Positions 1 through 64,000 of a stretch of DNA of 64,000 bases are shown here, in pieces (position 1 is the first letter of the stretch; every line of letters begins with the position of its first letter). Source of the DNA: a virus; IMG/VR virus record IMGVR_UViG_3300008267_000054, positions 1-64,000 of that record; one strand, written 5' to 3'. Under the pieces are notes generated by a model. The model had not been told where the DNA came from. It ran no database searches and was given only the letters and a program-made list of their open reading frames with translations. The position numbers and the translations under genes were made by a program.

Positions 1-11
1 ATTCCAAAACG

Positions 12-44
12 TTGGAATGTTTGAAAAAAGGTTGTATATTTATA
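12..44 (+). promoter_or_regulatory. Overlapping Bacteroidota-type promoter (TTG-N20-TATATTTA) and phage late motif TATTTATA (37-44)
   Basis: TTG 12-14, TA 35-36; same 20-nt spacing at 2659, 4526 and 15882; TATTTATA recurs before >20 genes. Confidence 0.6.
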
Positions 45-57
45 ATATAACAATCAC

Positions 58-68
58 GTTCTTTAACA
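58..68 (+). promoter_or_regulatory. boxA-like antitermination element
   Basis: GTTCTTTAACA resembles rrn boxA (TGCTCTTTAACA); at the 5' end of the stable-RNA locus; second copy at 1040-1051. Confidence 0.55.
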
Positions 69-69
69 T

Positions 70-918
70 CACAAGATTATCCGTTCAATCAACGGACTTC
101 GGTTCTAGATTGATAAAGATATATTGGCCGCTTATGGTCATTAAATAAACTGGGAAACCAGTATAAAGTGGATCTGCCATGATGAGGTAGATTTGCGGCT
201 TCGCAAGGAGCTTGAGTAAGCAAGCGAGATATCATTGGTCCTTAGTAGTCGAGGGTAACACTGTAGGCGAATTGGATTGGTGACTTGGCAATGTGGGTTG
301 TCAGGTTGAGCTCGGAAGAGCAATAAGAATAACTCGTAGGTGTATTGTAAGAAGTGTAGTTCATCTGACTGCATCATTACGCTCACCAATATAAGAGGCG
401 TCTTAAAACCGAAAGGTATGTAGGTGTACGAGTGGTGTCGTTACTTACCTTGAGATCGATTTACCAGAGTTGGTTTCTCGAAGAGGTCTTAAAGTATGGA
501 AGCAGGGATGTTTCAGAGAGTAGTTTGGTATTGATTCTGCCAAAAGCGGGGTCAGCTAAGTCGTTGGGCCACTACTTTCCTTATCCACAGTCGCTAACTA
601 AATTATGTAAATAATCGAAAAGCAAAAGTGCCCATCAGTCACCGACGAAAGGTGCCTACACAGTAATGGGTTGTCCATTGCCATCAGAGGTCGCAAGCCA
701 ATGGTGAATTGCTTGAAAGGTTTGTAGTCCCGCAAGGATTAATTAGCTCGGCAGAGTTGAACAGATTGAGTACAGTGAGAGTAGTCGAAATACAAGTGAC
801 TCAAGAAGTGGTTGGTCTAACCAACCGGCATTGTTAGGGTAGTACTCAAAAGGTACTGGACAAGAAGGGAAACAATAATCCAACAAAAGTCCTAACACTT
901 AAGCTGTAGTCTCAGGCT
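70..918 (+). ncRNA. Giant structured ncRNA, GOLLD-like (boundaries approximate)
   Basis: ~850 nt with no credible ORF, GC-richer than flanks; many GNRA/UUCG hairpins (84-95, 150-161, 199-210, 408-417, 689-699, 726-740) and other stems (810-826, 841-857); directly upstream of tRNAs in a phage, the typical GOLLD context. Confidence 0.72.
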
Positions 919-933
919 TCTATTATGGTACAT

Positions 934-1005
934 CGCGGGATAGAGCAGAGGTAGCTCGTCAGGCTCATAACCTGAAGGCCGAAGGTTCGAATCCTTCTCC
1001 CGCAA
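934..1005 (+). tRNA. tRNA-fMet (CAT), initiator type, no encoded CCA
   Basis: Acceptor CGCGGGA/TCCCGCA with C1:A72 mismatch; anticodon arm TCAGG-CTCATAA-CCTGA; T loop GGTTCGAATC. Confidence 0.95.
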
Positions 1006-1011
1006 CTAATT

Positions 1012-1040
1012 AGCCCTTCTAACACAAGGGCTTTTTTCTT
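1012..1040 (+). terminator. Intrinsic terminator after tRNA-fMet
   Basis: AGCCCTT-ctaacac-AAGGGCT followed by a T run. Confidence 0.75.
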
Positions 1041-1051
1041 GTTCTTTGACA
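1040..1051 (+). promoter_or_regulatory. Second boxA-like element before tRNA-Glu
   Basis: TGTTCTTTGACA, 3 nt before tRNA-Glu. Confidence 0.5.
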
Positions 1052-1054
1052 CAT

Positions 1055-1128
1055 GCTCCGTTCGTCTAATTGGTTAGGACATCTCCCTTTCACGGAGAAG
1101 CTTACGGGTTCGAGTCCCGTACGGAGTA
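1055..1128 (+). tRNA. tRNA-Glu (TTC), no encoded CCA
   Basis: Acceptor GCTCCGT/ACGGAGT; anticodon arm TCTCC-CTTTCAC-GGAGA; T loop GGTTCGAGTCC. Confidence 0.95.
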
Positions 1129-1130
1129 CA

Positions 1131-1513
1131 ATAGCAGTTCTGTTGCATATAGGAGGAAAATTATATGGAAACACTATCATTTGCTTTTGGTATGCTTGCG
1201 ATGATTGCAGTAGCATTAGTTGCTGTAGTTGTTGTAGGTATGATGAAGGTAATCAAAACTCAAAAAGAAGTAACAACTTTGGCGCAGTGGATGGACCGTA
1301 GGGATACGGATTTACATCAACGAATAAGCAATGAAGTTAATAACCTCGAACGCGTTGTTGCGGATGATCGTAGAGAAATAAACTTGCGTATTGATTCATT
1401 CAATAGCTATGTTGATTCTCGACTCGACAAAATGGAAAACAAATTTATTGGTGCTAACAGTGCCAAAAAACAAATTATTAACGACTAAAAATTAACAAGC
1501 ACAGAACTGCTAT
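1131..1513. repeat. 13-bp perfect inverted repeat (1131-1143 / 1501-1513) enclosing ORF 1165-1488
   Basis: ATAGCAGTTCTGT and ACAGAACTGCTAT are exact reverse complements; extendable by GC/GC with a 1-nt bulge. Confidence 0.9.
1165..1488 (+). CDS. Membrane-anchored coiled-coil protein
   Basis: N-terminal hydrophobic helix, heptad-like body; AGGAGG at 1151-1156. Confidence 0.8.
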   Translation: METLSFAFGMLAMIAVALVAVVVVGMMKVIKTQKEVTTLAQWMDRRDTDLHQRISNEVNNLERVVADDRREINLRIDSFNSYVDSRLDKMENKFIGANSAKKQIIND

Positions 1514-1517
1514 ATTT

Positions 1518-1599
1518 GCCCCTTTGTTGGAATTGGTAGACATCTTAGACTTAGGATCTGAGGCCGCAAGGTGTGAGAGTTCGAGTCTCTCAGGGGGTA
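1518..1599 (+). tRNA. tRNA-Leu (TAG), no encoded CCA
   Basis: Acceptor GCCCCTT/AGGGGGT; anticodon arm TTAGA-CTTAGGA-TCTGA; long variable arm; T loop AGTTCGAGTCT. Confidence 0.93.
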
Positions 1600-1639
1600 C
1601 TAAAATATCTGATATTTATTATTAGCTATAACAAAACAC

Positions 1640-1864
1640 ATGGAAATAACACGCATAAGCAGAATTACCGGTATTACAAGAACTGTTGATCTACCTATTA
1701 CGGAAGAACAGCTTATTGATTATGGCCGTGGTGCACTTATTCAAGATGCTCTGTGGAACTTAACTGCCTCTCAGAGAGAGTTTTTTATGACTGGTATTAC
1801 TGAAGAAGAATGGAATATGTACGTTGAAATAACGGAAGATGACGATGAAGACGAAGCCGAATAA
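1640..1864 (+). CDS. Hypothetical phage protein with acidic tail
   Basis: ORF with A-rich leader after TATTTATT (1613-1620). Confidence 0.75.
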   Translation: MEITRISRITGITRTVDLPITEEQLIDYGRGALIQDALWNLTASQREFFMTGITEEEWNMYVEITEDDDEDEAE

Positions 1865-1979
1865 CGAATTAAGTGACCGCCACATTGCTTGGATTGTCTA
1901 CCACAAGATGGGTATGAAAGTTAAGCCAAGCAAGAAGGTATATAAACGAGCTGCATTTAAAAAGCATAAGGAAGACTAA
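1845..1979 (+). CDS. Small basic protein, 44 aa (MKTKPNNELSDRHIAW...VKPSKKVYKRAAFKKHKED), not in ORF track
   Basis: Translated by hand; fills the gap between neighbouring genes. Confidence 0.55.
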   Translation: MKTKPNNELSDRHIAWIVYHKMGMKVKPSKKVYKRAAFKKHKED

Positions 1980-1989
1980 TTCAGAAACC

Positions 1990-2655
1990 ATGTTCAAAAT
2001 ACTCGATTACCAAATTCCAAAACATCCGTACATTACAAAACCGCTAAAGAACGAATCAGTATTTTCTAAAATGAAGGTACCAGAATTCTTCGATCGGTTT
2101 GGCTATGAACTAACTTACATTGAGTCTGAGTTCCATAAACATAACGGTGTAGATGGACACGTACTTGTACCAGGCTCTCCAACGGATGCGGCCGCTTGTA
2201 TACAAGACTGGATGGTACAAGAAGAAGAGCATGAAAGTATCTTTCTTGATCACTGTCACGTTAATGTAAGATATGCTTATGAAGGAGCTGCTTTGGATCA
2301 AATTAGAGAGTGGAGTCTTATTAACCCAAGATTAACAAAGTTACTAAACATTAAGCCAAAGTATATGGTTGATTTCTGTTTGGATTACATTGTTGGATCT
2401 AAGGTGTATGAACTTATCCATATTGAGCATGACTTTCACGATTATGATCTTTACATGGAACATCTAAAAAGAATGGAAGATCTTATAATGACTACAGACT
2501 GGGAAATGGCTTATCACGATTTACAACACTACTTTAAAAAGGCTTATACCTATGATGAGTATGCACAAGCTCAGTTTAAAGCAAAGTATTATGGTTTAGA
2601 CAAACTTGACTACTTACACGAACCAAAGATGCTTTCCTATAAGAAAGTGTTTTAA
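1990..2655 (+). CDS. Hypothetical protein
   Basis: 221-aa ORF in gene-dense + strand context. Confidence 0.8.
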   Translation: MFKILDYQIPKHPYITKPLKNESVFSKMKVPEFFDRFGYELTYIESEFHKHNGVDGHVLVPGSPTDAAACIQDWMVQEEEHESIFLDHCHVNVRYAYEGAALDQIREWSLINPRLTKLLNIKPKYMVDFCLDYIVGSKVYELIHIEHDFHDYDLYMEHLKRMEDLIMTTDWEMAYHDLQHYFKKAYTYDEYAQAQFKAKYYGLDKLDYLHEPKMLSYKKVF

Positions 2656-2658
2656 GCG

Positions 2659-2689
2659 TTGATTTAAGCGCAAATATTGTCTATATTTC
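2659..2689 (+). promoter_or_regulatory. Bacteroidota-type promoter candidate TTG-N20-TATATTTC
   Basis: Matches -33 TTG / -7 TAnnTT spacing; intergenic. Confidence 0.5.
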
Positions 2690-2703
2690 ATAAACATTTA
2701 GTT

Positions 2704-2874
2704 ATGACATACGTAGTATATGATATGGAGGTTATCTCGAGCTACCTTTTAGAAGCCGAGGAATACGGTCTACTCACGGAAGTAGTTTTTACTGCATTAA
2801 AAGCAATGAAAGATGATTCTACTCTAAGCGAAGCACAGGCCATAACAATAGGGTACGAAGAATGGGTAAAATGA
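2704..2874 (+). CDS. Hypothetical protein
   Basis: ATG at 2704 preferred; stop overlaps next start (ATGA). Confidence 0.65.
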   Translation: MTYVVYDMEVISSYLLEAEEYGLLTEVVFTALKAMKDDSTLSEAQAITIGYEEWVK

Positions 2875-3074
2875 TAAAACTAGTAGCCGATCACGGTATT
2901 GGCGATACAGTGTACTTGATTACAGATCCTGATCAAGAACCAAGATTAGTAACGGGTTTGTTGCTTAAACCCAACGACTTGTTAATGTATGAGGTAGCGT
3001 GGGTTGAAGAAACAAGTTACCACTATGGATTTGAGTTGATTAGTGAACAAGACATATTAAAAAAAATGCAATAA
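2871..3074 (+). CDS. Hypothetical small beta-rich protein
   Basis: ATGA coupling with upstream gene; IGDTVY motif. Confidence 0.7.
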   Translation: MIKLVADHGIGDTVYLITDPDQEPRLVTGLLLKPNDLLMYEVAWVEETSYHYGFELISEQDILKKMQ

Positions 3075-3075
3075 A

Positions 3076-3192
3076 ATGAGCAAGACATCAAACAAACAAA
3101 AGTACGAGTGCCTCGTTCCTTGGCTGGAATGGTTCAAGAAGCAGTATGGTTACAAGAAGCACGTAAAACCACGTAAGACATTTCAGAACTAA
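3076..3192 (+). CDS. Small basic protein, 38 aa (MSKTSNKQKYECLVPWLEWFKKQY...), not in ORF track
   Basis: Translated by hand; TAATG overlap with uvdE start. Confidence 0.55.
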   Translation: MSKTSNKQKYECLVPWLEWFKKQYGYKKHVKPRKTFQN

Positions 3193-4127
3193 TGAATAAT
3201 ATTGGTTACGCTTGCATCAACATGACGTTGGCAGAGAGTAAGATCACAACTGGTCGTACTTGTAGATGGGCTACATTTCAGAAAGAGGGATTTGCACACG
3301 CTTCTAAACTAGCATTGCAAAACTGCAAAGACTTAATTACCATTCTAGAGTGGAATGAGAAAATGGGAATCAAATTCTTTCGGGTAGGTTCAGAACTATT
3401 ACCATGGGGTAATAAGGTAGACATTACGCAGTACCCCGACTTCCACGAAATATGTGATGTACTAAAGCAGGCTGGTTCGGTTGCTAAAAGATCAAACCAA
3501 CGACTAACATTTCATCCTGGTCCATTCAACTTACTAGCCTCTCCAAAAAAAGAGGTAGTTGAAAACACCATTAAAGATTTAGAAATGCACTCGTTGATAT
3601 TTGACTTAATGGGACTAGATCAAACTAGGTATAATAAGATAAACATACACATTGGTGCAACATATGGTGATAAACAAAAAGCAGCAGACACTTGGGTTAG
3701 CAATATCAAACTACTCAGCAAATCTGCACTTAGTAGGTTAACAGTAGAGAATGATGATAAAGCGAGTATGTTCTCAGTTAAAGATCTTTTTCACATGGTG
3801 TTTTTACGCACTGGAGTTCCTATTGTATTTGATATTCATCATCATCGTTTTAATGATGGAGGGTTATCTGAACGCGAGGCCTTAAGCCTTGCAATGAGTA
3901 CTTGGGGTGACATTGTTCCAGTAGTACATTACTCAGAATCTAAGTCTATACACGAAGAGAATAGTAAGATTAGACCACAAGCTCATAGTGACTATATTCA
4001 TGGGCCAATCAATACTTATGGTAAGATAGTTGATGTAATGGTTGAGGCAAAAGCCAAAGAACTTGCCATATTAAAATACCTGCAAAATGAAAAAGCTAGT
4101 TTACTTGTCGATAGTGTTGCTATTTAG
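3192..4127 (+). CDS. uvsE: UV damage repair endonuclease (UvdE/UvsE)
   Basis: IGYACIN, FFRVGS, RLTFHPG, INIHIG, RLTVENDD, PIVFDIHHH, HYSES, AHSDY, MVEAKAKE motifs. Confidence 0.95.
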   Translation: MNNIGYACINMTLAESKITTGRTCRWATFQKEGFAHASKLALQNCKDLITILEWNEKMGIKFFRVGSELLPWGNKVDITQYPDFHEICDVLKQAGSVAKRSNQRLTFHPGPFNLLASPKKEVVENTIKDLEMHSLIFDLMGLDQTRYNKINIHIGATYGDKQKAADTWVSNIKLLSKSALSRLTVENDDKASMFSVKDLFHMVFLRTGVPIVFDIHHHRFNDGGLSEREALSLAMSTWGDIVPVVHYSESKSIHEENSKIRPQAHSDYIHGPINTYGKIVDVMVEAKAKELAILKYLQNEKASLLVDSVAI

Positions 4128-4323
4128 TAGCTGCATTGCAACAGTTGATTTACCAAATGATGACATTTATATTTACAGACCTACACCTCCGGTAAGATGG
4201 TATAATGGATACTATTATCAGTATTATAATCCTGGTGTGCCTCATCACTACACACCACATTACTATCATCCAAGACCACGACCATATCACAACGGACCTC
4301 GTCCACCTAGACCAAGAAGATAA
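4087..4323 (+). CDS. Pro/Tyr-rich lipoprotein
   Basis: Signal peptide with lipobox LFSSC; Pro/Arg/His-rich tail. Confidence 0.7.
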   Translation: MKKLVYLSIVLLFSSCIATVDLPNDDIYIYRPTPPVRWYNGYYYQYYNPGVPHHYTPHYYHPRPRPYHNGPRPPRPRR

Positions 4324-4325
4324 AA

Positions 4326-4496
4326 ATGGCTACACACTATTTAACAAAAGAAGATATTGCGATCCACTTTAAGAAACACATTACAAAAAAGGAGTTAAAG
4401 GCTCAAGCAATTGGGCAAACAATAACCCTTAATGAGGATCAAATAGTAATAATTGCTAATCAGAAATTTTCCAAGTTAGCAAAAGAAGAGAAGTAA
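4326..4496 (+). CDS. Hypothetical 56-aa protein (MATHYLTKEDIAIHF...), not in ORF track
   Basis: Translated by hand; starts 2 nt after previous stop, ends before a terminator. Confidence 0.6.
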   Translation: MATHYLTKEDIAIHFKKHITKKELKAQAIGQTITLNEDQIVIIANQKFSKLAKEEK

Positions 4497-4518
4497 CAGC
4501 GACCTCCAAACTCCCCTT

Positions 4519-4546
4519 AAAAGGCTTGGTTTTCCAAGCCTTTTTT
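4519..4546 (+). terminator. Intrinsic terminator overlapping a TTG-N20-TATATTAT promoter candidate (4526-4556)
   Basis: AAAAGGCTTGG-tttt-CCAAGCCTTTT plus T run. Confidence 0.8.
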
Positions 4547-4576
4547 GTTATATTATTATTTATATGAAAACACACC

Positions 4577-4906
4577 ATGCCAGGAAAAGTAGCAAAAATG
4601 AAATTAGGTCATCTCACAATTAAGGCTGTGTTTCGCCATAAATGGGATTCACCAGATGACCTCTATGTCTCAACAGTTGAGTATAAAACCAAGAGACTTG
4701 GTATTTGGGTTAAACGCACATTAGCAGTTGGCACAAAACTAAAAGGTAGAGCTTTATTTGCAAAAGGCAATCTATTTCCAGTTTACTGGATTGGAGTAGA
4801 TCTTGTCTTTGCTAAATGTTGGCTTGAATTTAGCTGGCGGGTTAAAACATTTAAGATACAAAAGCCTCAAGTTTCTAGAATACACATTCCAGAAGATGGC
4901 TGTTAA
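4577..4906 (+). CDS. Hypothetical protein
   Basis: ORF after TATTTATA 4557-4564. Confidence 0.7.
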   Translation: MPGKVAKMKLGHLTIKAVFRHKWDSPDDLYVSTVEYKTKRLGIWVKRTLAVGTKLKGRALFAKGNLFPVYWIGVDLVFAKCWLEFSWRVKTFKIQKPQVSRIHIPEDGC

Positions 4907-5028
4907 AAAATATAGGTTGATTGGGGAATACCGTCCATACGGGAGAGGGGGTTCAAAGCCAAAGTAATGCCAATCGTAAAAGTAGATGTCCACGCACCCA
5001 TCTTCTACTTTCCTAAAAATACTAAATT

Positions 5029-5322
5029 ATGAACAGACTACACGTTAAATTTATTAAATGGGTAGCCAATAAATTTGGTTACAAAATTGCAATGGTTAAA
5101 GCACTAAATGGAACAACATCCTTCGAAGGTGATAATGAACTATTAAGATATACCGACTTATCAGGTTATCTTTTTAAGAAAGAACCTCTATCTCGTATTC
5201 AACCAAGTAAAGCACCTACATCAGCCAAGGAAATGTTTTTAGCTGAGCCTAAACCCGATGTAAGTAAGATACCACCAATTACAAAATTAACACCTGAACA
5301 ATTAAAAGAAATTGGGTTATGA
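5029..5322 (+). CDS. Hypothetical protein
   Basis: ATGA overlap with thyA. Confidence 0.7.
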   Translation: MNRLHVKFIKWVANKFGYKIAMVKALNGTTSFEGDNELLRYTDLSGYLFKKEPLSRIQPSKAPTSAKEMFLAEPKPDVSKIPPITKLTPEQLKEIGL

Positions 5323-6467
5323 ACAACATAGATAAAGATTATTTAAGTCTTTGTGAAGACATTTTACATACCGGAGTACAAAAGAATACTCGTAATGGTA
5401 AAGTTATAAGTGTATTTGGAAGACAGATCCGTCATAAAATGAGTGATGGATTTCCTTTATTAACAACCAAAAAAATGGCATGGAAACAAATTGTAACAGA
5501 GTTACTTTGGTTTTTAAGAGGTGATACCAACATTAAGTTTCTTTTAGATAACGATTGTCATATTTGGGATGGGGATGCTTATAAGAACTATTTTATCGAA
5601 AAAAGTAAAGAAAGAGGTCCTTTTGGTGTTAGTGGTTTAATTTTACCACAAGAAGAATTCATCAACAAAATCAAAACAGATGATGAGTTTGCTAAGACGT
5701 GGGGTGAATTAGGGTCGATTTATGGTAAGCAATGGAGAAATTGGAAGCAATTCATACCCTATGATGTGACAGAAGAAAATTGTAAAGTTGCAGTTCAAGT
5801 AACAGACCAAATCGCAAACCTAATCAACGACCTTAAAACAAATCCAGACTCAAGACGATTAATGGTTTCAGCTTGGAATGTAGGTGAATTGGATCAAATG
5901 GTACTTCCACCTTGTCATTATGGATTTCAAGTTTATACAAGAGAGTTGAGTTCTGAAGAAGTAGCATTTGAAGCAAATAAACGAGGATTTAACCTTGAAG
6001 GAATGACAATTAGTGGTAAATTGATAATCAACCCTAAAGAAGTTAAAGAACATAACCTACCAACCAGAGCAATCTCTTTAATGTGGAATCAACGAAGTGT
6101 AGATGTTCCATTAGGTTTACCATTCAACATTGCTTCGTATGGTTTATTACTTCATATATTAGCAGAAGCAACAAACATGATACCAGATGAATTGATTGGT
6201 AATTTAGGTGATTGCCACATTTATGAAAATCAAATTGATGGTATTAAAGAACAATTAACGAGAGAGTCATTTGAGTTACCTTCGCTAAATATTAACACAG
6301 AGTTTTGGCCTACTGAAAATGGTTCTTGTGGTGAAGGTCCGTTAGATGCAATTGCAGTGTTTAATGCATTTAAAGATGAAAACTTCTGCAAATGTTTATT
6401 GAATGAAGATATTCAGTTAGGCAATTACAAGTATCATCCAGCAATTAAAATGCCTTTATCAAACTAA
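5319..6467 (+). CDS. thyA: Thymidylate synthase with loop insertions
   Basis: FPLLTTKK, ELLWFLRG, YGKQWR, SRRLMVSAWN, LPPCH, QRSVD..LGLPFNIASY, GDCHIYENQ. Confidence 0.97.
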   Translation: MNNIDKDYLSLCEDILHTGVQKNTRNGKVISVFGRQIRHKMSDGFPLLTTKKMAWKQIVTELLWFLRGDTNIKFLLDNDCHIWDGDAYKNYFIEKSKERGPFGVSGLILPQEEFINKIKTDDEFAKTWGELGSIYGKQWRNWKQFIPYDVTEENCKVAVQVTDQIANLINDLKTNPDSRRLMVSAWNVGELDQMVLPPCHYGFQVYTRELSSEEVAFEANKRGFNLEGMTISGKLIINPKEVKEHNLPTRAISLMWNQRSVDVPLGLPFNIASYGLLLHILAEATNMIPDELIGNLGDCHIYENQIDGIKEQLTRESFELPSLNINTEFWPTENGSCGEGPLDAIAVFNAFKDENFCKCLLNEDIQLGNYKYHPAIKMPLSN

Positions 6468-6703
6468 TGAAAACTCGTATACACGTTAACCAACACAACA
6501 TTAGATCCAACAAGACTAAAGGAACTGAATTACCAGTCATTACAATTAAACAGGGTAAGAAGAACACTTATTGTAATGAGGTAGAAATCCTTGGGCCAAG
6601 TAAAATAGTATACGGTGGTGCTGGGTGTGATACAAAAGCCCTGCTTAGTTGTGGTGCTCGAGTTGTTATTGAAACTGAGGCGGAAGTTAAGATTATAAGT
6701 TAA
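6467..6703 (+). CDS. Hypothetical phage protein
   Basis: TAATG coupling; IHVNQHNIR...LLSCGARVVIET. Confidence 0.75.
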   Translation: MKTRIHVNQHNIRSNKTKGTELPVITIKQGKKNTYCNEVEILGPSKIVYGGAGCDTKALLSCGARVVIETEAEVKIIS

Positions 6704-6718
6704 CCTATTTATATTTAC

Positions 6719-6991
6719 ATGAGGAAATATATTTTATTATTTGCAATACTAATTGGTTTAGCTTCGTGTGAAGTTGATACCTACGATTGTTACACTTTTG
6801 AAGTGCGTACAGAGTTCACATATATTCCGTACAGACCAACACAGGTCACGTATTACGATTATGATCGATGTGGTTTATCCTACTACACTGCACAGCAGGA
6901 AGCTAGATCCAACGAATACATATACAGTTACTACAGCGGTGGTTATTATGTAACAGAATACACAACTTGTAATTTTTGGAGGTCCTGGTAA
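6719..6991 (+). CDS. Tyr/Cys-rich lipoprotein
   Basis: Lipobox GLASC; TATTTATA at 6706-6713. Confidence 0.75.
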   Translation: MRKYILLFAILIGLASCEVDTYDCYTFEVRTEFTYIPYRPTQVTYYDYDRCGLSYYTAQQEARSNEYIYSYYSGGYYVTEYTTCNFWRSW

Positions 6992-7053
6992 TTCAAATTT
7001 ACCGCTTTTGGTTTGATATTTATTAGTAGCGTTACTAATCAAAACCAAAAACC

Positions 7054-8241
7054 ATGAAGAAATTAATTGCACTCTTATCACTAACAATCACGACATTGTT
7101 TGTGAATGCGCAGGATCTAACATTTGATTCTGTTGCTACTATCTCTCCCTACTGGGGATTAAAATTTGAATCCGGTACATCCGGAGATCCGTGGATGAAC
7201 TGCGGACAAACTAATACCAACTTTCAAACAGGTCAACCTTATTTGCTTGCTCGCTTTCCGATCAGATTAGCAAATATGGGAACCAATGTTGCTTACTTTG
7301 GTACGTATGGAGTAACACCTGGTATTACTCATGATTCTTGTTACAATAATCAGTTTACTCAAGCTACTGATTATATTAACATTCCCAACTTTGTATTAGC
7401 TACTATCACGGATTCGTGTGGTAATGTTGTTGGCAGCTCTAGAAAAACGGATTGGAATATTCAAAACAATTCTGTTTTTGTAATGGATAAGTACAATGGA
7501 CAGTGGACCTATCTCACAAATTATTTTGGTACACAACCAACTACTGGTAATGCCGCTAACCCAACCAAAGATTGGTTAGAATCTATTTGTGGTCCACTAG
7601 ACACAACTTTAGCAGTTATAGGCAAAGCACAGATGAACACCTACTACAATAACTGTTTAGTGTGTGACAGCTTAGTGTTATTTCCAAACTATGCATCAGA
7701 TGATTATAGTGTTATTCAATTACCAACAAACTTAGGACCTGGACACTACAAGCTAGTTCTTGCAGGTAATTTTAGCCCGTATGAAACAACTAATTGTTAT
7801 CCAAACACATTAACCGTTCCTTTTTATTGGGATGGTTCTGTTGGTAGTAGCCCAACTTATCCGTACTTTGCTAATGGTGTAACTTACGGTGCTAATACAG
7901 CTTGTGTGCAAGTTCCACCAAATACTCCTACTAACGTTGCATCACAGTTAAATAATGGCATTGTATTGGTAACTTGGACATATCCATCCTACCCACAGAA
8001 TGTAACTGGATTTGAGATTACGCCTATATTTGTTCAAGGTAATACGGAACGTAGTTTAATTAACAGAGCTAAATTTTCTACAAACATTAGCGTTGTATTT
8101 GATGCAGCTCAACTGCGTAATGATGCAATTGCATTAGGTGCTGGTAACGGACCAGCCAAATACAAATTTGCTGTTAAAGCTATTAATGGATCTGTGACTT
8201 CTGTAGAAGTTAAGACTAGGCAAGCTTTGAATGTAAAGTAA
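7054..8241 (+). CDS. Secreted protein with degenerate lysyl-oxidase-like domain and C-terminal FN3 domain
   Basis: Sec signal (..VNA/QD); LLARFPIRLANMGT and LGPGHYKLVLAGN resemble the LOX fold; PPNTPTNV...VTW...YKFAVKAIN is FN3-like. Confidence 0.6.
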   Translation: MKKLIALLSLTITTLFVNAQDLTFDSVATISPYWGLKFESGTSGDPWMNCGQTNTNFQTGQPYLLARFPIRLANMGTNVAYFGTYGVTPGITHDSCYNNQFTQATDYINIPNFVLATITDSCGNVVGSSRKTDWNIQNNSVFVMDKYNGQWTYLTNYFGTQPTTGNAANPTKDWLESICGPLDTTLAVIGKAQMNTYYNNCLVCDSLVLFPNYASDDYSVIQLPTNLGPGHYKLVLAGNFSPYETTNCYPNTLTVPFYWDGSVGSSPTYPYFANGVTYGANTACVQVPPNTPTNVASQLNNGIVLVTWTYPSYPQNVTGFEITPIFVQGNTERSLINRAKFSTNISVVFDAAQLRNDAIALGAGNGPAKYKFAVKAINGSVTSVEVKTRQALNVK

Positions 8242-8262
8242 TATAAACCTTAAAGTAACGCT

Positions 8263-8287
8263 AAATAGCCCATTTTATGGGCTATTT
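8263..8287. terminator. Hairpin, possible bidirectional terminator
   Basis: AAATAGCCCAT-ttt-ATGGGCTATTT. Confidence 0.65.
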
Positions 8288-8301
8288 CTATATTTATTAA
8301 T

Positions 8302-8997
8302 ATGATAAAATGGTGCAATTATGAGTGGCTTACACAAGAAAGGTGGGGTCAAATCCATCCTGAGAAGAGTTTTTGTTGGTATGATCCATCCTGTGTTGAG
8401 GTGGATCAATCTGGACTTTTACATTTAAGAACTAAGTTTAATCCAAAGTATTTTGAACACATTAAAACTACTTCTACGGTAGGGATTGGACTAGTATCTT
8501 GTACAACAAAGTTCCGTCACGGTATATTTGAGATAGAGGCTAAGTTGCCGGTTGGAGAAGATCTTTGGCCTGCATTTTGGATGTACAGCTTTGATTCATG
8601 GCCACCTGAAATTGATGTCATTGAAGCCTACACTGTTAAAAGAGGTACCTATCTTAGTCCAAGCATATTTCCGTTAAGTTTGTGGGATGTTAAAACCAAC
8701 CTACATTATGGACTTGATCCTGATCGTAAAAGTATAAGAGCTAAAAAACACTTTTGGGGATGGAAAAATCCAGCTCATCACTTTATAAAGTATAGATTAG
8801 AGTGGCGTCCTGACTGTATTAAATGGTATTACAACGACTATCTTGTTAGATCCATAGTAGATCCTAAAATACTAGCTGAGTTTAATAAAACTACTCTAAA
8901 TGTGATTATAAACAATGGAGTTGATTACACTGTAAATCAACTAGTACCTCCTAAATCAGATTTTGTTATTAGTTCCTTTACATACAAATCCATCTAA
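8302..8997 (+). CDS. Glycoside hydrolase family 16 (beta-glucanase-like), no signal peptide
   Basis: LWPAFWM...WPPEIDVIE catalytic motif; HGIFEIEAKLP; YRLEWRPD. Confidence 0.9.
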   Translation: MIKWCNYEWLTQERWGQIHPEKSFCWYDPSCVEVDQSGLLHLRTKFNPKYFEHIKTTSTVGIGLVSCTTKFRHGIFEIEAKLPVGEDLWPAFWMYSFDSWPPEIDVIEAYTVKRGTYLSPSIFPLSLWDVKTNLHYGLDPDRKSIRAKKHFWGWKNPAHHFIKYRLEWRPDCIKWYYNDYLVRSIVDPKILAEFNKTTLNVIINNGVDYTVNQLVPPKSDFVISSFTYKSI

Positions 8998-10005
8998 GTA
9001 CTTTTTCCAAACAGCTTTGCTGGTTTTTCCATAGTACCATAGGCTGAGTTTATTTATAAACTGGATATTTAGATTTGACGTTTTTAATGCAAAGTTCATT
9101 TTTTCCATAATGCTCTTTGAGTCAGTTGGTTTTGCTTTGTACAAATATGACATCCACTCTATTTGATCCGATACAACAATTGGTACATTACAATCCACAA
9201 AGTCTGCAGCAACAATGTTAAAGGTTTCTGTAAAAGAGACTTGTAGACCAACATCCATTGTACTTATGAGCTTTTTAAAGTCGCTGTGAGATAACCAACC
9301 GTGTTGAACTAATTCGTGTTTTGGATTATTAAGAAACAAATTACGAATGTTTTTTAGTACTGAATCTCCTTTATTTTCTACACGTGCTTGATTAATGTGA
9401 AATCTCAGCTTTTTATTTACAGCATTGGCATACTCAATAGCTGCAGTTGCTTGATATAGTTGGTTTTTTAGTGGTCGTACTGCTCCAAAACATCCAACAT
9501 TTATTACATCCTTTTCTACCTTTTTGTAGTTTGTGTTTGTGAAATCTACTGGGTAGTAGTTTGGTAAATACACAACTTTATTTGGTAGCAGTGCATTCAA
9601 ATCATTGTATGTAGTTTCAGAATTTATTGAGATGCAAACGTTCTTGTATTTTTGGTACTCATATATCCACTCCATTGCAATGCCTTCATTTGCAATGAAA
9701 GGTATTTCCGAATGCAGTCTAATTATCCATGTAACATTTGGATGTAGTTTTTGTAAAACATCAAACTTAGATGGAACAACCCAAAGAGCTTCAATTATAA
9801 CGACATCTGGTTTTACTTTTGTTACTTCTTTGTCAATATCGTTGTTATCTTTGACTTCAACTAAAGTAGAGTCATAGCCTTCGGCTAATAACATTTTGTG
9901 TACAAATCCAGCAGAGTTTAATAATCCAGATGATATTGTATGTAGTCCTGTGTGGGAGCTCATTCTCTTTTTCAATATAAAGAGAATCTTTGGGCAGCGT
10001 TTCAT
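8956..10005 (-). CDS. Glycosyltransferase, GT-B fold (GT4-like)
   Basis: RLHSE, FGAVRPLKN, QVSFTETFNIVAAD...VPIVVS; own TATTTATA on - strand (10030-10037). Confidence 0.88.
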   Translation of the reverse strand: MKRCPKILFILKKRMSSHTGLHTISSGLLNSAGFVHKMLLAEGYDSTLVEVKDNNDIDKEVTKVKPDVVIIEALWVVPSKFDVLQKLHPNVTWIIRLHSEIPFIANEGIAMEWIYEYQKYKNVCISINSETTYNDLNALLPNKVVYLPNYYPVDFTNTNYKKVEKDVINVGCFGAVRPLKNQLYQATAAIEYANAVNKKLRFHINQARVENKGDSVLKNIRNLFLNNPKHELVQHGWLSHSDFKKLISTMDVGLQVSFTETFNIVAADFVDCNVPIVVSDQIEWMSYLYKAKPTDSKSIMEKMNFALKTSNLNIQFINKLSLWYYGKTSKAVWKKYLDGFVCKGTNNKI

Positions 10006-10029
10006 GTTTTTGGTAATTACGGGTTCAAT

Positions 10030-10037
10030 TATAAATA
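10030..10037 (-). promoter_or_regulatory. Late promoter motif TATTTATA on the - strand, upstream of the glycosyltransferase
   Basis: Reads TATAAATA on +; 24 nt upstream of the only - strand gene; paired with a + copy at 10084-10091. Confidence 0.7.
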
Positions 10038-10112
10038 GGATAATTTACAAACAATAAGTAGATGTTTACATTAAAAAATACACTATTTATATAAAATTAA
10101 AGCTTTTTTAAT

Positions 10113-10655
10113 ATGAAGTATGTTATTATGATTGTAGCAATGCTACTATCAATTAATACCTTCGCCCAGGTAGAATTATTAGGAACAGCGGATGGGCAGG
10201 TTAGTAGGCTAACTGACAATATTCTGTATGACATAGTACAGACTGATCAGTATGGTAAGGTTTTAGCTACAATAGAACCTAAAGAGACTAGCTTTTTTAT
10301 ATACTCTGATTCTCTTTATTCACTACTGAGCATTACACAAATCTATAATGGTTGCATAACTAGCAACGCTGGTGATTATGATTACTGGTTAGTCGAGCGT
10401 ACAAGCAATGTAGATCCTTTAGTCTACCCAAATCCTACTACAGGACAGTTATTTGTAGCTCTTAATGTGTTGAGTGAGGACTTATTTGTATCAATTTACG
10501 ATATACAACTAAGACAAATGGTATCGCAGAAATTAACAGATTTTATTAGCACTGTGAACATAAGTAGCTTATCGGAAGGTACGTATCTTCTTGATATAAG
10601 AAATAAAAATCAAACTTTTAAAACAACAAAAATATGTTTAGTAAAAAACAAATAG
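10113..10655 (+). CDS. Small secreted protein with T9SS type A C-terminal sorting domain
   Basis: Sec signal (..TFA/QV); LVYPNPTTG...IYDIQ...VNISSLSEGTYLLDI...TTKICLVK. Confidence 0.85.
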   Translation: MKYVIMIVAMLLSINTFAQVELLGTADGQVSRLTDNILYDIVQTDQYGKVLATIEPKETSFFIYSDSLYSLLSITQIYNGCITSNAGDYDYWLVERTSNVDPLVYPNPTTGQLFVALNVLSEDLFVSIYDIQLRQMVSQKLTDFISTVNISSLSEGTYLLDIRNKNQTFKTTKICLVKNK

Positions 10656-11935
10656 TAACAATGTTGCTATTGCTAGTAAGCACATTAGTACTTGGTCAAA
10701 GACAAATTAACTGGTATCGAGTAACAGCAGATACAACTATGTTAAATTATAACCCATTCAGTACTCCAAGTAATCTCAACACCATTAAAATGGGATACTA
10801 CAACATAAATCCACTCAACGGGGAAGAGTATCGTTATCAGGGTAATAACATTTGGGTAAGGGATAGTTTGTTTAGCGGGACAACAACTCAAGCTTCTTCA
10901 ATAGGTGGTGTGACATGGGTACAAACATGGACACAATTCACAAATGCACTATCAAATCCCAATATAAGATCTATTAACTTAGCTGCTAATTTAACAGCAA
11001 CTACAAAAGCTTATATCCCACTGAGTCAAGCATCAACCAATCAAAATTCTGGTATAAAGGAGATCGATGGTCATGGTTTTGAAATTAATATACCATCATC
11101 AATAGACACAGGTATTGTACGTAGATATAGCTCATTAGGCGAAGCTAATTTTGGAATTGATCAACAGCTAAGAATTAAAAATGTTGTGTTTAAAGGTAGT
11201 AACAATATTGGTCTTTATATATCAGCTAATTACGGTATGAAAATAGAAGGATGTAGATTCTACAATTTTAGTACTGCATTGGATTTGAGATGGTGTATGG
11301 GTACTATAATTGACCAGTGTTACTTTTGGGAAAACTATATTGGTGTAAATTTAGATTATGATAGATTTGCTGGTGGATCCAATTCTACATCACAATCAAA
11401 CCACTCCATAGTTCAAAATTGTAAATTTAGAAACTCTGCAGGTGACTTTGCAAACATAAGAGTGTATGCTGCTTCTGGGGTTCAGATTCTCCATAATATA
11501 TTTGAAGGTGTTCAAGCGGGCGGTGACTATGATGTTTATTTTGATGATAATGGTTCTACGGTTGTTAAAGAAGTAACCATGTATGGTAATCATGTTGAAC
11601 ATCAACCAGCTATTGCAGCTTTCTATATTAGATTAAAAGATGGCTTTGCAAAATGTGGAGGAATTTATTCACAATATGATTGCACTTTAATTAAGTTTGA
11701 ATCTGCTGCGTATGCTAAATGCATGGTTGATAACATACCTTATTTAACTTCCGGTACTAAATTTCATTATATTGGTAGTGGTTGTAGATGGTGGTTTACA
11801 AACATGCCAGTTGCTTTTGATCCTAATATAACAACCTATTGGGTTGGTGGTGTCGCTCCAACTAATTCACGCTATGATGGTTGGAACTCCAATGGACAAT
11901 CTCCATTTTTACAGCTAGGAACAAGAAGGCCTTAA
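10634..11935 (+). CDS. Secreted right-handed beta-helix (pectin-lyase-like) protein
   Basis: Signal peptide; repeats IEGCRF, IDQCYF, VQNCKF, ILHNIFE, MYGNHVE. Confidence 0.75.
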   Translation: MFSKKQIVTMLLLLVSTLVLGQRQINWYRVTADTTMLNYNPFSTPSNLNTIKMGYYNINPLNGEEYRYQGNNIWVRDSLFSGTTTQASSIGGVTWVQTWTQFTNALSNPNIRSINLAANLTATTKAYIPLSQASTNQNSGIKEIDGHGFEINIPSSIDTGIVRRYSSLGEANFGIDQQLRIKNVVFKGSNNIGLYISANYGMKIEGCRFYNFSTALDLRWCMGTIIDQCYFWENYIGVNLDYDRFAGGSNSTSQSNHSIVQNCKFRNSAGDFANIRVYAASGVQILHNIFEGVQAGGDYDVYFDDNGSTVVKEVTMYGNHVEHQPAIAAFYIRLKDGFAKCGGIYSQYDCTLIKFESAAYAKCMVDNIPYLTSGTKFHYIGSGCRWWFTNMPVAFDPNITTYWVGGVAPTNSRYDGWNSNGQSPFLQLGTRRP

Positions 11936-12016
11936 TTCTGTAAATAGTATGAACTAGTTGGTGAAGGTTCATCTGATGGCTTACTATAAACCTACTTATA
12001 ATAAAAGGAGGGCACA

Positions 12017-13045
12017 ATGTTTTTACGTGTATTACCATTGCTATTCGTTTTTATTTTAGGTATTAGTTGTCTGAAAGAAAATGATGTTTATCCAACAGCA
12101 GCAGATTATCTTAATGTAAAAGAGAGGGATTTAATGGATCCTGGACCAGATCCCATTCTTCGATTAGATTCGTCTAGTGTTATACCCAATGCAATTACAA
12201 CATCTTGGGAAAGGTTTATGTATGTTGACAAAACAGACACACTATATACCAGTACTCAAGGTAAAAACACACTCTCCAAGTATCTTAAAAAGTATGGATT
12301 TACTGGTGTTTATTTTTATAGCACATCATCTATTTTATCATCCAGTAGTAAGTATGCAAACTTTGGCTTGTTTTTAAAACAATTAAATGATAGCGGTGTT
12401 ATTTTTAAAGCAGTTGCTAAGGGTAGTGCTAGCTCTTTTGGTAGTACTGGTGATATAACTAAATACAATAGTTCACAGTCTGATCCTACTCGTAAAATAA
12501 ACAGAGCTAACTTAGAACTTGAATGGTGGAATGGTGCTACTAGTTGGAGTAGTTGGAATAGTATTAATCAACAAATAGCTTCTGGGTCTATTAGAGATAA
12601 TGATTTTTATGAAGGTTGGTATAAAAATTTAGGAACAACAATCGACACTATTGCCGCAAGAGACCAGGTTAGATACTCAGACAGAATTTTATTACATTGT
12701 TATCAAAATGGGATTCCTACTTATTCTTATGCTAATGCTAAAAGTACCGGTGCCACCGGTGGCCGATTGGATATTATTGCCAAAGGTGCACGCCAGGCTA
12801 ATAAACGAATTGATGTCTATATCATCATATCTGCTGAGTACACAGCCTGGGGAGCTAGCAATACTTTTACAGGTCCTGCTTTAGCAGCTGCTTCGAATCA
12901 ACCAAATCCATTTTTTTACATTGAACAGCAGGCTTACAGTAACATTTATAATGGTATGACTGACTTTCAGAAACAATGGATTGACTTGAAAGGGTTTGTT
13001 TGGTTTACTAAAAGATATTGTTATAGCGCAGTACCACCTCAGTAG
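12017..13045 (+). CDS. Lipoprotein, possible TIM-barrel glycoside hydrolase-like
   Basis: Lipobox LGISC; GFTGVYFY, NLELEWW, DRILLHCY, KGFVWF pattern; AGGAGG at 12006-12011. Confidence 0.6.
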   Translation: MFLRVLPLLFVFILGISCLKENDVYPTAADYLNVKERDLMDPGPDPILRLDSSSVIPNAITTSWERFMYVDKTDTLYTSTQGKNTLSKYLKKYGFTGVYFYSTSSILSSSSKYANFGLFLKQLNDSGVIFKAVAKGSASSFGSTGDITKYNSSQSDPTRKINRANLELEWWNGATSWSSWNSINQQIASGSIRDNDFYEGWYKNLGTTIDTIAARDQVRYSDRILLHCYQNGIPTYSYANAKSTGATGGRLDIIAKGARQANKRIDVYIIISAEYTAWGASNTFTGPALAAASNQPNPFFYIEQQAYSNIYNGMTDFQKQWIDLKGFVWFTKRYCYSAVPPQ

Positions 13046-13072
13046 TAGATATTTATAGGAAATTTACTTCTT

Positions 13073-14080
13073 ATGAAATCCCTTATTATTGCACTGTTGT
13101 TACTATTTGTAACACCTTGCATAGCACAAACACAATTGTATTTAGACAACATGGAGTGTCTTGGTTATACATGGAGGGGTATACCAAAGTCTTTAGTTAA
13201 CTCCGGTTATATTGGTGGCCAATCCAACGCAACCGATCTACCATCTTCTTGCAATCTATTTGCTTCATCAGATAGCTCCTTTAGATTAGTTGGGAATGGT
13301 TTAGGTAGTTCCTCAGTAGAAAGAGATACGCTTGTATATAGTTTAGTGAACATTAATCCAGCTTTTCAACATGAGCTAAGACTGAGAGTTGCTTCTGTAT
13401 CAATATCGCCATCGCTAAATTTAGCGGCCGGTGCAGATGGTACTGATTATATTGAGATAAACTATACATTGAATGGGGTCAACTATATAAGAGAGCTAAA
13501 ACTATCAGGCATATCTAATAGTAACTGGGATTACACTAATGGTGCTGCTATTACCAAAACGACTAATGGATTTTTAAATACATTTGTAGGACCTGCATCT
13601 CGAGTTAGTTTAATGCTTCCAGCCGGTATATCACAGATTGGTTTTCAAATTATTATGGCTACAAATGCAACCGGAGAATCTTGGTTAGTTGATGATGTTG
13701 AATTAATTGAGGGTTGCTATTGTCCACTACCAATATCACTACTTGAATTTAAAGGTAAGCAAGTTGGTAATAAAATAAAATTAGAATGGACAACTTTGAC
13801 AGAAACAAGTAACGACTACTTCTCTATTTTGGAATCACCGCATAATCTAGAATATTGGTATTTAATTGATAATGTTGATGGTGCTGGTAATAGTAATCAG
13901 CAACTTAGCTATACCTTTATTGATCCAAATCCTAAAAATGGTATTAACTATTATGTACTAACACAAACAGATTATGATGGTACAAGAACACAGTTTGGCC
14001 CGATTGCTGTTCAGTTTACTGGTATACCTGTTCTTAATATATGGGATATGTACAATCTGCTAGGTCAACAAATAAAGTAG
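13073..14080 (+). CDS. Secreted T9SS-cargo-like protein with truncated C-terminal sorting domain
   Basis: Signal peptide; PLPISLLEFKG...LEWTTLTETSNDYF...YYVLTQTDYDG module typical of Bacteroidota T9SS cargo; ends at YNLLGQQIK. Confidence 0.8.
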   Translation: MKSLIIALLLLFVTPCIAQTQLYLDNMECLGYTWRGIPKSLVNSGYIGGQSNATDLPSSCNLFASSDSSFRLVGNGLGSSSVERDTLVYSLVNINPAFQHELRLRVASVSISPSLNLAAGADGTDYIEINYTLNGVNYIRELKLSGISNSNWDYTNGAAITKTTNGFLNTFVGPASRVSLMLPAGISQIGFQIIMATNATGESWLVDDVELIEGCYCPLPISLLEFKGKQVGNKIKLEWTTLTETSNDYFSILESPHNLEYWYLIDNVDGAGNSNQQLSYTFIDPNPKNGINYYVLTQTDYDGTRTQFGPIAVQFTGIPVLNIWDMYNLLGQQIK

Positions 14081-14102
14081 ATATTTATAATAAAGTTTAC
14101 AT

Positions 14103-14576
14103 ATGACAATGTTATCACAGCATTTAAGTCTAGCAGAAGTTACAAAATCAAACACTGCAAAAAGGCTTGGTATAGAAAATCTACCAACAGAAAAGCATTT
14201 AGAAAATCTTAAGCAGTTAGCGGTTAATATTTTTGAACCAATCAGAGTCCACTTTGGTAAACCTATTTACATATCATCCGGATACCGCTCTAAGGAATTG
14301 AATGCAGCAGTACCAAACTCTTCTAGAACATCACAGCACTGTATTGGTGAAGCATTAGACTTGGATCAAGATGGGTTTAATAGCATCATAACTAATGTAA
14401 TGATATTTAATTACATTAAAGATAATTTACTTTTCGATCAATTAATATGGGAATATGGTACCAATAACAACCCTGATTGGGTTCATGTATCATACAAAGC
14501 CTCTGGCCAGCAAAGAAAGCAAATTAAAAAAGCTACCAGAGTAAATGGAAGACCTAGCTATAAACCTTGGAAATAG
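14103..14576 (+). CDS. Peptidase M15A, probable endolysin
   Basis: ISSGYRS..LN, SQHCIGEALD, WVHVSY zinc-binding motifs. Confidence 0.9.
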   Translation: MTMLSQHLSLAEVTKSNTAKRLGIENLPTEKHLENLKQLAVNIFEPIRVHFGKPIYISSGYRSKELNAAVPNSSRTSQHCIGEALDLDQDGFNSIITNVMIFNYIKDNLLFDQLIWEYGTNNNPDWVHVSYKASGQQRKQIKKATRVNGRPSYKPWK

Positions 14577-14602
14577 GGTTTGAATTATCAAAAAAATTTA
14601 GT

Positions 14603-14773
14603 ATGTTTAAGAATACAAAAAAGCTACAACAATACTACGATGAACAAGAACTCGGAGCTGATGGTTCTATCTACCTCTCAGACAAAGACCGGAAAGCGCT
14701 TAAAAGTAAAGCGAAAAAAGAGGTCAAAAGAGGTGGCAATAAAAGAGTTCGTCGTAATGAATCAGAATGGTGA
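14603..14773 (+). CDS. Hypothetical basic protein
   Basis: ATG at 14603 in the tracked frame; start uncertain. Confidence 0.45.
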   Translation: MFKNTKKLQQYYDEQELGADGSIYLSDKDRKALKSKAKKEVKRGGNKRVRRNESEW

Positions 14774-14912
14774 GTTCTTTTCTGGCTTTGAGCGTGGTAA
14801 GTTTAAATGGTCTCCTTTTGTAACTGAGGCAAAACCTTTAGAGAGAGTGGAACAATTTGAGACCATTAAGAGGCTAGAACCAACAATGGATCTCATATAT
14901 GATTACACATAA
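14733..14912 (+). CDS. Hypothetical protein
   Basis: Likely GTG start at 14733 within ORF 14580-14912. Confidence 0.55.
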   Translation: MAIKEFVVMNQNGEFFSGFERGKFKWSPFVTEAKPLERVEQFETIKRLEPTMDLIYDYT

Positions 14913-15402
14913 TACACTCTATTCTAAAAGCGACATTGAGACAAAAGCTAAGCTTTGTGCTCAATTTATTGATGATATTGCATTTAAAAATGACACGTTA
15001 CTGTGTCCAATAATGCAATCAAGCTATCAATTTATTGCCGAACTAAGTAAGCATTTATCAACCACACCCTATCTTGATTTCTATGGCATATCCAGGTATG
15101 CTGAAGATAACACAGAAGATGAACTATACCTATACAAAGGTGCTGAGCAATCTTTATTAAACAATAGGACTGTTATAGTAATTGACACACTATGTTCTAC
15201 TGGCACTACTATGGATCTAGCAGCTAGGTTATCTAAACAATTGGGTGCAAAAAGAGTATACACAGTAAGCTTGTTACAAAGACAATTTTCCGTTCACAAA
15301 CCTAGCTGGTATGGGTGGATGATATCGGATGAATCTGTTTATGGATATGGTATGGACACTAAAACTAAATACAGAACATTACCTTATATTGCACATGAGT
15401 AA
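14899..15402 (+). CDS. Hypoxanthine phosphoribosyltransferase-like protein with divergent PRPP loop
   Basis: VIVIDTLCSTGTT PRPP loop; VYGYGMD..KYRTLPYI C-terminal HPRT motif. Confidence 0.8.
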   Translation: MITHNTLYSKSDIETKAKLCAQFIDDIAFKNDTLLCPIMQSSYQFIAELSKHLSTTPYLDFYGISRYAEDNTEDELYLYKGAEQSLLNNRTVIVIDTLCSTGTTMDLAARLSKQLGAKRVYTVSLLQRQFSVHKPSWYGWMISDESVYGYGMDTKTKYRTLPYIAHE

Positions 15403-15703
15403 GAAAATAAAATTAGAGTACCCCTTTAATGATGCTGCATGTCTTGAAGTTGAGTTTAGACCAAATACATGGGCTAGAGTAACAGCAAATCACTTCAGAT
15501 CATCTACTGGCAATAGAAGGATTAATGAGGTTATTTATAATGGACCGGTCTATTATGAGGGTACAAATCGTAAGTACACAAAAAAGAAAAATGAACCTTT
15601 TAGAATTGTTAATGTTGAAGAACTTAATTTAAAGATCAGGAAAAAACAAAAACCGGTTTATGAAATTATGAGAACATATGATCGTGATGCTAAGTACAGA
15701 TAG
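15395..15703 (+). CDS. Hypothetical protein
   Basis: Probable ATG at 15395; WARVTANHFRS...YNGPVY. Confidence 0.7.
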   Translation: MSKKIKLEYPFNDAACLEVEFRPNTWARVTANHFRSSTGNRRINEVIYNGPVYYEGTNRKYTKKKNEPFRIVNVEELNLKIRKKQKPVYEIMRTYDRDAKYR

Positions 15704-15741
15704 TTTGTAATAATACACACTATTTATACTAAAACACACAC

Positions 15742-15885
15742 ATGGCTAAAAAAACAAGTACACAAGCAGTAAGTAAATTTAGAAAAAAGGTAAAAGTAAG
15801 TAGACCTGGCGTTCATTCTAAAAAAAGAACTAGTAAATTGAAGAGTTCTAAAAATTATAGTAAAAAATACAGAGGTCAGGGTTGA
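15742..15885 (+). CDS. Small very basic protein, 47 aa, ending KKYRGQG, not in ORF track
   Basis: Translated by hand; own TATTTATA at 15721-15728. Confidence 0.75.
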   Translation: MAKKTSTQAVSKFRKKVKVSRPGVHSKKRTSKLKSSKNYSKKYRGQG

Positions 15886-15912
15886 TTATCTGAAAAAAAA
15901 TTGGTAACTTAA
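15882..15912 (+). promoter_or_regulatory. Bacteroidota-type promoter candidate TTG-N20-TAACTTAA
   Basis: Same spacing as sites at 12, 2659 and 4526; precedes the operon containing the sigma factor. Confidence 0.5.
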
Positions 15913-15927
15913 AAATAAAAAATCGTT

Positions 15928-16188
15928 ATGATTGTATCTGTAATTATTATTTCCGCTTTAGTTATAAGCACTTCCTACTTTGCTTATTCACTAAAAACAA
16001 CTAAAAGTAGATTACAAGACTATGTTGCAAAGTATGAAAGCGTAAAGGTATACGCTGAAGGTGTAGCAAAGCAAACTGTCGCTGTTCCGGTAACAGTAAC
16101 TTCTAAAAAGAAGGTAACTAAAAAGGCATCAACAGCTCCTGTACCAGCCACACCAGCAAAAAGAGGTAGAAAACCTAAAACCAAGTAA
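15928..16188 (+). CDS. Membrane-anchored protein with basic AT-hook-like tail
   Basis: N-terminal TM helix; C-terminal PAKRGRKPK. Confidence 0.7.
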   Translation: MIVSVIIISALVISTSYFAYSLKTTKSRLQDYVAKYESVKVYAEGVAKQTVAVPVTVTSKKKVTKKASTAPVPATPAKRGRKPKTK

Positions 16189-16190
16189 TT

Positions 16191-16604
16191 ATGCAATGCT
16201 TGAATAATTTAATAGCTAGCCAATTTCTTAAAAACACAACTAAGGAATTGCAATTAGCACGTAATACATTATCAAGCAGCGTATTGCCTGAACCTGGACA
16301 ATTACCTTGTACTAAAAAAGAGCAAAAAAAGTTATACAATACCTATATGGATATCCTCGGTTTCCGAGATCTGTATAGTGATATGGATGTTGATGATTAT
16401 GACATGCTATATTACTTGCAAGATGGTTATATAGTGTGGTTAGCTACTAGAAATAAGCATTCATTAAAAGATGCTATATCCGATTCTTTATACACTAATG
16501 GTGATATACCGTTTTATCAAGCAAAGCAGTTTATTAATAGTAAGTTGTACTACGTAGCAATGTATGATTTAACCTTTCGTATGCAGCCACTAACAAAAAA
16601 TTAA
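16191..16604 (+). CDS. Hypothetical protein
   Basis: Tightly packed ORF. Confidence 0.65.
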   Translation: MQCLNNLIASQFLKNTTKELQLARNTLSSSVLPEPGQLPCTKKEQKKLYNTYMDILGFRDLYSDMDVDDYDMLYYLQDGYIVWLATRNKHSLKDAISDSLYTNGDIPFYQAKQFINSKLYYVAMYDLTFRMQPLTKN

Positions 16605-16609
16605 AAACA

Positions 16610-16798
16610 ATGAAGAGCAAAAGTTATGTTGAAGATCAGCTTAATAAAGCAGAATCAAACCTCAGCAATCTAATAAACGATCTAGACAACCAAAGACCAT
16701 ATGTTACAAAGCAGTACATCATGGAAAGGTTGGAACAAATCAAAAAAAGTATTATCTTAACACAAAACAGAATTGTATTAGAGGATGAAAACCCTTGA
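16610..16798 (+). CDS. Hypothetical helical protein
   Basis: Tightly packed ORF. Confidence 0.65.
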   Translation: MKSKSYVEDQLNKAESNLSNLINDLDNQRPYVTKQYIMERLEQIKKSIILTQNRIVLEDENP

Positions 16799-17189
16799 GT
16801 GTAGCAGTTGTGGCTTAGAGATCAAAGTATCTAATGATGTACTAAGTGTTTTATGTAGTTATTGTATTAATGAAATGTCAATAGCTAACGAACCACTAGT
16901 ACAGAAAAAGAAAGCTGGATATCCAAAAGGTTGGCGCTTTATGACTGAGTTTGTACACACAGATGGTACTGTATATCATAAGGGAGTAGAGCAACCTGGT
17001 TTAAAAGGTACACTCAAGCCAACTGAAGTAGTTGCAAAACCAAAGCTTTCAAAGAAACAAAAAGAAGAACAGAAACTATCTCTGATAGAGGAATACGCAG
17101 TCTTGAAAAAGAAGCTAAAGTCTGAGAAGAGGAAAACCGTTCGTAAAAAAATTGAATTAAGATTAAATAAATTATCAAAACTAATATAA
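16785..17189 (+). CDS. Zinc-ribbon protein with basic coiled tail
   Basis: CSSC...CSYC; GYPKGWRFMTEFVHTDG. Confidence 0.75.
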   Translation: MKTLECSSCGLEIKVSNDVLSVLCSYCINEMSIANEPLVQKKKAGYPKGWRFMTEFVHTDGTVYHKGVEQPGLKGTLKPTEVVAKPKLSKKQKEEQKLSLIEEYAVLKKKLKSEKRKTVRKKIELRLNKLSKLI

Positions 17190-17192
17190 GTT

Positions 17193-17921
17193 ATGCAGTT
17201 AACAGCTGAGCAGTTGGTAGAAAACTACGACAAATTTTTAGAGTACATAGATCTCCACGTTACCGGTGAGAGGCAATCACAACTAAGACAATTATATCTT
17301 GATCATCAAGAGCGTATTATGTTGATGCCAGCTTCTTCTAAGGAGCATCACCACAACGCATTTCCAGGTGGATATGTACTACACGTTATGAATGTGATAG
17401 AAGCTGGGTTCAAGGTTATTGATACCTGGAAAGCAATGGGAGCAACCATTGACTTTACTACAGAGGAATTTGTATTTGCAGCTATTAACCACGATCTAGG
17501 TAAGATTGGTGATGAGGATAATGAAATGTACATTCCTCAAGATTCTGATTGGCATCGTAAAAATCAAGGAGCTTTATATAAAATGAATCCATTGCCGGAG
17601 TTTATGTTAATTCCAGACCGTAGTTTATTTTTACTACAGCAAAGAGGGATTAAAGTATCCTTGAAAGAGTGGTTTGGTATTAAATTGCATGATGGTTTAT
17701 ATGATGAGTCTAATAAGCCATATTATATTGCCTTTGATAAGAACGCTCGGTTAAGATCAAATTTACCTTACATATTACATCAGGCAGATAGTATTGCAGC
17801 AAAGATTGAATATGAGCAGTGGTTAGCAGGATCAACAAAACCAAAAATTAATGTATCAAAAGATACGACTGATCCACATAAGCAGGAATTGATGAATGTT
17901 TTTAATGATCTATTTAAATGA
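17193..17921 (+). CDS. HD-domain phosphohydrolase (YhaM-like HD)
   Basis: HHNAFPGGYVLH, NHDLGK, LHDG, LHQAD. Confidence 0.88.
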   Translation: MQLTAEQLVENYDKFLEYIDLHVTGERQSQLRQLYLDHQERIMLMPASSKEHHHNAFPGGYVLHVMNVIEAGFKVIDTWKAMGATIDFTTEEFVFAAINHDLGKIGDEDNEMYIPQDSDWHRKNQGALYKMNPLPEFMLIPDRSLFLLQQRGIKVSLKEWFGIKLHDGLYDESNKPYYIAFDKNARLRSNLPYILHQADSIAAKIEYEQWLAGSTKPKINVSKDTTDPHKQELMNVFNDLFK

Positions 17922-18220
17922 TATACCTACTAATATTCTTTATATTAACAACAGCAGCACTTGGATATCTGAGTTATGTTAACTATATTAAGTATACAAA
18001 AGTATTAAAGTATAGTGAAGCATATGTACTGTTTGTATCTAATCTATGGTATAGATTTAATGATACTAAAACTAAGATGGAAGAGATTGATCATAGAGGA
18101 TCTTTTAGAGCCGATGACGAAGTTGGACATACGTTTACATCACTACAAGAATGTATAAACGACTTATATGAATTTATCACAAAATATGTCAACAAAGAGG
18201 AAGCCAAAGAGCAAAAGTAA
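17918..18220 (+). CDS. Membrane protein
   Basis: N-terminal TM; GSFRADDEVG. Confidence 0.75.
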   Translation: MIYLLIFFILTTAALGYLSYVNYIKYTKVLKYSEAYVLFVSNLWYRFNDTKTKMEEIDHRGSFRADDEVGHTFTSLQECINDLYEFITKYVNKEEAKEQK

Positions 18221-18890
18221 GAAAATGTATTTTGGGCCTGAGGTTGAACAGGCTATAATTAGGTACAATCTGTGTGACGATCAAATGGAGAGAAGCAGAA
18301 TCTACGATATCGAGATTAAGTACGCTTTTGAGAAATTAACAGAAAACATTATACACACCTTCAAGTTTTATTATACCGATGGCCAAGACATTAAAACTGT
18401 ACAGCACGATGTTATATCTTTCTTGATTGAGAAGTTACCAAAATTCACAGCTGATAAGGGAAAAGCTTTTAGTTATTTTTCAATAGTTGCTAAGAATTAT
18501 TTGATTCTACAAAACAACAAAAACTTCAAGAAGCTAGTAGACACCACTACAATAGACACTGTATCAGATACAATAGAGTCAACAACTAGTGGTAATACGG
18601 AACTGGATAAGTTTATGTACCACTACATTGGTTACTGGGATAATAATCTAGATAAACATTTTCCAAGAAAACAAGATCGTCAAGTAGCTGCTGCACTAGT
18701 TGAGCTTTTTAGAAAAAGAGAGTCTTTGGAAATTTTCAATAAAAAGGCACTATACATTTACATTAGAGAAATGTCAAACGCATCAACACAGCAGATAACT
18801 AAAATGGTTAAGGTTATGCGAGAAAAGTATGTAAAGCTGTACAGTGCTTATTTAGAGCATGACTACATACCAACCAATAGAGATTATTAA
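18186..18890 (+). CDS. Late-transcription sigma factor, T4 gp55-like
   Basis: KLPKFTADKGKAFSYFSIVAKNYLI resembles gp55 region 2 (NPFAYFTQI); lies just upstream of the structural module. Confidence 0.75.
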   Translation: MSTKRKPKSKSKKMYFGPEVEQAIIRYNLCDDQMERSRIYDIEIKYAFEKLTENIIHTFKFYYTDGQDIKTVQHDVISFLIEKLPKFTADKGKAFSYFSIVAKNYLILQNNKNFKKLVDTTTIDTVSDTIESTTSGNTELDKFMYHYIGYWDNNLDKHFPRKQDRQVAAALVELFRKRESLEIFNKKALYIYIREMSNASTQQITKMVKVMREKYVKLYSAYLEHDYIPTNRDY

Positions 18891-19144
18891 TGCTAATCAT
18901 AGTCAAATATGAGGAGTTAAAAGAATTGCTTGATAGCAATTTAGAGGCCTGGATGCAAGTTAATGGTGGGCCTAATTTGGATGCTTTTGAATTTGATCCA
19001 AACACAGTTGATAAGTCTGTTCTAGATGCGAAAGGATATTACACAGATAGGGATTCGTGGATATCAGGTGTACAGATAAAAAAATTACGTAATTACTTAG
19101 AGCAACATCTTGCTAATCCAATAAAAGCAGCACAAAATAGTTAG
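18890..19144 (+). CDS. Hypothetical protein
   Basis: TAATG coupling. Confidence 0.65.
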   Translation: MLIIVKYEELKELLDSNLEAWMQVNGGPNLDAFEFDPNTVDKSVLDAKGYYTDRDSWISGVQIKKLRNYLEQHLANPIKAAQNS

Positions 19145-19169
19145 CAGCCTATTTATTATAAAAGTAGGT

Positions 19170-19511
19170 ATGAATACTGATTTTATTGTTTTTGATGACA
19201 AGAAGTTTTCGGATCTTTTACGAGATATTTACATTAACTCAAAAAAGAAAGAAACACAAATTAATGGTTTAATTGATGGACTAAAACCATTGATTAAAAA
19301 CGTAGCAGATGCATCTATGATGGTACCTCTAATAAAGGAGTATCTGGAGGTATCAGTTAAAAATGATGAACACCTAGTTAGATTAGCTAGCATCGTGCAG
19401 AGGCTGTTAATAGCTGCTGATAAGGGTGATAAAGATGATGGATTGTTATCAGATGCAGAACGCAGACAGCTACTAAGCGAAGCACAGGACTTACTAGATA
19501 AAAATAAATAA
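19170..19511 (+). CDS. Hypothetical helical protein at the start of the baseplate operon
   Basis: TATTTATT at 19150-19157; PLIKEYLEVSVKNDEHLVRLA. Confidence 0.8.
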   Translation: MNTDFIVFDDKKFSDLLRDIYINSKKKETQINGLIDGLKPLIKNVADASMMVPLIKEYLEVSVKNDEHLVRLASIVQRLLIAADKGDKDDGLLSDAERRQLLSEAQDLLDKNK

Positions 19512-21037
19512 TGTCTGGTAATGGCTCATACTTTAAAGGGTGGTCTAGTACACTACCTCGAATACCAAGTGGCTTACCTTACCAAGGCAGTAGTTGGTTA
19601 AGGATTGGCCAAGTATTGAGTATAGATTATAAAAATGACATTGGTAAAATTCGTGTAAGATTATTTGGCATATCTAAAGAGGATAATGACGATGATGTAA
19701 ACGTTGTAGCTTATCCCGCAGATATGAACATGGTTAAATATCCTATACCGGGTGAGTTAGTGCAACTAGTTGTTGGACTACAATCTCAGACAAGAAAATC
19801 AAAGTTTACTAGCACCTATTATTATATTAGTGTATTTGCAACTAATAGAAGCATAACTTTTAACAGCGATCCTTACATTGGACGTACATTACCAGCTAAT
19901 ATAGCAGAACTAACCTACTTTACACCAGACTACGAAAGTAGATTTGAACGTAAGATACAGAGTTTAGACTCCTTTATAACAAAAAAAGATATAGGTAATG
20001 TTATAAAAGATAAACCACTACTAAGGCCAAGTGAAGGAGATATTATAATTCAAGGAAGATTTGGATCAAGAGTTAGATTAGGTAGTACATCTGTCGCTGT
20101 TGATCTACTAAGCTTGTTAGAGGATGGTGTACCTAATGAGTGGTCTGAGAGAGGAGGAGCAGCAGGAGATCCAATAGTTATTTTATCGGCAGATAGAGCT
20201 ACAACTGGCAAAGTTGTTTACGAGGAATCTGATAATATCGATTCAGTTGTGTATATATCATCACAACAAACTGTACCAGTATCTCTTTCAACATCAGCAC
20301 AACTTAAATCACACCTCTATTTATATAATATACAGGATGCTGATGCTATAGACGATCAAACAGACTTTATGGAATCAAAACCAGAACCACCTCAATTATC
20401 TTACGCAATCGTGAATACAACATTAAATTGGACAGGAACATATGATACCGCTAACTTTGGTAAGTTGGTTGGTATTGTTATAGATAATTTTGAAGGAGGT
20501 TACTATCATCCAAATATGTTACGAGATGGTAGAGTCAATGATAGTAGATATAGTTCTAGTGGAGAGACTATGTTTGGCATAGACAGAAAGACTGGAGGCA
20601 CACTCAATACATCACCAGCTGGCCAAAAGTTTTGGAGTTTAATAGACGAAGCCGGTGCAGCAGATGAATGGCAGTGGAACTACTTTGGAGGTGACTTGCA
20701 ACCACAATTAAAGGAATTAGTAGGTCAGATGATGGAACCGCATTATATGTCCCTACTATCACAGAGGCTGTCACCAGCTGAAATTAAGATAGTAAATAGT
20801 GATCCACGATTAATTATGCACTTTGTATATGCATCTTGGAATGGTGCAGGTTGGTTTAAGAAATTTGCTAACGATGTTAAGGAGGCTATTCAAGCTGGTA
20901 TAACTGATTTAAATCAATTAGCTGCTATAACAATTAAATCTAGAGTTGAAGAGGGTCTACAAAAGGGTAAAGCACCAAATAGCTTGATAGCACAGGGTGG
21001 CAAAAAAATGCAAGAACTTTACACAAGATTAGCATAA
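19511..21037 (+). CDS. gp5-like baseplate spike paralog 1 with C-terminal GH108-like lysozyme
   Basis: OB-fold-like IGKIRVRL...KYPIPGELV; IQGRFGS; C-terminal FEGGYY...SGETMFGID. Confidence 0.72.
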   Translation: MSGNGSYFKGWSSTLPRIPSGLPYQGSSWLRIGQVLSIDYKNDIGKIRVRLFGISKEDNDDDVNVVAYPADMNMVKYPIPGELVQLVVGLQSQTRKSKFTSTYYYISVFATNRSITFNSDPYIGRTLPANIAELTYFTPDYESRFERKIQSLDSFITKKDIGNVIKDKPLLRPSEGDIIIQGRFGSRVRLGSTSVAVDLLSLLEDGVPNEWSERGGAAGDPIVILSADRATTGKVVYEESDNIDSVVYISSQQTVPVSLSTSAQLKSHLYLYNIQDADAIDDQTDFMESKPEPPQLSYAIVNTTLNWTGTYDTANFGKLVGIVIDNFEGGYYHPNMLRDGRVNDSRYSSSGETMFGIDRKTGGTLNTSPAGQKFWSLIDEAGAADEWQWNYFGGDLQPQLKELVGQMMEPHYMSLLSQRLSPAEIKIVNSDPRLIMHFVYASWNGAGWFKKFANDVKEAIQAGITDLNQLAAITIKSRVEEGLQKGKAPNSLIAQGGKKMQELYTRLA

Positions 21038-21040
21038 ACT

Positions 21041-22447
21041 ATGTCAGTAGGAAACGGATCATATTTTAAAGGTTGGGCAAGTACACTACCTTATATACCA
21101 TCGACACCAGTTGGTAGTGATTACCGTGAGATATTTTTAGGTCATGTTTTGGATATTGACTATGCAAGTGAGATTGGTAAAGTGAGAGTTAGACTTGTTG
21201 GTATTTCAAAAGAAGCAACTGATGATGAAATAACAGTCTATGCATACCCTGCAGATTTAAACATTGTAAAATATCCACTACCAGGTGAATTAGTTTACAT
21301 TGTTGAGGGATTACAGAGCAACACATACAAAGGTAAATTTGCTACAACATACTATTACATTGCAACAGTGACTAGTAATAGAAGTATCACTTTTAATAGT
21401 GATCCTTATATAGGTCAAACCGTACCAGATAAAATTGCATCAACTATATACACACCTGAGTATGAAAGTAGATTTGAAAAGAAACTAGATTCTCTAGAAA
21501 GTTTTATACAAGGTGGTAAAACGGTAAAGCAAAAGGCACCATTAAGACCATATGAAGGAGACTTTATCTTACAAGGTAGATTTGGTTCATCACTGAGACT
21601 TAGTAGTACTAGCACATCAAAAGTTAATGAGTGGTCGCAAAATGGTGGAGCAGCTGGTAATCCTATAATGATATTATCAGTAAACAGAGCTGATACATCA
21701 GATACACGTACTGAGAAAGTTAACGAACTTGATTCAGCATTATATCTATGTACATCACAAGCCATACCAATTAAAATAGCATCATCACAGGATCTTAAAT
21801 CACATCTATACAAATATGATATAAAATCAAATCAAGGAGATCTATTTCAATCTGTAGATGATTTAACAAAAGCACTAGAAACATCAGAACAAGAGGCAGT
21901 AGAGGCAGAAAGAGATAATGCTGGTTATGATACGGGTAATGTTGATCCAAATCTACCAGCAGGGACTAACGGTAATCTAAATCCAACACAATTAAAGACA
22001 ACATCTATAGGTATTAAATTAGAAGCAGAGGCCGCTGATGCTTTAGATAGACTAATAGCAGCTGCAAGAGCAGATGGTGTACCTGACATAGGTGCATCAG
22101 GAGGATATAGATCCTATAGCAAGCAACAAGATATATTTGATTGGGATTTATATATTGCAACGGGAGGATCTCGTACAGATGTTAAACCTGCTAGTGGTGC
22201 TAAGAGAAAGAAAAAAGGTACAAATGGAACAGTCGCAGTAGCATTTCCAGGAACATCTAATCATGGATGGGGTAAAGCTATAGATGCATCTGGTAAAAAA
22301 TTCAAAAAGTGGTTGAAAGTGAATGGATGGAAATATGGTTGGTCTTGGTATGAGGGTAAGTCTGTGGGTGAGGATTGGCACTTTACTTATACAACAGATG
22401 CATCTAAACTTAAAAGCTACGTAAATTACACTGACTGGAATACATAA
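21041..22447 (+). CDS. gp5-like baseplate spike paralog 2 with C-terminal M15B (VanY-like) peptidase
   Basis: N-terminal region paralogous to 19511; GYRSYSKQ...PGTSNHGWGKAID...EDWHFTY. Confidence 0.78.
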   Translation: MSVGNGSYFKGWASTLPYIPSTPVGSDYREIFLGHVLDIDYASEIGKVRVRLVGISKEATDDEITVYAYPADLNIVKYPLPGELVYIVEGLQSNTYKGKFATTYYYIATVTSNRSITFNSDPYIGQTVPDKIASTIYTPEYESRFEKKLDSLESFIQGGKTVKQKAPLRPYEGDFILQGRFGSSLRLSSTSTSKVNEWSQNGGAAGNPIMILSVNRADTSDTRTEKVNELDSALYLCTSQAIPIKIASSQDLKSHLYKYDIKSNQGDLFQSVDDLTKALETSEQEAVEAERDNAGYDTGNVDPNLPAGTNGNLNPTQLKTTSIGIKLEAEAADALDRLIAAARADGVPDIGASGGYRSYSKQQDIFDWDLYIATGGSRTDVKPASGAKRKKKGTNGTVAVAFPGTSNHGWGKAIDASGKKFKKWLKVNGWKYGWSWYEGKSVGEDWHFTYTTDASKLKSYVNYTDWNT

Positions 22448-22464
22448 AATAAAATTATCATAAC

Positions 22465-23268
22465 ATGGAGTTGCAAGCAAAGGTAGATAAACTATTCCAA
22501 GTAAATCTAACTGGTCAAGAGACACAAAAATCAATTAAGGACGTACTGCAGTTAAATAAAGCAGATGGTGGTCATAGAAATAGCTATGCTAATGGCAGCT
22601 CGGTTATTATCAATTCAGACAGATTGATTTTTAATGCTAAAAAAGATCATTTATTTTTATGTGGTAATGAGGGTGTAACAATAACATCACCAAAATCAGT
22701 GCACATTGATGCAGATGATGACGTTTACATATTTTCAAATACTGGAGAGATTTATTTGGGTTTGCCAAACAGAGGTGAAAAATATGATCAATTACCAGCA
22801 CCAAAAACAAAAGCAGATGCAACTCAAAATTTTGCTTATGAGCCAATGGTATTAGGTTTAAAGTTAGCTAACTTACTAGAAGACTTTATTGTGTTAATGA
22901 GGGATTCTGTAATTAGAACACCATCAGGTGATGGTAGAATGTCTGTCGAGATGATGTACAATCTAGAAAGTTTGCAATCAAGAATACCTGAAATGTTATC
23001 TACTGTAGCCTTTATAGAGGGTATTTCTCACGATAAACCAGATGCAGCACCACAAGTGCCAGCTACTGATCCATCTCAATTACCAATACCATATGTACAA
23101 ACTGAAAATGTAGCAGTAACACCTGGAAATACAACGTCAGGTACAACAACATCAACAACAAACACAAATTTAAATAATACAGTAGCCCCAGTAGTTATCA
23201 CGCAAAATCTACTTAATTCAATACAATCCTCAATGGCAAATAATCCAGACGGACCAATTACACAATAA
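22465..23268 (+). CDS. gp5 C-terminal (beta-helix/spike)-like protein
   Basis: VIINSDRLIFNAKKDHLFL...SVHIDA...IYLG...EPMVLG. Confidence 0.6.
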   Translation: MELQAKVDKLFQVNLTGQETQKSIKDVLQLNKADGGHRNSYANGSSVIINSDRLIFNAKKDHLFLCGNEGVTITSPKSVHIDADDDVYIFSNTGEIYLGLPNRGEKYDQLPAPKTKADATQNFAYEPMVLGLKLANLLEDFIVLMRDSVIRTPSGDGRMSVEMMYNLESLQSRIPEMLSTVAFIEGISHDKPDAAPQVPATDPSQLPIPYVQTENVAVTPGNTTSGTTTSTTNTNLNNTVAPVVITQNLLNSIQSSMANNPDGPITQ

Positions 23269-23269
23269 T

Positions 23270-23815
23270 ATGAAATTTGTTAAATATCACAATGTTGTAG
23301 TACCATCACAAGTGAAGGATAGCTTTACACAACTTGCAGAAAGTGTGTATGGTAATTTAGGCTTTGTTATTGAACCGATGGATGGATTTCAAACAAAAGA
23401 GCAGATTATACAACAATTAAGAGCTAGAATAAAGAACCCAGATAGACTAAAGGTAGATGATGATGAGTATGTCGAAATACTAGCAAGAACATCACCTCTT
23501 AGTTTTGAACCACCACTCACAGGAAACACAACAGCATTGAGAGATTCAAGCAGTCAAGAGGTGGTTTTTACCATACCAAATGCAGTTCCTGGTGATCCTA
23601 GAGTAAGTGGTAGGATAGTTCAAATAGGACCAAAAAATTTAATTAATCCAACTCTGTTATATTACTTAGTACAAAATGCTGGATCCTTTGGTTTTATACA
23701 TTATGGCCCAAAAGATCCATCTATATGGTATTGGAGAGGTGATAAAGCACCATTTGTATATACACCAACAGAAACTGTTACAACCTTCACAAACGAACTA
23801 ACATACTTGTTATAA
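23270..23815 (+). CDS. Degenerate M15/VanY-like protein
   Basis: DGFQT..Q and YLVQNAGSFGF...DPSIWYWRG align with VanY motifs but lack zinc ligands. Confidence 0.5.
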   Translation: MKFVKYHNVVVPSQVKDSFTQLAESVYGNLGFVIEPMDGFQTKEQIIQQLRARIKNPDRLKVDDDEYVEILARTSPLSFEPPLTGNTTALRDSSSQEVVFTIPNAVPGDPRVSGRIVQIGPKNLINPTLLYYLVQNAGSFGFIHYGPKDPSIWYWRGDKAPFVYTPTETVTTFTNELTYLL

Positions 23816-26670
23816 TGCCAATAAATTTTGAGTTAACATTTACCCAGCCGTTCTTAAGCCAACTAGACACGGGACAGCCTAAAGGTAGTGCTGACATGGC
23901 TCGTTTTATAACTCAAAATTATGTTAGGACACTAAGAACAGGATTACCAGGAGGAGGTACATTACCACCAGCATTACCTGCACCAGCTTTAGGAACCCCA
24001 CCACCACCTTTTCCAATACCAAGCGTACCGGTAAATAATATCAGTGTTAGGCAAAGAGCAATGCAGCGTATATTGCAAACATACTTTGAAGCAAGAGAGA
24101 TATTAATGATGCAGGGTGACATAAAATCAACAATTAAGTCCATTGCATTATTGGTAAAAAAGGTTGCAACGTTTAGGCAGCAGATTAACCAATTAATATC
24201 GAGAGCAGTTAGTATACAGAGACAGCTGGCAGACTTACCAAGTTTATTAGAAGAAATAAAAAATGCATTAATTGAGGTTGTAGAAAGAGAGCTTACTACA
24301 CTTGAATCGCTTTTTCTTGGTATTGATAAGTTTCGATTAACGCTAACAACGGCAGAATTCGATGCTAGATTTAGCAATGAATTGGAGTTGATCAGAACTA
24401 TTAGAAATTTTAAAATAACATTAAACATAAAAGATTACCAGGTATTTGCAGAAGTATTAAACACGTTAGATTACAGAATATCTCAGCTTCCATCAGCGGA
24501 AGATGGATCTGAGGAGGAAGCTTTTAAGAAGTTCTTAGCCCAACAAATACAAGCATCATTGAAGATTATTGTTAATGTAGCTAATTCATTTATCGCACCA
24601 GAACAGTATGTAGGATACTTTAGGGATTTAGCTAATGTAGATACAAAACTAACACCAGTATTATTGGTTTTGTACAGATATAGTGCTATAAAAAAGAAGC
24701 TTGAACCACAATTTATTAAGCTAAGAAGAAAGATTCAAGAATTTATATTGAGGTTAACAACAAAAGTAGAACAAAAGTTAGCTGAAAAAAAGTTACAGTT
24801 AAAGGAAAAGCTTAAAAAACTTGCAAACAAACAAGCTGGTACTGGAAAAAAGAGCATATATGCAAAAGCCGGTAAGATAATAAGTGACTTTAAGAAAAAA
24901 TATCTGAAAAAAATAAAGCAAGTAAGATCAACAATTACTGATGTTCAACTTATAATAACAGCTGCACAGAGACTTATAGTAAATGCTACTAGATTTAGAG
25001 GTGATTTGGAGCGATTTGCACTTGGTGGTTTTGAAGACTATATTAATAGAACAATACAAGAGGCATTATACACATTAACACCACAGGCCAGTAATCAGGC
25101 AGTGTTAATGGAGATGAATAACATATACAGTGATATAGGATTAAAAAATCCTCAAATACAGCGAGCAATAAATAAAGTTGTAATAGATAAAGCTGTATCA
25201 CCTTTTGTCTTTTTAGAATACCTACAACAAAAACCAACCGATGCAATTATAGTTCTTGAGACATTTGCATCTCTAGCCAAAGACGTAGTTTTCTTAACAG
25301 AAAAGGTTCAAAATCTTGTAAACAAAAAATCAACTAGAAATAAAAATACATATATTGGTCCACCAACAATAAAAGACCCAACAGTGGGTGATGTGCTAAT
25401 ACTAGCAATTAAGCAACTTGAAGATCAAATAAGAAAGTTACAAAAAAAGCTTGGAGATTTCATAGCAAAGCAGGAAGCAGCTCTAAATAAGACAATTCAA
25501 CGAATAAAAGACGATGTTGAAATGAAACTTATAATGCTTATACCATTAAAGAGTGATTTAAAGGATGGTAAAACTAAGGCAGAAATTCTACAAGCAAAAA
25601 AGACTAAACTCAAAAATACAAAAAATAAAATAAAAGCAACGCTTAAAACAATAAACACATTTACAACAAAAATAATACCAGGTGCAACAAAGATAGCTGA
25701 AAACTTACTAAACCAAAATTGGAGATATACAGCAAATGAGGGACCTTTAACATCGCTAATAGATGGTGTTTTTGATGTAAAAAAGTTGTATGTATTAACC
25801 GGAGCCGAAAGACGTACACTTGATCTGAGGCAAAATAAATTAAAAGATGATATCAAGGCTTATTACTTTGGTTTGGAGTTATTACTTGATCTCTTTATTA
25901 ACATAGCAACACAAATGTCTAGCACTAACTTCCTACAAGACTTTGCCGACAGACTTGGTAGCAGATTATCCCAGGGGTATGTTGATTTTTATAATAAACT
26001 AAAACAGATACCGGGTTTAAGAAATGCTAGTCCAAAGCAGATTGTGGAGTTTTTTGAAGATAGATCCTCTTTTCGAGTACTAGAGAAATCATACATTAGA
26101 ACACTACTTAGTGATTTGGAAGCAACTTATTTTGCCGAGAGTAGAGCCTTTTTACAACAGTTTGCAAAAAATCCATTAGCAGAGAAATTGTTTCCAGGTA
26201 TATCAATGTCTGCGGATATAATGCTTGTTACAATATTTGAAGGCATAAAAAAGTTAGCCAATAGCATTAAAACAGAACTGAATAAATTGTATACTAATAC
26301 AGTTAAACCTTTATTTGATAAAATAAACGAGAAACGAAAGAAAATAAAAAAAGATATTGAGGATTGGTTGAAAGAACACGTTGTTAAAAGAGCACTTAAT
26401 TTAGATTTAAAACTAATGAGTATAGCCTTTAATTTAGCAACTAGAGCTTTTTGGACAGGCTTTAGTTGGACAGCTGTTAACGGTGTTAGATATACTTGTT
26501 TGAATATAATACCATTTAAACCATTACTAGCAAAACCGGACGAAGGAGCATCTAGGCTGGTGAGAGAGGTCGCAACAAATCTTAATCTACAATTAATAAC
26601 TATGAATGGATTAGTTTCACCACCCCCACCTACAGGTATCCCACCTTTCCCATTTGTAGGATATAGATAA
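23815..26670 (+). CDS. Large helical virion-associated protein
   Basis: 951 aa; Lys/Leu-rich helical core between Pro-rich termini; inside baseplate operon. Confidence 0.6.
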   Translation: MPINFELTFTQPFLSQLDTGQPKGSADMARFITQNYVRTLRTGLPGGGTLPPALPAPALGTPPPPFPIPSVPVNNISVRQRAMQRILQTYFEAREILMMQGDIKSTIKSIALLVKKVATFRQQINQLISRAVSIQRQLADLPSLLEEIKNALIEVVERELTTLESLFLGIDKFRLTLTTAEFDARFSNELELIRTIRNFKITLNIKDYQVFAEVLNTLDYRISQLPSAEDGSEEEAFKKFLAQQIQASLKIIVNVANSFIAPEQYVGYFRDLANVDTKLTPVLLVLYRYSAIKKKLEPQFIKLRRKIQEFILRLTTKVEQKLAEKKLQLKEKLKKLANKQAGTGKKSIYAKAGKIISDFKKKYLKKIKQVRSTITDVQLIITAAQRLIVNATRFRGDLERFALGGFEDYINRTIQEALYTLTPQASNQAVLMEMNNIYSDIGLKNPQIQRAINKVVIDKAVSPFVFLEYLQQKPTDAIIVLETFASLAKDVVFLTEKVQNLVNKKSTRNKNTYIGPPTIKDPTVGDVLILAIKQLEDQIRKLQKKLGDFIAKQEAALNKTIQRIKDDVEMKLIMLIPLKSDLKDGKTKAEILQAKKTKLKNTKNKIKATLKTINTFTTKIIPGATKIAENLLNQNWRYTANEGPLTSLIDGVFDVKKLYVLTGAERRTLDLRQNKLKDDIKAYYFGLELLLDLFINIATQMSSTNFLQDFADRLGSRLSQGYVDFYNKLKQIPGLRNASPKQIVEFFEDRSSFRVLEKSYIRTLLSDLEATYFAESRAFLQQFAKNPLAEKLFPGISMSADIMLVTIFEGIKKLANSIKTELNKLYTNTVKPLFDKINEKRKKIKKDIEDWLKEHVVKRALNLDLKLMSIAFNLATRAFWTGFSWTAVNGVRYTCLNIIPFKPLLAKPDEGASRLVREVATNLNLQLITMNGLVSPPPPTGIPPFPFVGYR

Positions 26671-26700
26671 AATTGTTAAACAAACTATTTATAAAGAAAG

Positions 26701-27129
26701 ATGAATACAAAAGATTTTATTAAGGCGTTAAGAGCAGTCATTAGAGAGGAAGTAAGAGCAGCTGTTAGATTGGAAATGAAAACAATCTTAATGGAAGCTA
26801 AACAGCAGCCTCAAAGATCAGCTACACAAAAACCATTAGTACAACATAAGCAAACAACTACTAAAACAATAACTGGTAATCCAGTACTGGATCAGGTACT
26901 TAGTGAAACAACACTAACATCTGATTTTAGGCAATCGGCAGATGTAACTTATGATGAATTCAACTTTACATCAAAGGACGTATCAGCACCGTTGAGTATG
27001 ATGAATATGGATATAAGTGAAGACATCGAACAAGATATACCAACAAGTGCAGGTAGCTTACCTTTTATGAAAGATTATTCTCAACTAATGAAAAAAGCTG
27101 ATCAAATAGCAACACAAAAACAATTCTAA
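26701..27129 (+). CDS. Hypothetical late protein
   Basis: TATTTATA at 26686-26693; KALRAVIREEVR leader. Confidence 0.75.
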   Translation: MNTKDFIKALRAVIREEVRAAVRLEMKTILMEAKQQPQRSATQKPLVQHKQTTTKTITGNPVLDQVLSETTLTSDFRQSADVTYDEFNFTSKDVSAPLSMMNMDISEDIEQDIPTSAGSLPFMKDYSQLMKKADQIATQKQF

Positions 27130-27554
27130 TGCCAACGGATACAAGAATTAACCCACTTGATTTAGCTAAAGACAAAGCTATAGGTATTGATTTACCTATA
27201 TTTGGTGATTATGGTAGTACCATAAAGCTAAATTATACAACACTGGATCAAGCAGCTGCAAATGCTAAAAACCTACTGCTTACAAATCACGGTGAGAGGG
27301 TAATGCTACCGACATTTGGCTGCAATCTTTACAAATCTTTGTTTGAAAACCAAACAACTTTATTAGTAGATAATGTAAAAACAACTATTGAAGATCAATT
27401 TGAGTATTGGTTATCTTACATATTTATAAACAGCCTGGAAGTAACAACAGATCCAGATTATTATAAGTTGTTTGTTAGTATGACAATCAGCTTAAGAAAT
27501 AATCAGTTTGATACAAGGTCCATACAACTTGAAATAACACGTACAGCCATATAA
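27129..27554 (+). CDS. Baseplate wedge gp25-like protein
   Basis: NLLLTNHGERVMLPTFGCNLYKSLFE. Confidence 0.9.
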   Translation: MPTDTRINPLDLAKDKAIGIDLPIFGDYGSTIKLNYTTLDQAAANAKNLLLTNHGERVMLPTFGCNLYKSLFENQTTLLVDNVKTTIEDQFEYWLSYIFINSLEVTTDPDYYKLFVSMTISLRNNQFDTRSIQLEITRTAI

Positions 27555-29446
27555 TGAGTATTGTAACAAAAGATGTAACAAAAGAGGTTAGGTATATTGG
27601 TAGAGACTTTGACCAATTAAAATCCGGTCTCATAGACTTTGCAAAAAAGTACTATCCTAACACCTATAATGACTTTAATGAGGCATCACCTGGAATGATG
27701 TTCATTGAGATGGCTGCATATGTGGGTGATGTTCTTAATTATTACATAGACTCTCAATTAAAAGAGTCTTTAATTTTACATGCTCAAGAAAGAAAAAACT
27801 TATTAGATCTAGCACAGGCGTTTGGATATAAACCAAAAGTATCAGTACCAGCAATTGTTGATATAGATGTATTTCAATATGTACCACCAATTGGCGCTGG
27901 TGTAGATACCGAACCTGATTATGATTACGCACTTAGATTGCAAGCCGGTATGGTTGTTAAAAGTACGTATAACAATACTGAGTTTGTAATTCAAGACGCC
28001 ATTGATTTTTCTGTTGATGATTACAACTCACCGAGAACCGTTACGGTAGCACAAATTAATAGTGCAACCGGTGCAGTGGAGTACTATCTTATAAAAAAGA
28101 CTTACAAAGCAATTTCTGCTACACAAACAACATCAGATTTTACATTTACAACACCTAAGAAGTTTGATAAAATAAAGCTAGAAGCAGAAAATTTAATAGG
28201 AGTTCAGTCGATAGTTGATTCAGATAACAATGTTTGGTATGAAGTTCCATACCTAGCACAAGATACTATATTTCAAAAAGTTGAGAATGTATCTTACAAT
28301 AACCCTGACAACTATGTAACAACCCAAGAAAATCCATATCTACTTAGACTATTAAGAATACCACGTCGCTTTGTTTCAAGAGTAGTAGAGGATGGAATGG
28401 AATTACAATTTGGAGCAGGAATAAGCACGGCACCTGGAGAGGAATTATTACCAACACCAGAGAATATCGCGCTATCCTTACCAACGGGCATTGAAAACAC
28501 AGATATTGACTTTGATACTGTTAGTCCTGTATTCACTTCGGCATATGGTCAAGCACCTGCAAACATAACATTATCGGTAACGTATCTTACTGGTGGTGGT
28601 GTAACATCAAATGTACCATCCAACACTATAATCGACATAGTTGATAGAGTTGTAACAAACACATTACCAAGTGGAACACCAACACTAAATAACGTGGTCA
28701 TAAACTCATTAGCAGTGAATAATCCAATAGCAGCTGCGGGTGGGAGATCACAAGAAACAATTGAAGAGATTAGACAAAATACATTGGCACAATTTATGTC
28801 CCAACAACGTGCCGTAACTAGAGAAGATTATATACTTAGAGCATATGCAATGCCCTCTTCTTTCGGTAGTGTATCCAAAGCTTATATAACACCTGATCAA
28901 CAAGAAAATTTATCAACTGTTGAGGTGAATGATAAGATTAGTAATCCACTTGCAATGAATATGTACATTTTGGGCTATGATGCAGAAAAGCGTCTAACTA
29001 GAGTGAACAATACAATAAAGGAAAATTTAAAAAATTATCTTAGCCAATATAGAATGTTGACTGACAGTATAAACATCAGAGATGCATTCATAATTAACAT
29101 AGGTGTGAATTTATCTATTATAGCTTACCCAGGATATAATGGAAATGAAGTAATCGCCAATGTATTAAAGGGTTTAAAGGAGCATTTTGAAATTGATAGA
29201 TGGCAGATTAATGAGCCTATATTATACAGTGATATATACGCAAAAGTAATGCAAATTAGAGGTGTACAAGCAATAAGTGGTATCAAAATTACAAATCTCT
29301 ATAATGAGGTTTTAGGATACTCTAATGTGATGTATGATATTAAAAATGCAACAAAAAATGGAGTTGTATATCCAAGCTACGATGCTAGTATCTTTGAAGT
29401 AAGATACCCAGACGAAGATATTAAAGTAAGACTCTCAGGATTTTAA
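27554..29446 (+). CDS. Baseplate wedge gp6-like protein
   Basis: RDFDQLK...YNDFNEASPGMMFIEMAAYVGD; AGGRSQETIEEIR...QQRAVTREDY. Confidence 0.9.
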   Translation: MSIVTKDVTKEVRYIGRDFDQLKSGLIDFAKKYYPNTYNDFNEASPGMMFIEMAAYVGDVLNYYIDSQLKESLILHAQERKNLLDLAQAFGYKPKVSVPAIVDIDVFQYVPPIGAGVDTEPDYDYALRLQAGMVVKSTYNNTEFVIQDAIDFSVDDYNSPRTVTVAQINSATGAVEYYLIKKTYKAISATQTTSDFTFTTPKKFDKIKLEAENLIGVQSIVDSDNNVWYEVPYLAQDTIFQKVENVSYNNPDNYVTTQENPYLLRLLRIPRRFVSRVVEDGMELQFGAGISTAPGEELLPTPENIALSLPTGIENTDIDFDTVSPVFTSAYGQAPANITLSVTYLTGGGVTSNVPSNTIIDIVDRVVTNTLPSGTPTLNNVVINSLAVNNPIAAAGGRSQETIEEIRQNTLAQFMSQQRAVTREDYILRAYAMPSSFGSVSKAYITPDQQENLSTVEVNDKISNPLAMNMYILGYDAEKRLTRVNNTIKENLKNYLSQYRMLTDSINIRDAFIINIGVNLSIIAYPGYNGNEVIANVLKGLKEHFEIDRWQINEPILYSDIYAKVMQIRGVQAISGIKITNLYNEVLGYSNVMYDIKNATKNGVVYPSYDASIFEVRYPDEDIKVRLSGF

Positions 29447-29448
29447 TT

Positions 29449-30534
29449 ATGATACATAGCATATTTGGAACATACGACAACACAATGTACGAACAGTTTT
29501 CTGAAAAGAACACTGGACTCGATAGTGTATTAGATTTATCTAAGATCGTACTATCATCAGGAGTATTTAATAACAGAATACTACTATCATTTGATTTAGC
29601 AACTATATCACAATCAGTTGCAAGTGGTCAAATAACTAATCCAAAATACTACCTAAACCTTTACACTGTTGAAGCTCAGGAAGTACCAACTAGTTATAAA
29701 ATCGAAGCTTATCCTATATCCCAGAGTTGGGTATCTGGCATTGGAAAATACAATAATAATCCGGAAACTACTTTTGGATCAAGTTGGACTAATAGATCTA
29801 ACTCAACATTAAGCTCTGTAGAATGGCTAACATCATCATTTGCAGCAAATACTACCGGTAGCACAACATTGGTATCTGGTGGTGGTACTTGGTATACAAA
29901 TTTTACTTGCACTCAAAGCTACGATTACTCATCAACTGATATTAGAATAGATGTTACAAGCATTGTGAGTGCTTGGCTTAATGGTACAATACCAAATAAT
30001 GGATTCTTAATAAAGAAATCACATCAGGATGAAACTAGTACTGATAGATTTACGATATTAAAGTATTTTTCGTGTGATAGCCACACTATATATCAACCCA
30101 AGCTTGAAGTAGCGTGGGAAGATGCTACATTTACAACAGGGTCTTTGACTCAACCAGGAGCAAACAAAGCAATTTTAGTTTATCCAAAAAACTTAAAACC
30201 AACTTATAAAGAAACATCTAAAATTAGATTAGATGTTGGTGTTAGAGAAAAGTATCCACAAATGACCTTTGCTACTCAAAGCAATTATTTAACAGTTAAT
30301 TATCTACCATCTTCCTCTTTTTATTATAGTTTACAACACGCAGATACTCAAGAGACTGTAATACCATTTGATAACACTTACACAAAGGTAAGTTGTGATG
30401 CCAACGGCAATTTTATAAAGCTATGGTTAGATGGATTACACCCAGAAAGATATTATAAACTACTATTCAAAGTAGAGAAGGATGGTACGGAGGAGTATTA
30501 TGACAACAATTACATATTTAAAGTTGTTAAATGA
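29449..30534 (+). CDS. Virion structural protein (DNRLRE-like domain)
   Basis: RILLSFDL, IDVTSIVSAW..G..PNNGFLIK, YQPKLEVAW. Confidence 0.75.
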   Translation: MIHSIFGTYDNTMYEQFSEKNTGLDSVLDLSKIVLSSGVFNNRILLSFDLATISQSVASGQITNPKYYLNLYTVEAQEVPTSYKIEAYPISQSWVSGIGKYNNNPETTFGSSWTNRSNSTLSSVEWLTSSFAANTTGSTTLVSGGGTWYTNFTCTQSYDYSSTDIRIDVTSIVSAWLNGTIPNNGFLIKKSHQDETSTDRFTILKYFSCDSHTIYQPKLEVAWEDATFTTGSLTQPGANKAILVYPKNLKPTYKETSKIRLDVGVREKYPQMTFATQSNYLTVNYLPSSSFYYSLQHADTQETVIPFDNTYTKVSCDANGNFIKLWLDGLHPERYYKLLFKVEKDGTEEYYDNNYIFKVVK

Positions 30535-33500
30535 GAACATTAGATGGAAGACTGCTTGCTGACCTTAATGACAATGTTCCGGCACTACTGACAGGAAGTG
30601 TTGATTCTATCGTAACGTCAAGTATAGACGAGAATACAACAAATTATGCATTACTACCTGAAAGGATTAATGCTGTACCTTTTATATCTACGTCAATATA
30701 CAATAGTAGTACACCACAAATTAAACCAATTCAGTTTAATGATCCAGGCAAGCAAAACCTGTTTATTGATGCTCAAGGTGTAGTAAAAGTTGCTGTTGGT
30801 ACAAATTTTACATTCAGATTAAAAGCACAACAGCCACCAATTTACAATATAGAGAACGGTGTACCTACAGTTTACAGTGATCAAACTAAACTAGTTTACT
30901 TGTGGCAAAAAGACGGTGCAGATATTATACGTAGTGAAGATCTATTAAGACCAAGTAGTTCCGTTAAGGTACAAGGTACTTATGGAGAGGAGTTAACCTT
31001 CACCAACACATCACCAAAATTTGCTGGCACATATGTGTGTATTGTATCCAATGATATCGGATCAACAGAATCAGAACAGATAACCTTAGAAGTTTATAAT
31101 CCAGATATTGAAGATAGCTTCTATAAAAACATTATTACAAATCCATATGGAAAGGATGGTACAGATGGTTGGTCATCACCGGATCAAGAACTAATTGTTG
31201 ATCGACTAAGTAACACTGAATTTAAAAATTTTAGTCAGCCTTGGAATATTGACTTATTTGGATATAGCAAAGACATGCTTTATCCGAGACCATACCATAT
31301 CAACACTTATCATATACGAAATAGTAATTTCACACAAGATCTATTACAAGAGGGTTATTATTTTACAAGAGAGAGGTTCAAGTATAAAGCAAAGGACGGC
31401 AAAGCAATTATTAATGCAGCCTATGATGTTGATTTAGCATCCGTACAAGAATATATACAAGGTTCAATTTATGGTATAGATGGTGTAAGAGCAGTATTTG
31501 GTTGTTATATAGGTAATGCCATTAGTAAGTTTAGAGTGAGTCTTTTGAATGCACTTATTACAAAGAGATCATCTAAATTTGCACTACTACCAAGCAAACC
31601 AAGATTGGATATAATCAACGTATTGTTGGCAGGTGTACCATTAATCAGTGAGCAAATAAAAGTTACCATCACAGAGTATGATAATGAAACACCACTTATA
31701 AGCACAATAAACGGACTAAGCTATCCAGGATATACAATGTATGACCCATGGACAAACGCATTAAGAAGTTCATCAGGATCTTATAACATAGCTGCAAACG
31801 TACAAGGAGCAGTAAACGTACCATCAAGTGGTAATGAAGTTAAGATTGTTAATGCAATACAAACAAATCTACTTTTTCCGAGTATAGATTTTGTACCAAC
31901 ATATGGTCAATATGCTGAGTTTAACAGACTAGTAATAGACAAGTTAAATTTTAGAACAAATAAGATAAGAATTAATTTATGCTTCGAGGCATTTCACGAT
32001 GTATTATCTATAGTATCTAAAGAACACGTTGATAATAGTGACGAGTGTTTTGAGTATGTTCCGTGGGACTGGATTCAGTTACCATTACATTGGCCTTCAA
32101 CAACAACAGATTTTGCAAAAGATCCGGCAACCGGTAATTTTATATCTGTCGATTGGTACAATCAATCTGTATTAAACATACCAAAGGAGGAGCCTTTTAG
32201 ATATGCAACACAATTAGGCCAACCACGAGCAATGACAACCGGTTTTAATTTGGTATTATTTCCATTAGAACCAATATCAGTGAATAAAGCTGATTATTAC
32301 ACAAAAACTGTATTAACACCAATAGATGCGGTACAAGATTATCCACCATTAGAAACTGGTACTACTATAAGTTCTGAATTAGGTGCATACTTAGGATCCA
32401 TATCAGATTATGATTATGAGATAGTTGGCGTTAATATATCTAACCGATATAATCTACCATTTAGTACACCAAACTATACTGAATATACAAAAGCACAGGG
32501 TGGTGTTGCTTCAAGAACAACAATATCAACGTACAAATATAATAAAAATCATACAGAGCAATTTCCCGAGCCATTAAATTTTACATCATCTATATGGCAA
32601 CCGTTCGTTTTGAGTACAAATCAAGATTTCCAAATTGGACAATCATCAACAGCGGATTATGTAGTATTTTATAACTCTTCATCAGGTGACTTATCTGGGG
32701 TAACTTTACCACAAGTAATTGGTAATATAGAATCCAATGTTATTAAGTACACAAACAACTTAGTAACCGATGTACCATTAACATTCAGCACTGCATCAAT
32801 AGTTAAATACCAATATCTAAAGAGAATGGGATTTACACTAAACTTGTATGGAGAGGATTATGGTATACCAACAACTGAATCACTCAACTCACTTACACTG
32901 GTTGATCGAAAAAACTTATTATTAGAAGATTGGCGTACACTAAAAGACACAGCTGGTAACGTAAGTTATTATTATAGGCTACTTGAAAAAATAGATCAAC
33001 CTAACAATTCTACTTCTGGTTTCATACCAAATATGAGATCATCACAGCATATAATATATAATGATATTTTTGCAGCAACGTGGGGAACATCGGCAACCAA
33101 CCAACAATATAATCTAGCAGATAGTAAGTTAAATTTGAGTGACAGTTTCACATTCACTAGTGAATCTATTTATGAGGGTAGGAGGCTATACTCAGGATCC
33201 TCATCAACACAAAATGCCGGCCAGTTCTATGAAATAAGAGCTAAACAGAATGCAGACTTGAAATACGTAGTTGATGGACAATTTACTTGGGTGGTTAATG
33301 TAAATGGTGTAGAGCGAGATTTACGAACAAAAATACAACAAGGGTACACATCAACATACCCAACAACAGCACAAACCGGTGCTGGTGTAAGTACTGGTAC
33401 CGGTATAGATTATATAATATTAGCAGCAGGAAAGAGTTTAGATAGGGTGAAACTGCAATCAGTAGTTATAGATGGATCGGCTAATACACCAAGTGTCATA

Positions 33501-33572
33501 GTAATACCTAGTAAGAGAAAGATATATTATTTTATCTACAAATACACGGATAACGTTTTAAATGAATACTAA
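30531..33572 (+). CDS. Tail/baseplate protein with Ig domain and carbohydrate-binding-like domain (paralog A)
   Basis: YLWQKDG...AGTYVCIVSN; NIITNPYGKDGTDGW. Confidence 0.65.
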   Translation: MRTLDGRLLADLNDNVPALLTGSVDSIVTSSIDENTTNYALLPERINAVPFISTSIYNSSTPQIKPIQFNDPGKQNLFIDAQGVVKVAVGTNFTFRLKAQQPPIYNIENGVPTVYSDQTKLVYLWQKDGADIIRSEDLLRPSSSVKVQGTYGEELTFTNTSPKFAGTYVCIVSNDIGSTESEQITLEVYNPDIEDSFYKNIITNPYGKDGTDGWSSPDQELIVDRLSNTEFKNFSQPWNIDLFGYSKDMLYPRPYHINTYHIRNSNFTQDLLQEGYYFTRERFKYKAKDGKAIINAAYDVDLASVQEYIQGSIYGIDGVRAVFGCYIGNAISKFRVSLLNALITKRSSKFALLPSKPRLDIINVLLAGVPLISEQIKVTITEYDNETPLISTINGLSYPGYTMYDPWTNALRSSSGSYNIAANVQGAVNVPSSGNEVKIVNAIQTNLLFPSIDFVPTYGQYAEFNRLVIDKLNFRTNKIRINLCFEAFHDVLSIVSKEHVDNSDECFEYVPWDWIQLPLHWPSTTTDFAKDPATGNFISVDWYNQSVLNIPKEEPFRYATQLGQPRAMTTGFNLVLFPLEPISVNKADYYTKTVLTPIDAVQDYPPLETGTTISSELGAYLGSISDYDYEIVGVNISNRYNLPFSTPNYTEYTKAQGGVASRTTISTYKYNKNHTEQFPEPLNFTSSIWQPFVLSTNQDFQIGQSSTADYVVFYNSSSGDLSGVTLPQVIGNIESNVIKYTNNLVTDVPLTFSTASIVKYQYLKRMGFTLNLYGEDYGIPTTESLNSLTLVDRKNLLLEDWRTLKDTAGNVSYYYRLLEKIDQPNNSTSGFIPNMRSSQHIIYNDIFAATWGTSATNQQYNLADSKLNLSDSFTFTSESIYEGRRLYSGSSSTQNAGQFYEIRAKQNADLKYVVDGQFTWVVNVNGVERDLRTKIQQGYTSTYPTTAQTGAGVSTGTGIDYIILAAGKSLDRVKLQSVVIDGSANTPSVIVIPSKRKIYYFIYKYTDNVLNEY

Positions 33573-36031
33573 TGTTAACAGGAAGTCTTAGCTTTGTAAG
33601 AGATAAAAGTCAAAATTATAACACTGAGTTTAGGTTGTATCCTAAATCCCAGAGGACACCCTTTTTTGCACAAAGCCCAGTTGAAAAGTTTGAACAATAT
33701 ACCTGGGTTTCTGAGTATGCAAATCCAAATGATTACACATTAAAGAAAATTAGACAATCAGGCAATGTTGTTGGTATGTTAGAGGGAACAGCTTTTAGAA
33801 TTAACATAAAAGCTCTTGACCCAACAAATTTATTTGATGTAACTAACGACAGTAAAATAACATACATTTGGAAAAGAGATGGTGCTGTTTTATACGAATA
33901 TAGTAGTCAAAATAATCTTAGAGGTACAAGTATTTTACAAATTACAAGCGAGTCTTGTACAAGAGACATATCAGGTTTATACGAGTTAGAGGCAACTAAT
34001 AAGTTTGGAACAACTATATCAGAACCAATTACAATAGATGTAATCAATAGAAAATATCATCCATATCTGTATAAAAATCTGCTAATAAATGGATCCGGTG
34101 AGCAGGGAGTTAGTGAGTGGACCACAGATAGTGATGTTACTGTTAATACTTTAGCAAGTAGCAATCGAAATCAGTGGAGTATTCCTCAGCAGTTATATGA
34201 AGTAACATATAATTCACCGTATCCTGAAGATTTTTATTTTTCCTCTTATGGTAATGAGACAACCTTAGCAGAATGGTTTACTAAAACACAAGATGCAAGT
34301 CAATTTAATTTTGCTACAAATCAACTTGGTCAATACAATAAGTGGATAATAAAAAACTTTCATCCATGCTTAGTACCAACAGATGGAGCAATACAAAATG
34401 GTATTAGATTAGGTGGACCACAAGATAGTTTTTATCCGAGCTGGGACTATATTGACAGTTATAACCAAAATGGTTTATTATATAGCTTAGGTAATATAAT
34501 CAACAAAACAAAAACATACATAACTAGAGATAAAATAAAGTTCTCAGTCTTTGGTGGCAAAGCAAAGAGCATAGCATACCAAGATATTTCAGTTAGTGAT
34601 ATATCTGGCATGGTTGATGGTGAGTACTATGGCATAGATAAACTAGTTGCACATTTCTTTGCGTACGTTGGAATTGGTATATCAGGATATAAACTGGAGT
34701 ACGAGGATCCAAATACAGGAACAACTGTTGAAGAGAACACTATACCAGTCAGTTTATACAATTACAAGGTAGGTTCCTTAAATAATAAACCACCTTTTAT
34801 ACCGCTACTACCTAATGCAGCACAATATACAAATGCAGTTGGTAGCTATGATGATGGTAGTCGAGATAAGTTTGCAAAAAAAATAAAAAAAGGAACAAAG
34901 ATTAAATTAACACCGGTTGCATATGATACAACTGAGATTAGATTAGACTTCCTTTCAATTAACAATGAAACAATAAGCACCGAAACAATTCAAGGTCCAA
35001 CAGAAAGAGATATATGGGCTATAAAAGAAAAGTTCTTTATCCCATATTACGTCGGTAATTTGTATGGATGGTGCACAGATGCTTCAGATCAAGAATTCTA
35101 CTTTTATAGCCAATCATTTACATCAATGGATGCAATTAGAGGTTTAGATGATGCATCAAAACCGATTAAAGATGTGCGTGCTGAGTGGGTTCAAAAATAC
35201 CACTATCCATTAGTTGATAGTGAGTGGGAAGTAGCGAGAAGAAACTCTGCATTTAAGTTAATTACAAAGAAGCCTAGTGATCGTGAAGTTAAAGAAGAAG
35301 CAATAGAGAGATATGGATTTAATCGCTCATTCTTAGAACAATATGGCGAAACTAAAATACCATTGTGGTATGTAGACGGAATTGTTGGCTCACGTTACGA
35401 TAGAGGAGCAGCTGCATTCTTTGGCATACAGAAAAATATCGTTGTACCGAGAGGAACAAGAACAATAAGAGTTAATATAATATTTAATCACACATCAGAA
35501 GCTTTGTATGATTCCAATCCAAGAACAAAAAATTGGAGTAAACAAACAATCTATTATGATTATTTTACAAGAGAAGGTGCAAATGATAAATTAATTGAGT
35601 ATGGTAATCCAAGATGCGGAGTAACAGCTACACATCTATCGCTACACCCAGATGTTGTGCAAGTAAGCGAAGATTATAACACATATGAGGTTAATTTAAC
35701 CGGTAGTGTTTGGTATCAAGAATTACAGCGATTAAACAATCCAAATGAGTATAGATCTATAGAGCAAAAATCATATAACCTAAATAACTTAGCATATAAT
35801 TATAGTGTCTCTACAATACCACAAATACAACCTATAAATAACATATTATCACCAATATCAATAGCAGACATAGCAGTGCTTTACGGTCAAACTAATCCAT
35901 ATGCACTTAACACAGGATCTGGAGTAACAATACCTGATACTCAACCTACCCAACCAACGGGTAGTCAGTTCCAAGGTACAGAAGCATCTGGATCTGCTAC
36001 CGGCTCCGCTAGTGAATCTGAGGAAGGTTGA
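33572..36031 (+). CDS. Tail/baseplate protein with Ig domain and carbohydrate-binding-like domain (paralog B)
   Basis: YIWKRDG...SGLYELEATN; NLLINGSGEQGVSEW; VVPRGTRTIRV. Confidence 0.65.
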   Translation: MLTGSLSFVRDKSQNYNTEFRLYPKSQRTPFFAQSPVEKFEQYTWVSEYANPNDYTLKKIRQSGNVVGMLEGTAFRINIKALDPTNLFDVTNDSKITYIWKRDGAVLYEYSSQNNLRGTSILQITSESCTRDISGLYELEATNKFGTTISEPITIDVINRKYHPYLYKNLLINGSGEQGVSEWTTDSDVTVNTLASSNRNQWSIPQQLYEVTYNSPYPEDFYFSSYGNETTLAEWFTKTQDASQFNFATNQLGQYNKWIIKNFHPCLVPTDGAIQNGIRLGGPQDSFYPSWDYIDSYNQNGLLYSLGNIINKTKTYITRDKIKFSVFGGKAKSIAYQDISVSDISGMVDGEYYGIDKLVAHFFAYVGIGISGYKLEYEDPNTGTTVEENTIPVSLYNYKVGSLNNKPPFIPLLPNAAQYTNAVGSYDDGSRDKFAKKIKKGTKIKLTPVAYDTTEIRLDFLSINNETISTETIQGPTERDIWAIKEKFFIPYYVGNLYGWCTDASDQEFYFYSQSFTSMDAIRGLDDASKPIKDVRAEWVQKYHYPLVDSEWEVARRNSAFKLITKKPSDREVKEEAIERYGFNRSFLEQYGETKIPLWYVDGIVGSRYDRGAAAFFGIQKNIVVPRGTRTIRVNIIFNHTSEALYDSNPRTKNWSKQTIYYDYFTREGANDKLIEYGNPRCGVTATHLSLHPDVVQVSEDYNTYEVNLTGSVWYQELQRLNNPNEYRSIEQKSYNLNNLAYNYSVSTIPQIQPINNILSPISIADIAVLYGQTNPYALNTGSGVTIPDTQPTQPTGSQFQGTEASGSATGSASESEEG

Positions 36032-36063
36032 TCATAAATAAAATAGATTGATATTTATATCAA

Positions 36064-39000
36064 ATGCCTACATTATCTAATTTCACATCGACATACGACC
36101 CAGCAAGCAGTGTATCTATATTTGGTACAATGCCACCGCAGCTTGGTGTATACCCAAATGATGCAATACTATTAGATATATACAACTTTACTAATGACTA
36201 TTTAGAAACTGTATATAGAACTAGTACATATAGCAGACAAGATTACACTATTAGTATTGATGTTGAAGCTGCTTTAAGAAATCAAAGTTATCTTTCGGGC
36301 AAGTACAATGTAACTGCAAAGTTTTTAAGAAACTATTTAGGATCTGCTGATGGTGATAAACTTGTTATACAAGAAGTATCATCAGACAGATTAGAGATTA
36401 GAGTAACACCAGTAAAGCTACTAGAAAACATAAATAATAATCTAGAGGATTATTTTGAGTTTGGGTTTTTTCAGATTGATAAAAAAGAAGTATTACCAAA
36501 TTTATATGTTTTCAAAGATAACTTCACCTACTTTAAGGTATTTGATTATGTACAAGATCCTTTTACATTTCCAAATTCACCTTTTAGTATTATATTCAAA
36601 TTAACATCACCACTACCACCAGAACTTCAGGTAGATGATTTAATTTGGATAGCTCAGGAAGTTTCACAGCCAATAAAGGATGGTGTAACAGTAATACCAC
36701 CTGCAAGACAGCTTAATGTTACAACTATTGCAGGTCCAAACTTTGATATAGCAACACAAAACACAACCAATAATGTAACAGATTATAAGGATTGGAGTGA
36801 TATATTATCAACAAATACAGACACATCTTTAAGTGTTATTAACAAGCTATTTAGTGGATCTTTAATTGAAGGTGTAGACCTAAATGTAGATTTTCGTAAA
36901 TTTGAAAACTTTGTTCACTTTGGATCATCAGAAGAGAGATTAAGAAACTTCCAATATAAAATGGAACTTCTAGAATATTATGATTCTAGAATATATACAT
37001 TATCACAGTCTTATGATGGTAGTCCAAATTCAGCACTTACCGGATCAACGGAGTTTGTTGCAAACATACTAAGTGCTAAAACACAAAAGAATGCTTTATT
37101 AGGTGGTTTTGATTCCTATGAAAAATATCTCTATTATGAAAGTTCATCATATGTTACAAACTCATTTGGAGAATTTTATCCAACTACCTGGCCAAAGCAA
37201 AATAGTAGTAAGCCGTATGTAAACTACTCAGTTACATCATCAGAAGCACAATCTTGGTTTACAGGTATTGTATCATCAGCAAGCATGTTTGATCTAAACA
37301 ACATGAACTCGCTTAGAAAAATAGTACCAGAGCACGTTTATGTTGATCCAAGTAATGACCAGTACATATTGTTTATTGATATGATAGGTCACTATTTTGA
37401 TTTAATATACGCTTATGTAAATCAATTAACATACATTAACAAAAGATATGAGTCTTTAACAGAAGGCTTTGCAAAAGACTTAGTATACTCTATTGGACAG
37501 AGTCTAGGTCTAAATGCTGAGAACGGTGCAGTAATGGATGATCTTTGGTCTTATTTCTTAGGAACAACTAGAGATGGAGCACTACAATCACCAACATATG
37601 CATTCTCTGTAGAGGATAGGACAAAGGAGGTTTGGAAAAGAATTATTGCAAATTTACCTTATCTACTAAAAACTAAAGGAACATCTAGAGGTATAAGAGC
37701 TCTTATCAACTGCTATGGAATACCAAGCACAATATTAAGAGTCAGAGAGTTTGGTGGCCCGGAACCAACATATTACTCTGCAACACAAGAAGAGTATGAT
37801 CAGTTTTACTATGGTCTTTATTTAAGTGGCTCCACATCAATTACAGCACCAACTGTATCAGGATTAAAAGCTTTAGAACTTAGATTTAGATTACATAGCT
37901 CATCATTAACATCAAACACAACATTTCAAGTTTTAACTGGTCCAACAACAATATCAGTTAATCCATTTACAGGAACTGTTGTCGCTGGTGGTCAAAACAT
38001 ACTCAATGTACCATTAGCAGAATTAGATACTGATTGGTGGACAGTTTTGGTAAACGATGGTGGTAGATCCTATATTGGCACAAACAAGTATGGCACTGCG
38101 TTAATATACTCTAGTTCAGCAGCTGGTGCTAGTTTAAACAATACCAACTCCACCATACCAGGTGCAACCAATAGACTAAATGGATACGTTAACGAGTATA
38201 GAGTTTGGAATAAGATTTTAGATTTAGAAGTTTATGAAAATCATATTCTTGCACCAACAAGCTTTCAAGGTCCACAAGATGATTTAATTGTTGGTAGTAC
38301 CTCATCATATGATACTTTGAAGGTGAGACACACTTTTGGAGCTGATGGTAAGAAATTTGATGCTAGTGTGACAACTTCCATAGCAAGTTCACATCCAAAC
38401 CAACTAAGTACAGTAGCAAACGCAACACTTACAGGCTTTGGATCAAACACCTCATCCTACTGGATACCACAAACCGAAACACACTACTTAGAGGTAGTTG
38501 ATGGTGGTCCAACTAGAAAAGTTGGTAATAAAATTCGCATTGAAACTACGGTTGTGAGCGCTAGTAATCAAGTGCAAACTAACAGTAGTGTATTAGATTC
38601 ACTACAAGATTTACAACCTACAGACTCACCAAGAGTTGGTGTTTACTTCTCACCAACCGATGAAGTTGATGAAGATATAAATGAACAATTTGGTGGATTG
38701 AACCTAGACGATTATATAGGAGATCCAGAAGATTATTATAGAGATGAATATTCTAGACTAGCTAGAACAAGGCACAATTACTTTAAAAAATACCAAAAAA
38801 GAAACAACACACAGGGATTCATAAGATTAATACAAAACTATGACTCATCACTATTTCAGTTAGTAAAACAGTTTGTACCGGAAAGAGCATTATTGCATAC
38901 CGGTCTTGTTGTTGAGTCACACGTATTACATAGAAACAAAATTGCCAATAAGCAACCAAGCTACGAGAACCTCTATTGGACTGCATCCATAGATCCTGAA

Positions 39001-39603
39001 CCATCAACTGGTGGGGATATTTTACCTCTTGAAGATACAATTAATGCATTTGACGATGCACTTAGTGGAGTATACGATTATCAGGAAGGCACAGCACAAG
39101 TAATAATAGAAGCAGGTTCAGTATCAGTATCTGACACAAATCTAGTTGATTCGGATCCAATTAATGCTGCACTAGCTTACAGAACAACTGGAGCAGCAAT
39201 AGAATACAATAATGAAAATGTATTAGAATTAACAGACACAGTTGTTTCTAGAGATGCAGAAGGAGCTCAATATAGCTACTATACTTGGTTCCAAACTGGA
39301 TCAGGAGATAATGATTGGGTTTATGGAGAAGGTGTTAGTGAGGATATTTGGAATCCAATTCAACCAGTTGTACTACAAAATGCATTAAGCTCAGTTTATA
39401 TAACACCAACTGATAGATTCAACAACAAATTTACTAACACGTATCTACAATTTTATCAAGATTATGATTTAGCAACTAGAGGATTATTGGAATCATATGG
39501 AATGAGTACAGCTGTAGGAGCGGGTCAATCTGGATTCTATATTACTGAGTTAGCAGGAGAGTATGTAATTGTTGCCTATAATAATAACACAATACCATTA
39601 TAA
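36064..39603 (+). CDS. Large baseplate wedge protein (gp7/tail protein I-like core plus LamG-like region)
   Basis: NLPYLLKTKGTSRGIRALINCYGIP; GYVNEYRVW; LVKQFVPER. Confidence 0.7.
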   Translation: MPTLSNFTSTYDPASSVSIFGTMPPQLGVYPNDAILLDIYNFTNDYLETVYRTSTYSRQDYTISIDVEAALRNQSYLSGKYNVTAKFLRNYLGSADGDKLVIQEVSSDRLEIRVTPVKLLENINNNLEDYFEFGFFQIDKKEVLPNLYVFKDNFTYFKVFDYVQDPFTFPNSPFSIIFKLTSPLPPELQVDDLIWIAQEVSQPIKDGVTVIPPARQLNVTTIAGPNFDIATQNTTNNVTDYKDWSDILSTNTDTSLSVINKLFSGSLIEGVDLNVDFRKFENFVHFGSSEERLRNFQYKMELLEYYDSRIYTLSQSYDGSPNSALTGSTEFVANILSAKTQKNALLGGFDSYEKYLYYESSSYVTNSFGEFYPTTWPKQNSSKPYVNYSVTSSEAQSWFTGIVSSASMFDLNNMNSLRKIVPEHVYVDPSNDQYILFIDMIGHYFDLIYAYVNQLTYINKRYESLTEGFAKDLVYSIGQSLGLNAENGAVMDDLWSYFLGTTRDGALQSPTYAFSVEDRTKEVWKRIIANLPYLLKTKGTSRGIRALINCYGIPSTILRVREFGGPEPTYYSATQEEYDQFYYGLYLSGSTSITAPTVSGLKALELRFRLHSSSLTSNTTFQVLTGPTTISVNPFTGTVVAGGQNILNVPLAELDTDWWTVLVNDGGRSYIGTNKYGTALIYSSSAAGASLNNTNSTIPGATNRLNGYVNEYRVWNKILDLEVYENHILAPTSFQGPQDDLIVGSTSSYDTLKVRHTFGADGKKFDASVTTSIASSHPNQLSTVANATLTGFGSNTSSYWIPQTETHYLEVVDGGPTRKVGNKIRIETTVVSASNQVQTNSSVLDSLQDLQPTDSPRVGVYFSPTDEVDEDINEQFGGLNLDDYIGDPEDYYRDEYSRLARTRHNYFKKYQKRNNTQGFIRLIQNYDSSLFQLVKQFVPERALLHTGLVVESHVLHRNKIANKQPSYENLYWTASIDPEPSTGGDILPLEDTINAFDDALSGVYDYQEGTAQVIIEAGSVSVSDTNLVDSDPINAALAYRTTGAAIEYNNENVLELTDTVVSRDAEGAQYSYYTWFQTGSGDNDWVYGEGVSEDIWNPIQPVVLQNALSSVYITPTDRFNNKFTNTYLQFYQDYDLATRGLLESYGMSTAVGAGQSGFYITELAGEYVIVAYNNNTIPL

Positions 39604-39613
39604 AAATAATAGC

Positions 39614-40180
39614 ATGTCATCAACAGCTACAGGAACAATTAGCAAAGTCTTTGATACAACAAGTACACAGAGATACAGAATTAGAATGCAAATAAAACCA
39701 CAATTAAATGATGCTTATGAGATAGTTGTTGGTATTGGGCAGAATGCAACCTATAGAACATTAATAACATCACCAGCATATGGTAATACTGTGTGGGTTG
39801 GTATTGATGAAATAGTTACTGTATTACCAACAGATAATAGAAATATGCGAATACAAGTAACTTCAACCTCAACTTTAGGTGCAGAACAATCAACCTACTT
39901 CTACATGAAAAACCTATTAGTTGAAAAACTAGTTAAGTCAGAAGTACAAGATAGTGATTTATTTGGTGGTGGTAGAAGATTTTCATACTACGAAGGTAGT
40001 AAAATGACATCACAAGATTTTAATGTTGATAGTCCTGATACAGCAGACGGTGGTCCAGTAATAGTAGTGAATACAGTATCACCAAACACACCATCATCTA
40101 ATCCTATTGGAACATCTACTGGAGCAGCACAAGAAGGTCGAGCAATAGTAAACAGATCACCAAGTTCTAATGCATCATAA
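39614..40180 (+). CDS. Virion structural protein, possibly the split C-terminus of the preceding gene
   Basis: Probable ATG at 39614; frame is open from 39569. Confidence 0.65.
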   Translation: MSSTATGTISKVFDTTSTQRYRIRMQIKPQLNDAYEIVVGIGQNATYRTLITSPAYGNTVWVGIDEIVTVLPTDNRNMRIQVTSTSTLGAEQSTYFYMKNLLVEKLVKSEVQDSDLFGGGRRFSYYEGSKMTSQDFNVDSPDTADGGPVIVVNTVSPNTPSSNPIGTSTGAAQEGRAIVNRSPSSNAS

Positions 40181-40237
40181 CATTATTTTCATATGTCGAC
40201 ATATTTATAATAAAATCAGCAATTTATAATATCAGAT

Positions 40238-40999
40238 ATGGGATACTTAGATAATACAACCGTAACCGTTGACGCAATTTTAACCAATAAAGGTAGACAG
40301 ATTCTTGCTCAAGGTGGTCAATTAAACATCACAAAATTTGCATTGGCAGATGATGAGGTTGATTATAGACTTTGGAATCCAGCACACTCACTAGGCTCTA
40401 ACTACTACGGTGCTGTTATTGAAAACATGCCAATCTTAGAGGCATCACCCGATGAAACACAGATGTTACGATATAAACTTGTAACATTACCACGAACAGC
40501 TGTTGGTATTCCGGTTATTTCAGTATCGGTAAGTACAATCAACTTTACAAGGTTGGCAGATGTAGCACCAGTAAGAGTAACAACTAGTAACTATACGGGT
40601 GGTAATGCAACACTTGGATACACTGCAATTTTATCTGACGACACAGTAGCAAGTTTAGAAGTTGCACCAGATGCAATTTTGGGATCAGCTGCAACAGCTC
40701 AGAGTGCACAAGCTCGTGTAGCATCACCAACTGAGACTCAGGCTGCATCAACTAGCGTACAAGCAACATTCTCAAGCTTCCTTGACGATGAAGTTGGAAG
40801 CATAACATCAGCAGGTAACACTGTTACAAGAACATCTAGTGGAGGCTTCATATTGAAACCAAAAGCAGTTATTGGAACTAAATCTGCTCTATTAACATTA
40901 ATTGCAAACGAAACTGGTGGATTTAAAACTATTGTGGTAACAACAACCAATACAATAGATGAGGGTACAGTTGATGTAATCAATAACGAACAAGCATAA
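40238..40999 (+). CDS. Baseplate/tail structural protein
   Basis: MGYLDNTTVTVDAILTNKGR...ITKFALADDEVDY; TATTTATA at 40202-40209. Confidence 0.75.
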   Translation: MGYLDNTTVTVDAILTNKGRQILAQGGQLNITKFALADDEVDYRLWNPAHSLGSNYYGAVIENMPILEASPDETQMLRYKLVTLPRTAVGIPVISVSVSTINFTRLADVAPVRVTTSNYTGGNATLGYTAILSDDTVASLEVAPDAILGSAATAQSAQARVASPTETQAASTSVQATFSSFLDDEVGSITSAGNTVTRTSSGGFILKPKAVIGTKSALLTLIANETGGFKTIVVTTTNTIDEGTVDVINNEQA

Positions 41000-41017
41000 A
41001 ATATAATATAAGCAAAA

Positions 41018-41995
41018 ATGGCAGACATTTATAAAAGATTTGCGTCAGATGACATAATCACACGAGACTTACAAATTGTTAGTAGCCCAGTATGGTCTGG
41101 TGATGTTAATCCGTTGACAACTTTCTTCAGTGCAAGTGCTAATACTTCCAGTTGGGAGTATTATGTACCGGTTTATGACAAGAATCCAAATACGGACGAT
41201 TCAGCAGCAGTGCAGTTTTCAATAGCATATGGACAATTATATGGTAGTGGATCCTTAGGCGACACAACAGTTGTTGATAGTACAGCTAATAGACCATCCA
41301 AAGCAGTATATAGCCAGTTTAAAAATTTACTATTACCACCAAGTCAAGAAGCTTTTGAGATTAATGGTGTAACTGCTCCTGATCTTTATTTTATTACACT
41401 TAATAGAGCTCGCTACAAGCAAAAAATGGATCCAGGTAACTGGCAACTAAAGCTAAGTGATACCTCAGTTCGAAGCTTCATAGATGATAGTGGTGCTGGA
41501 GTAGATCCAACTATTAACGAAGCAGGTAGAGTTTTCCAAATATACTCAGGTTCAGGTGGTGTAACAGCAAGTAACACAGTATATGGACTATCTTATCCTG
41601 ATCTTGGTATACTTGTATTCAGTGCATCTGCATTAGGAATAGCAGGAGGCACAACAAATAACTCAATTGCAGCTAATAAAAACGCTTTCGAGTTTTATCT
41701 TGCAATATCCGAATCCGGTTACTTTGCAGCTAGAACTGAAGAAAAAGTAACATCTAATCATTACTTTGTTAGAGTAACAAATCAACAATTTAACTTTAGT
41801 AATAATCCAACTTTCATTACTGGATCTAATGGTATGTTTAGATGGAGTACTATGAGAAGAAATCCTCAAGTATACATTACAACTGTTGGTTTATATGATG
41901 ATAATAATAGACTATTAGCGGTAGCAAAATTGTCAAGACCATTGTTAAAATCCTTCAATAGAGAGGCTTTAATTAAAGTTAAGATTGATTATTAA
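41018..41995 (+). CDS. Virion structural protein with tail-collar/fibre-attachment-like C-terminus
   Basis: YITTVGLYDDNNRLLAVAKLSRP. Confidence 0.75.
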   Translation: MADIYKRFASDDIITRDLQIVSSPVWSGDVNPLTTFFSASANTSSWEYYVPVYDKNPNTDDSAAVQFSIAYGQLYGSGSLGDTTVVDSTANRPSKAVYSQFKNLLLPPSQEAFEINGVTAPDLYFITLNRARYKQKMDPGNWQLKLSDTSVRSFIDDSGAGVDPTINEAGRVFQIYSGSGGVTASNTVYGLSYPDLGILVFSASALGIAGGTTNNSIAANKNAFEFYLAISESGYFAARTEEKVTSNHYFVRVTNQQFNFSNNPTFITGSNGMFRWSTMRRNPQVYITTVGLYDDNNRLLAVAKLSRPLLKSFNREALIKVKIDY

Positions 41996-42023
41996 ACCAC
42001 TCTTATAATAGAATTGTAAGACC

Positions 42024-42050
42024 GACCCTCCTTCTTGGAGGGTTTCTTTT
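42024..42050 (+). terminator. Intrinsic terminator
   Basis: GACCCTCC-ttctt-GGAGGGTT followed by TCTTTT. Confidence 0.8.
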
Positions 42051-42071
42051 ATGAACTATATTTATTAGTAT

Positions 42072-43730
42072 ATGAGCGGAGTATACAAATCACTACAACC
42101 AAAGGATATTAGGACAACTCCTTATAGAGCACATAAGTCCATAATCACAACCTTTACCGGAAATGAATCTGATGAGTGTAAAGTTTATGAATCAGAACAC
42201 TCGTTAAGCTCTTCCTATAACTTCTACCAGCAAGGACGCACAAACTTGGATTATGGTAATCCATACTTTACTGGGGAGTTTTCAACAACAACTGACGGCT
42301 ATTATAAGACAGCTGTTCACACACAACTAGATCATCTATTCTATCGTGAATATCTATCCAATAATAAAGCAACGTTGGGTGGAGGAGCACCAATACTATT
42401 TCAGTATAGAGATCTAGGATACAAAGCGTTAGTTATCAGCTTTGGTACAAAAAAAGTTGGAGAGGGTATACTACCAGATAGTCTACAAATAACCGCTAGT
42501 GGTTATACAATTAGTGATGATTTGTATGGCAATCTAGTTTTTGATGGATTGGCAAACTCCGATGCAGCAGATTATGACAATGTAATGTCTAGCTACACAT
42601 TCAACAGATATTATGAGTATGTTTCAGAAGGAGCAGTTCCATATCTAGAACAGCCAGTAGCTTATGGTAGTTATAAGTTGTTTGCATCTTTTAGTAACCT
42701 AGCATTCACAACACCAGGTAATAATGGAACTGTTGCAGCAAAGTTTGTATCATCACAACAATCTGCAATGATGTTGGGTGCAAATACTGAGCTAAAGGAT
42801 GTGTACAATATGTACAACAGAGATTATGCAATAGCTTTCCGTATAAAGGTAAATAGTGCACCATCAAGCGATGCAGTTATACTTGCAAAGCAGGATAGAA
42901 TGACTGATGTTGCAATTAACCTCAACGGTGATTTATTTACCGATACAAACGTACCATCACAATATCCATATAAGCTAGAATTAACTACAGGTAGAAAGGT
43001 AAAATTTAGTAAGAGTGATACACAAACAACAATAAGTATGGAATCTGCAGCACTAATTGTAGATAACACATATGATGTTGTTTTAATGAGAACTGGATCA
43101 CAGTTTAAACTGTACTTGGATGGTGGAGCACCTACAACATTAACAGATACCTTTGTACAGAACATAGGACAAAATACAGCATTTAATACTTCTGGATTAC
43201 CAACAAAAGAGCAAGATTGTGGTAATCGTTGTAATCTATATGTTGGAAACAGCTACAATAGAACAGAGGGTATAGATGCAGAAATAAGCTATTTACACAT
43301 ATTTGATAGAAGCTTAACTGAAGGGGAGGTAGATAATCTCAACGACAACGATGGTTGGTTGGGTAATTATTGTGGTAATGTGTTTTATAATTTAGGTTTA
43401 ATTGTTCTAACTCACCCGCAACTTACCGATGCATCCTTAACAGCTTTAAGATGTAAAGGTACAGTTAGTATGAGAGAAACAGAGGTATATTGTACAGTTG
43501 GACCAGGCGAATTTAATGTAACACATAATAGGAGTATACAATATTGGAACCCTGTCCACAATCAGTTTGAAATAGATTCAAGATATACTGGTTCCTTATT
43601 TCAACCATATGTAACATCAGTAGGACTATATAACGATAATAATGAGTTGATAGCAGTTGCAAAATTATCAACACCAATACAAACATCCAAAACAACTGAC
43701 ACAACTTTTGTTGTGAGGTACGATTTTTAA
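42072..43730 (+). CDS. Virion structural protein with LamG-like insert, paralog of 41018
   Basis: FKLYLDG...LYVGN...ISYLHIFDRSLT; C-terminal YVTSVGLYNDNNELIAVAKLSTP. Confidence 0.75.
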   Translation: MSGVYKSLQPKDIRTTPYRAHKSIITTFTGNESDECKVYESEHSLSSSYNFYQQGRTNLDYGNPYFTGEFSTTTDGYYKTAVHTQLDHLFYREYLSNNKATLGGGAPILFQYRDLGYKALVISFGTKKVGEGILPDSLQITASGYTISDDLYGNLVFDGLANSDAADYDNVMSSYTFNRYYEYVSEGAVPYLEQPVAYGSYKLFASFSNLAFTTPGNNGTVAAKFVSSQQSAMMLGANTELKDVYNMYNRDYAIAFRIKVNSAPSSDAVILAKQDRMTDVAINLNGDLFTDTNVPSQYPYKLELTTGRKVKFSKSDTQTTISMESAALIVDNTYDVVLMRTGSQFKLYLDGGAPTTLTDTFVQNIGQNTAFNTSGLPTKEQDCGNRCNLYVGNSYNRTEGIDAEISYLHIFDRSLTEGEVDNLNDNDGWLGNYCGNVFYNLGLIVLTHPQLTDASLTALRCKGTVSMRETEVYCTVGPGEFNVTHNRSIQYWNPVHNQFEIDSRYTGSLFQPYVTSVGLYNDNNELIAVAKLSTPIQTSKTTDTTFVVRYDF

Positions 43731-43731
43731 C

Positions 43732-44133
43732 ATGGCTAAAAAGGTTACAAAAAGACAAGCTGCAAGAATAAAAGGTTATAGAAGCGGTCTTGAGGAAGAC
43801 ATTGATAATAGTTTAAAGGCAGTTGGCATTGATGGTCAATATGAGCAAAATAAGATAGCTTATACCAAACCAGCAACCCACCATAAGTACACACCAGATT
43901 TTAGATTACCAAATGGTATATTTGTTGAAACAAAGGGTAGATTTGTAACAGCTGATAGAAAAAAGCATCTACTGATAAAAGAACAGCATCCAGACTTGGA
44001 TATCAGATTTCTTTTTCAAAACGCTAATAATAGAATAAGTAAGAAGTCAAAAACTACATATGCTGATTGGTGTAATAAGTATGGTTTTCTGTATGCTGAA
44101 AAAGAAATACCAAAAGAGTGGCTATCACAATAA
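43732..44133 (+). CDS. T7 endonuclease I-like Holliday junction resolvase
   Basis: YRSGLE, YTPDF.LPNGIFVETKG.F...DRKKHLLIKEQHPDLDIRF, TTYADWC. Confidence 0.92.
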   Translation: MAKKVTKRQAARIKGYRSGLEEDIDNSLKAVGIDGQYEQNKIAYTKPATHHKYTPDFRLPNGIFVETKGRFVTADRKKHLLIKEQHPDLDIRFLFQNANNRISKKSKTTYADWCNKYGFLYAEKEIPKEWLSQ

Positions 44134-44153
44134 AAATTGTGTATAGTTTACTA

Positions 44154-45077
44154 ATGGCGCAAGAACTGCAATCACATAAAGTAATAACATTATTAAATGC
44201 TCATCTTGGAGAAGCATCTCTACATAGAAAGGGTGAGGTAAGTTATTATTGTCCATTATGTAACCATTATAAGAAAAAACTACAAGTAAACTTAGTAAGT
44301 CAGAGATGGCATTGTTGGGTTTGTGGTACGAAAGGTAACGGTCTATATAATCTGTTCAAGAAGACAGGAGCTTCACAAGATCTATTACAATCAGCAAAGG
44401 AAATATCAATTGGTAAGTCAAATCAAACTAATACAGATGAATCTGTTATTAAGCAATTACCAACCGAGTTTAGACCACTTCATATTAACTGGAATACCCC
44501 ACACTACAAAAATGCACTCCATTATATTGTAAATGTTAGAGGTTTAACACCACTAGATGTATTAAGATATAACATAGGTTATTGTGAAGAGGGTGATTAT
44601 AATGGTATGATTATAATTCCAAGTTATGACATTAATAATCAATTAAATTATTTTGTTGGTCGTAGTTACTACAGTGGTGCCTTTAAACATAAAAATCCAA
44701 CTTGGAGTAAGGATATTATAGGCTTCGAAAACCAAATAGATTTCAACCAACCAGTTGTGTTAGTAGAAGGTGCATTTGATGCAATATCAACAAAACGCAA
44801 TGCAATTCCGTTGTTTGGCAAAAAAATAATGCCTACTTTAAGACAAACTATTATTACAAAAAAAGTACCCAAATTGTACATATCACTTGATCAAGATGCA
44901 ATAGAGAGTGCATTAAGTGAGTTGGAATATTACATGAATTCTGGCATTGAAGTGTACTTTGTAAATTTAACCGGTAAAGATCCAAATGAGCTAGGTTTCA
45001 GTAGTATGGTGCAGTTAATTAAAAGCTGCAATCCATTTACTTTTTCGGATCTTATTAAACATAAATTAGCTATATGA
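44154..45077 (+). CDS. DNA primase (zinc finger plus TOPRIM)
   Basis: CPLC..H...WHCWVC; LVEGAFDA; ISLDQDA; KDPNE. Confidence 0.9.
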   Translation: MAQELQSHKVITLLNAHLGEASLHRKGEVSYYCPLCNHYKKKLQVNLVSQRWHCWVCGTKGNGLYNLFKKTGASQDLLQSAKEISIGKSNQTNTDESVIKQLPTEFRPLHINWNTPHYKNALHYIVNVRGLTPLDVLRYNIGYCEEGDYNGMIIIPSYDINNQLNYFVGRSYYSGAFKHKNPTWSKDIIGFENQIDFNQPVVLVEGAFDAISTKRNAIPLFGKKIMPTLRQTIITKKVPKLYISLDQDAIESALSELEYYMNSGIEVYFVNLTGKDPNELGFSSMVQLIKSCNPFTFSDLIKHKLAI

Positions 45078-48000
45078 AAAAAATTAATTGTGGATTAGAT
45101 AAAGTTGATTATATTGTTTTTGTTAGTGATATACACATCCGTAATTGGAAAAGACACAAGGAGTATCAAGAAGTTTTTGACAAACTAAACACACTTGTAA
45201 AAAATTCACCACCAAACACAGTAGTTGTTATTGGTGGTGATATTGTGCATGCCAAAACGGATATGAGTCCTGAGTTAATACAGATGGTCTCCTACTTTTT
45301 CACAGGATTGGCAGATCTTGTGCCTACGTTTGTAATTTGTGGTAATCACGATACAAACCTAAATAATAACAATAGGTTAGATGCATTAACACCAATAATT
45401 GATGCACTAAAACATCCAGGCCTCTACTATTTGAGAGACACAGGAAACTTTGAAGTTGGTGATATAGCCTTCACGGTAATGTCTGTATTGGATGCACCGG
45501 ATAAGTACCCAAGTGTAGATTCCATTAAGAAAAAAGTAAAGAGAAAATTTGCTTTGTACCATGGAACAGTTGAAGCTAGTACAACCGATACTGGTATTAA
45601 ACTACTACAAGGATTGAGTAAAGATTACTTCAAAGGATACGACGCAGCATTACTTGGTGACATTCACAAGAGACAGATACTTAGCACTGACCCATTAATA
45701 TTTTATCCTGGATCACTAATTCAGCAGAATTTTGGAGAAGCCTATGAAGGACATGGACCAGCTATATTGGATGTTAACACACTCGAATGCAAGTTTTTGG
45801 ATATACCAAACGATTATGGCTATTATACTTTAACTGTAGAAGATGGGGTATTACCAGACAATCTACCGATAACATCTAAAACTAGTGTTCGAGTTAAGAC
45901 AAAAAATACAACACCAGCACAATTAAAACGAGTCCTAGCAACAATAAGAAAAGACTACAAGAACAGTGATGTTGTTGTAATGAATATTGATGCAAAGGAT
46001 AACACAAAATCAACTGAAACTACATTTAGTGGTGGTGATGTGAGACGTGTGGAGTTTCAAAATGAAATGATAAAAGAGTTTCTCAGCAAGCAGAAAATTG
46101 ATGATGAAACACTAGATCAGATTTTCAATATAAACAAGCAATTAAATAGTCAATTACCACAAACTGAAACCGTTAGAAATGTTATATGGAAACCAAAGAA
46201 ATTTGAGTTTTCAAATATGTTCTCATATGGTGAAAACAATGTTGTGGATTTTACCAATATGAATGGTTTATGTGGTCTATTTGCACCAAACCATTCGGGA
46301 AAATCAGCAACACTTGATGCATTGTGTTTTTGTTTATTTGATCACTCGTTCCGTGCTAGTAAAGCAGACCAGGTATTAAATAATAAATCAGATTGGTTTA
46401 CGTGTAAATTTAATTTCGAGTTAGAAGGTGTTGATTATTTTATTGAGAAGAGGGCAACAAGATATGCAAAGGGTCCATTAGCGGGCAAGCTTAGGGTTGA
46501 TATTGACTTTTGGTATGTCAATGAGGATGGTGAAACTGTCTCATTAAACGGTGAACAGAGACGAGATACTGATAAAATTATTCAATCTTATGTTGGTACA
46601 TTCGACGATTTTATTTTAACAGCTCTATCTTTACAGGGTAACAACTCCAATTTTATTGAAAAGACTCAAAGTGAGAGAAAAGAGCTCCTTGCTAATTTTT
46701 TAGATCTCAATATATTTGATCAACTATATGAGCTGGCAAATAAGGAAACCAGAGCATCAGCAATTTTACTTGAAGAGTATCAAAAGAAGGATTTTGAAAC
46801 AGTTTTAGGTGATGCGGAAAATGCTAAAGAGAGTTGTGAAAAGGAATATAAGACAAAAGAGATTGAGCACAAATCAATTAAGAAGGAATTAGATAGCACA
46901 AACAATAATATACTGACACTAACTAAAAAACTTAGACCTAATAAAGCACAAGATCTTGATCTTAGTGCATTAGAGTCTGGAAAAGTGCTTTTGGAAAATG
47001 CTTTAAAAGAAGAGCAGTCAAGACTTGGTGAACTTGTTGTTACACAAACTAGTTTAGATACTGAAATACAAGCAGTCAAAAAAACACTCTCTGCATATAA
47101 TGAGGTTACGTTAACAAAAAACTACGATGCATACACTAATATGCAATCAAAGCAAAAGAAAGTAAATCTAGAGTTAGATCAGCTAAAAGTAACAATAAAA
47201 GCAAAACTAGACAAGCTCAACAACCTACAGAAACATGAATACGATCCAAATTGTAAGTATTGTGTAGATAATGTATTTGTAAAAGATGCTATAAAGACAA
47301 AACAAGAACTTGATCTAGATAAAACTACTGTTGCTACAAAGCTTGAAGAAAAAAAGGAAATAGAAGTTTATTTAAATGAACAAGTTGTTTATCAAATGGA
47401 TTATGAAAATTATACTTTTTGCAAAACACAATTAAAAGACTTAACGGGTAAATACAATATTACTACTTCAAAGATAGAGACTGCAACACACTCAATTGAG
47501 GGCATAAAACATAAGATAGAGTCTGTTGAAAACAATATTAATCTGTATCACGAGAACGAGCAAGACATTAGTCATAATAATTTAGTGAACAAACAAATAC
47601 AAGAAATCAACAGCTCACTAGAAGCTATTAAAACAAAAGAACAGCTTATAACAAAAGAAATGCAAGTACTGCATGGAAAAATAGCTGTTGCAGACAAGAC
47701 TATTGAGGAATGTGTAAAGAACATAGATCACATGCAAGAACTTGCAGACAAACAAATAGCATATGGTCTATACACACAAGCGATTAGTAGAGATGGTATA
47801 CAGTACAATTTAATATCAAAGGCAATACCACACATTGAACAGTATGTTAATAATTTATTAGCACAGATTACAGATTTTACATTAACGTTTGAAGCGGATG
47901 GAAAGTCTATCAACGTGTATATATGTTATGAAACTAATAAGTGGCCACTTGAATTATCATCTGGTATGGAAAAATTTATATCTAGTTTAGCAATTAGAGT

Positions 48001-48232
48001 TGCCTTAATAAAGATAACAAATCTACCAAAACCAAATTTTATAGCAATTGATGAAGGACTTGGTGTATTGGATAGCAGTAATCTTAATTCTATGCATATG
48101 CTATTCAATCATTTAAAAGATCTGTTTAAGTTCTCACTTGTAATATCCCATATTGATGTTGTTCGTGATATGGTTGATCACATACTAACAATTGATAAGA
48201 GAGGAGAGTTTAGCTACATAAATTATCAATAG
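45074..48232 (+). CDS. Fused SbcD-SbcC (gp47-gp46 / Mre11-Rad50-like) nuclease-ATPase
   Basis: SDIH, GGDIVH, GNHD, LGDIH, YPGS; then APNHSGKS, CKYC hook, LSSGMEKF, IAIDEG..LD, ISH. Confidence 0.93.
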   Translation: MKKINCGLDKVDYIVFVSDIHIRNWKRHKEYQEVFDKLNTLVKNSPPNTVVVIGGDIVHAKTDMSPELIQMVSYFFTGLADLVPTFVICGNHDTNLNNNNRLDALTPIIDALKHPGLYYLRDTGNFEVGDIAFTVMSVLDAPDKYPSVDSIKKKVKRKFALYHGTVEASTTDTGIKLLQGLSKDYFKGYDAALLGDIHKRQILSTDPLIFYPGSLIQQNFGEAYEGHGPAILDVNTLECKFLDIPNDYGYYTLTVEDGVLPDNLPITSKTSVRVKTKNTTPAQLKRVLATIRKDYKNSDVVVMNIDAKDNTKSTETTFSGGDVRRVEFQNEMIKEFLSKQKIDDETLDQIFNINKQLNSQLPQTETVRNVIWKPKKFEFSNMFSYGENNVVDFTNMNGLCGLFAPNHSGKSATLDALCFCLFDHSFRASKADQVLNNKSDWFTCKFNFELEGVDYFIEKRATRYAKGPLAGKLRVDIDFWYVNEDGETVSLNGEQRRDTDKIIQSYVGTFDDFILTALSLQGNNSNFIEKTQSERKELLANFLDLNIFDQLYELANKETRASAILLEEYQKKDFETVLGDAENAKESCEKEYKTKEIEHKSIKKELDSTNNNILTLTKKLRPNKAQDLDLSALESGKVLLENALKEEQSRLGELVVTQTSLDTEIQAVKKTLSAYNEVTLTKNYDAYTNMQSKQKKVNLELDQLKVTIKAKLDKLNNLQKHEYDPNCKYCVDNVFVKDAIKTKQELDLDKTTVATKLEEKKEIEVYLNEQVVYQMDYENYTFCKTQLKDLTGKYNITTSKIETATHSIEGIKHKIESVENNINLYHENEQDISHNNLVNKQIQEINSSLEAIKTKEQLITKEMQVLHGKIAVADKTIEECVKNIDHMQELADKQIAYGLYTQAISRDGIQYNLISKAIPHIEQYVNNLLAQITDFTLTFEADGKSINVYICYETNKWPLELSSGMEKFISSLAIRVALIKITNLPKPNFIAIDEGLGVLDSSNLNSMHMLFNHLKDLFKFSLVISHIDVVRDMVDHILTIDKRGEFSYINYQ

Positions 48233-48254
48233 ATATTTATGATAAACCGAGTTA

Positions 48255-51200
48255 ATGTTAGAAAACATCTATAAGACAAAACAAAAAAGAGGGTATATCA
48301 ATCGTGATTTTCTAGTTGTAGATAATAGTGCTAAGTCACCAAACTATTTCAACATTTTAGAAGTACCTCAAACCCTAACAGCTGGCAAGAATATTGTTAA
48401 GCTGGGTTGTGATGGTCTATACTTAAAGAGAAACTACGATATAGATATTGAGGTGTTAGATGTTAATGGTGATCCACTATACACAGAATTTACAGGCTTT
48501 GTTGACAGATATGGTTACAGCTACTTTATAGTTTACGTATATGATATTACACCAATAGGTGTTGGTAGTCTTAGTTTTGTTGGTGTAGCAAATAGAGATT
48601 TAAGTGGCAAACCGCTAACATATGGTGGATCTGAACACACTAATGAATACACTGTTCTATGGAGTACTGATATTTTAATAAAGTCAACAGATAGAAATCT
48701 GACGGACATCGTATTTCAAAAAGCACCAGAAGTACAGGTAACACAGGTACTAACACCATATAAATTTAATTTTGGTACATACGCACTCAACAGTAGACTA
48801 GCATCTCAGAGCTTAGATAATGTGTTAGTATACACATCAGAAAATTCCGGATTTGATTTTATACAAAACTACTCAGAAAACATACAAGACGCACTTGGTG
48901 TAGAGAATTCTTATAACTATTTTATTGATGCATCCACAGCAAATACTGTAAAAACTAATATTCGTAGGTATGACAACGATATACAAAACGGATTCGTATT
49001 TTCGGAGTATTCGAGGTATAATACAGTAATCTACGATGCACAAGGCAGATTGTCAAAGGATATGGAAGGATCCATTTTTAGTTTTGCCAATAATGATAAT
49101 GGAGTAAGTATACGAAATACGTGGAATTATAAACCAGCACTTACATCAACGTATGATCCAACACCATCAGGGTCATTTACTGATCAGATTGTTAGCTACA
49201 AAAGTAAAATTGTTTATGTTTTAAATAAGTATTACGCTTATCTAGATAAAGCTCCTAGCGTATCGGTGATTGATTATAGTGATCCAAGTGTACCAGTTAC
49301 TAGAGATTACACTTTCAAAATACTTGAAAACACTACTGGATCCTTTCTCTATCCAACATCTTCTTTACAAGAAGTACAATCAATTAATCTAAGTTCGTCA
49401 TATATACAATTTACATTTTTTGATCTACAACCAATTGCAGGAGACATATATCGCATAAAAACATTTGCAAAGGAAGCTGGACGTAATGCAGAATACTACC
49501 AACTAAACGACCATATTGTAAAAGCACCAGAGTTTTTAATCGATACTGATAAGACAAATCAGTCAGTCTATGCTAAAAACAAAAGTGATTTTTTTACATA
49601 TGGTGAGTTTACAACACAAAGTATTGTTGTGGATTATTGGAGGGGATTTGTTGTTGAGCAAAACGAACTATATCAATATAGTTTAAGTCCATCTAGCTCA
49701 GCAATATATACCAATACAGTGTTAGCAAATGCACTGACTTTAACAAGCACAACAACAGCTAAGCGCGGAATAGCAACAAGATATTATCAAACATATATAC
49801 CAGATCAACCTTATTCATTATCCTTTTATTGTAGTTTAGATCCTGGTTGTGAGTTGGAAGTCTATATGAGTAGTACACCATTAAAGGATACTGTATTAGG
49901 ATTACAAGCACCGAGAGCGTTTACACAAACAAGGGAAAGGGGTACAAATGAAAGTTATAATAAATTTGGAAAGTACTTAGGAAAGATATCAAACATTAAT
50001 GGCAATTCGATAAGACATTATGAAAATGTTGTTTTTGACTTCCTACCTGATGCAGATGGATTTGGTAGACCGGTATTGTTTTTAACAACCGATAGTGCAA
50101 CTAATAAAAATGCCTATATATCATCATTAAGCATAACACCACTAGAGCTAACCGGATTTACACCAAGTATATTACAGTTTGCTGCAGCAACACCTGACTC
50201 AATTAACATATTACAAGACGATGATGCATCCTTAACACAGTCACTTGACTTGAAGATAGAGTACTTCACAGCAGATGGTAGACAGTCTGAATACACGACT
50301 TTCATACCAAATGTACAAATTAATATGATAAACGAAGTACCTGGTTTCTGTTCTAGTGAGGCAAATAAGTTTAATGATCATTGTCCATTTTATTGGGAAG
50401 TTGTTTCTAGCTCACTACAAGTTGATGTTGGTCTTACTACTAAGGCAAACTCTGGCACAGCATCTCTTGATCCTACACAATACATAGACCACTACTTTTG
50501 GCCAACATTTAGTTTAAACTTTGCTGGTGGATATCATTGGAATATCAGAGGATTTGCTATATCAGGAACATCTTACAATTCACTTGTTTATACAAGGCCG
50601 GTATCATCTAGCATAACTTCTAGCTGGTTTAGATATGATCCATTTTTACCATTATATACACAGGCAATACCAGGTGGTGTACAAGCAGCTACAATGTACT
50701 CAGGTACAGTTGCTCCGGTAACTTATAGTGCAACTCCAATTGATGGTCTATACACATCAACTTTATCAACTGATAGAAAGTTTTATGATGGTAATGGAGC
50801 GGCCATTAGCAGATATGAACTAGCATATTCTCAAAGTCTCTTAATAAGTAGTAATAGTGTTGTTATACTAAATGATGCGCCTAAACTTGAGACATTACAA
50901 ACTTATTTAAGAAAATCAAGATTGTATTTTCCATCAACGAGTAGTAATTATCCATATGGATTCTATGAAAATGGTGGAATCTATAATGTTAGATTTAAAA
51001 TATCTAGCACACCACTCATTAGATATTCTAATTCACCTAAGGCTAATTACATTTACAGTAATGATGGATCAGCAATTACAGCAGCAACTGAGGTAGGCAA
51101 CTATTCAAAAACTGTTAACTCTGACAGTATATACACACCAGAAGATGGTGCAAAATTAATGGTATATATAGCTGATGTAGCAACACCTATTAGCAATCAG

Positions 51201-51653
51201 TTAGATTTTGTAAGAGGTAGAGCAGGATTGTTTCCACCAAAAAATAACATTGTAACAATTGGAAATGGGTATGGTATAACACCAACCATTAGATTCTTTG
51301 ATTCAGGATCCGGTTATAATGTTGACCAGTATGATCTAGTATTAGTACAATATGGAGAAAAAGCGCAGTTAGTATTTGATGCATCTGGATTAGAGTTTGA
51401 ACCCAACACAGATCCAACATATTTACCAAATTCATACATGATATACAACAACACTGACCAAGCTTTTTGGGGTGGTATAATAAGTGATATTGAGTGGTGT
51501 AAAATTGGTGTTACAACTGATCCAAGATTTATAAAACCAGTTAATTTTGATGATGCGTTTAATACATTTACACCAACAAACCCACCACCATTCCCAGCAC
51601 CACCAAGCAATCCATTTGAGGCTGAAGATGTTGGAGATGTAGTATTTGATTAA
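48255..51653 (+). CDS. Large virion structural protein
   Basis: 1132 aa, Ser/Thr/Tyr-rich beta composition; TATTTATG at 48234-48241. Confidence 0.65.
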   Translation: MLENIYKTKQKRGYINRDFLVVDNSAKSPNYFNILEVPQTLTAGKNIVKLGCDGLYLKRNYDIDIEVLDVNGDPLYTEFTGFVDRYGYSYFIVYVYDITPIGVGSLSFVGVANRDLSGKPLTYGGSEHTNEYTVLWSTDILIKSTDRNLTDIVFQKAPEVQVTQVLTPYKFNFGTYALNSRLASQSLDNVLVYTSENSGFDFIQNYSENIQDALGVENSYNYFIDASTANTVKTNIRRYDNDIQNGFVFSEYSRYNTVIYDAQGRLSKDMEGSIFSFANNDNGVSIRNTWNYKPALTSTYDPTPSGSFTDQIVSYKSKIVYVLNKYYAYLDKAPSVSVIDYSDPSVPVTRDYTFKILENTTGSFLYPTSSLQEVQSINLSSSYIQFTFFDLQPIAGDIYRIKTFAKEAGRNAEYYQLNDHIVKAPEFLIDTDKTNQSVYAKNKSDFFTYGEFTTQSIVVDYWRGFVVEQNELYQYSLSPSSSAIYTNTVLANALTLTSTTTAKRGIATRYYQTYIPDQPYSLSFYCSLDPGCELEVYMSSTPLKDTVLGLQAPRAFTQTRERGTNESYNKFGKYLGKISNINGNSIRHYENVVFDFLPDADGFGRPVLFLTTDSATNKNAYISSLSITPLELTGFTPSILQFAAATPDSINILQDDDASLTQSLDLKIEYFTADGRQSEYTTFIPNVQINMINEVPGFCSSEANKFNDHCPFYWEVVSSSLQVDVGLTTKANSGTASLDPTQYIDHYFWPTFSLNFAGGYHWNIRGFAISGTSYNSLVYTRPVSSSITSSWFRYDPFLPLYTQAIPGGVQAATMYSGTVAPVTYSATPIDGLYTSTLSTDRKFYDGNGAAISRYELAYSQSLLISSNSVVILNDAPKLETLQTYLRKSRLYFPSTSSNYPYGFYENGGIYNVRFKISSTPLIRYSNSPKANYIYSNDGSAITAATEVGNYSKTVNSDSIYTPEDGAKLMVYIADVATPISNQLDFVRGRAGLFPPKNNIVTIGNGYGITPTIRFFDSGSGYNVDQYDLVLVQYGEKAQLVFDASGLEFEPNTDPTYLPNSYMIYNNTDQAFWGGIISDIEWCKIGVTTDPRFIKPVNFDDAFNTFTPTNPPPFPAPPSNPFEAEDVGDVVFD

Positions 51654-52179
51654 CATGATATCGAGAAGTATTAAAAAATCTAAAGTGTGTTTTCCACCTA
51701 TTGAGGGAATAGGTGGCCCATCTATACTTGGTAGAATTAAGTTAAAAAATATATACCAATCATGGCAAGGTGAAAACTTTGTTGAGATAACACAAAAACA
51801 TAGTGATAATCCATTTAATCTAAGAACTGGGTTACCACAAACAGATAGACAAATGAAAGAGGATCGCATATTCCTCTTTACAAAATATCTATCCTACAAT
51901 CCTCTTACAAAGCAAATTGAGAAAAGAGAACTCATACCACTAAGAAACACAGAGAAAGTTTACATAGGACAGTCCCCAGAAGAACATCAGTTCGATGATT
52001 ATAAGCTGTTTGTCAATGGAAAAGTTGTTTTAGAGGATATTTTGTTTAAACAACCAAATACTGATATGGGATCTCTTATTGAGATTATTAAAAAATTACA
52101 AGATAGAATACAAATATTAGAGCAACAAGTACAAAAACTAACTGGTAATAACGAAAAAGTAGCTATTTATAAGCAATGA
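51646..52179 (+). CDS. Hypothetical protein with C-terminal coiled coil
   Basis: KLFVNGKV...LQDRIQILEQQV; start uncertain. Confidence 0.6.
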   Translation: MINMISRSIKKSKVCFPPIEGIGGPSILGRIKLKNIYQSWQGENFVEITQKHSDNPFNLRTGLPQTDRQMKEDRIFLFTKYLSYNPLTKQIEKRELIPLRNTEKVYIGQSPEEHQFDDYKLFVNGKVVLEDILFKQPNTDMGSLIEIIKKLQDRIQILEQQVQKLTGNNEKVAIYKQ

Positions 52180-54047
52180 ACAGTTTAGCACGATATCTAA
52201 TTGAATCCCTAATTAAGGAAGCAAAGGGGGTCACAGTCCTACTTCCCGGCGGATTCAAACCACCCCATGCCGGACACTTAGAACTTGTAATGGCTTATTA
52301 TAGTCTACCACAAGTGTCTAATATAGTGATACTGGTAGGACCATCAGCACGAAACGGTGTAACAAGAGAGCAGTCTATTAAGATATGGAATATGCTCTTA
52401 AAAGACATACCAAACGTTGAGATAAAACCAACAGAGGTAGAATCACCATTAACAGCTGCATACAAGTATATTGAAACAGCACCTAAGGGAGCGTATGCAC
52501 TAGCATCAAGTAATAAAGGTGATGATTATATAAGAGTTAAAAAGTTTGTTGAAGATCATGGAGAAAATGGTAAGTATGCAAGACCAGGGATATCTGTTCA
52601 AGAGCTTCCAATGGATCCAAAACCTTTACTATATAAAAATCGTAATGATGAGTTTAAAGGAAAGGGTATAAGTGCATCTGTTTTAAGAAATGATATTAAG
52701 CAGAAAAATCTCAAAAACTTCCAAACAAACTATCCAGGAGTTCCAAGCGAAACTGTTTCCAATATCTTTAATATGCTTGTTAAGACTGTAAAAGAATCGG
52801 TTATGTTGACTGAGGGTGGAGGTGCCGGTCATCTAGCTCATCCATACGAAGACATGGATCTAACTTTCGCGGATATTGAAAGTATGATAGATGCAGCATT
52901 AGCTGGCAAACTTAATTTAGCACAAGAGAAGTTAGATGGCCAAAATTTAATGGTATCCTATAAAAATGGTGGATTAGTAGCTGCAAGAAACAAAGGACAG
53001 CTTAAAAACTATGGTGAAAACTCTTTAAGCATCGAACAGATGAAAAAGCAGTTTAGTAATAGAGGGCAAATACAAGTTGCTTTTGTTGAAGCAATGAGAG
53101 ATCTTGATAGTGCAATTAAAAATCTAAGTCCTCAAGAAAAAGAAGAAATCTTTCAAAACGGAAAAAACTTTATATCGTTAGAAGTACTTTACCCTGGCAC
53201 TGCAAATGTAATACCATATGGAGCAGCTCAGTTGAGATTACATCATGTTAAAACATACGATGAAAATGGTAATGTAGTTGATGAAACACAAGAGCCGGTA
53301 AAAAGATTGCAAGCAGCTTTAGAACAACAAAAGGCACAGAACCAAAAAACCTACCAAATTAGAGCAACAGATCCAGCAACAATCAAACCAGACCAAGATT
53401 ATGAAAGCAAGCGAAGTGAGTTTGTGCAGGAACTTGAGAAGCTAAGATCTAAGTATAACTTAAAGAGAGATGATAAAATGTCACTCTATTTTTACAATTG
53501 GTGGAAAGATTACATTACACAGAATGCTAAAGGATACAGGTACAAGATACCAGATCAAGTATTACAACTGCTAATCAATAGATGGGCATTTACTGATAAG
53601 ACAACATCTATCAAGCAAATATACAATTTAATTAAAAACGAAGACTTTAAAAATTGGGTTGTAAACTTTGATCGCACACAAGTTAATGATCAAAAGAAAA
53701 TAGCTGGTCGACCGGTAGAAATGTTATTTTTAAAACTCGGAGCTCGTATATTAAAAAATCTTGAGAACCTTGTAACTCTAAATCCTGATCAGTCAGTTAG
53801 ACAAATAAAAAAAGACCTCAATACATCAGTAGCTCAAATTAAACAAGCAGCTTCATCACCAGATTATGCAGATGGCGAAGCAGCTCTGAGATTTTTAAAG
53901 AGAGAACTTGAGCGTATAAAAGATATAGGTGGTATGAGCACAATTGTGCCAACTGAAGGTTTAGTGTTTACTTATAACGGAAAATTGTATAAGTTAACTG
54001 GTGCCTTTGCACCAATTAACCAAATACTAGGATACTTAAAATTCTAA
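52176..54047 (+). CDS. HIGH-family nucleotidyltransferase-like domain fused to DUF6267-like domain
   Basis: PGGFKPPHAGH...ISASVLR; EGGGAGHLAHPYED...EKLDGQN...EGLVF.Y..KLYKLTGAFAP. Confidence 0.75.
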   Translation: MNSLARYLIESLIKEAKGVTVLLPGGFKPPHAGHLELVMAYYSLPQVSNIVILVGPSARNGVTREQSIKIWNMLLKDIPNVEIKPTEVESPLTAAYKYIETAPKGAYALASSNKGDDYIRVKKFVEDHGENGKYARPGISVQELPMDPKPLLYKNRNDEFKGKGISASVLRNDIKQKNLKNFQTNYPGVPSETVSNIFNMLVKTVKESVMLTEGGGAGHLAHPYEDMDLTFADIESMIDAALAGKLNLAQEKLDGQNLMVSYKNGGLVAARNKGQLKNYGENSLSIEQMKKQFSNRGQIQVAFVEAMRDLDSAIKNLSPQEKEEIFQNGKNFISLEVLYPGTANVIPYGAAQLRLHHVKTYDENGNVVDETQEPVKRLQAALEQQKAQNQKTYQIRATDPATIKPDQDYESKRSEFVQELEKLRSKYNLKRDDKMSLYFYNWWKDYITQNAKGYRYKIPDQVLQLLINRWAFTDKTTSIKQIYNLIKNEDFKNWVVNFDRTQVNDQKKIAGRPVEMLFLKLGARILKNLENLVTLNPDQSVRQIKKDLNTSVAQIKQAASSPDYADGEAALRFLKRELERIKDIGGMSTIVPTEGLVFTYNGKLYKLTGAFAPINQILGYLKF

Positions 54048-54394
54048 TGATGAAATTAAAAAGCATATTACAAAAGGAAATACTCAAAGAAGAGGAAATT
54101 CCATTGGCTGAGAAAAAAGAGGTAATTGGTGCATCACCATTACTAAATCTCACCTTCCACCTAGACCACAAGTTCTCTAATGTTGGAGAAACTGGTAAAC
54201 CCGAATTAACTTTTACAATAAGTGTTAGTTCTACTGGAGGAAAGGAGTATTACAAGATTGTGTCTGATCAGGCTGAAAAAGAAAAGTTTGAACTAGCAGT
54301 AAGAAAGGAAATTAATAAAGCTGCAAAAAGACTCAATAAGAATATGGAGTATATTGTTGAGAAGTATCAATTAAAACCAAGAGCAGAAGAATAA
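54047..54394 (+). CDS. Hypothetical protein with MMKLKSILQKE leader
   Basis: TAATG coupling; shared leader. Confidence 0.75.
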   Translation: MMKLKSILQKEILKEEEIPLAEKKEVIGASPLLNLTFHLDHKFSNVGETGKPELTFTISVSSTGGKEYYKIVSDQAEKEKFELAVRKEINKAAKRLNKNMEYIVEKYQLKPRAEE

Positions 54395-54399
54395 ACTAT

Positions 54400-54852
54400 A
54401 TGTTACGACAAGAAGGAGATATCTGGACAGAAAAAGGAAAAACTTGGACCATTAAGAATGGTATCAAGAGAACTGTTAGTAAATTTTCACAAGTACGAAA
54501 AGACTTGCAAACACCACTTTGCTGCCCAAATTGCAGTAAGACAATTAACCGTGTAGACGAAAAGTTTTACAAATTTAATAAGATGTGTTTGGACTGTACC
54601 ATTGAATTTGAGCATGAGTTGCTTAAACAAGATAAGTACCAAGATTATGAGCGTGCACGAGTGTTAGCAAATGTTAAAGGATGTGTAGATGATTTAGATG
54701 TGTATTTTAATGAGTATTTTCAAAACGCATCAAACAAATCGTATGTTACAGAAGATGGAGAGGTTGAAACATGGACTGGTAACTCTGTAAAAAGAGTTGA
54801 AGAAATTGTTAAACCCGAACTAGATAAACTGAAACAGCAATTTGAAAAATAG
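54400..54852 (+). CDS. Zinc-finger phage protein
   Basis: EGDIWTE.GKTWTIKNGIK; CPNC...CLDC. Confidence 0.75.
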   Translation: MLRQEGDIWTEKGKTWTIKNGIKRTVSKFSQVRKDLQTPLCCPNCSKTINRVDEKFYKFNKMCLDCTIEFEHELLKQDKYQDYERARVLANVKGCVDDLDVYFNEYFQNASNKSYVTEDGEVETWTGNSVKRVEEIVKPELDKLKQQFEK

Positions 54853-54855
54853 CAT

Positions 54856-55464
54856 ATGAAAATACCAGTTGAATGGATTCCAATTTTAGCAGCATTTATA
54901 ACCGGAATATTCGGACCGATTATAGTACGCTTTGCAGCAAAGAAGTTTGAGTCAACAAAAGATCCCTTAAATGATGCTTTTGTGTTTGGTGAAAAGGTAG
55001 AGGAGAAATTATATAGTATGCTTGAAGAATATCAAGCTGATAGAATTTACATTCTACAATTTCACAATGGTGGTCATTATTACCCTACAGGCAAAAGCAT
55101 ACAAAAATTCAGTATGTTTTATGAGGTAACTAAAGACACAAAATACTCAATAAGAAACAATTTTCAGAACATACCAGTACATCTTTTTTCAAAAAGCTTG
55201 AAACAACTATCCGAACACAACTTTATAGCAATAGACGATTATAAGGATCCAACTGTAGCAACATTTGGATTAAAGTATATTGCTGAGGAGAGTGGTACAA
55301 AATCATCATATTTATTTACAGTAAGGAATATTGAAGATAGATTAATAGCTGTTATGGGTTTTGATTTCTATAAAAAGAATGCATTAGCACATGATAAAAC
55401 AACTGAACTACAGATAGAAGCAGCTGCTATCGGTGGTGAACTTGCAAAATACTTAAAGAAATGA
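54856..55464 (+). CDS. Single-TM protein with GAF-like domain, holin candidate
   Basis: N-terminal TM; ADRIYILQFHNG...SSYLFTV...LIAVMGFDF. Confidence 0.6.
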   Translation: MKIPVEWIPILAAFITGIFGPIIVRFAAKKFESTKDPLNDAFVFGEKVEEKLYSMLEEYQADRIYILQFHNGGHYYPTGKSIQKFSMFYEVTKDTKYSIRNNFQNIPVHLFSKSLKQLSEHNFIAIDDYKDPTVATFGLKYIAEESGTKSSYLFTVRNIEDRLIAVMGFDFYKKNALAHDKTTELQIEAAAIGGELAKYLKK

Positions 55465-55895
55465 CATCAGAAGAATCAAAAGGACTTTGGCACAACATAA
55501 GAGCAAAAAGAGCTCGTGGTGAAAAGCCTGCTCCAAAAGGATCAGAGGAGTACAATAAAGCAGTGGCAGCAGCTAAAAAAATAAATGCCGATGAAGAAGT
55601 GACCATCTGTGAAAAATGTGCAGTGGCTCTTTTAGAAGATATCAAGGCTGGTTTATTTGAAGCTGAGTACCAAGGTCGAGATGTCGCGCTTAATAAACCT
55701 ATGAGAGGTGATGTTAAGAAGTTTAAGGTGTATGTTAAAAAGGGTGACAAGGTTGTGAAAGTTAACTTTGGTGATCCTAACATGAGAATAAAAAAGTCTA
55801 ATCCTGAACGTAGAAAATCATTTAGAGCTAGGCACAATTGTGATAACCCTGGACCAAAAACTAAAGCTAGATACTGGTCCTGCAGAAAATGGTAA
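55461..55895 (+). CDS. DUF6321-like phage protein
   Basis: EAEYQGR.V.LNKP...KVNFGD...RRKSFRARHNC...ARYWSCRKW. Confidence 0.75.
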   Translation: MTSEESKGLWHNIRAKRARGEKPAPKGSEEYNKAVAAAKKINADEEVTICEKCAVALLEDIKAGLFEAEYQGRDVALNKPMRGDVKKFKVYVKKGDKVVKVNFGDPNMRIKKSNPERRKSFRARHNCDNPGPKTKARYWSCRKW

Positions 55896-55896
55896 C

Positions 55897-56193
55897 ATGC
55901 CGTACAAATATAAAAAAGTAGGAGACGAGTATGTCGTATACAAAAAATCAGGTGAGAGAGTTGGTGCAACTGCTGGTAATAAAGAAGCATTGCGTAAGTA
56001 TCTTGCCGCATTACATATAAACGCTAAAGAAAATACAACTATGACAAAAGAACAACAACTTCGTGAATACATCCGCAAAGAAATTAAAAAGGCTTTGAAA
56101 GAGGAAGAAGCAAAGCCGGATTACTTGGATGCTGATAAGGATGGTGATAAAAAAGAGCCAATGAAAAAAGCTTTTAAAGATAAAGAAAAATAA
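55897..56193 (+). CDS. Hypothetical protein with DxDxDG Ca-binding-like motif
   Basis: ATG at 55897; KPDYLDADKDGD. Confidence 0.7.
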   Translation: MPYKYKKVGDEYVVYKKSGERVGATAGNKEALRKYLAALHINAKENTTMTKEQQLREYIRKEIKKALKEEEAKPDYLDADKDGDKKEPMKKAFKDKEK

Positions 56194-56501
56194 TGATAAA
56201 GCTCAAATCTTTATTAAAAGAAGAGATGACTAATTTGGGTGGAATGAAAATTCCAATCCAACTTGTAGATCTTTATTTTGCATTGGAAAAATGTCCAAAG
56301 GGCAACATATACGCATCTGCTCAAGATCAAACTAGATTATTTAAAGCTTTGAGTAAATTTGGAGAAACCGCGGTTGTACAACCACTACTAAACAAAATTA
56401 ATAATGTTTATGGTGAAAAGGGTTTTTATCTACTTAACCAGCAGGAAATTGATCCAACTAAACCAATAATGTTTCACTACATACCAAATGATCAAGCTTA
56501 A
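56193..56501 (+). CDS. Hypothetical protein with MIKLKSLLKE leader
   Basis: TAATG coupling; shared leader. Confidence 0.7.
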   Translation: MIKLKSLLKEEMTNLGGMKIPIQLVDLYFALEKCPKGNIYASAQDQTRLFKALSKFGETAVVQPLLNKINNVYGEKGFYLLNQQEIDPTKPIMFHYIPNDQA

Positions 56502-56730
56502 AGAAATTTTAGACGAAAAGAAGGAAGTTTATGTTCCTTATATGTACTCCAAGGATGGATTTGGATGTCATGTATGTAAGTTCTATTACAAAGAGGGTAA
56601 TACCCATATGTGTAATAACGTTGATTACGTTAAGTATAATAAGGGTAGTGAGGTGTTGGTAGATAATAATGGTAAACCTATAACGGATCCATCTAAGTGG
56701 TGTTCTAACTGGTTTAAACCAAATGATTAA
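56488..56730 (+). CDS. Small 4-Cys protein, HiPIP-like, with MIKLKEILDE leader
   Basis: CHVCKFY...C...WCSNWF. Confidence 0.6.
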   Translation: MIKLKEILDEKKEVYVPYMYSKDGFGCHVCKFYYKEGNTHMCNNVDYVKYNKGSEVLVDNNGKPITDPSKWCSNWFKPND

Positions 56731-57229
56731 GTTAAGCAATATACTAGAGACTACTAATAAGGGATACACAATCTATTGTGATATGGATGGTGTACTTTGT
56801 GATTTCAACGCCGCTTACAGGGATCTATCGGGAGGATACACATTTGATGAGTATATTCAAGAGTATGACGTTCGAGCAGCATGGAAATTAATAAATGATG
56901 AAGGTGCTGAATGGTGGGCAAATCTACCATGGATGCCGGGAGGAGAGCAGTTATGGAAAACAATAAAGAAATACAAACCAACTCTACTATCAGCTCCATC
57001 TGCAGACCCATCAAGTATTGAAGGTAAAAAGCAGTGGATAAATAAACACTTAGGTTATCAAAAAGCAATATTTGTACCAGCAAAGATGAAACAAAAATAC
57101 GCTGATCAGTATAGCATACTAATTGATGATTATATTAGAAACGTTGAACAGTGGGGAGCAAAAGGTGGTATTGCAATTATGCATGTTGATTTAAACACAA
57201 CATTAAATGAATTACGACCATATTTATAA
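56723..57229 (+). CDS. HAD-family 5'(3')-deoxyribonucleotidase-like protein with MIKLSNILE leader
   Basis: YCDMDGVLCDF, LLSAP, GKKQW, ILIDD...W..KGG. Confidence 0.88.
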   Translation: MIKLSNILETTNKGYTIYCDMDGVLCDFNAAYRDLSGGYTFDEYIQEYDVRAAWKLINDEGAEWWANLPWMPGGEQLWKTIKKYKPTLLSAPSADPSSIEGKKQWINKHLGYQKAIFVPAKMKQKYADQYSILIDDYIRNVEQWGAKGGIAIMHVDLNTTLNELRPYL

Positions 57230-57241
57230 AAAACATATAAG

Positions 57242-57505
57242 ATGAATAAAAATCCCAAACTATATAATGCAGTGATGAAAAAGGACTTGCAGCTAAGTCC
57301 AGAATTACTTAATCTCATTGACGATCAAACACAAGACATGGATCTACAAGTAATCTCTAAAGGATGGGTTGCAGATACAATTGAGATGTTAAAAGATACA
57401 GAATTAATACGCACCGATGACGAGTATGATGAAAACCTTGTTACTGAGTTGGCTGAATTAGCGAGACTAATGATTGAAAAAAGAATTCAAGTAATCGTAT
57501 TATGA
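57242..57505 (+). CDS. Hypothetical acidic protein
   Basis: TATTTATA at 57221-57228. Confidence 0.7.
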   Translation: MNKNPKLYNAVMKKDLQLSPELLNLIDDQTQDMDLQVISKGWVADTIEMLKDTELIRTDDEYDENLVTELAELARLMIEKRIQVIVL

Positions 57506-57681
57506 AATTAAAAAACCTACTACCGATCCGAGAGGCAAAAGAGGAAATGACAGACGCAACGGTTTGTAAGATGAAACTAAAGGATGGCAGAGTTGAACAT
57601 ATTATGTTTGATGACAAGGATAAGAAGAACTTTGATGCTAAGACAACTAAATTTTTAGAAATTTATAAAGATGCGAAATAA
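57502..57681 (+). CDS. 59-aa protein with MKLKNLLPIRE leader, not in ORF track
   Basis: Translated by hand; ATGA overlap with previous gene. Confidence 0.65.
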   Translation: MKLKNLLPIREAKEEMTDATVCKMKLKDGRVEHIMFDDKDKKNFDAKTTKFLEIYKDAK

Positions 57682-58006
57682 ATCCAAAATACAAGAAAAC
57701 CAATTTCGTGCGTTAGTTCGTAATGAAATTGCTAAAATAATGAAAGAACAAGAAGATGAGCAAATTCCAAGCAAGGAGAAAGGAGCTGATCAAAAGGCTC
57801 CTGAAGAGGAAAAGCCTAAAAAAGATCGTGGTGAGGCACTTGAAAAAATCACCTACTCATACACAAGAGCTTTAAAAAACAATTTACAACAGCTATCCTC
57901 AGAAGAGCTAGCAGAAGTAATGGATTCAATATTAGACCATTTTGGATTTGGTAAAGATGGTAAGATGGATGTTCTTAGAACATTAAAGAACAAGATCCAA
58001 TATTAA
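57671..58006 (+). CDS. Hypothetical protein
   Basis: FRALVRNEIAKIMKE leader-like helix. Confidence 0.7.
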   Translation: MRNKSKIQENQFRALVRNEIAKIMKEQEDEQIPSKEKGADQKAPEEEKPKKDRGEALEKITYSYTRALKNNLQQLSSEELAEVMDSILDHFGFGKDGKMDVLRTLKNKIQY

Positions 58007-58029
58007 TTTAGATAGGTTACAGTAGGACT

Positions 58030-59610
58030 ATGAGCGAACAGCAAAAGTCTATAAAAGAAATTATACGGGAAGAGTATAAGAAGTGTGCAACAGACCCAGC
58101 ATACTTTATGAAAAAGTACTGTGTAATTCAGCACCCAACAAAAGGTAAAATTCCATTTCAACTATTTCCATACCAGGAAGATGCTATTAGCAAATTTAAT
58201 GAGTATGATAGAAATATTATTTTAAAATCTAGACAGCTTGGTATATCAACGCTAATTGCTGGATACTCACTGTGGATGATTCTTTTCAACAATGATAAGA
58301 ATATACTTGTTGTTGCAATAGATCAACAAACATCCAAAAACCTTGTAACAAAGGTTAGAGTGATGTATGAAAATTTACCTTCCTGGCTAAGATTAAAATC
58401 AGCAGAGGATAATAAACTATCATTACGTTTAGTCAATGGTTCACAAATTAAGGCAGTTGCATCAACCGGAACATCTGGTCGTTCAGAAGCTTTATCACTT
58501 GTAATTATTGATGAAGCTGCTTTCGTAGACAATGCAGAGGAGTTGTGGGCATCACTACAACAAACACTTTCAACCGGTGGTAGAGGTATTATTTTATCAA
58601 CACCAAATGGAACAGGAAACTTTTTTCACAAACTTTGGACTGCAGCTGAATCAGGTCAAAACAAATTCAACACACTTAGACTACCTTGGCAAGTACATCC
58701 TGAAAGGGACATAAATTGGAGAAAGCGACAAGATGAGGAGTTAGGAATAAGATTAGCTGCACAGGAATGTGACTGTGACTTCTCTACATCCGGTAATACT
58801 GTTATTGATCCAGTGATACTTGGAGAAATACTGAAATCATCTGTCAAGGATCCACTATACACAAGAGGGTTTGATAATAATTTGTGGGTATGGCAACAAC
58901 CAGACTACTCAAAGGATTATATTGTAACAGCTGACGTAGCAAGAGGTGATGGTAGTGACTACTCAGGATTCCACGTAATAGAGGTGGAGTCTATGGAACA
59001 AGTAGCAGAATACAAAGGCCAACTATCAACTAAGGACTACGGTAATATGCTTGTATCGATTGCAACTGAATACAATGATGCATTACTTGTGGTAGAAAAT
59101 GCTAACGTAGGTTGGGCAACAATAGATCAAATTATTACAAGAGGTTACAAAAATCTATACTATAGTTACAAAGATAATCTATTTGATTCAGATGCTTTTT
59201 TAACAAGAGGATACGATATTGCTAATAAATCTGACATGGTCGCTGGATTTACTATGAGTCATAAGATCAGACCGCTTGCAATATCGAAAATGGATTTGTA
59301 TATTAGAGAAAGAGTTTGCACAATTCGTAGCAGGAGATTGATTGATGAGTTACTTGTGTTTGTATGGAAAAACGATAAGGCACAAGCTCAAAGTGGATAT
59401 AATGATGACTTAGTGTTGTCATATGCACAAGGCATGTGGGTTCGTGACACGGCTTTAAAATTAAGACAAGCTGGTATCGAGTTGAATAAGATGGCAGTCT
59501 CAAATATTCAAAAAACAATGGCGATCAGAACGACCAATAACCTTAATACTAACCCCTGGAAAGTTGAAACAAAAAATGGTAACCAGGAAGATATTACTTG
59601 GTTATTATAG
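58030..59610 (+). CDS. terL: Terminase large subunit (T4 gp17-like)
   Basis: LKSRQLGIST Walker A, IIDEAAF Walker B, STPNG, ADVARG.G.DYS, VENAN.G, YNDDLV. Confidence 0.97.
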   Translation: MSEQQKSIKEIIREEYKKCATDPAYFMKKYCVIQHPTKGKIPFQLFPYQEDAISKFNEYDRNIILKSRQLGISTLIAGYSLWMILFNNDKNILVVAIDQQTSKNLVTKVRVMYENLPSWLRLKSAEDNKLSLRLVNGSQIKAVASTGTSGRSEALSLVIIDEAAFVDNAEELWASLQQTLSTGGRGIILSTPNGTGNFFHKLWTAAESGQNKFNTLRLPWQVHPERDINWRKRQDEELGIRLAAQECDCDFSTSGNTVIDPVILGEILKSSVKDPLYTRGFDNNLWVWQQPDYSKDYIVTADVARGDGSDYSGFHVIEVESMEQVAEYKGQLSTKDYGNMLVSIATEYNDALLVVENANVGWATIDQIITRGYKNLYYSYKDNLFDSDAFLTRGYDIANKSDMVAGFTMSHKIRPLAISKMDLYIRERVCTIRSRRLIDELLVFVWKNDKAQAQSGYNDDLVLSYAQGMWVRDTALKLRQAGIELNKMAVSNIQKTMAIRTTNNLNTNPWKVETKNGNQEDITWLL

Positions 59611-59619
59611 TTCGTGCCA

Positions 59620-59627
59620 TATTTATA
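59620..59627 (+). promoter_or_regulatory. Late promoter motif TATTTATA before portal (representative copy)
   Basis: Other copies at 4557, 6706, 10084, 13050, 14082, 15721, 26686, 36052, 40202, 52164, 57221, 61465, 63028; variants at 1613, 7017, 8291, 11993, 19150, 42059, 48234. Confidence 0.75.
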
Positions 59628-59639
59628 AAAAAAGTATAG

Positions 59640-61460
59640 ATGGCCGAAAACAATTTATTTAACAGGCTTAAAAAATTATTTAGCACTGACGTAATCATTA
59701 GAAACGTTGGTGGTAATCAGTTAAAGGTTATTGATACCGATAGAATTCAATCGGCGGGTAATATTGAAACTAATAGACGTGTCGATAGATGGTCTAGAGT
59801 ATATCAACATACCCCAGGATTAAGTTACTATCAAGGACAGTTACTACACAGTTCACGTATAGAATTGTTTCGTGATTACGAAGCCATGGATACGGACAGT
59901 ATTATAGCCAGCGCATTAGATATATACGCAGATGAATGTACATCGAGAGATGAGTTTGGAGACGTATTAACAATCAGAACGCAAAACGAAAGAGTTTACA
60001 AAGTTTTGCGTAATCTATTTTATGATGTGCTTAACATTGAGTTCAATATGTGGCCGTGGACTCGCAATATGCTAAAGTATGGTGATTTTTATCTACACCT
60101 AAATATAGCAGATAAGTTTGGGGTAATTGGTGTTGATCCAATATCAGCTTACGAGATTATTAGAGATGAAATGTTTGATCCTGAGAATCCACACAGAGTG
60201 AGATTTAAAAGAGACGTTTCAGCTATTAGTGGCTATGCTACTATCAACCAAAATGGTGAAGAGTATGATAACTATGAAATAGCACACTTTCGTTTATTAA
60301 CTGATACCAATTTCTTACCATATGGTCGATCTATAATTGAACCTTCTAGAAAAGTTTGGAAACAGATTGTACTGATGGAAGATGCGATGTTGATTCATCG
60401 TATTATGAGAGCTCCAGATAAGAGAGTTTTTAAAATTGATATTGGTAATATCCCACCAAATGAAGTAGATGCGTTTATGGAACTTACCATAAACAAAATG
60501 AAAAAGGTTCCATACATGGATCCCGAAACTGGTCAATACAATTTGAAGTTTAACATGCAGAACATGATGGAAGACTTTTACTTACCGGTTCGTGGTGGTG
60601 AAAGCGGTACAACTATCGACAATCTGACCGGTTTAAATTTTGATAGCATTCAAGATATTGAATACCTAAAGAATAGGTTGTTAGGTTCCTTAAAAATACC
60701 AAAAGCATATTTGGGATATGAAGAGGATACAAGTGGTAAAGCAACGTTAGCATCTCAAGATTTTAGATTTGCTAGAACTATCGAGAGAGTGCAGCGTATT
60801 ATGGTGTCTGAACTATATAAGATAGCTGTAATTCACTTATACGCACAAGGATTTAAGGATGATGAGGTTGTAGATTTTGAGTTGAGCTTTACGGCACCAT
60901 CTACAGTATATGAAAAGGAGAAGGTTGAATTGTGGACCAGTAAAATGACATTGGCTGGTGACATGATGGACAAAAAGCTCTTTAGCAAAGAGTGGATATA
61001 TGAAAACCTATTTAATCTATCACCTGAGCAGTATGCTAAGGAAATGGAAAAGATGGTTGTGGATAGTAAAGAATTCTTCCGTCTCGAGCAAATTAAAAAC
61101 GAAGGTAATGACCCAGTAAAAACAGGTCAATCCTTTGGAACAGCACATGATCTTGCATCCTTATATAAGGGTAATGGAGGTATACCAAAAGGCTATGATG
61201 AAAGAGAGCCTGCACCTGATGGTGGATGGCCAGGAGCTGGTCGACCAGAAGAACCCGGATCATATGGTACACACCAACATCCACTTGGATGGGATCCACT
61301 TGGCTCAAAAGCAATAAGAAAAGTTTATGAGAGAGCAGATGCTATGACAGCTGCTGGCAGACTAAAAGACTTCAAAAGTAAGGCTGTAAAGCAAACTATA
61401 TTGGAGCAAAAAAGTACGCAAGAAGGTATGTTGGACGAATCTGGACTATTAGATGAATAA
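59640..61460 (+). CDS. Portal protein (T4 gp20-like)
   Basis: MEDAMLIHRIMRAPDKRVFKIDIGN, EDFYLPVRGG..GT.I..L.G, SLKIPKAYL. Confidence 0.96.
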   Translation: MAENNLFNRLKKLFSTDVIIRNVGGNQLKVIDTDRIQSAGNIETNRRVDRWSRVYQHTPGLSYYQGQLLHSSRIELFRDYEAMDTDSIIASALDIYADECTSRDEFGDVLTIRTQNERVYKVLRNLFYDVLNIEFNMWPWTRNMLKYGDFYLHLNIADKFGVIGVDPISAYEIIRDEMFDPENPHRVRFKRDVSAISGYATINQNGEEYDNYEIAHFRLLTDTNFLPYGRSIIEPSRKVWKQIVLMEDAMLIHRIMRAPDKRVFKIDIGNIPPNEVDAFMELTINKMKKVPYMDPETGQYNLKFNMQNMMEDFYLPVRGGESGTTIDNLTGLNFDSIQDIEYLKNRLLGSLKIPKAYLGYEEDTSGKATLASQDFRFARTIERVQRIMVSELYKIAVIHLYAQGFKDDEVVDFELSFTAPSTVYEKEKVELWTSKMTLAGDMMDKKLFSKEWIYENLFNLSPEQYAKEMEKMVVDSKEFFRLEQIKNEGNDPVKTGQSFGTAHDLASLYKGNGGIPKGYDEREPAPDGGWPGAGRPEEPGSYGTHQHPLGWDPLGSKAIRKVYERADAMTAAGRLKDFKSKAVKQTILEQKSTQEGMLDESGLLDE

Positions 61461-61475
61461 ACGATATTTATATAC

Positions 61476-62339
61476 ATGAAAAAATCAACTCATTCCAAAA
61501 TAAAAAACACCGTAATTCTCTTTGAATTATTATCTAGGCAAATAGCAGCAGATACAATACAAGGAAAAGAAAATTCTCCTGCTATCAAGCTAATCAAGGA
61601 GTACTTCAATAGTACTACTTGCCTAGCAAAAGAGTTGACGCTATACCAATCCCTTATAAGTGAAAGCTACAAGTCAAAGGACAAGGCAAACTATCTAATC
61701 AACGCAGTTGTAAAAGCTAGAAAGGCTATTGACATTGAAAAGCTTAGAAGTGAGAAGTACAATCTAGTAAAGGAGATCAAAAAGCATTATGATCTAGAAG
61801 CTTTTTTCAAAACATCTCTAACAGACTATAAACTATATGCATCAATATACAGAATCTTTGAAGGAGCTGTTGCAGTTAATCCAAATGAGTTAGTTAATAG
61901 TCGATTCACTATCATAGAACACATTGTTGATAAAAAGAAGCTGAAAAGTGATGGTGACAAAACACAAAAGTTAATCAACGAATATACAAAGCAAGATGAA
62001 AGTGTTAGATTATTAGCATATCGTTTGCTTGTAGACAAGTTTAACGAGAAGTATAAAAACTTATCAGACAAACAAAAAAATGTACTGAAAGAGTATATTA
62101 ATAACGTGTCTAATACAGCTACATTAAAGACCTTTGTTGTTGAAGAAGCTGGCAACCTAAAAAAGACTTTATCAAAGCAAGCTACAGAGGTAAAGGATCA
62201 AGTAATAAGGATCAAATTAAAGGAAGTTGTTAGTTTGCTTGGAAAATATGAGAAGATGAAAGTGGTTAATGAAAACCACGTATTATCTTTGTTACTTTAT
62301 TATGAACTACATAAGGAATTGAAAAATGCTCACAAATAA
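61476..62339 (+). CDS. Conserved head-module protein
   Basis: HSKIKNT..LFELL, EKYNLVKEIK; between portal and prohead protease. Confidence 0.75.
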   Translation: MKKSTHSKIKNTVILFELLSRQIAADTIQGKENSPAIKLIKEYFNSTTCLAKELTLYQSLISESYKSKDKANYLINAVVKARKAIDIEKLRSEKYNLVKEIKKHYDLEAFFKTSLTDYKLYASIYRIFEGAVAVNPNELVNSRFTIIEHIVDKKKLKSDGDKTQKLINEYTKQDESVRLLAYRLLVDKFNEKYKNLSDKQKNVLKEYINNVSNTATLKTFVVEEAGNLKKTLSKQATEVKDQVIRIKLKEVVSLLGKYEKMKVVNENHVLSLLLYYELHKELKNAHK

Positions 62340-63024
62340 AGACCTACAAGAAGTTAAAAGCTTTATCAAAAAGGTTAAGAAGATGAAGCGAGAAGGCAGC
62401 ACAACCGCAGGTGCTCCTGGCTACCTAACACCAAAAGCTTTTAGTGGAGAAGAGGGTGGAGAAGGTGCTAGCAATATAGATAAGATATCCCACGCAACAG
62501 GGTATGATATAAAAGCCAAAAAGACTAGAGTACATTCTATAGATTTGCATGAAGTCAGCTACAATGATTTCAAGAAAGATGAATCACGCAGTACAGTCAA
62601 GAAAGTTAATGAGTCTATAATTGAAATCAACAGAAAACTTAGAGAAATACAGAGACTACTAACACACTCTAGTAAACTAAAAACTGAAGCTAGCTTAGAT
62701 GACTCTAAATTGTGGAAACGTACAAATGAAGCACTTTTAAAGATATCAGATAGAATGTCTGAAATTGCTGATAAAACTAGACGTTTTGCAAATCTCAAAG
62801 AAATACAAACAAATGTTGGTTTAGAAAACATATTTAAAGCAGCAGGCCTAGATGCAGAAATTTTCAAAGATGCAGATGGATTGCATGTTGATGTTACTCA
62901 TTTTGGTGAACCGGTAGGCTTTGATGTTGAAGGAACTAAAATTATAGATGACAGAGGTAAAGTGTTGGGAGATATATCAGATACGGACATTGTAGACAAA
63001 TTGAAGCGTTATTTTAATGCATAA
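62326..63024 (+). CDS. Head-module hypothetical protein
   Basis: EGSTTAGAPGYLTPKAF; helical central region. Confidence 0.7.
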   Translation: MLTNKDLQEVKSFIKKVKKMKREGSTTAGAPGYLTPKAFSGEEGGEGASNIDKISHATGYDIKAKKTRVHSIDLHEVSYNDFKKDESRSTVKKVNESIIEINRKLREIQRLLTHSSKLKTEASLDDSKLWKRTNEALLKISDRMSEIADKTRRFANLKEIQTNVGLENIFKAAGLDAEIFKDADGLHVDVTHFGEPVGFDVEGTKIIDDRGKVLGDISDTDIVDKLKRYFNA

Positions 63025-63041
63025 CAATATTTATAAGAAAA

Positions 63042-63644
63042 ATGGAAAATAAAAGACTACTAGTTGATTTTGTTGGGTCTTTTGAGTTAACACCTCAACA
63101 GATCAACGAGTCTATGATGCAAAATGATGGTAAACTGATACTAAGTGGTATCATGCAGCGTTGTGATGCAATTAACCAAAACGGTAGAAAGTACCCAGTA
63201 GAAATTTTAAGAAGAGAGGCTGACAAATACAAAAATGTGTTTATTAAGGAGCGCAGAGCATTAGGTGAGTTAGATCATCCAGAAAGTCCTGTTGTTAACC
63301 TTAGCAACGTATCACATAACGTGTTAGACTTGTGGTGGGATGGTAACAACTTGATGGGTAAAATTGAGGTACTAGGAACACCATCTGGCAACATTGCTAG
63401 AGAATTATTAAAAGCTGGTATTCGTTTAGGAATATCATCTAGAGGTATGGGATCTGTTAAAGCAATTGGTGAGGGTAAAGTAGAGGTTCAAGATGATTTT
63501 GAAATCGTTTGTTGGGATCTTGTATCAAATCCAAGTACACAAGGAGCGTTTATGAACCAGTTAAATGAAGGTAAAGGTAGTTCATTACCAAACAAATATG
63601 GTAAGGTAAATGAGCTTATAAATGACATTATAACATTGATATAA
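63042..63644 (+). CDS. Prohead core protease (T4 gp21-like)
   Basis: NQNGRKYP, ALGELDHP, VSH, TPSG, GISSRGMGS, WDLVSNPST. Confidence 0.96.
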   Translation: MENKRLLVDFVGSFELTPQQINESMMQNDGKLILSGIMQRCDAINQNGRKYPVEILRREADKYKNVFIKERRALGELDHPESPVVNLSNVSHNVLDLWWDGNNLMGKIEVLGTPSGNIARELLKAGIRLGISSRGMGSVKAIGEGKVEVQDDFEIVCWDLVSNPSTQGAFMNQLNEGKGSSLPNKYGKVNELINDIITLI

Positions 63645-63646
63645 CA

Positions 63647-64000
63647 ATGAAATTAAAAAACATACTCGACGAAAACTTTGGCAATCCTAAAAAGACGTCT
63701 GTAAACGAAAAAACAGCTTTCCTTGAGGAAGTGAAAAAATTTAATGAGTACGGATCTGTTATTTACAGAACGGAAGATTTAAAAAAAGTTGCAGAAGCAA
63801 TCACACAATTAGCAGAGAGAGCTGAAATGATTACGCTTCAGGAGACTGAAGATTGGTTTGATGAGGTGACGGTAAAAAAGAACATGCGTGGCATGAAACA
63901 GAATGTTAAGGAGTTTAACAGATCTGTAGCCGAAATTTCCAAACTACAACAGAGACTAGAATCTATTTACGAAGAAATTGGACACACACTTGGAAGATAT
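63647..64000 (+). CDS. Partial head-module protein with MKLKNILDE leader (runs off window)
   Basis: Translated by hand, open to the window end. Confidence 0.75.
   Translation, partial: MKLKNILDENFGNPKKTSVNEKTAFLEEVKKFNEYGSVIYRTEDLKKVAEAITQLAERAEMITLQETEDWFDEVTVKKNMRGMKQNVKEFNRSVAEISKLQQRLESIYEEIGHTLGRY

Follow-up and report, generated by a model that had tools for sequence, protein, structure and literature searches.

A predicted RNA helix joins the untranslated regions of a small membrane-protein gene in phage tRNA and tmRNA clusters

In mitochondria, mRNAs are directly flanked by tRNAs, and RNase P together with RNase Z could define the ends of such punctuated messages. The invertons of Bacteroidota carry inverted repeats of 15-25 bp around a few hundred bp of DNA. 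In rRNA operons, the flanks of a mature RNA pair over a long range within a polycistronic stable-RNA transcript that also contains tRNAs, forming stalks of about two helical turns. Among small mRNAs, the Bacillus subtilis hbs message is described, in the part of the source used here, as having a 14-bp interaction between its 5' and 3' UTRs that modulates cleavage by RNase Y, with initiating ribosomes protecting the remainder of the mRNA (PMC5737220). For Staphylococcus aureus icaR, the portion of the source used describes a pairing of the two UTRs that covers the Shine-Dalgarno (SD) sequence and blocks translation (PMC3868564).

The phage locus analysed here, an ORF enclosed by an inverted repeat beside tRNA or tmRNA genes, resembles rRNA stalks in that a long-range helix, often of about two turns, is formed from the flanks on either side of a mature RNA in a stable-RNA setting. 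Unlike those stalks, the helix encloses a translated mRNA of 92-139 codons rather than rRNA, the ribosome-binding site (RBS) is left open, and any role of RNase III is putative. With the hbs and icaR type it shares a pairing between the 5' UTR and 3' UTR of a single mRNA. The hbs interaction, as far as the source portion used describes it, is the nearest experimental precedent for a panhandle of this kind, being a helix of at least 14 bp that joins the UTRs of one small mRNA and controls ribonuclease access. The hbs message, however, is cellular and monocistronic and has a promoter and a terminator of its own, whereas the ends of the phage cassette abut tRNA or tmRNA genes and its helix is longer and covaries in 66 phage loci. 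Unlike in icaR, the SD of the cassette lies outside the helix. Literature searches, which extended to texts other than supplementary files, returned no description of an ORF-enclosing helix in a phage tRNA cluster, nor any covariation-supported helix enclosing a whole bacterial-type ORF.

The window is the whole stretch of DNA that was analysed, 64,000 nucleotides from the start of a 116-kb record of an uncultured virus, the genome completeness of which is estimated at 67%. The phage is myovirus-like and encodes baseplate wedge proteins, a large terminase, a portal, a head protease and an endolysin. The ORF at 10113-10652 carries a type IX secretion (T9SS) sorting domain (46.9 bits, cut-off 27), which to our knowledge is confined to Bacteroidota; together with the G+C content of the phage (35.6%), this domain makes a Bacteroidota host likely, if not proven.

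The record begins with a stable-RNA cluster on the plus strand in which GOLLD RNA, tRNA-Met, tRNA-Glu, an ORF at 1165-1488 and tRNA-Leu follow each other. GOLLD RNA (72-918) was identified by an Rfam match to its 3' domain at 516-918 (RF02032, 261.5 bits, E 1.5e-74, above the gathering threshold of 150), and its 5' domain probably occupies about 72-515. The tRNA-Met(CAU) at 934-1005, called by ARAGORN and Rfam, is of the initiator type as judged by a C1:A72 mismatch in its sequence, and a sequence scan places a terminator-like hairpin with a T-run after it at 1012-1038. The tRNA-Glu(UUC) at 1055-1128 (sequence, ARAGORN, Rfam) ends with the discriminator A1128 followed by CA, the CCA end not being encoded; no gene for a CCA-adding enzyme was found in the 67%-complete genome. 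ARAGORN sets the end of this tRNA at 1129, with one extra C. The tRNA-Leu(UAG) occupies 1518-1599 (ARAGORN, Rfam), and a blastn search with 900-1700 returned tRNA-only matches. We know of no function of either GOLLD or tmRNA in phages. GOLLD was also identified at four related loci (L010, L011, L013, L015), in total in 5 of 16 windows with about 3 kb of flank. According to the portions of two sources used here, GOLLD is frequently found near tRNA islands (GOLLD cryo-EM preprint), and tmRNA genes are present in 2.3% of phage genomes (PMC9004378).

The ORF between tRNA-Glu and tRNA-Leu is enclosed by an inverted repeat, the core arms of which (1131-1143 and 1501-1513) are 13 nt long, 100% complementary and 357 nt apart in an inverted-repeat search. 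Past a bulged T1144, two further pairs (G1145-C1500 and C1146-G1499) extend the 5' arm to 1131-1146 and the 3' arm to 1499-1513 on the plus strand, the latter beginning 10 nt past the stop codon, as delimited by repeat search, homologue comparison and folding. An earlier note on this DNA had placed the start of the repeat 2 nt after the tRNA-Glu discriminator and its end 4 nt before tRNA-Leu, and both distances are exact, with the arms starting at 1131 after A1128 and ending at 1513 ahead of G1518. It had further described a stem of 13-15 bp, which agrees with 13 perfect pairs plus two beyond a one-base bulge, and a single ORF with a perfect AGGAGG, which lies at 1151-1156, 8 nt before the ATG at 1165. 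That the arrangement is not due to chance, as was also argued there, is upheld by the stem score of 26: in 5000 shuffles of the 45-nt flanks on both sides the score never exceeded 25 (mean 11.7, sd 2.2), and of the 114 ORFs called in the 116-kb genome the one with the next best flanking stem scores 21 (median 12). When the 389-nt RNA at 1129-1517 was folded, the terminal stem appeared in both the minimum free energy and centroid structures with z = -6.2, compared with z = -3.0 for the antisense strand. A search of L002-L016 and of the first 12 kb of the window detected no other inverted repeat of at least 14 nt with a spacing of 80-1500 nt.

The ORF encodes a 107-aa protein with an N-terminal membrane anchor (hydrophobic residues 5-27, in agreement with the transmembrane segment proposed earlier) followed by one long helix, as supported by the ORF call, homologue alignment and AlphaFold, which predicts a single continuous helix over residues 2-106 with a mean pLDDT of 83.8. 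Homologous ORFs of 84-139 aa all have an N-terminal membrane anchor beginning with M-E/N-T and a long helical tail; conservation is concentrated at the N terminus and in a C-terminal D-S-R-x-D-K / K-K-Q motif, and two C-terminal subfamilies are apparent. Matches to curated families in Pfam (DUF4446, DUF948), PHROGs and NCBIfam were all below cut-off, and tblastn identified no homologue among 50,697 phage records; a search of 185,579 prokaryote genomes was negative too. In the ESM Atlas the protein falls among viral hypothetical clusters, with a 'Mu-like releasin' as the nearest named entry at 0.85, which is a lead only.

Relatives of the cassette were collected from IMG/VR and metagenome contigs by protein searches and then with an 18-letter pattern over the inner arm and the SD, the 44 matches of which comprised 35 cassettes, seven sequences that were unrelated or had no ATG, and two that ran off the contig end. 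The metagenome contigs with relatives reach 274 kb. After identical elements and short-flank loci were dropped, 66 distinct elements remained, each with at least 50 nt of flank. The helix, computed as a duplex of the 37 nt ahead of the RBS with the 45 nt that follow the stop codon, is present in all 66, with energies of -19.7 to -31.8 kcal/mol, 12-27 pairs (median 20.5) and z <= -4.0 against shuffles in every element. The 5' arms comprise 52 different strings, and the outer half of the arm is wholly different between groups yet complementary to its partner in every case.

Covariation was counted on a 44-row MAFFT alignment that was left unedited and so still contains ten divergent rows with a misaligned 3' arm. 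In these 44 rows, 92.4% of the cells are paired, in comparison with 29-48% after a shift of the 3' partner by 1-3 columns, and 13 of the 18 pairs show changes on both sides. The number of cells with such two-sided changes is 80 versus 22.4 +/- 4.1 in shuffles, with none of 500 shuffles attaining 80. RNAalifold, run on the MAFFT alignment with the 3' arm of those ten rows out of register, did not return the terminal helix. The survey proposed in the earlier note, for inverted repeats with compensatory changes around homologous ORFs, has thus been carried out, and it recovered the helix at every locus and compensation in most pairs.

An inverted repeat may act in DNA or in RNA, and mismatches can tell the two apart: an A:C on one strand is a G:U on the opposite strand, and a DNA-only repeat should show both about equally. 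Under strand-neutral scoring of the 66 elements, the sense-strand mismatches inside the helix are 43 G:U and 2 A:C, and beyond a motif shared by many arms there are 13 distinct G:U contexts versus 2 A:C. This asymmetry argues that the pairing is selected in RNA and, with the covariation, it sustains the proposal that the inverted repeat acts as sense-strand RNA. Judged from sequence comparison, the inverted repeat probably reflects, in DNA, an RNA helix of about 20 bp through which the distant 5' UTR and 3' UTR pair.

The shared motif is G-TTCTTT-G/A-A-C/A-A plus three bases; it forms the inner half of most 5' arms and also recurs elsewhere unpaired, without a complementary partner. In the window, a motif search identified GTTCTTTAACA plus 3 nt at 58-71, unpaired and upstream of the GOLLD 5' domain, and GTTCTTTGACA plus CAT at 1041-1054, ending at the 5' end of tRNA-Glu, and motif comparison placed a degenerate copy in the inner 5' arm at 1137-1150 (all on the plus strand). 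The first two copies are the close non-coding matches of the 116-kb genome, with weaker ones located far from the stable-RNA cluster. The motif precedes the GOLLD 5' domain at the same relative position in L013, L015 and L072, lies 3 nt before the tmRNA 5' end in seven labelled loci and, as read from the sequence, occurs before a tmRNA-type 5' end in L005, L046 and L047, with a further copy in L006. A terminator T-run often precedes it. These positions give the motif the look of a unit-start signal, which could be a compact promoter or could direct RNA cleavage. If it is a promoter, some shorter transcripts would start at the SD and have no 5' arm. Scans for sigma-70-type promoters stayed at chance level, and neither sigma-70 region 2 nor a T7-type RNA polymerase was found in the 67%-complete genome, the control search for the polymerase being equally silent. 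A Bacteroidota -7 box consensus precedes only 6 of the 114 genes of the phage.

As the inner 5' arm equals a motif that is found elsewhere without a partner, it is conceivable that the repeat belongs to DNA, as inverted copies of a promoter-like or protein-binding motif, as an inverton or as the terminal repeats of a mobile cassette. The occurrence of the cassette behind seven different tRNA/tmRNA types would suit mobility, and some apparent G:U positions (GAC/GTT) fit allowed variants of the motif. However, the outer, non-motif half of the arms covaries and G:U contexts dominate outside the motif, the stem of L052 lacks the motif altogether, and the arms of L044 and L037 differ outside it; for these reasons the RNA helix stands despite the motif. 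The termini of the repeat are variable, unlike transposon ends, and the 107-aa product, a single helix in the AlphaFold model, is not a recombinase. In 66/66 elements the ORF has the same orientation as any tRNA or tmRNA up to 700 nt away, as judged from the strand of these flanking genes. The cassette resembles invertons in repeat size (15-25 bp), in the few hundred bp enclosed and in its probable Bacteroidota setting; this is offset by the same variable ends, by the strand-specific G:U asymmetry and by the single orientation. A DNA-level origin is therefore very improbable, and the alternative of an insertion cassette raised in the earlier note is not supported, given the variable outer ends and the lack of any opposite-strand tRNA or tmRNA within 700 nt of the 66 elements.

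For the placement of the cassette, the 5' side is the more regular one. ARAGORN places the end of a tRNA or tmRNA at most 20 nt upstream of the 5' arm in half of the elements (33/66), and in 31 of these the gap from discriminator to arm is -2 to 5 nt, most often 1 nt; in the two outliers (L013 and L015) the arm reaches the tmRNA end once G:U pairs are allowed. The upstream genes in such loci are tRNA-Met, Leu, Thr, Gln, Glu or Asp, or tmRNA. In addition, a tRNA-like gene of 105-118 nt that ARAGORN does not call ends at the arm in seven further loci, and Rfam tRNA/tmRNA matches end at the 5' arm in L033 and L072. Loci of the L008 type, without an upstream tRNA, have an additional unit-start motif directly before the arm. 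Downstream, 17/66 elements have a tRNA or tmRNA whose 5' end lies -1 to 32 nt past the 3' arm, with gaps of 15-32 nt in seven of the 17. Exact abutment to both tRNA ends, as claimed earlier, therefore recurs and is far truer of the 5' side, where it holds at 31 loci, than of the 3' side. Called genes are present on both sides in 12/66 elements, including the window, and tmRNA genes directly flank the cassette in 16/66 loci. Where both flanks carry such genes, the cassette resembles a punctuated mitochondrial message, but these loci are a minority, the cassette belongs to a bacterial phage, and it has in addition the end-pairing helix, which is not known as part of the mitochondrial model.

In loci without a following tRNA, the 3' arm may be succeeded by a T-run, of seven to eight T in L003 and L007 and shorter in L004, L005 and L010, which raises the possibility of a long-range intrinsic terminator or attenuator in which the helix and a U-run end transcription past the ORF. 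A hairpin with a 330-nt loop is, on the other hand, a poor terminator, and the T-run is absent from most loci and missing where a tRNA, a tmRNA or a separate terminator follows, as in the window, L002, L008 and L012. A separate terminator hairpin lies past the 3' arm in L008, and the same GC-rich palindrome is found in L012. Termination by the helix itself is accordingly very unlikely.

Across the family, the distance from the end of the 5' arm to the ATG is 12-33 nt and that from the stop codon to the 3' arm is 1-15 nt, so that the SD and the start codon are free. In the window the SD lies at 1151-1156 (plus strand), unpaired between two helices, and an unpaired AGGAG is present in 62/66 elements, located 3' of the 5' arm, where the helix does not occlude it in the manner of icaR. 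The second of the two helices is a G:U-rich hairpin of 29 pairs returned by RNAalifold at 1182-1251 (plus strand), from +18 of the ORF, in the part that codes for the membrane anchor. In this hairpin 96.2% of the cells are paired, in comparison with 34-44% when slid by 1-2 columns and 61-65% when slid by one codon, and cells with two-sided changes number 59 versus 17.7 +/- 3.4 in shuffles; codon composition explains part of this signal. As the terminal helix ends near -19 and the internal hairpin starts at +18, about 35 nt around the start codon are open.

The two helices thus stop about at the edges of the footprint of an initiating ribosome, and the helix might serve translation, by setting the stop codon beside the RBS (closed loop, re-initiation) and/or by presenting a rare strong SD in a host with ribosomes that normally ignore such sequences, in which case only ribosomes in a special state would read the ORF. 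An SD-like 4-mer occurs at -20 to -5 of 15/114 phage genes versus 23 in an in-gene control, and AGGAG or GGAGG precedes only 6 of the 114 genes. In the portions of the sources used here, Bacteroidia ribosomes are described as blind to the SD unless bS21 is absent (PMC7797042, PMC9976891, PMC13000453). The conserved AGGAG of the cassettes stands out against both the SD-poor phage genes and these SD-blind ribosomes, and the T9SS domain suggests a Bacteroidota host. However, the host is deduced from the phage, no bS21 gene was found in the 67%-complete genome, the four SD-less elements retain the helix, and the tight abutment to tRNA ends is left unaccounted for. A translation device is for these reasons quite improbable as the explanation of the helix.

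The main rival is an RNase III processing stalk, in which the helix is a double-strand cleavage site that parts the mRNA from the flanking tRNA or tmRNA, exonucleases and RNase P would finish the neighbours, and cleavage may activate or destabilise the message. The length of the helix is near two turns, with at least 20 pairs in 38/66 elements and at least 15 in 65/66, and about 20 bp is also what RNase III requires, so the helix may be cut rather than kept. The linker of 0-5 nt to the upstream tRNA offers scant single strand to another endonuclease, and the setting is that of a stable-RNA operon. Within the source portions used here, RNase III cutting is established for rRNA stalks (PMC6582327), and the 5'-3' UTR duplex of icaR is an RNase III substrate (PMC3868564). 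Against this, L052 has only 12 pairs, the 29-pair internal hairpin would be at risk of cleavage too, and the enzyme would have to be the host's since no RNase III gene was found in the 67%-complete phage genome. Cleavage of the helix as its main purpose is possible though doubtful.

RNA data from relatives consist of assembled contigs, from which neither transcription nor the ends of an RNA can be established. These metatranscriptome contigs cover 88-1044, with a summed depth of tens to thousands over the GOLLD region, and two contigs, assembled from two runs of the same study, bridge tRNA-Glu and the 5' part of the ORF (X12, 1025-1266; X19, 1097-1266). The 3' half of the ORF and the 3' arm have almost no RNA-contig cover, which is uninformative with assembled contigs only.

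Given the helix, its conservation at the RNA level, its placement and its free RBS, all of which are demonstrated here, the reading preferred at present is that the helix acts as a terminal panhandle, setting and closing the ends of an mRNA released from a tRNA/tmRNA/GOLLD transcript and insulating this message while the RBS stays open, a reading to which a probability of roughly 45% is assigned. Co-transcription, the cutting enzymes and the protection are the parts of it that we infer. The mRNA of the small membrane protein would sit inside the stable-RNA transcription unit of the phage (GOLLD, tRNAs, tmRNA), and the maturation enzymes of its neighbours would free it from the precursor. The 5' cut would fall at or just past the 3' end of the upstream tRNA or tmRNA, and the 3' end would be formed by RNase P at the 5' end of a downstream tRNA or tmRNA, or by termination. 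The helix would then join both new ends as a panhandle with overhangs of only a few nucleotides, shielding the mRNA from 3' exonucleases and from 5'-end-dependent nucleases and preventing the coding loop of about 330-420 nt from forming wrong pairs with structured RNAs nearby; about 35 nt of the RBS would remain open between the terminal helix and the internal hairpin. The terminator-like hairpin upstream of tRNA-Glu counts against the panhandle, as does the presence of the inner-arm motif, unpaired, before tmRNA, tRNA-Glu and GOLLD. The panhandle and the RNase III stalk are compatible and do not exclude each other.

A further variant is that the ends held together by the helix become ligated into a circular mRNA. 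Cuts by RNase Z and RNase P would leave an adjacent 5'-phosphate and 3'-OH. However, no match to RtcB was found in the 67%-complete genome, the only RNA_ligase family match (13.8 bits, in an ORF without a Pfam family) is below cut-off, and the lengths of the overhangs vary between loci. Ligation is the least probable of the explanations considered and is extremely unlikely.

A bolder proposal combines the panhandle with the peculiarities of the SD: in phages of probable Bacteroidota hosts, the cassette would be a helix-sealed, stable-RNA-like mRNA that is open only at its RBS and whose strong SD is unreadable by normal Bacteroidia ribosomes, the protein being made only with bS21-free or phage-modified ribosomes. 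This proposal is improbable as it stands; if true, such an SD-gated message would couple a membrane function of the phage to the state of the translation apparatus.

The hbs and icaR pairings, as presented in the source portions used, are single-gene cases that were found by experiment, whereas the cassette constitutes a family of 66 sequence-diverse members in which one conserved protein gene is tied to tmRNA genes and GOLLD RNA. This diversity provides a natural mutational series for the effects of end pairing on the survival, processing and translation of an mRNA. The findings also suggest that phage tRNA arrays may be expression platforms as well, on which a protein gene takes over the way in which stable RNAs are processed and stabilised.

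For the stable RNA genes that surround the cassette, the phage contig begins directly with a GOLLD RNA (1-918), whose 3' domain was delimited by Rfam at 516-918 and whose 5' domain would precede position 516. In two freshwater metatranscriptomes, relatives have this region covered at summed depths of tens to thousands; these depths are those of assembled contigs and are not proof of transcription. A C1:A72 mismatch, which is a hallmark of bacterial initiator tRNAs, is present in the phage tRNA-Met (934-1005). A motif of ~14 nt recurs at 58-71 and 1041-1054, and its end coincides with the 5' ends of the GOLLD 5' domain, tRNA-Glu and, in related loci, tmRNA. The motif was identified upstream of tmRNA in L004, L005, L006, L012, L014, L016, L038, L043, L046, L047 and L059, it is often preceded by a terminator T-run, and its close non-coding matches in the genome of the window phage are confined to the stable RNA cluster. 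This element is either a promoter of an unfamiliar type or a cleavage signal.

Related loci (positions are those of each locus) carry a tRNA-like gene of 105-118 nt immediately 5' of the cassette, located at 2832-2946 in L005, 2842-2950 in L009, 2832-2947 in L010, 578-696 in L039, 744-854 in L043, 764-879 in L049 and 253-368 in L057; in L059 it lies immediately 5' of tmRNA. It has a 7-bp acceptor, a T-arm with an unusual loop, and an enlarged loop in which GUCGACAUA is conserved, and it received neither an ARAGORN call nor an Rfam match at E <= 0.01. The cassette-bearing clusters also contain a group I intron match (L050, 430-646) and several Rfam tRNA matches (L008, 2309-2415; L033, 1352-1455; L049, 437-551; L066, 474-581) whose excessive length, 104-115 nt, suggests intron-containing tRNAs.

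Within the cassette, the region encoding the membrane anchor includes a conserved, G:U-rich hairpin of 29 pairs (1182-1251). In L010, L011, L049, L057, L060 and L061, which represent one subgroup of close relatives, a CUCCUA(UA) stretch ~20 nt past the 3' arm and before the next ORF is complementary to UAUAGGAG of the cassette Shine-Dalgarno region, as partly read from rows of the cassette alignment; this could reflect an alternative pairing or a coincidence. With regard to complementarity flanking an ORF, the cassette scored 26 against a shuffle maximum of 25, and the runners-up in the genome (86115-86837 of the phage contig and window 7054-8241), with scores of 21 and 20, probably arose by chance.

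Among other genes of the window, the thymidylate synthase (5319-6467) is aligned along its whole length to a complete Pfam profile of 266 positions, and since it comprises 382 aa, it contains an insertion of ~110 aa. An ORF of 1052 aa (45074-48229) is an apparent fusion of nuclease subunits, with an SbcD-like match at its N-terminus and an SbcC-like match at its C-terminus. The ORF at 10113-10652 carries a C-terminal sorting domain for type IX secretion (PF18962, 46.9 bits); this domain, together with the near absence of Shine-Dalgarno sequences (present at 15 of the 114 phage genes), suggests that the host of this phage belongs to Bacteroidota.

What the first reader, a model, noticed from the sequence alone, without database searches (positions are those of the whole stretch)
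6706..14080. Phage-encoded secretome island apparently using the host type IX secretion system
Seen: six of eight consecutive genes carry Sec or lipoprotein signals (6719, 7054, 10113, 10634, 12017, 13073). One has a clear T9SS type A CTD and one has the PLPxxLxxF...QTDYDG module of T9SS cargo. The set also holds a beta-helix protein, a possible GH lipoprotein, GH16 and a GT. Seven of the eight have their own TATTTAT-type motif, so they appear wired into the phage late regulon, and they sit just before the endolysin. Known: T9SS is Bacteroidota-specific and exports surface enzymes and adhesins; T9SS/gliding mutants of Flavobacterium are phage resistant. Inference: a late surface-remodelling system for capsule/biofilm escape, receptor masking or superinfection exclusion.
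Basis: partly seen in the sequence, partly recalled or inferred. Interest (0 to 1): 0.85.

Follow-up and report, generated by a model that had tools for sequence, protein, structure and literature searches.

The report
Phage envelope-secretome module, one T9SS cargo
A large freshwater phage of Flavobacterium-like bacteria carries a conserved block of late genes whose proteins are exported into the host cell envelope, but only one of them bears an intact tag for the type IX secretion system, so the idea of a T9SS-run island is only partly right.

Summary
The window is the first 64 kb of a 116-kb IMG/VR phage record. By my own rule-based screen, 6 of the 8 ORFs in 6719-14080 have Sec or lipoprotein signals, against 3 of 119 elsewhere in the record.

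- **T9SS tag:** O5 (10113-10655) has a type A CTD above both curated cut-offs. It is the only such hit in the record.
- **Other domains:** GH16, a beta-helix protein, the M15 endolysin and the TATTTAT motif are all present.
- **Not host DNA:** related phages carry shuffled versions of the block beside thyA. Contigs from other runs bridge both junctions.

The T9SS reading is only partly supported.

- **O8:** it carries a module that precedes a full CTD in 76 of 80 Bacteroidota genome hits. O8 and most phage-borne relatives keep only a CTD stump; 3 of 53 hit PF18962.
- **O7:** a GH-like TIM-barrel lipoprotein with a surface-lipoprotein export signal, which is a different route.

My best reading is a late, Sec-fed envelope and glycan-remodelling module. 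Phage-encoded T9SS cargo is already in print.

The parts
5319..6467 (+). Thymidylate synthase with an insertion. It is the conserved left anchor of the module in related phages.
   Evidence: PF00303 E = 4.9e-88. thyA lies within a few kb of O5/O6/O7/O8 homologues in L045, L097, L181 and L183.
6467..6703 (+). Small phage protein of unknown function.
   Evidence: phrog_8676 E = 1.5e-20.
6719..6991 (+). O1: 90-aa Tyr/Cys-rich lipoprotein. Lipobox LASC, with acidic residues after the Cys.
   Evidence: LPAM_1 is weak at 15.9 bits. TATTTATA at 6706. No relatives were sought.
7054..8241 (+). O2: Sec-signal protein (cleavage VNA/Q). The N-terminal part has a possible lysyl-oxidase-like fold and the C-terminal part is Fn3-like.
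   Evidence: No Pfam, NCBIfam or PHROG hit. Atlas structural lead: TM 0.63 by row, on a model of pLDDT 0.63. A 61%-identical homologue lies in the 222-kb phage locus L183.
8302..8997 (+). O3: GH16 glycoside hydrolase with no signal peptide. The sequence contains EIDVIE.
   Evidence: PF00722 52.7 bits against a cut-off of 22. Homologues in L012 (52%) and L183 (32%).
8956..10005 (-). O4: GT-B/GT4-like glycosyltransferase candidate, cytoplasmic, and the only minus-strand gene of the block.
   Evidence: Sub-threshold hits only: PF13692 (E = 0.0016), PF00534 and phrog_2170. 50-52% homologues in L091 and L097. The motif lies on the minus strand at 10030-10037.
10113..10655 (+). O5: 180-aa protein made of a Sec signal, an approximately 80-aa N-domain (SDYDYWLV motif) and a complete T9SS type A CTD.
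   Evidence: PF18962 46.9 bits against 27; TIGR04183 43.6 against 23. About 25 full-length ~180-aa cluster representatives. Alignment A6.
10634..11935 (+). O6: Sec signal, a conserved approximately 60-aa N-domain (WYR..LNYNPF) and a right-handed beta-helix. No CTD. Its start overlaps the end of O5 by 22 nt.
   Evidence: PF20585 44.3 bits and PF13229 40.3 bits. 156 homologues. A signal followed by Gln in 32 of 32 members of the signal-bearing form. O5 is followed by O6 in every assessable related locus.
12017..13045 (+). O7: lipoprotein with a surface-export-like motif (C-L-K-E-N-D) and a GH-like (beta/alpha)8 barrel. No Pfam family.
   Evidence: 99 homologues. Cys is invariant in 60 of 60, Lys at +2/+3 in 55 of 60, and Lys plus at least 2 acidic residues in 46 of 60. 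AF2 model pLDDT 89.9. VIA Z 12.3-14.4 to glycoside hydrolases. Glu167 and Glu169 at the end of beta4 are invariant, and Glu274, just after the strand read as beta7, is nearly so.
13073..14080 (+). O8: Sec signal, a MAM-like jelly roll, an Ig-like 'PLP...QTDYDG' pre-CTD module and an approximately 18-aa CTD stump.
   Evidence: No Pfam hit. AF2 pLDDT 80; top PDB hit is the 2c9a MAM-Ig module. Alignments A1 and A2. Tail lengths. hhalign of tails against CTD.
14103..14576 (+). Endolysin (peptidase M15), the right border of the block.
   Evidence: PF08291 55.9 bits; phrog_894 E = 8.8e-35. TATTTATA at 14082.
6706..6713 (+). Example of the promoter-like TATTTAT(A) motif. Other copies start at 7017, 8291, 10084, 13050 and 14082 on the + strand, and at 10030-10037 on the minus strand. 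A variant lies about 15 nt upstream of the O7 start.
   Evidence: The same motif lies 4-14 nt upstream of the portal gene (59640) and the prohead protease gene (63042).

Best explanation
The block is a conserved accessory module of a large T4-like phage. The host is most likely a freshwater member of the Flavobacteriia. The module appears to be transcribed with the structural genes and loads the infected cell's envelope with glycan-binding and glycan-cutting proteins by three host routes.

1. Sec plus signal peptidase I delivers O2, O5, O6 and O8 to the periplasm. All four follow the Bacteroidota 'Q-rule'.
2. Signal peptidase II plus a K-(D/E)-type lipoprotein export signal puts the GH-like barrel O7, and perhaps O1, on the cell surface.
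3. Only O5 carries an intact type A CTD and can be handed to the T9SS.

O3 (GH16) and O4 (glycosyltransferase-like) stay cytoplasmic until lysis.

O8 descends from T9SS cargo but has lost most of its CTD, so it probably stays in the periplasm or envelope.

The likely job is to cut or alter the host's own surface polysaccharide late in infection. That would let progeny leave the capsule or matrix and keep them, and rival phages, from adsorbing to the doomed cell.

Shown here: the signals, the domains, phage ownership, conservation and motif placement. Inferred: expression timing, actual export, substrates and benefit.
For: - **Phage identity and host.** The record is a virus record. Portal and prohead protease are present. 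The portal is 51% identical over 100% of its length to that of Flavobacterium phage vB_FspM_immuto.
- **Clustering of signals.** 6 of 8 island ORFs against 3 of 119 outside.
- **Q-rule.** A small residue then Gln follows the hydrophobic region in 32 of 32 O6-family, 51 of 53 O8-family and 24 of 26 O5-family members. The rule itself: PMC5837995, search listing with abstract start only.
- **CTD.** O5 is above both cut-offs and is the only hit in the record. Four of 5 related phage records have the O5-like hit.
- **O7.** Invariant lipobox Cys and a K plus acidic motif, matching the LES K-(D/E)2 (PMC5080379, abstract). GH-like barrel.
- **Glycan theme.** GH16, beta-helix, a GT-like protein and a MAM-like domain.
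- **Conservation beside thyA** in L045, L097, L181 and L183.
- **Assembly.** Contigs from other runs bridge 6347-6936, 6474-7514 and 13901-14495.
- **Motif.** It is shared with the portal and protease genes.
Against: - There are no expression or secretion data. No run listed for this stretch is on record as RNA.
- The signal-peptide calls come from a home-made rule, not a trained predictor.
- No substrate is known for any enzyme. O7 could not be assigned to a GH family, because the top VIA rows are tied within about 2 Z units. O4 is below the Pfam cut-offs.
- 'Late' rests only on sharing a motif with two head genes.
- The host is inferred, not known.
- O6 relatives exist with collagen-like N-termini and no signal, which look like tail fibres. 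In 16 of the 77 loci analysed, a major head protein gene lies within three genes of the O8-family gene, next to it in 8. Both observations would fit virion roles.
- The block sits among nucleotide-metabolism genes (UvdE, ThyA, a phosphoribosyltransferase), not in a lysis cassette with a recognisable holin or spanin.
Confidence: 0.5

Rival explanations
1. One reading: the whole island is a T9SS-dependent secretome, and most exported members cross the outer membrane through the T9SS.
For: O5 has a bona fide CTD. The O8 module is a hallmark of T9SS cargo in cells, 76 of 80. O5 and O6 overlap, and O6 follows O5 in all assessable relatives, which would allow co-export.
Against: PF18962 hits once in the record and TIGR04131 never. 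O2, O6 and O7 have no CTD-like C-terminus. The O8 CTD is reduced to a stump lacking the YPNP block. The intact 7-strand CTD sandwich is reported as essential (PMC11285876, abstract). A complete 169-kb relative that carries the O8 family has no PF18962 hit at all.
Confidence: 0.1
2. Some members are virion parts. O6 would be a tailspike or fibre depolymerase, and O8 an Ig-like capsid decoration or adhesin. Their hydrophobic N-termini would not act as export signals, or the proteins would join particles only after lysis.
For: The O6 beta-helix domain is also found fused to collagen-like repeats without a signal in 7 of the 15 homologues I read. In one lineage the O8-family gene lies next to the major head protein gene (phrog_138). 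The motif is shared with head genes. The top fold match of O8 is a MAM-Ig module.
Against: The signal followed by Gln is conserved across 32 of 32 O6-form and 51 of 53 O8-family members, which argues for real cleavage by host signal peptidase I. Exported proteins are absent from the cytoplasm where heads and tails assemble. In this phage the genes lie far from the structural block, which starts beyond about 26 kb. There is no match to any tail protein of 50,697 deposited phages.
Confidence: 0.1
3. Auxiliary metabolic genes: the phage makes the host secrete extra polysaccharide-degrading enzymes (GH16, the beta-helix, the GH-like barrel) to harvest external glycans and fuel replication.
For: The domain content resembles polysaccharide-utilisation enzymes. 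Bellas et al. suggested 'additional enzymatic capabilities' for Cryophage cargo. The habitat is freshwater metagenomes, with the stretch covered by contigs of four runs from three studies.
Against: There are no SusC/SusD-like uptake genes in the block. GH16 has no signal, so it cannot act outside before lysis. Placement of the late-type motif gives little time for a nutritional return. O5 and O8 have no catalytic domains.
Confidence: 0.12
4. Lysis accessories: the exported proteins help break the outer membrane or envelope at the end of infection, playing a spanin-like or outer-membrane-disrupting role beside the endolysin.
For: The block abuts the endolysin. In L045 a minimal O8-type protein again sits directly upstream of the next ORF (203 aa), which does not match the window's endolysin in tblastn and which I read, without testing, as a different endolysin. 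In L002 and L003 the O8 homologue is followed by the M15 endolysin. O1 is a small lipoprotein. I saw no holin or spanin next to the endolysin in the ORF list.
Against: In most of the 77 analysed loci the O8 family is not next to an endolysin. There is no paired inner-membrane partner for O1. Large enzymes are not typical spanins.
Confidence: 0.08
5. Artefact: a host chromosome fragment joined to a phage contig by mis-assembly or contamination.
For: The domain types (CTD, GH, lipoproteins) are typical of Bacteroidota chromosomes. The block lies near one contig end.
Against: GC content is flat at 0.33-0.36 across the block and its flanks. Phage genes lie on both sides. The phage-wide motif precedes 7 of the 8 genes. 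Homologous sets lie beside thyA in at least 4 other viral contigs. Independent contigs bridge both junctions at the same low depth as the flanks.
Confidence: 0.02

Closest known systems
'Cryophage' T9SS-CTD genes (Bellas et al. 2020, Nat Commun, PMC7468147; passages read)
   Same: A Bacteroidota phage from metagenomes that encodes proteins with T9SS type A sorting domains joined to glycan-active domains. The authors proposed hijack of the host T9SS, surface modification and superinfection exclusion. These are variable accessory genes.
   Different: Cryophage is a 76-kb phage with three CTD proteins (an endoglucanase, a GH39 and a PA14 protein). Here there is a single small non-enzymatic CTD protein, and the enzymes lack CTDs. 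The record MT820023 is not in the phage collection I could query and its supplementary gene table was closed, so I made no sequence comparison.
T9SS sorting-domain proteins in gut phage 'cluster 2' (de Jonge et al. 2019, Viruses, PMC6949934; passages read)
   Same: Phage contigs of Bacteroidota hosts with T9SS sorting-domain ORFs next to carbohydrate-binding (BACON) ORFs, upstream of head genes.
   Different: Different phage lineage and habitat (gut). No cluster of signal peptides, lipoproteins or truncated CTDs was described in the passages I read.
Cellular T9SS type A cargo of Bacteroidota (TIGR04183 / PF18962)
   Same: O5 has the N-terminal Sec signal and a C-terminal approximately 70-aa CTD above cut-off. 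The O8 Ig-like module is the one that precedes the CTD in 76 of 80 genome hits.
   Different: O5 is only 180 aa with a tiny passenger. O8 and 61 of 64 distinct phage-borne relatives have tails of 35-62 residues after the module motif, instead of about 85-109 in cells.
Surface-exposed Bacteroidota lipoproteins with a lipoprotein export signal (Lauber et al. 2016, PMC5080379; abstract)
   Same: O7 has a lipobox Cys followed by K and acidic residues, conserved in its family, and a glycoside-hydrolase-like body like Sus-type surface enzymes.
   Different: It is phage-encoded. It has no Pfam family and no SusC/D partners. Surface exposure is not tested.
Signal-peptide proteins of Porphyromonas gingivalis phages that obey the Q-rule (Matrishin et al. 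2023, PMC10367356; passages read)
   Same: Phage genes of unknown function with Sec signals exposing Gln, read as adaptation to the host secretion system and potential outer-membrane modification.
   Different: Those are temperate phages of an oral anaerobe. No T9SS CTD or glycan-enzyme cluster is reported in the passages read.
Phage polysaccharide depolymerases with a right-handed beta-helix (tailspikes and free enzymes; recalled, not tested here)
   Same: The O6 fold class and the pectate-lyase-like Pfam families. A conserved N-domain sits with a more variable helix body; in L097 only the N-terminal 13% is well conserved.
   Different: O6 has a conserved cleavable Sec signal, so it is exported rather than built into the virion.

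Membership tests
T9SS type A cargo (O5) | C-terminal sorting domain matching TIGR04183 / PF18962 above the curated cut-off, at the very C-terminus | tested here: met
   46.9 bits against 27, and 43.6 against 23, at residues 104-174 of 180. 48.6 bits in the six-frame search.
T9SS type A cargo (O5) | N-terminal Sec signal peptide | tested here: met
   Rule-based screen positive, cleavage FA/Q. Conserved in 24 of 26 family members. No trained predictor was available.
T9SS type A cargo (O5) | Export depends on host T9SS components, and the CTD is cleaved | not testable with these tools
   Needs secretion assays. The host is only inferred.
T9SS type A cargo (O8) | Complete CTD matching PF18962 / TIGR04183 | tested here: not met
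   No hit at E <= 0.1. Not found in the six-frame search. 35 residues follow the module motif, against about 85-109 in cells. hhalign shows the YPNP block deleted in the longer phage tails.
T9SS type A cargo (O8) | Presence of the Ig-like module that precedes CTDs in cellular cargo | tested here: met
76 of the best 80 have PF18962 straight after the module.
T9SS type B cargo (any ORF of the record) | TIGR04131 C-terminal domain | tested here: not met
   0 hits at E <= 0.1 in the 116 kb.
Glycoside hydrolase family 16 (O3) | Pfam PF00722 above the gathering score | tested here: met
   52.7 bits against 22, residues 56-202.
Glycoside hydrolase family 16 (O3) | Catalytic E-x-D-x-x-E motif (motif recalled from memory) | tested here: met
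   The translation reads ...WPPEIDVIEAY...
Bacteroidota surface lipoprotein with LES (O7) | Lipobox Cys followed by K-(D/E)2-type signal | tested here: met
   Window: C-L-K-E-N-D. Family: Cys 60 of 60, K 55 of 60, K plus at least 2 acidic 46 of 60. Signal definition from the abstract. Surface exposure itself is untested.
Glycoside hydrolase, (beta/alpha)8 clan-A-like (O7) | TIM barrel with conserved Glu after beta4 and beta7 | tested here: inconclusive
   Barrel at pLDDT 89.9. 48 of the 50 top VIA entries are glycoside hydrolases or GH-fold homologues such as beta-Klotho, Klotho and IDGF-2 (Z 12.3-14.4, tied); the other two are the cell-wall hydrolase Cwp19 and an F420-dependent reductase. Glu167/169 are invariant and Glu274 is conserved in at least 90%. 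No family was assigned. No Pfam or PDB sequence hit.
GT4 / GT-B glycosyltransferase (O4) | Pfam GT1/GT4 model above the gathering score | tested here: inconclusive
   Best is PF13692 at 19.1 bits against 27, with phrog_2170 at E = 0.0011.
Right-handed beta-helix / pectate-lyase-like (O6) | PF13229 and PF20585 above the gathering scores | tested here: met
   40.3 against 25.9, and 44.3 against 24.3.
Peptidase M15 endolysin (14103-14576) | PF08291 above cut-off and a PHROG endolysin family | tested here: met
   55.9 bits against 23.2; phrog_894 E = 8.8e-35.
Phage late regulon | A shared promoter motif with structural genes, and late transcription | tested here: inconclusive
   The motif is shared with the portal and prohead protease genes and is strongly position- and strand-biased. 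No transcript data.

The most novel reading that the evidence does not exclude
A clade of large Flavobacteriia phages has domesticated T9SS cargo in two unusual ways.

1. A minimal 180-aa 'CTD carrier' (O5) is translationally coupled to a CTD-less beta-helix enzyme (O6). It either ferries O6 through the T9SS or tethers it on the cell surface.
2. A widespread phage family (the O8 type, 150 tblastn-confirmed hits in IMG/VR) keeps the Sec signal and the pre-CTD module of cargo but has an amputated CTD. It acts in the periplasm as a decoy that occupies or blocks T9SS or gliding components. Because those components serve as phage receptors, this would shut down receptor display on infected cells.
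Probability: 0.12. Interest if true: 0.85.

Novelty: new variant of a known kind. Interest (0 to 1): 0.6.

Why it matters
Phage-encoded T9SS cargo has been noted in metagenomes but never dissected or tested. This module shows that a whole phage clade carries a recurrent, late-motif-driven set of envelope-targeted proteins using three Bacteroidota-specific export signatures at once: the Q-rule Sec signal, the lipoprotein surface-export signal and the T9SS CTD.

It also yields three concrete, testable objects:
- a Pfam-less GH-like surface lipoprotein family (99 homologues);
- a conserved carrier/enzyme gene pair (O5/O6);
- a phage-specific family of T9SS-cargo descendants whose CTD is systematically cut down (3 of 53 phage members against 76 of 80 cellular ones hit PF18962).

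If these proteins strip or mask surface glycans or receptors, they bear on phage release from capsule and biofilm and on superinfection exclusion in Flavobacteriia. They would also be a source of new polysaccharide-active enzymes.

Tried and rejected
- **O5-O6 binding.** Complex prediction on O6 22-433 with O5 20-180 (alignments A7 and A6) returned 'no answer', score 0.00. This counts neither way.
- **Expression.** No run listed for the stretch is on record as RNA, so nothing can be said about expression.
- **DNA search** of 6000-15000 against 50,697 deposited phages: no match.
- **Protein searches of that collection** with O5, O7 and O6: no match. O8 matched only the module, in 4 uncultured huge-phage records.
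- **IMG/VR.** O5 as a single sequence found nothing, but its family alignment found 6 loci. O2 found nothing.
- **PDB sequence searches** with the O7 profile, O2 and O6: nothing usable.
- **Foldseek on the O7 model** gave only weak generic TIM-barrel hits, TM about 0.4. The VIA wide search was more informative.
- **Atlas.** The O6 search gave only generic beta-helix leads below 0.9 for named clusters.
- **Cryophage MT820023** is not in the queryable collection.
- **The PADLOC library** was not tried.
- **Host contamination** was considered and rejected.

Full report
**What the window is.** The window is bases 1-64000 of a 116,439-base IMG/VR virus record, classed linear, with a CheckV completeness estimate of 67%.
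- It carries three tRNA genes, a portal protein (phrog_213, E = 1.3e-61) and a head maturation protease (phrog_207).
- Its portal is 51% identical over its full length to that of Flavobacterium phage vB_FspM_immuto, a 160-kb phage. It also matches thousands of T4-type portals at lower identity.
- GC content is flat at 0.33-0.36 over the finding and its flanks.
- The stretch occurs in freshwater metagenome runs: contigs of four runs from three studies were laid on it, and the index lists further holders from other studies that I did not lay.

**The observation.**
- I wrote a simple signal-peptide rule: a basic n-region, an uncharged hydrophobic h-region and an optional lipobox. I applied it to 127 greedily chosen ORFs of the whole record.
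- It flags 9 ORFs. Six are O1, O2, O5, O6, O7 and O8. Three of the 119 outside ORFs are flagged, and one of those is another small lipoprotein at 4087-4323. Fisher's p is 4e-7. This is not SignalP, and I say so wherever it matters.
- O6 is a pectate-lyase-like right-handed beta-helix. O3 is GH16 and its sequence shows EIDVIE. O4 gives only sub-threshold GT1/GT4 hits.

**The motif.** Exact TATTTAT lies 4-30 nt upstream of O1, O2, O3, O5 and O8, of O4 on the minus strand, and of the endolysin. O7 has a one-base variant, and O6, which overlaps O5 by 22 nt, has none.
- The raw excess in the window is modest: 21 copies of TATTTATA against 13.2 +/- 3.2 expected.
- Placement is not random. In the record there are 46 forward and 10 reverse copies of TATTTAT. 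Thirty of the 46 forward copies lie within 35 nt upstream of a + strand start, although such positions make up 3.6% of the record.
- The same motif precedes the portal and protease genes. That fits a late-type promoter, and its resemblance to T4's TATAAATA is recalled rather than tested. There are no transcript data.

**Is it phage DNA?** Yes.
- Phage genes flank the block: ThyA and phrog_8676 on the left, the endolysin on the right.
- Contigs from other runs bridge 6347-6936 (X2, no differences), 6474-7514 (X4, from another study, 36 differences) and 13901-14495 (X1). Depth inside the block is like that of the flanks.
- Related viral contigs carry shuffled versions of the same set beside thyA:
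  - L045 has thyA, a minimal O8-type protein, a 203-aa ORF that I read (without testing) as another type of endolysin, an O5 homologue, and an O6 homologue at 76% identity.
  - L097 has a lipoprotein, thyA, O7 (78%), O4 (52%), an O5-like gene and a beta-helix protein, followed by ORFs I read (without testing) as MazG-like and DNA polymerase.
  - L181 has an O8-type module, O5, O6 (71%) and the phosphoribosyltransferase.
  - L183, from a 222-kb record, has an O8-like gene, thyA, O5-like, O6-like, GH16-like and an O2-like gene at 61% identity.
- In all five assessable loci found with the O5 alignment, an O6-like gene follows the O5-like gene directly. The two genes overlap by 13-28 nt in the three loci whose ORFs I listed. 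The sixth locus is cut at the contig end.

**How much of it is T9SS?** Little.
- PF18962 hits once in the 116 kb and the type B domain TIGR04131 not at all.
- Among five related records, four have the O5-like hit (one has a second). A complete 169-kb record that carries an O8-family gene has none.
- So in this clade the T9SS tag is essentially confined to the small O5 family. That family has about 25 full-length ~180-aa cluster representatives among 647 hits. Each has a conserved signal, an approximately 80-residue N-domain ending in SDYDYWLV, and the CTD.

**O8 and the amputated CTD.** O8 has no Pfam, NCBIfam or PHROG hit. Its AlphaFold model (pLDDT 80) is a jelly roll plus an Ig-like domain, and the top PDB match is the MAM-Ig module 2c9a.
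  - Of the best 80, 79 record titles name taxa that I recognise as Bacteroidota.
  - I translated those 80 from the module to the stop codon. PF18962 follows directly in 76.
- *In phages.* In IMG/VR the module gave 150 confirmed hits and the best 80 loci were kept.
  - I scanned 53 gene products, after dropping near-duplicates and a few badly called starts, from 79 cluster members. Only 3 hit PF18962, and 3 have MAM N-domains.
  - Tail length after the YY.L.Q.D motif is about 85-109 residues in 75 of the 80 cellular hits. Four have 53-62, and the motif was not found in one (L100), so its tail was not measured.
  - In 64 distinct phage proteins the tail is 48-62 residues in 56, 35-36 in 5 (the window's type) and 97-102 in 3.
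  - A profile of the phage tails aligns to the cellular module-plus-CTD profile (probability 96%, E = 2e-9), with the YPNP block and a middle block deleted.
- *Conclusion.* The intact seven-strand CTD sandwich is reported as essential for secretion (PMC11285876, abstract only). I therefore conclude that O8 is Sec-exported but is unlikely to be a T9SS substrate.
- *Context.* The genomic context of this family varies. The neighbouring gene families include the major head protein (phrog_138), an AAA-type ATPase and a vWA-like protein filed under porphyrin and cobalamin biosynthesis PHROGs, and an RNA ligase.

**O7.** It has 99 homologues at 41-78% identity, with no names and no Pfam family. Fifteen viral loci were found with its alignment.
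- In an alignment of 60 of the 99, the lipobox Cys is invariant. Lys follows at +2/+3 in 55, and Lys plus at least two acidic residues in 46. This matches the Bacteroidota lipoprotein export signal K-(D/E)2 that sends lipoproteins to the cell surface (PMC5080379, abstract).
- The model (pLDDT 89.9) is a (beta/alpha)8 barrel.
- In the representative-wide structural search, the 50 top entries (Z 12.3-14.4) are nearly all glycoside hydrolases or GH-fold homologues (48 of 50). The top one is Cwp19, and a Pseudomonas aeruginosa glycosyl hydrolase (4zn2), GH1, GH18 and GH20 enzymes and the PgaB hydrolase domain are also listed. They are tied, so no family can be named.
- Invariant Glu167 and Glu169 end strand beta4, and the nearly invariant Glu274 follows the strand I read as beta7. 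This is the clan GH-A arrangement as I recall it.

**O6, O2 and the rest.**
- O6 has 156 homologues. I read 15:
  - 4, together with the window's own protein, share the signal plus WYR..LNYNPF N-domain;
  - 7 have no signal and a collagen-like stalk, which looks like a tail fibre;
  - 3 have a signal or membrane anchor plus collagen;
  - 1 is N-terminally short.
  The helix domain has therefore moved between exported and probably virion-bound contexts. This keeps a structural rival alive for the family, though not for the signal-bearing form. In that form, 32 of 32 members keep the signal followed by Gln.
- O2 has only an Atlas structural lead: a lysyl-oxidase-like fold plus an Fn3-like C-terminus, on a low-confidence model.
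- O2, O5, O6 and O8 all expose Gln after cleavage. This is the Bacteroidota Q-rule (PMC5837995, search listing with abstract start only). It is independent support for a Bacteroidota host and for real signal-peptidase processing.

**What it most likely does.**
- Shown here: a conserved phage module; export signals of three Bacteroidota kinds; glycan-active or glycan-binding folds; a motif shared with head genes.
- Inferred: late in infection the cell envelope is loaded with enzymes and binders that cut or alter the host's own surface polysaccharide. Cytoplasmic GH16 would be released at lysis. This would help progeny escape capsule or matrix and would reduce adsorption to infected cells and debris.
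- I put this at about 0.5. The rivals, each with its tests, are in the Rival explanations section: full T9SS dependence, virion parts, nutritional AMGs, lysis accessories and artefact.

**Comparison with the literature.** Phage-encoded T9SS cargo is not new.
- Bellas et al. (2020) described three variable CTD genes in the 76-kb 'Cryophage' and proposed hijack of the host system and superinfection exclusion (passages).
- de Jonge et al. (2019) noted T9SS sorting-domain ORFs in gut phage contigs (passages).
- Matrishin et al. (2023) noted Q-rule signal peptides in P. gingivalis phages (passages).
- That T9SS and gliding mutants of Flavobacterium resist phages is supported by titles and abstract starts only.
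- My searches for phage T9SS cargo turned up no description of a truncated-CTD phage family, of the O5/O6 pair or of the O7 family. Three full-text searches cannot show absence, and supplementary tables were closed.

**Verdict.** The finding is a new variant of a known kind, of moderate to good interest, mainly for the amputated-CTD family, the carrier/enzyme pair and the Pfam-less surface GH-like lipoprotein.

Noticed in passing
window 934-1600: A cluster of three tRNA genes (Met-CAT, Glu-TTC, Leu-TAG) near the contig start.
   Followed up: no
window 4087-4323: A further 78-aa lipoprotein-like ORF (lipobox FSSC) overlapping the end of the UvdE gene (3192-4127), about 2.4 kb upstream of the block. 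It is the only convincing signal outside the island.
   Followed up: partly
window 5319-6467: The thymidylate synthase is 382 aa against a 266-position profile, so it carries insertions. Relatives have 331, 379 and 418 aa. Laid contigs show many 60-120-base 'skips' at 5578-6067 and a very high summed depth there, probably from other organisms' thyA.
   Followed up: no
loci L004, L005, L008, L013, L018-L020, L038, L039 and others: In one phage lineage the O8-family gene lies directly beside the major head protein gene (phrog_138, E = 1.2e-65). This is an odd place for a Sec-exported protein.
   Followed up: partly
L045 8789-9310 (also L042-L044): A minimal O8-type protein of 148-173 aa: signal, a poly-Asp/Asn or Gly-Asn linker, the PLP module and a stump. 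It sits directly upstream of a 203-aa ORF that I read, without testing, as a lysozyme/GH19-like endolysin.
   Followed up: no
L141, L146, L149, L150 (GTDB MAG contigs): The 4 of 80 'cellular' module hits that lack a full CTD have the phage-type short tail (..LGQEV..Y.DGS..). They may be phage or prophage contigs binned into MAGs.
   Followed up: no
LR756500, LR745206, LR756504, LR756502 (uncultured huge-phage records, 462-642 kb): The PLP module also occurs in these records, at 37-42% identity over about 90 residues.
   Followed up: no
window 59640-61460: Microcystis phage Mel-JY01 matches the portal at higher identity (54% over 92% of its length) than the full-length match to the Flavobacterium phage immuto group (51%). 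This is an unexpected host label for a close portal relative.
   Followed up: no
G001 (222-kb record of L183), 40115-40345, minus strand: A second PF18962 hit (40 bits) at the end of an 817-aa open frame, so that relative has a large CTD protein besides the O5-like one.
   Followed up: no
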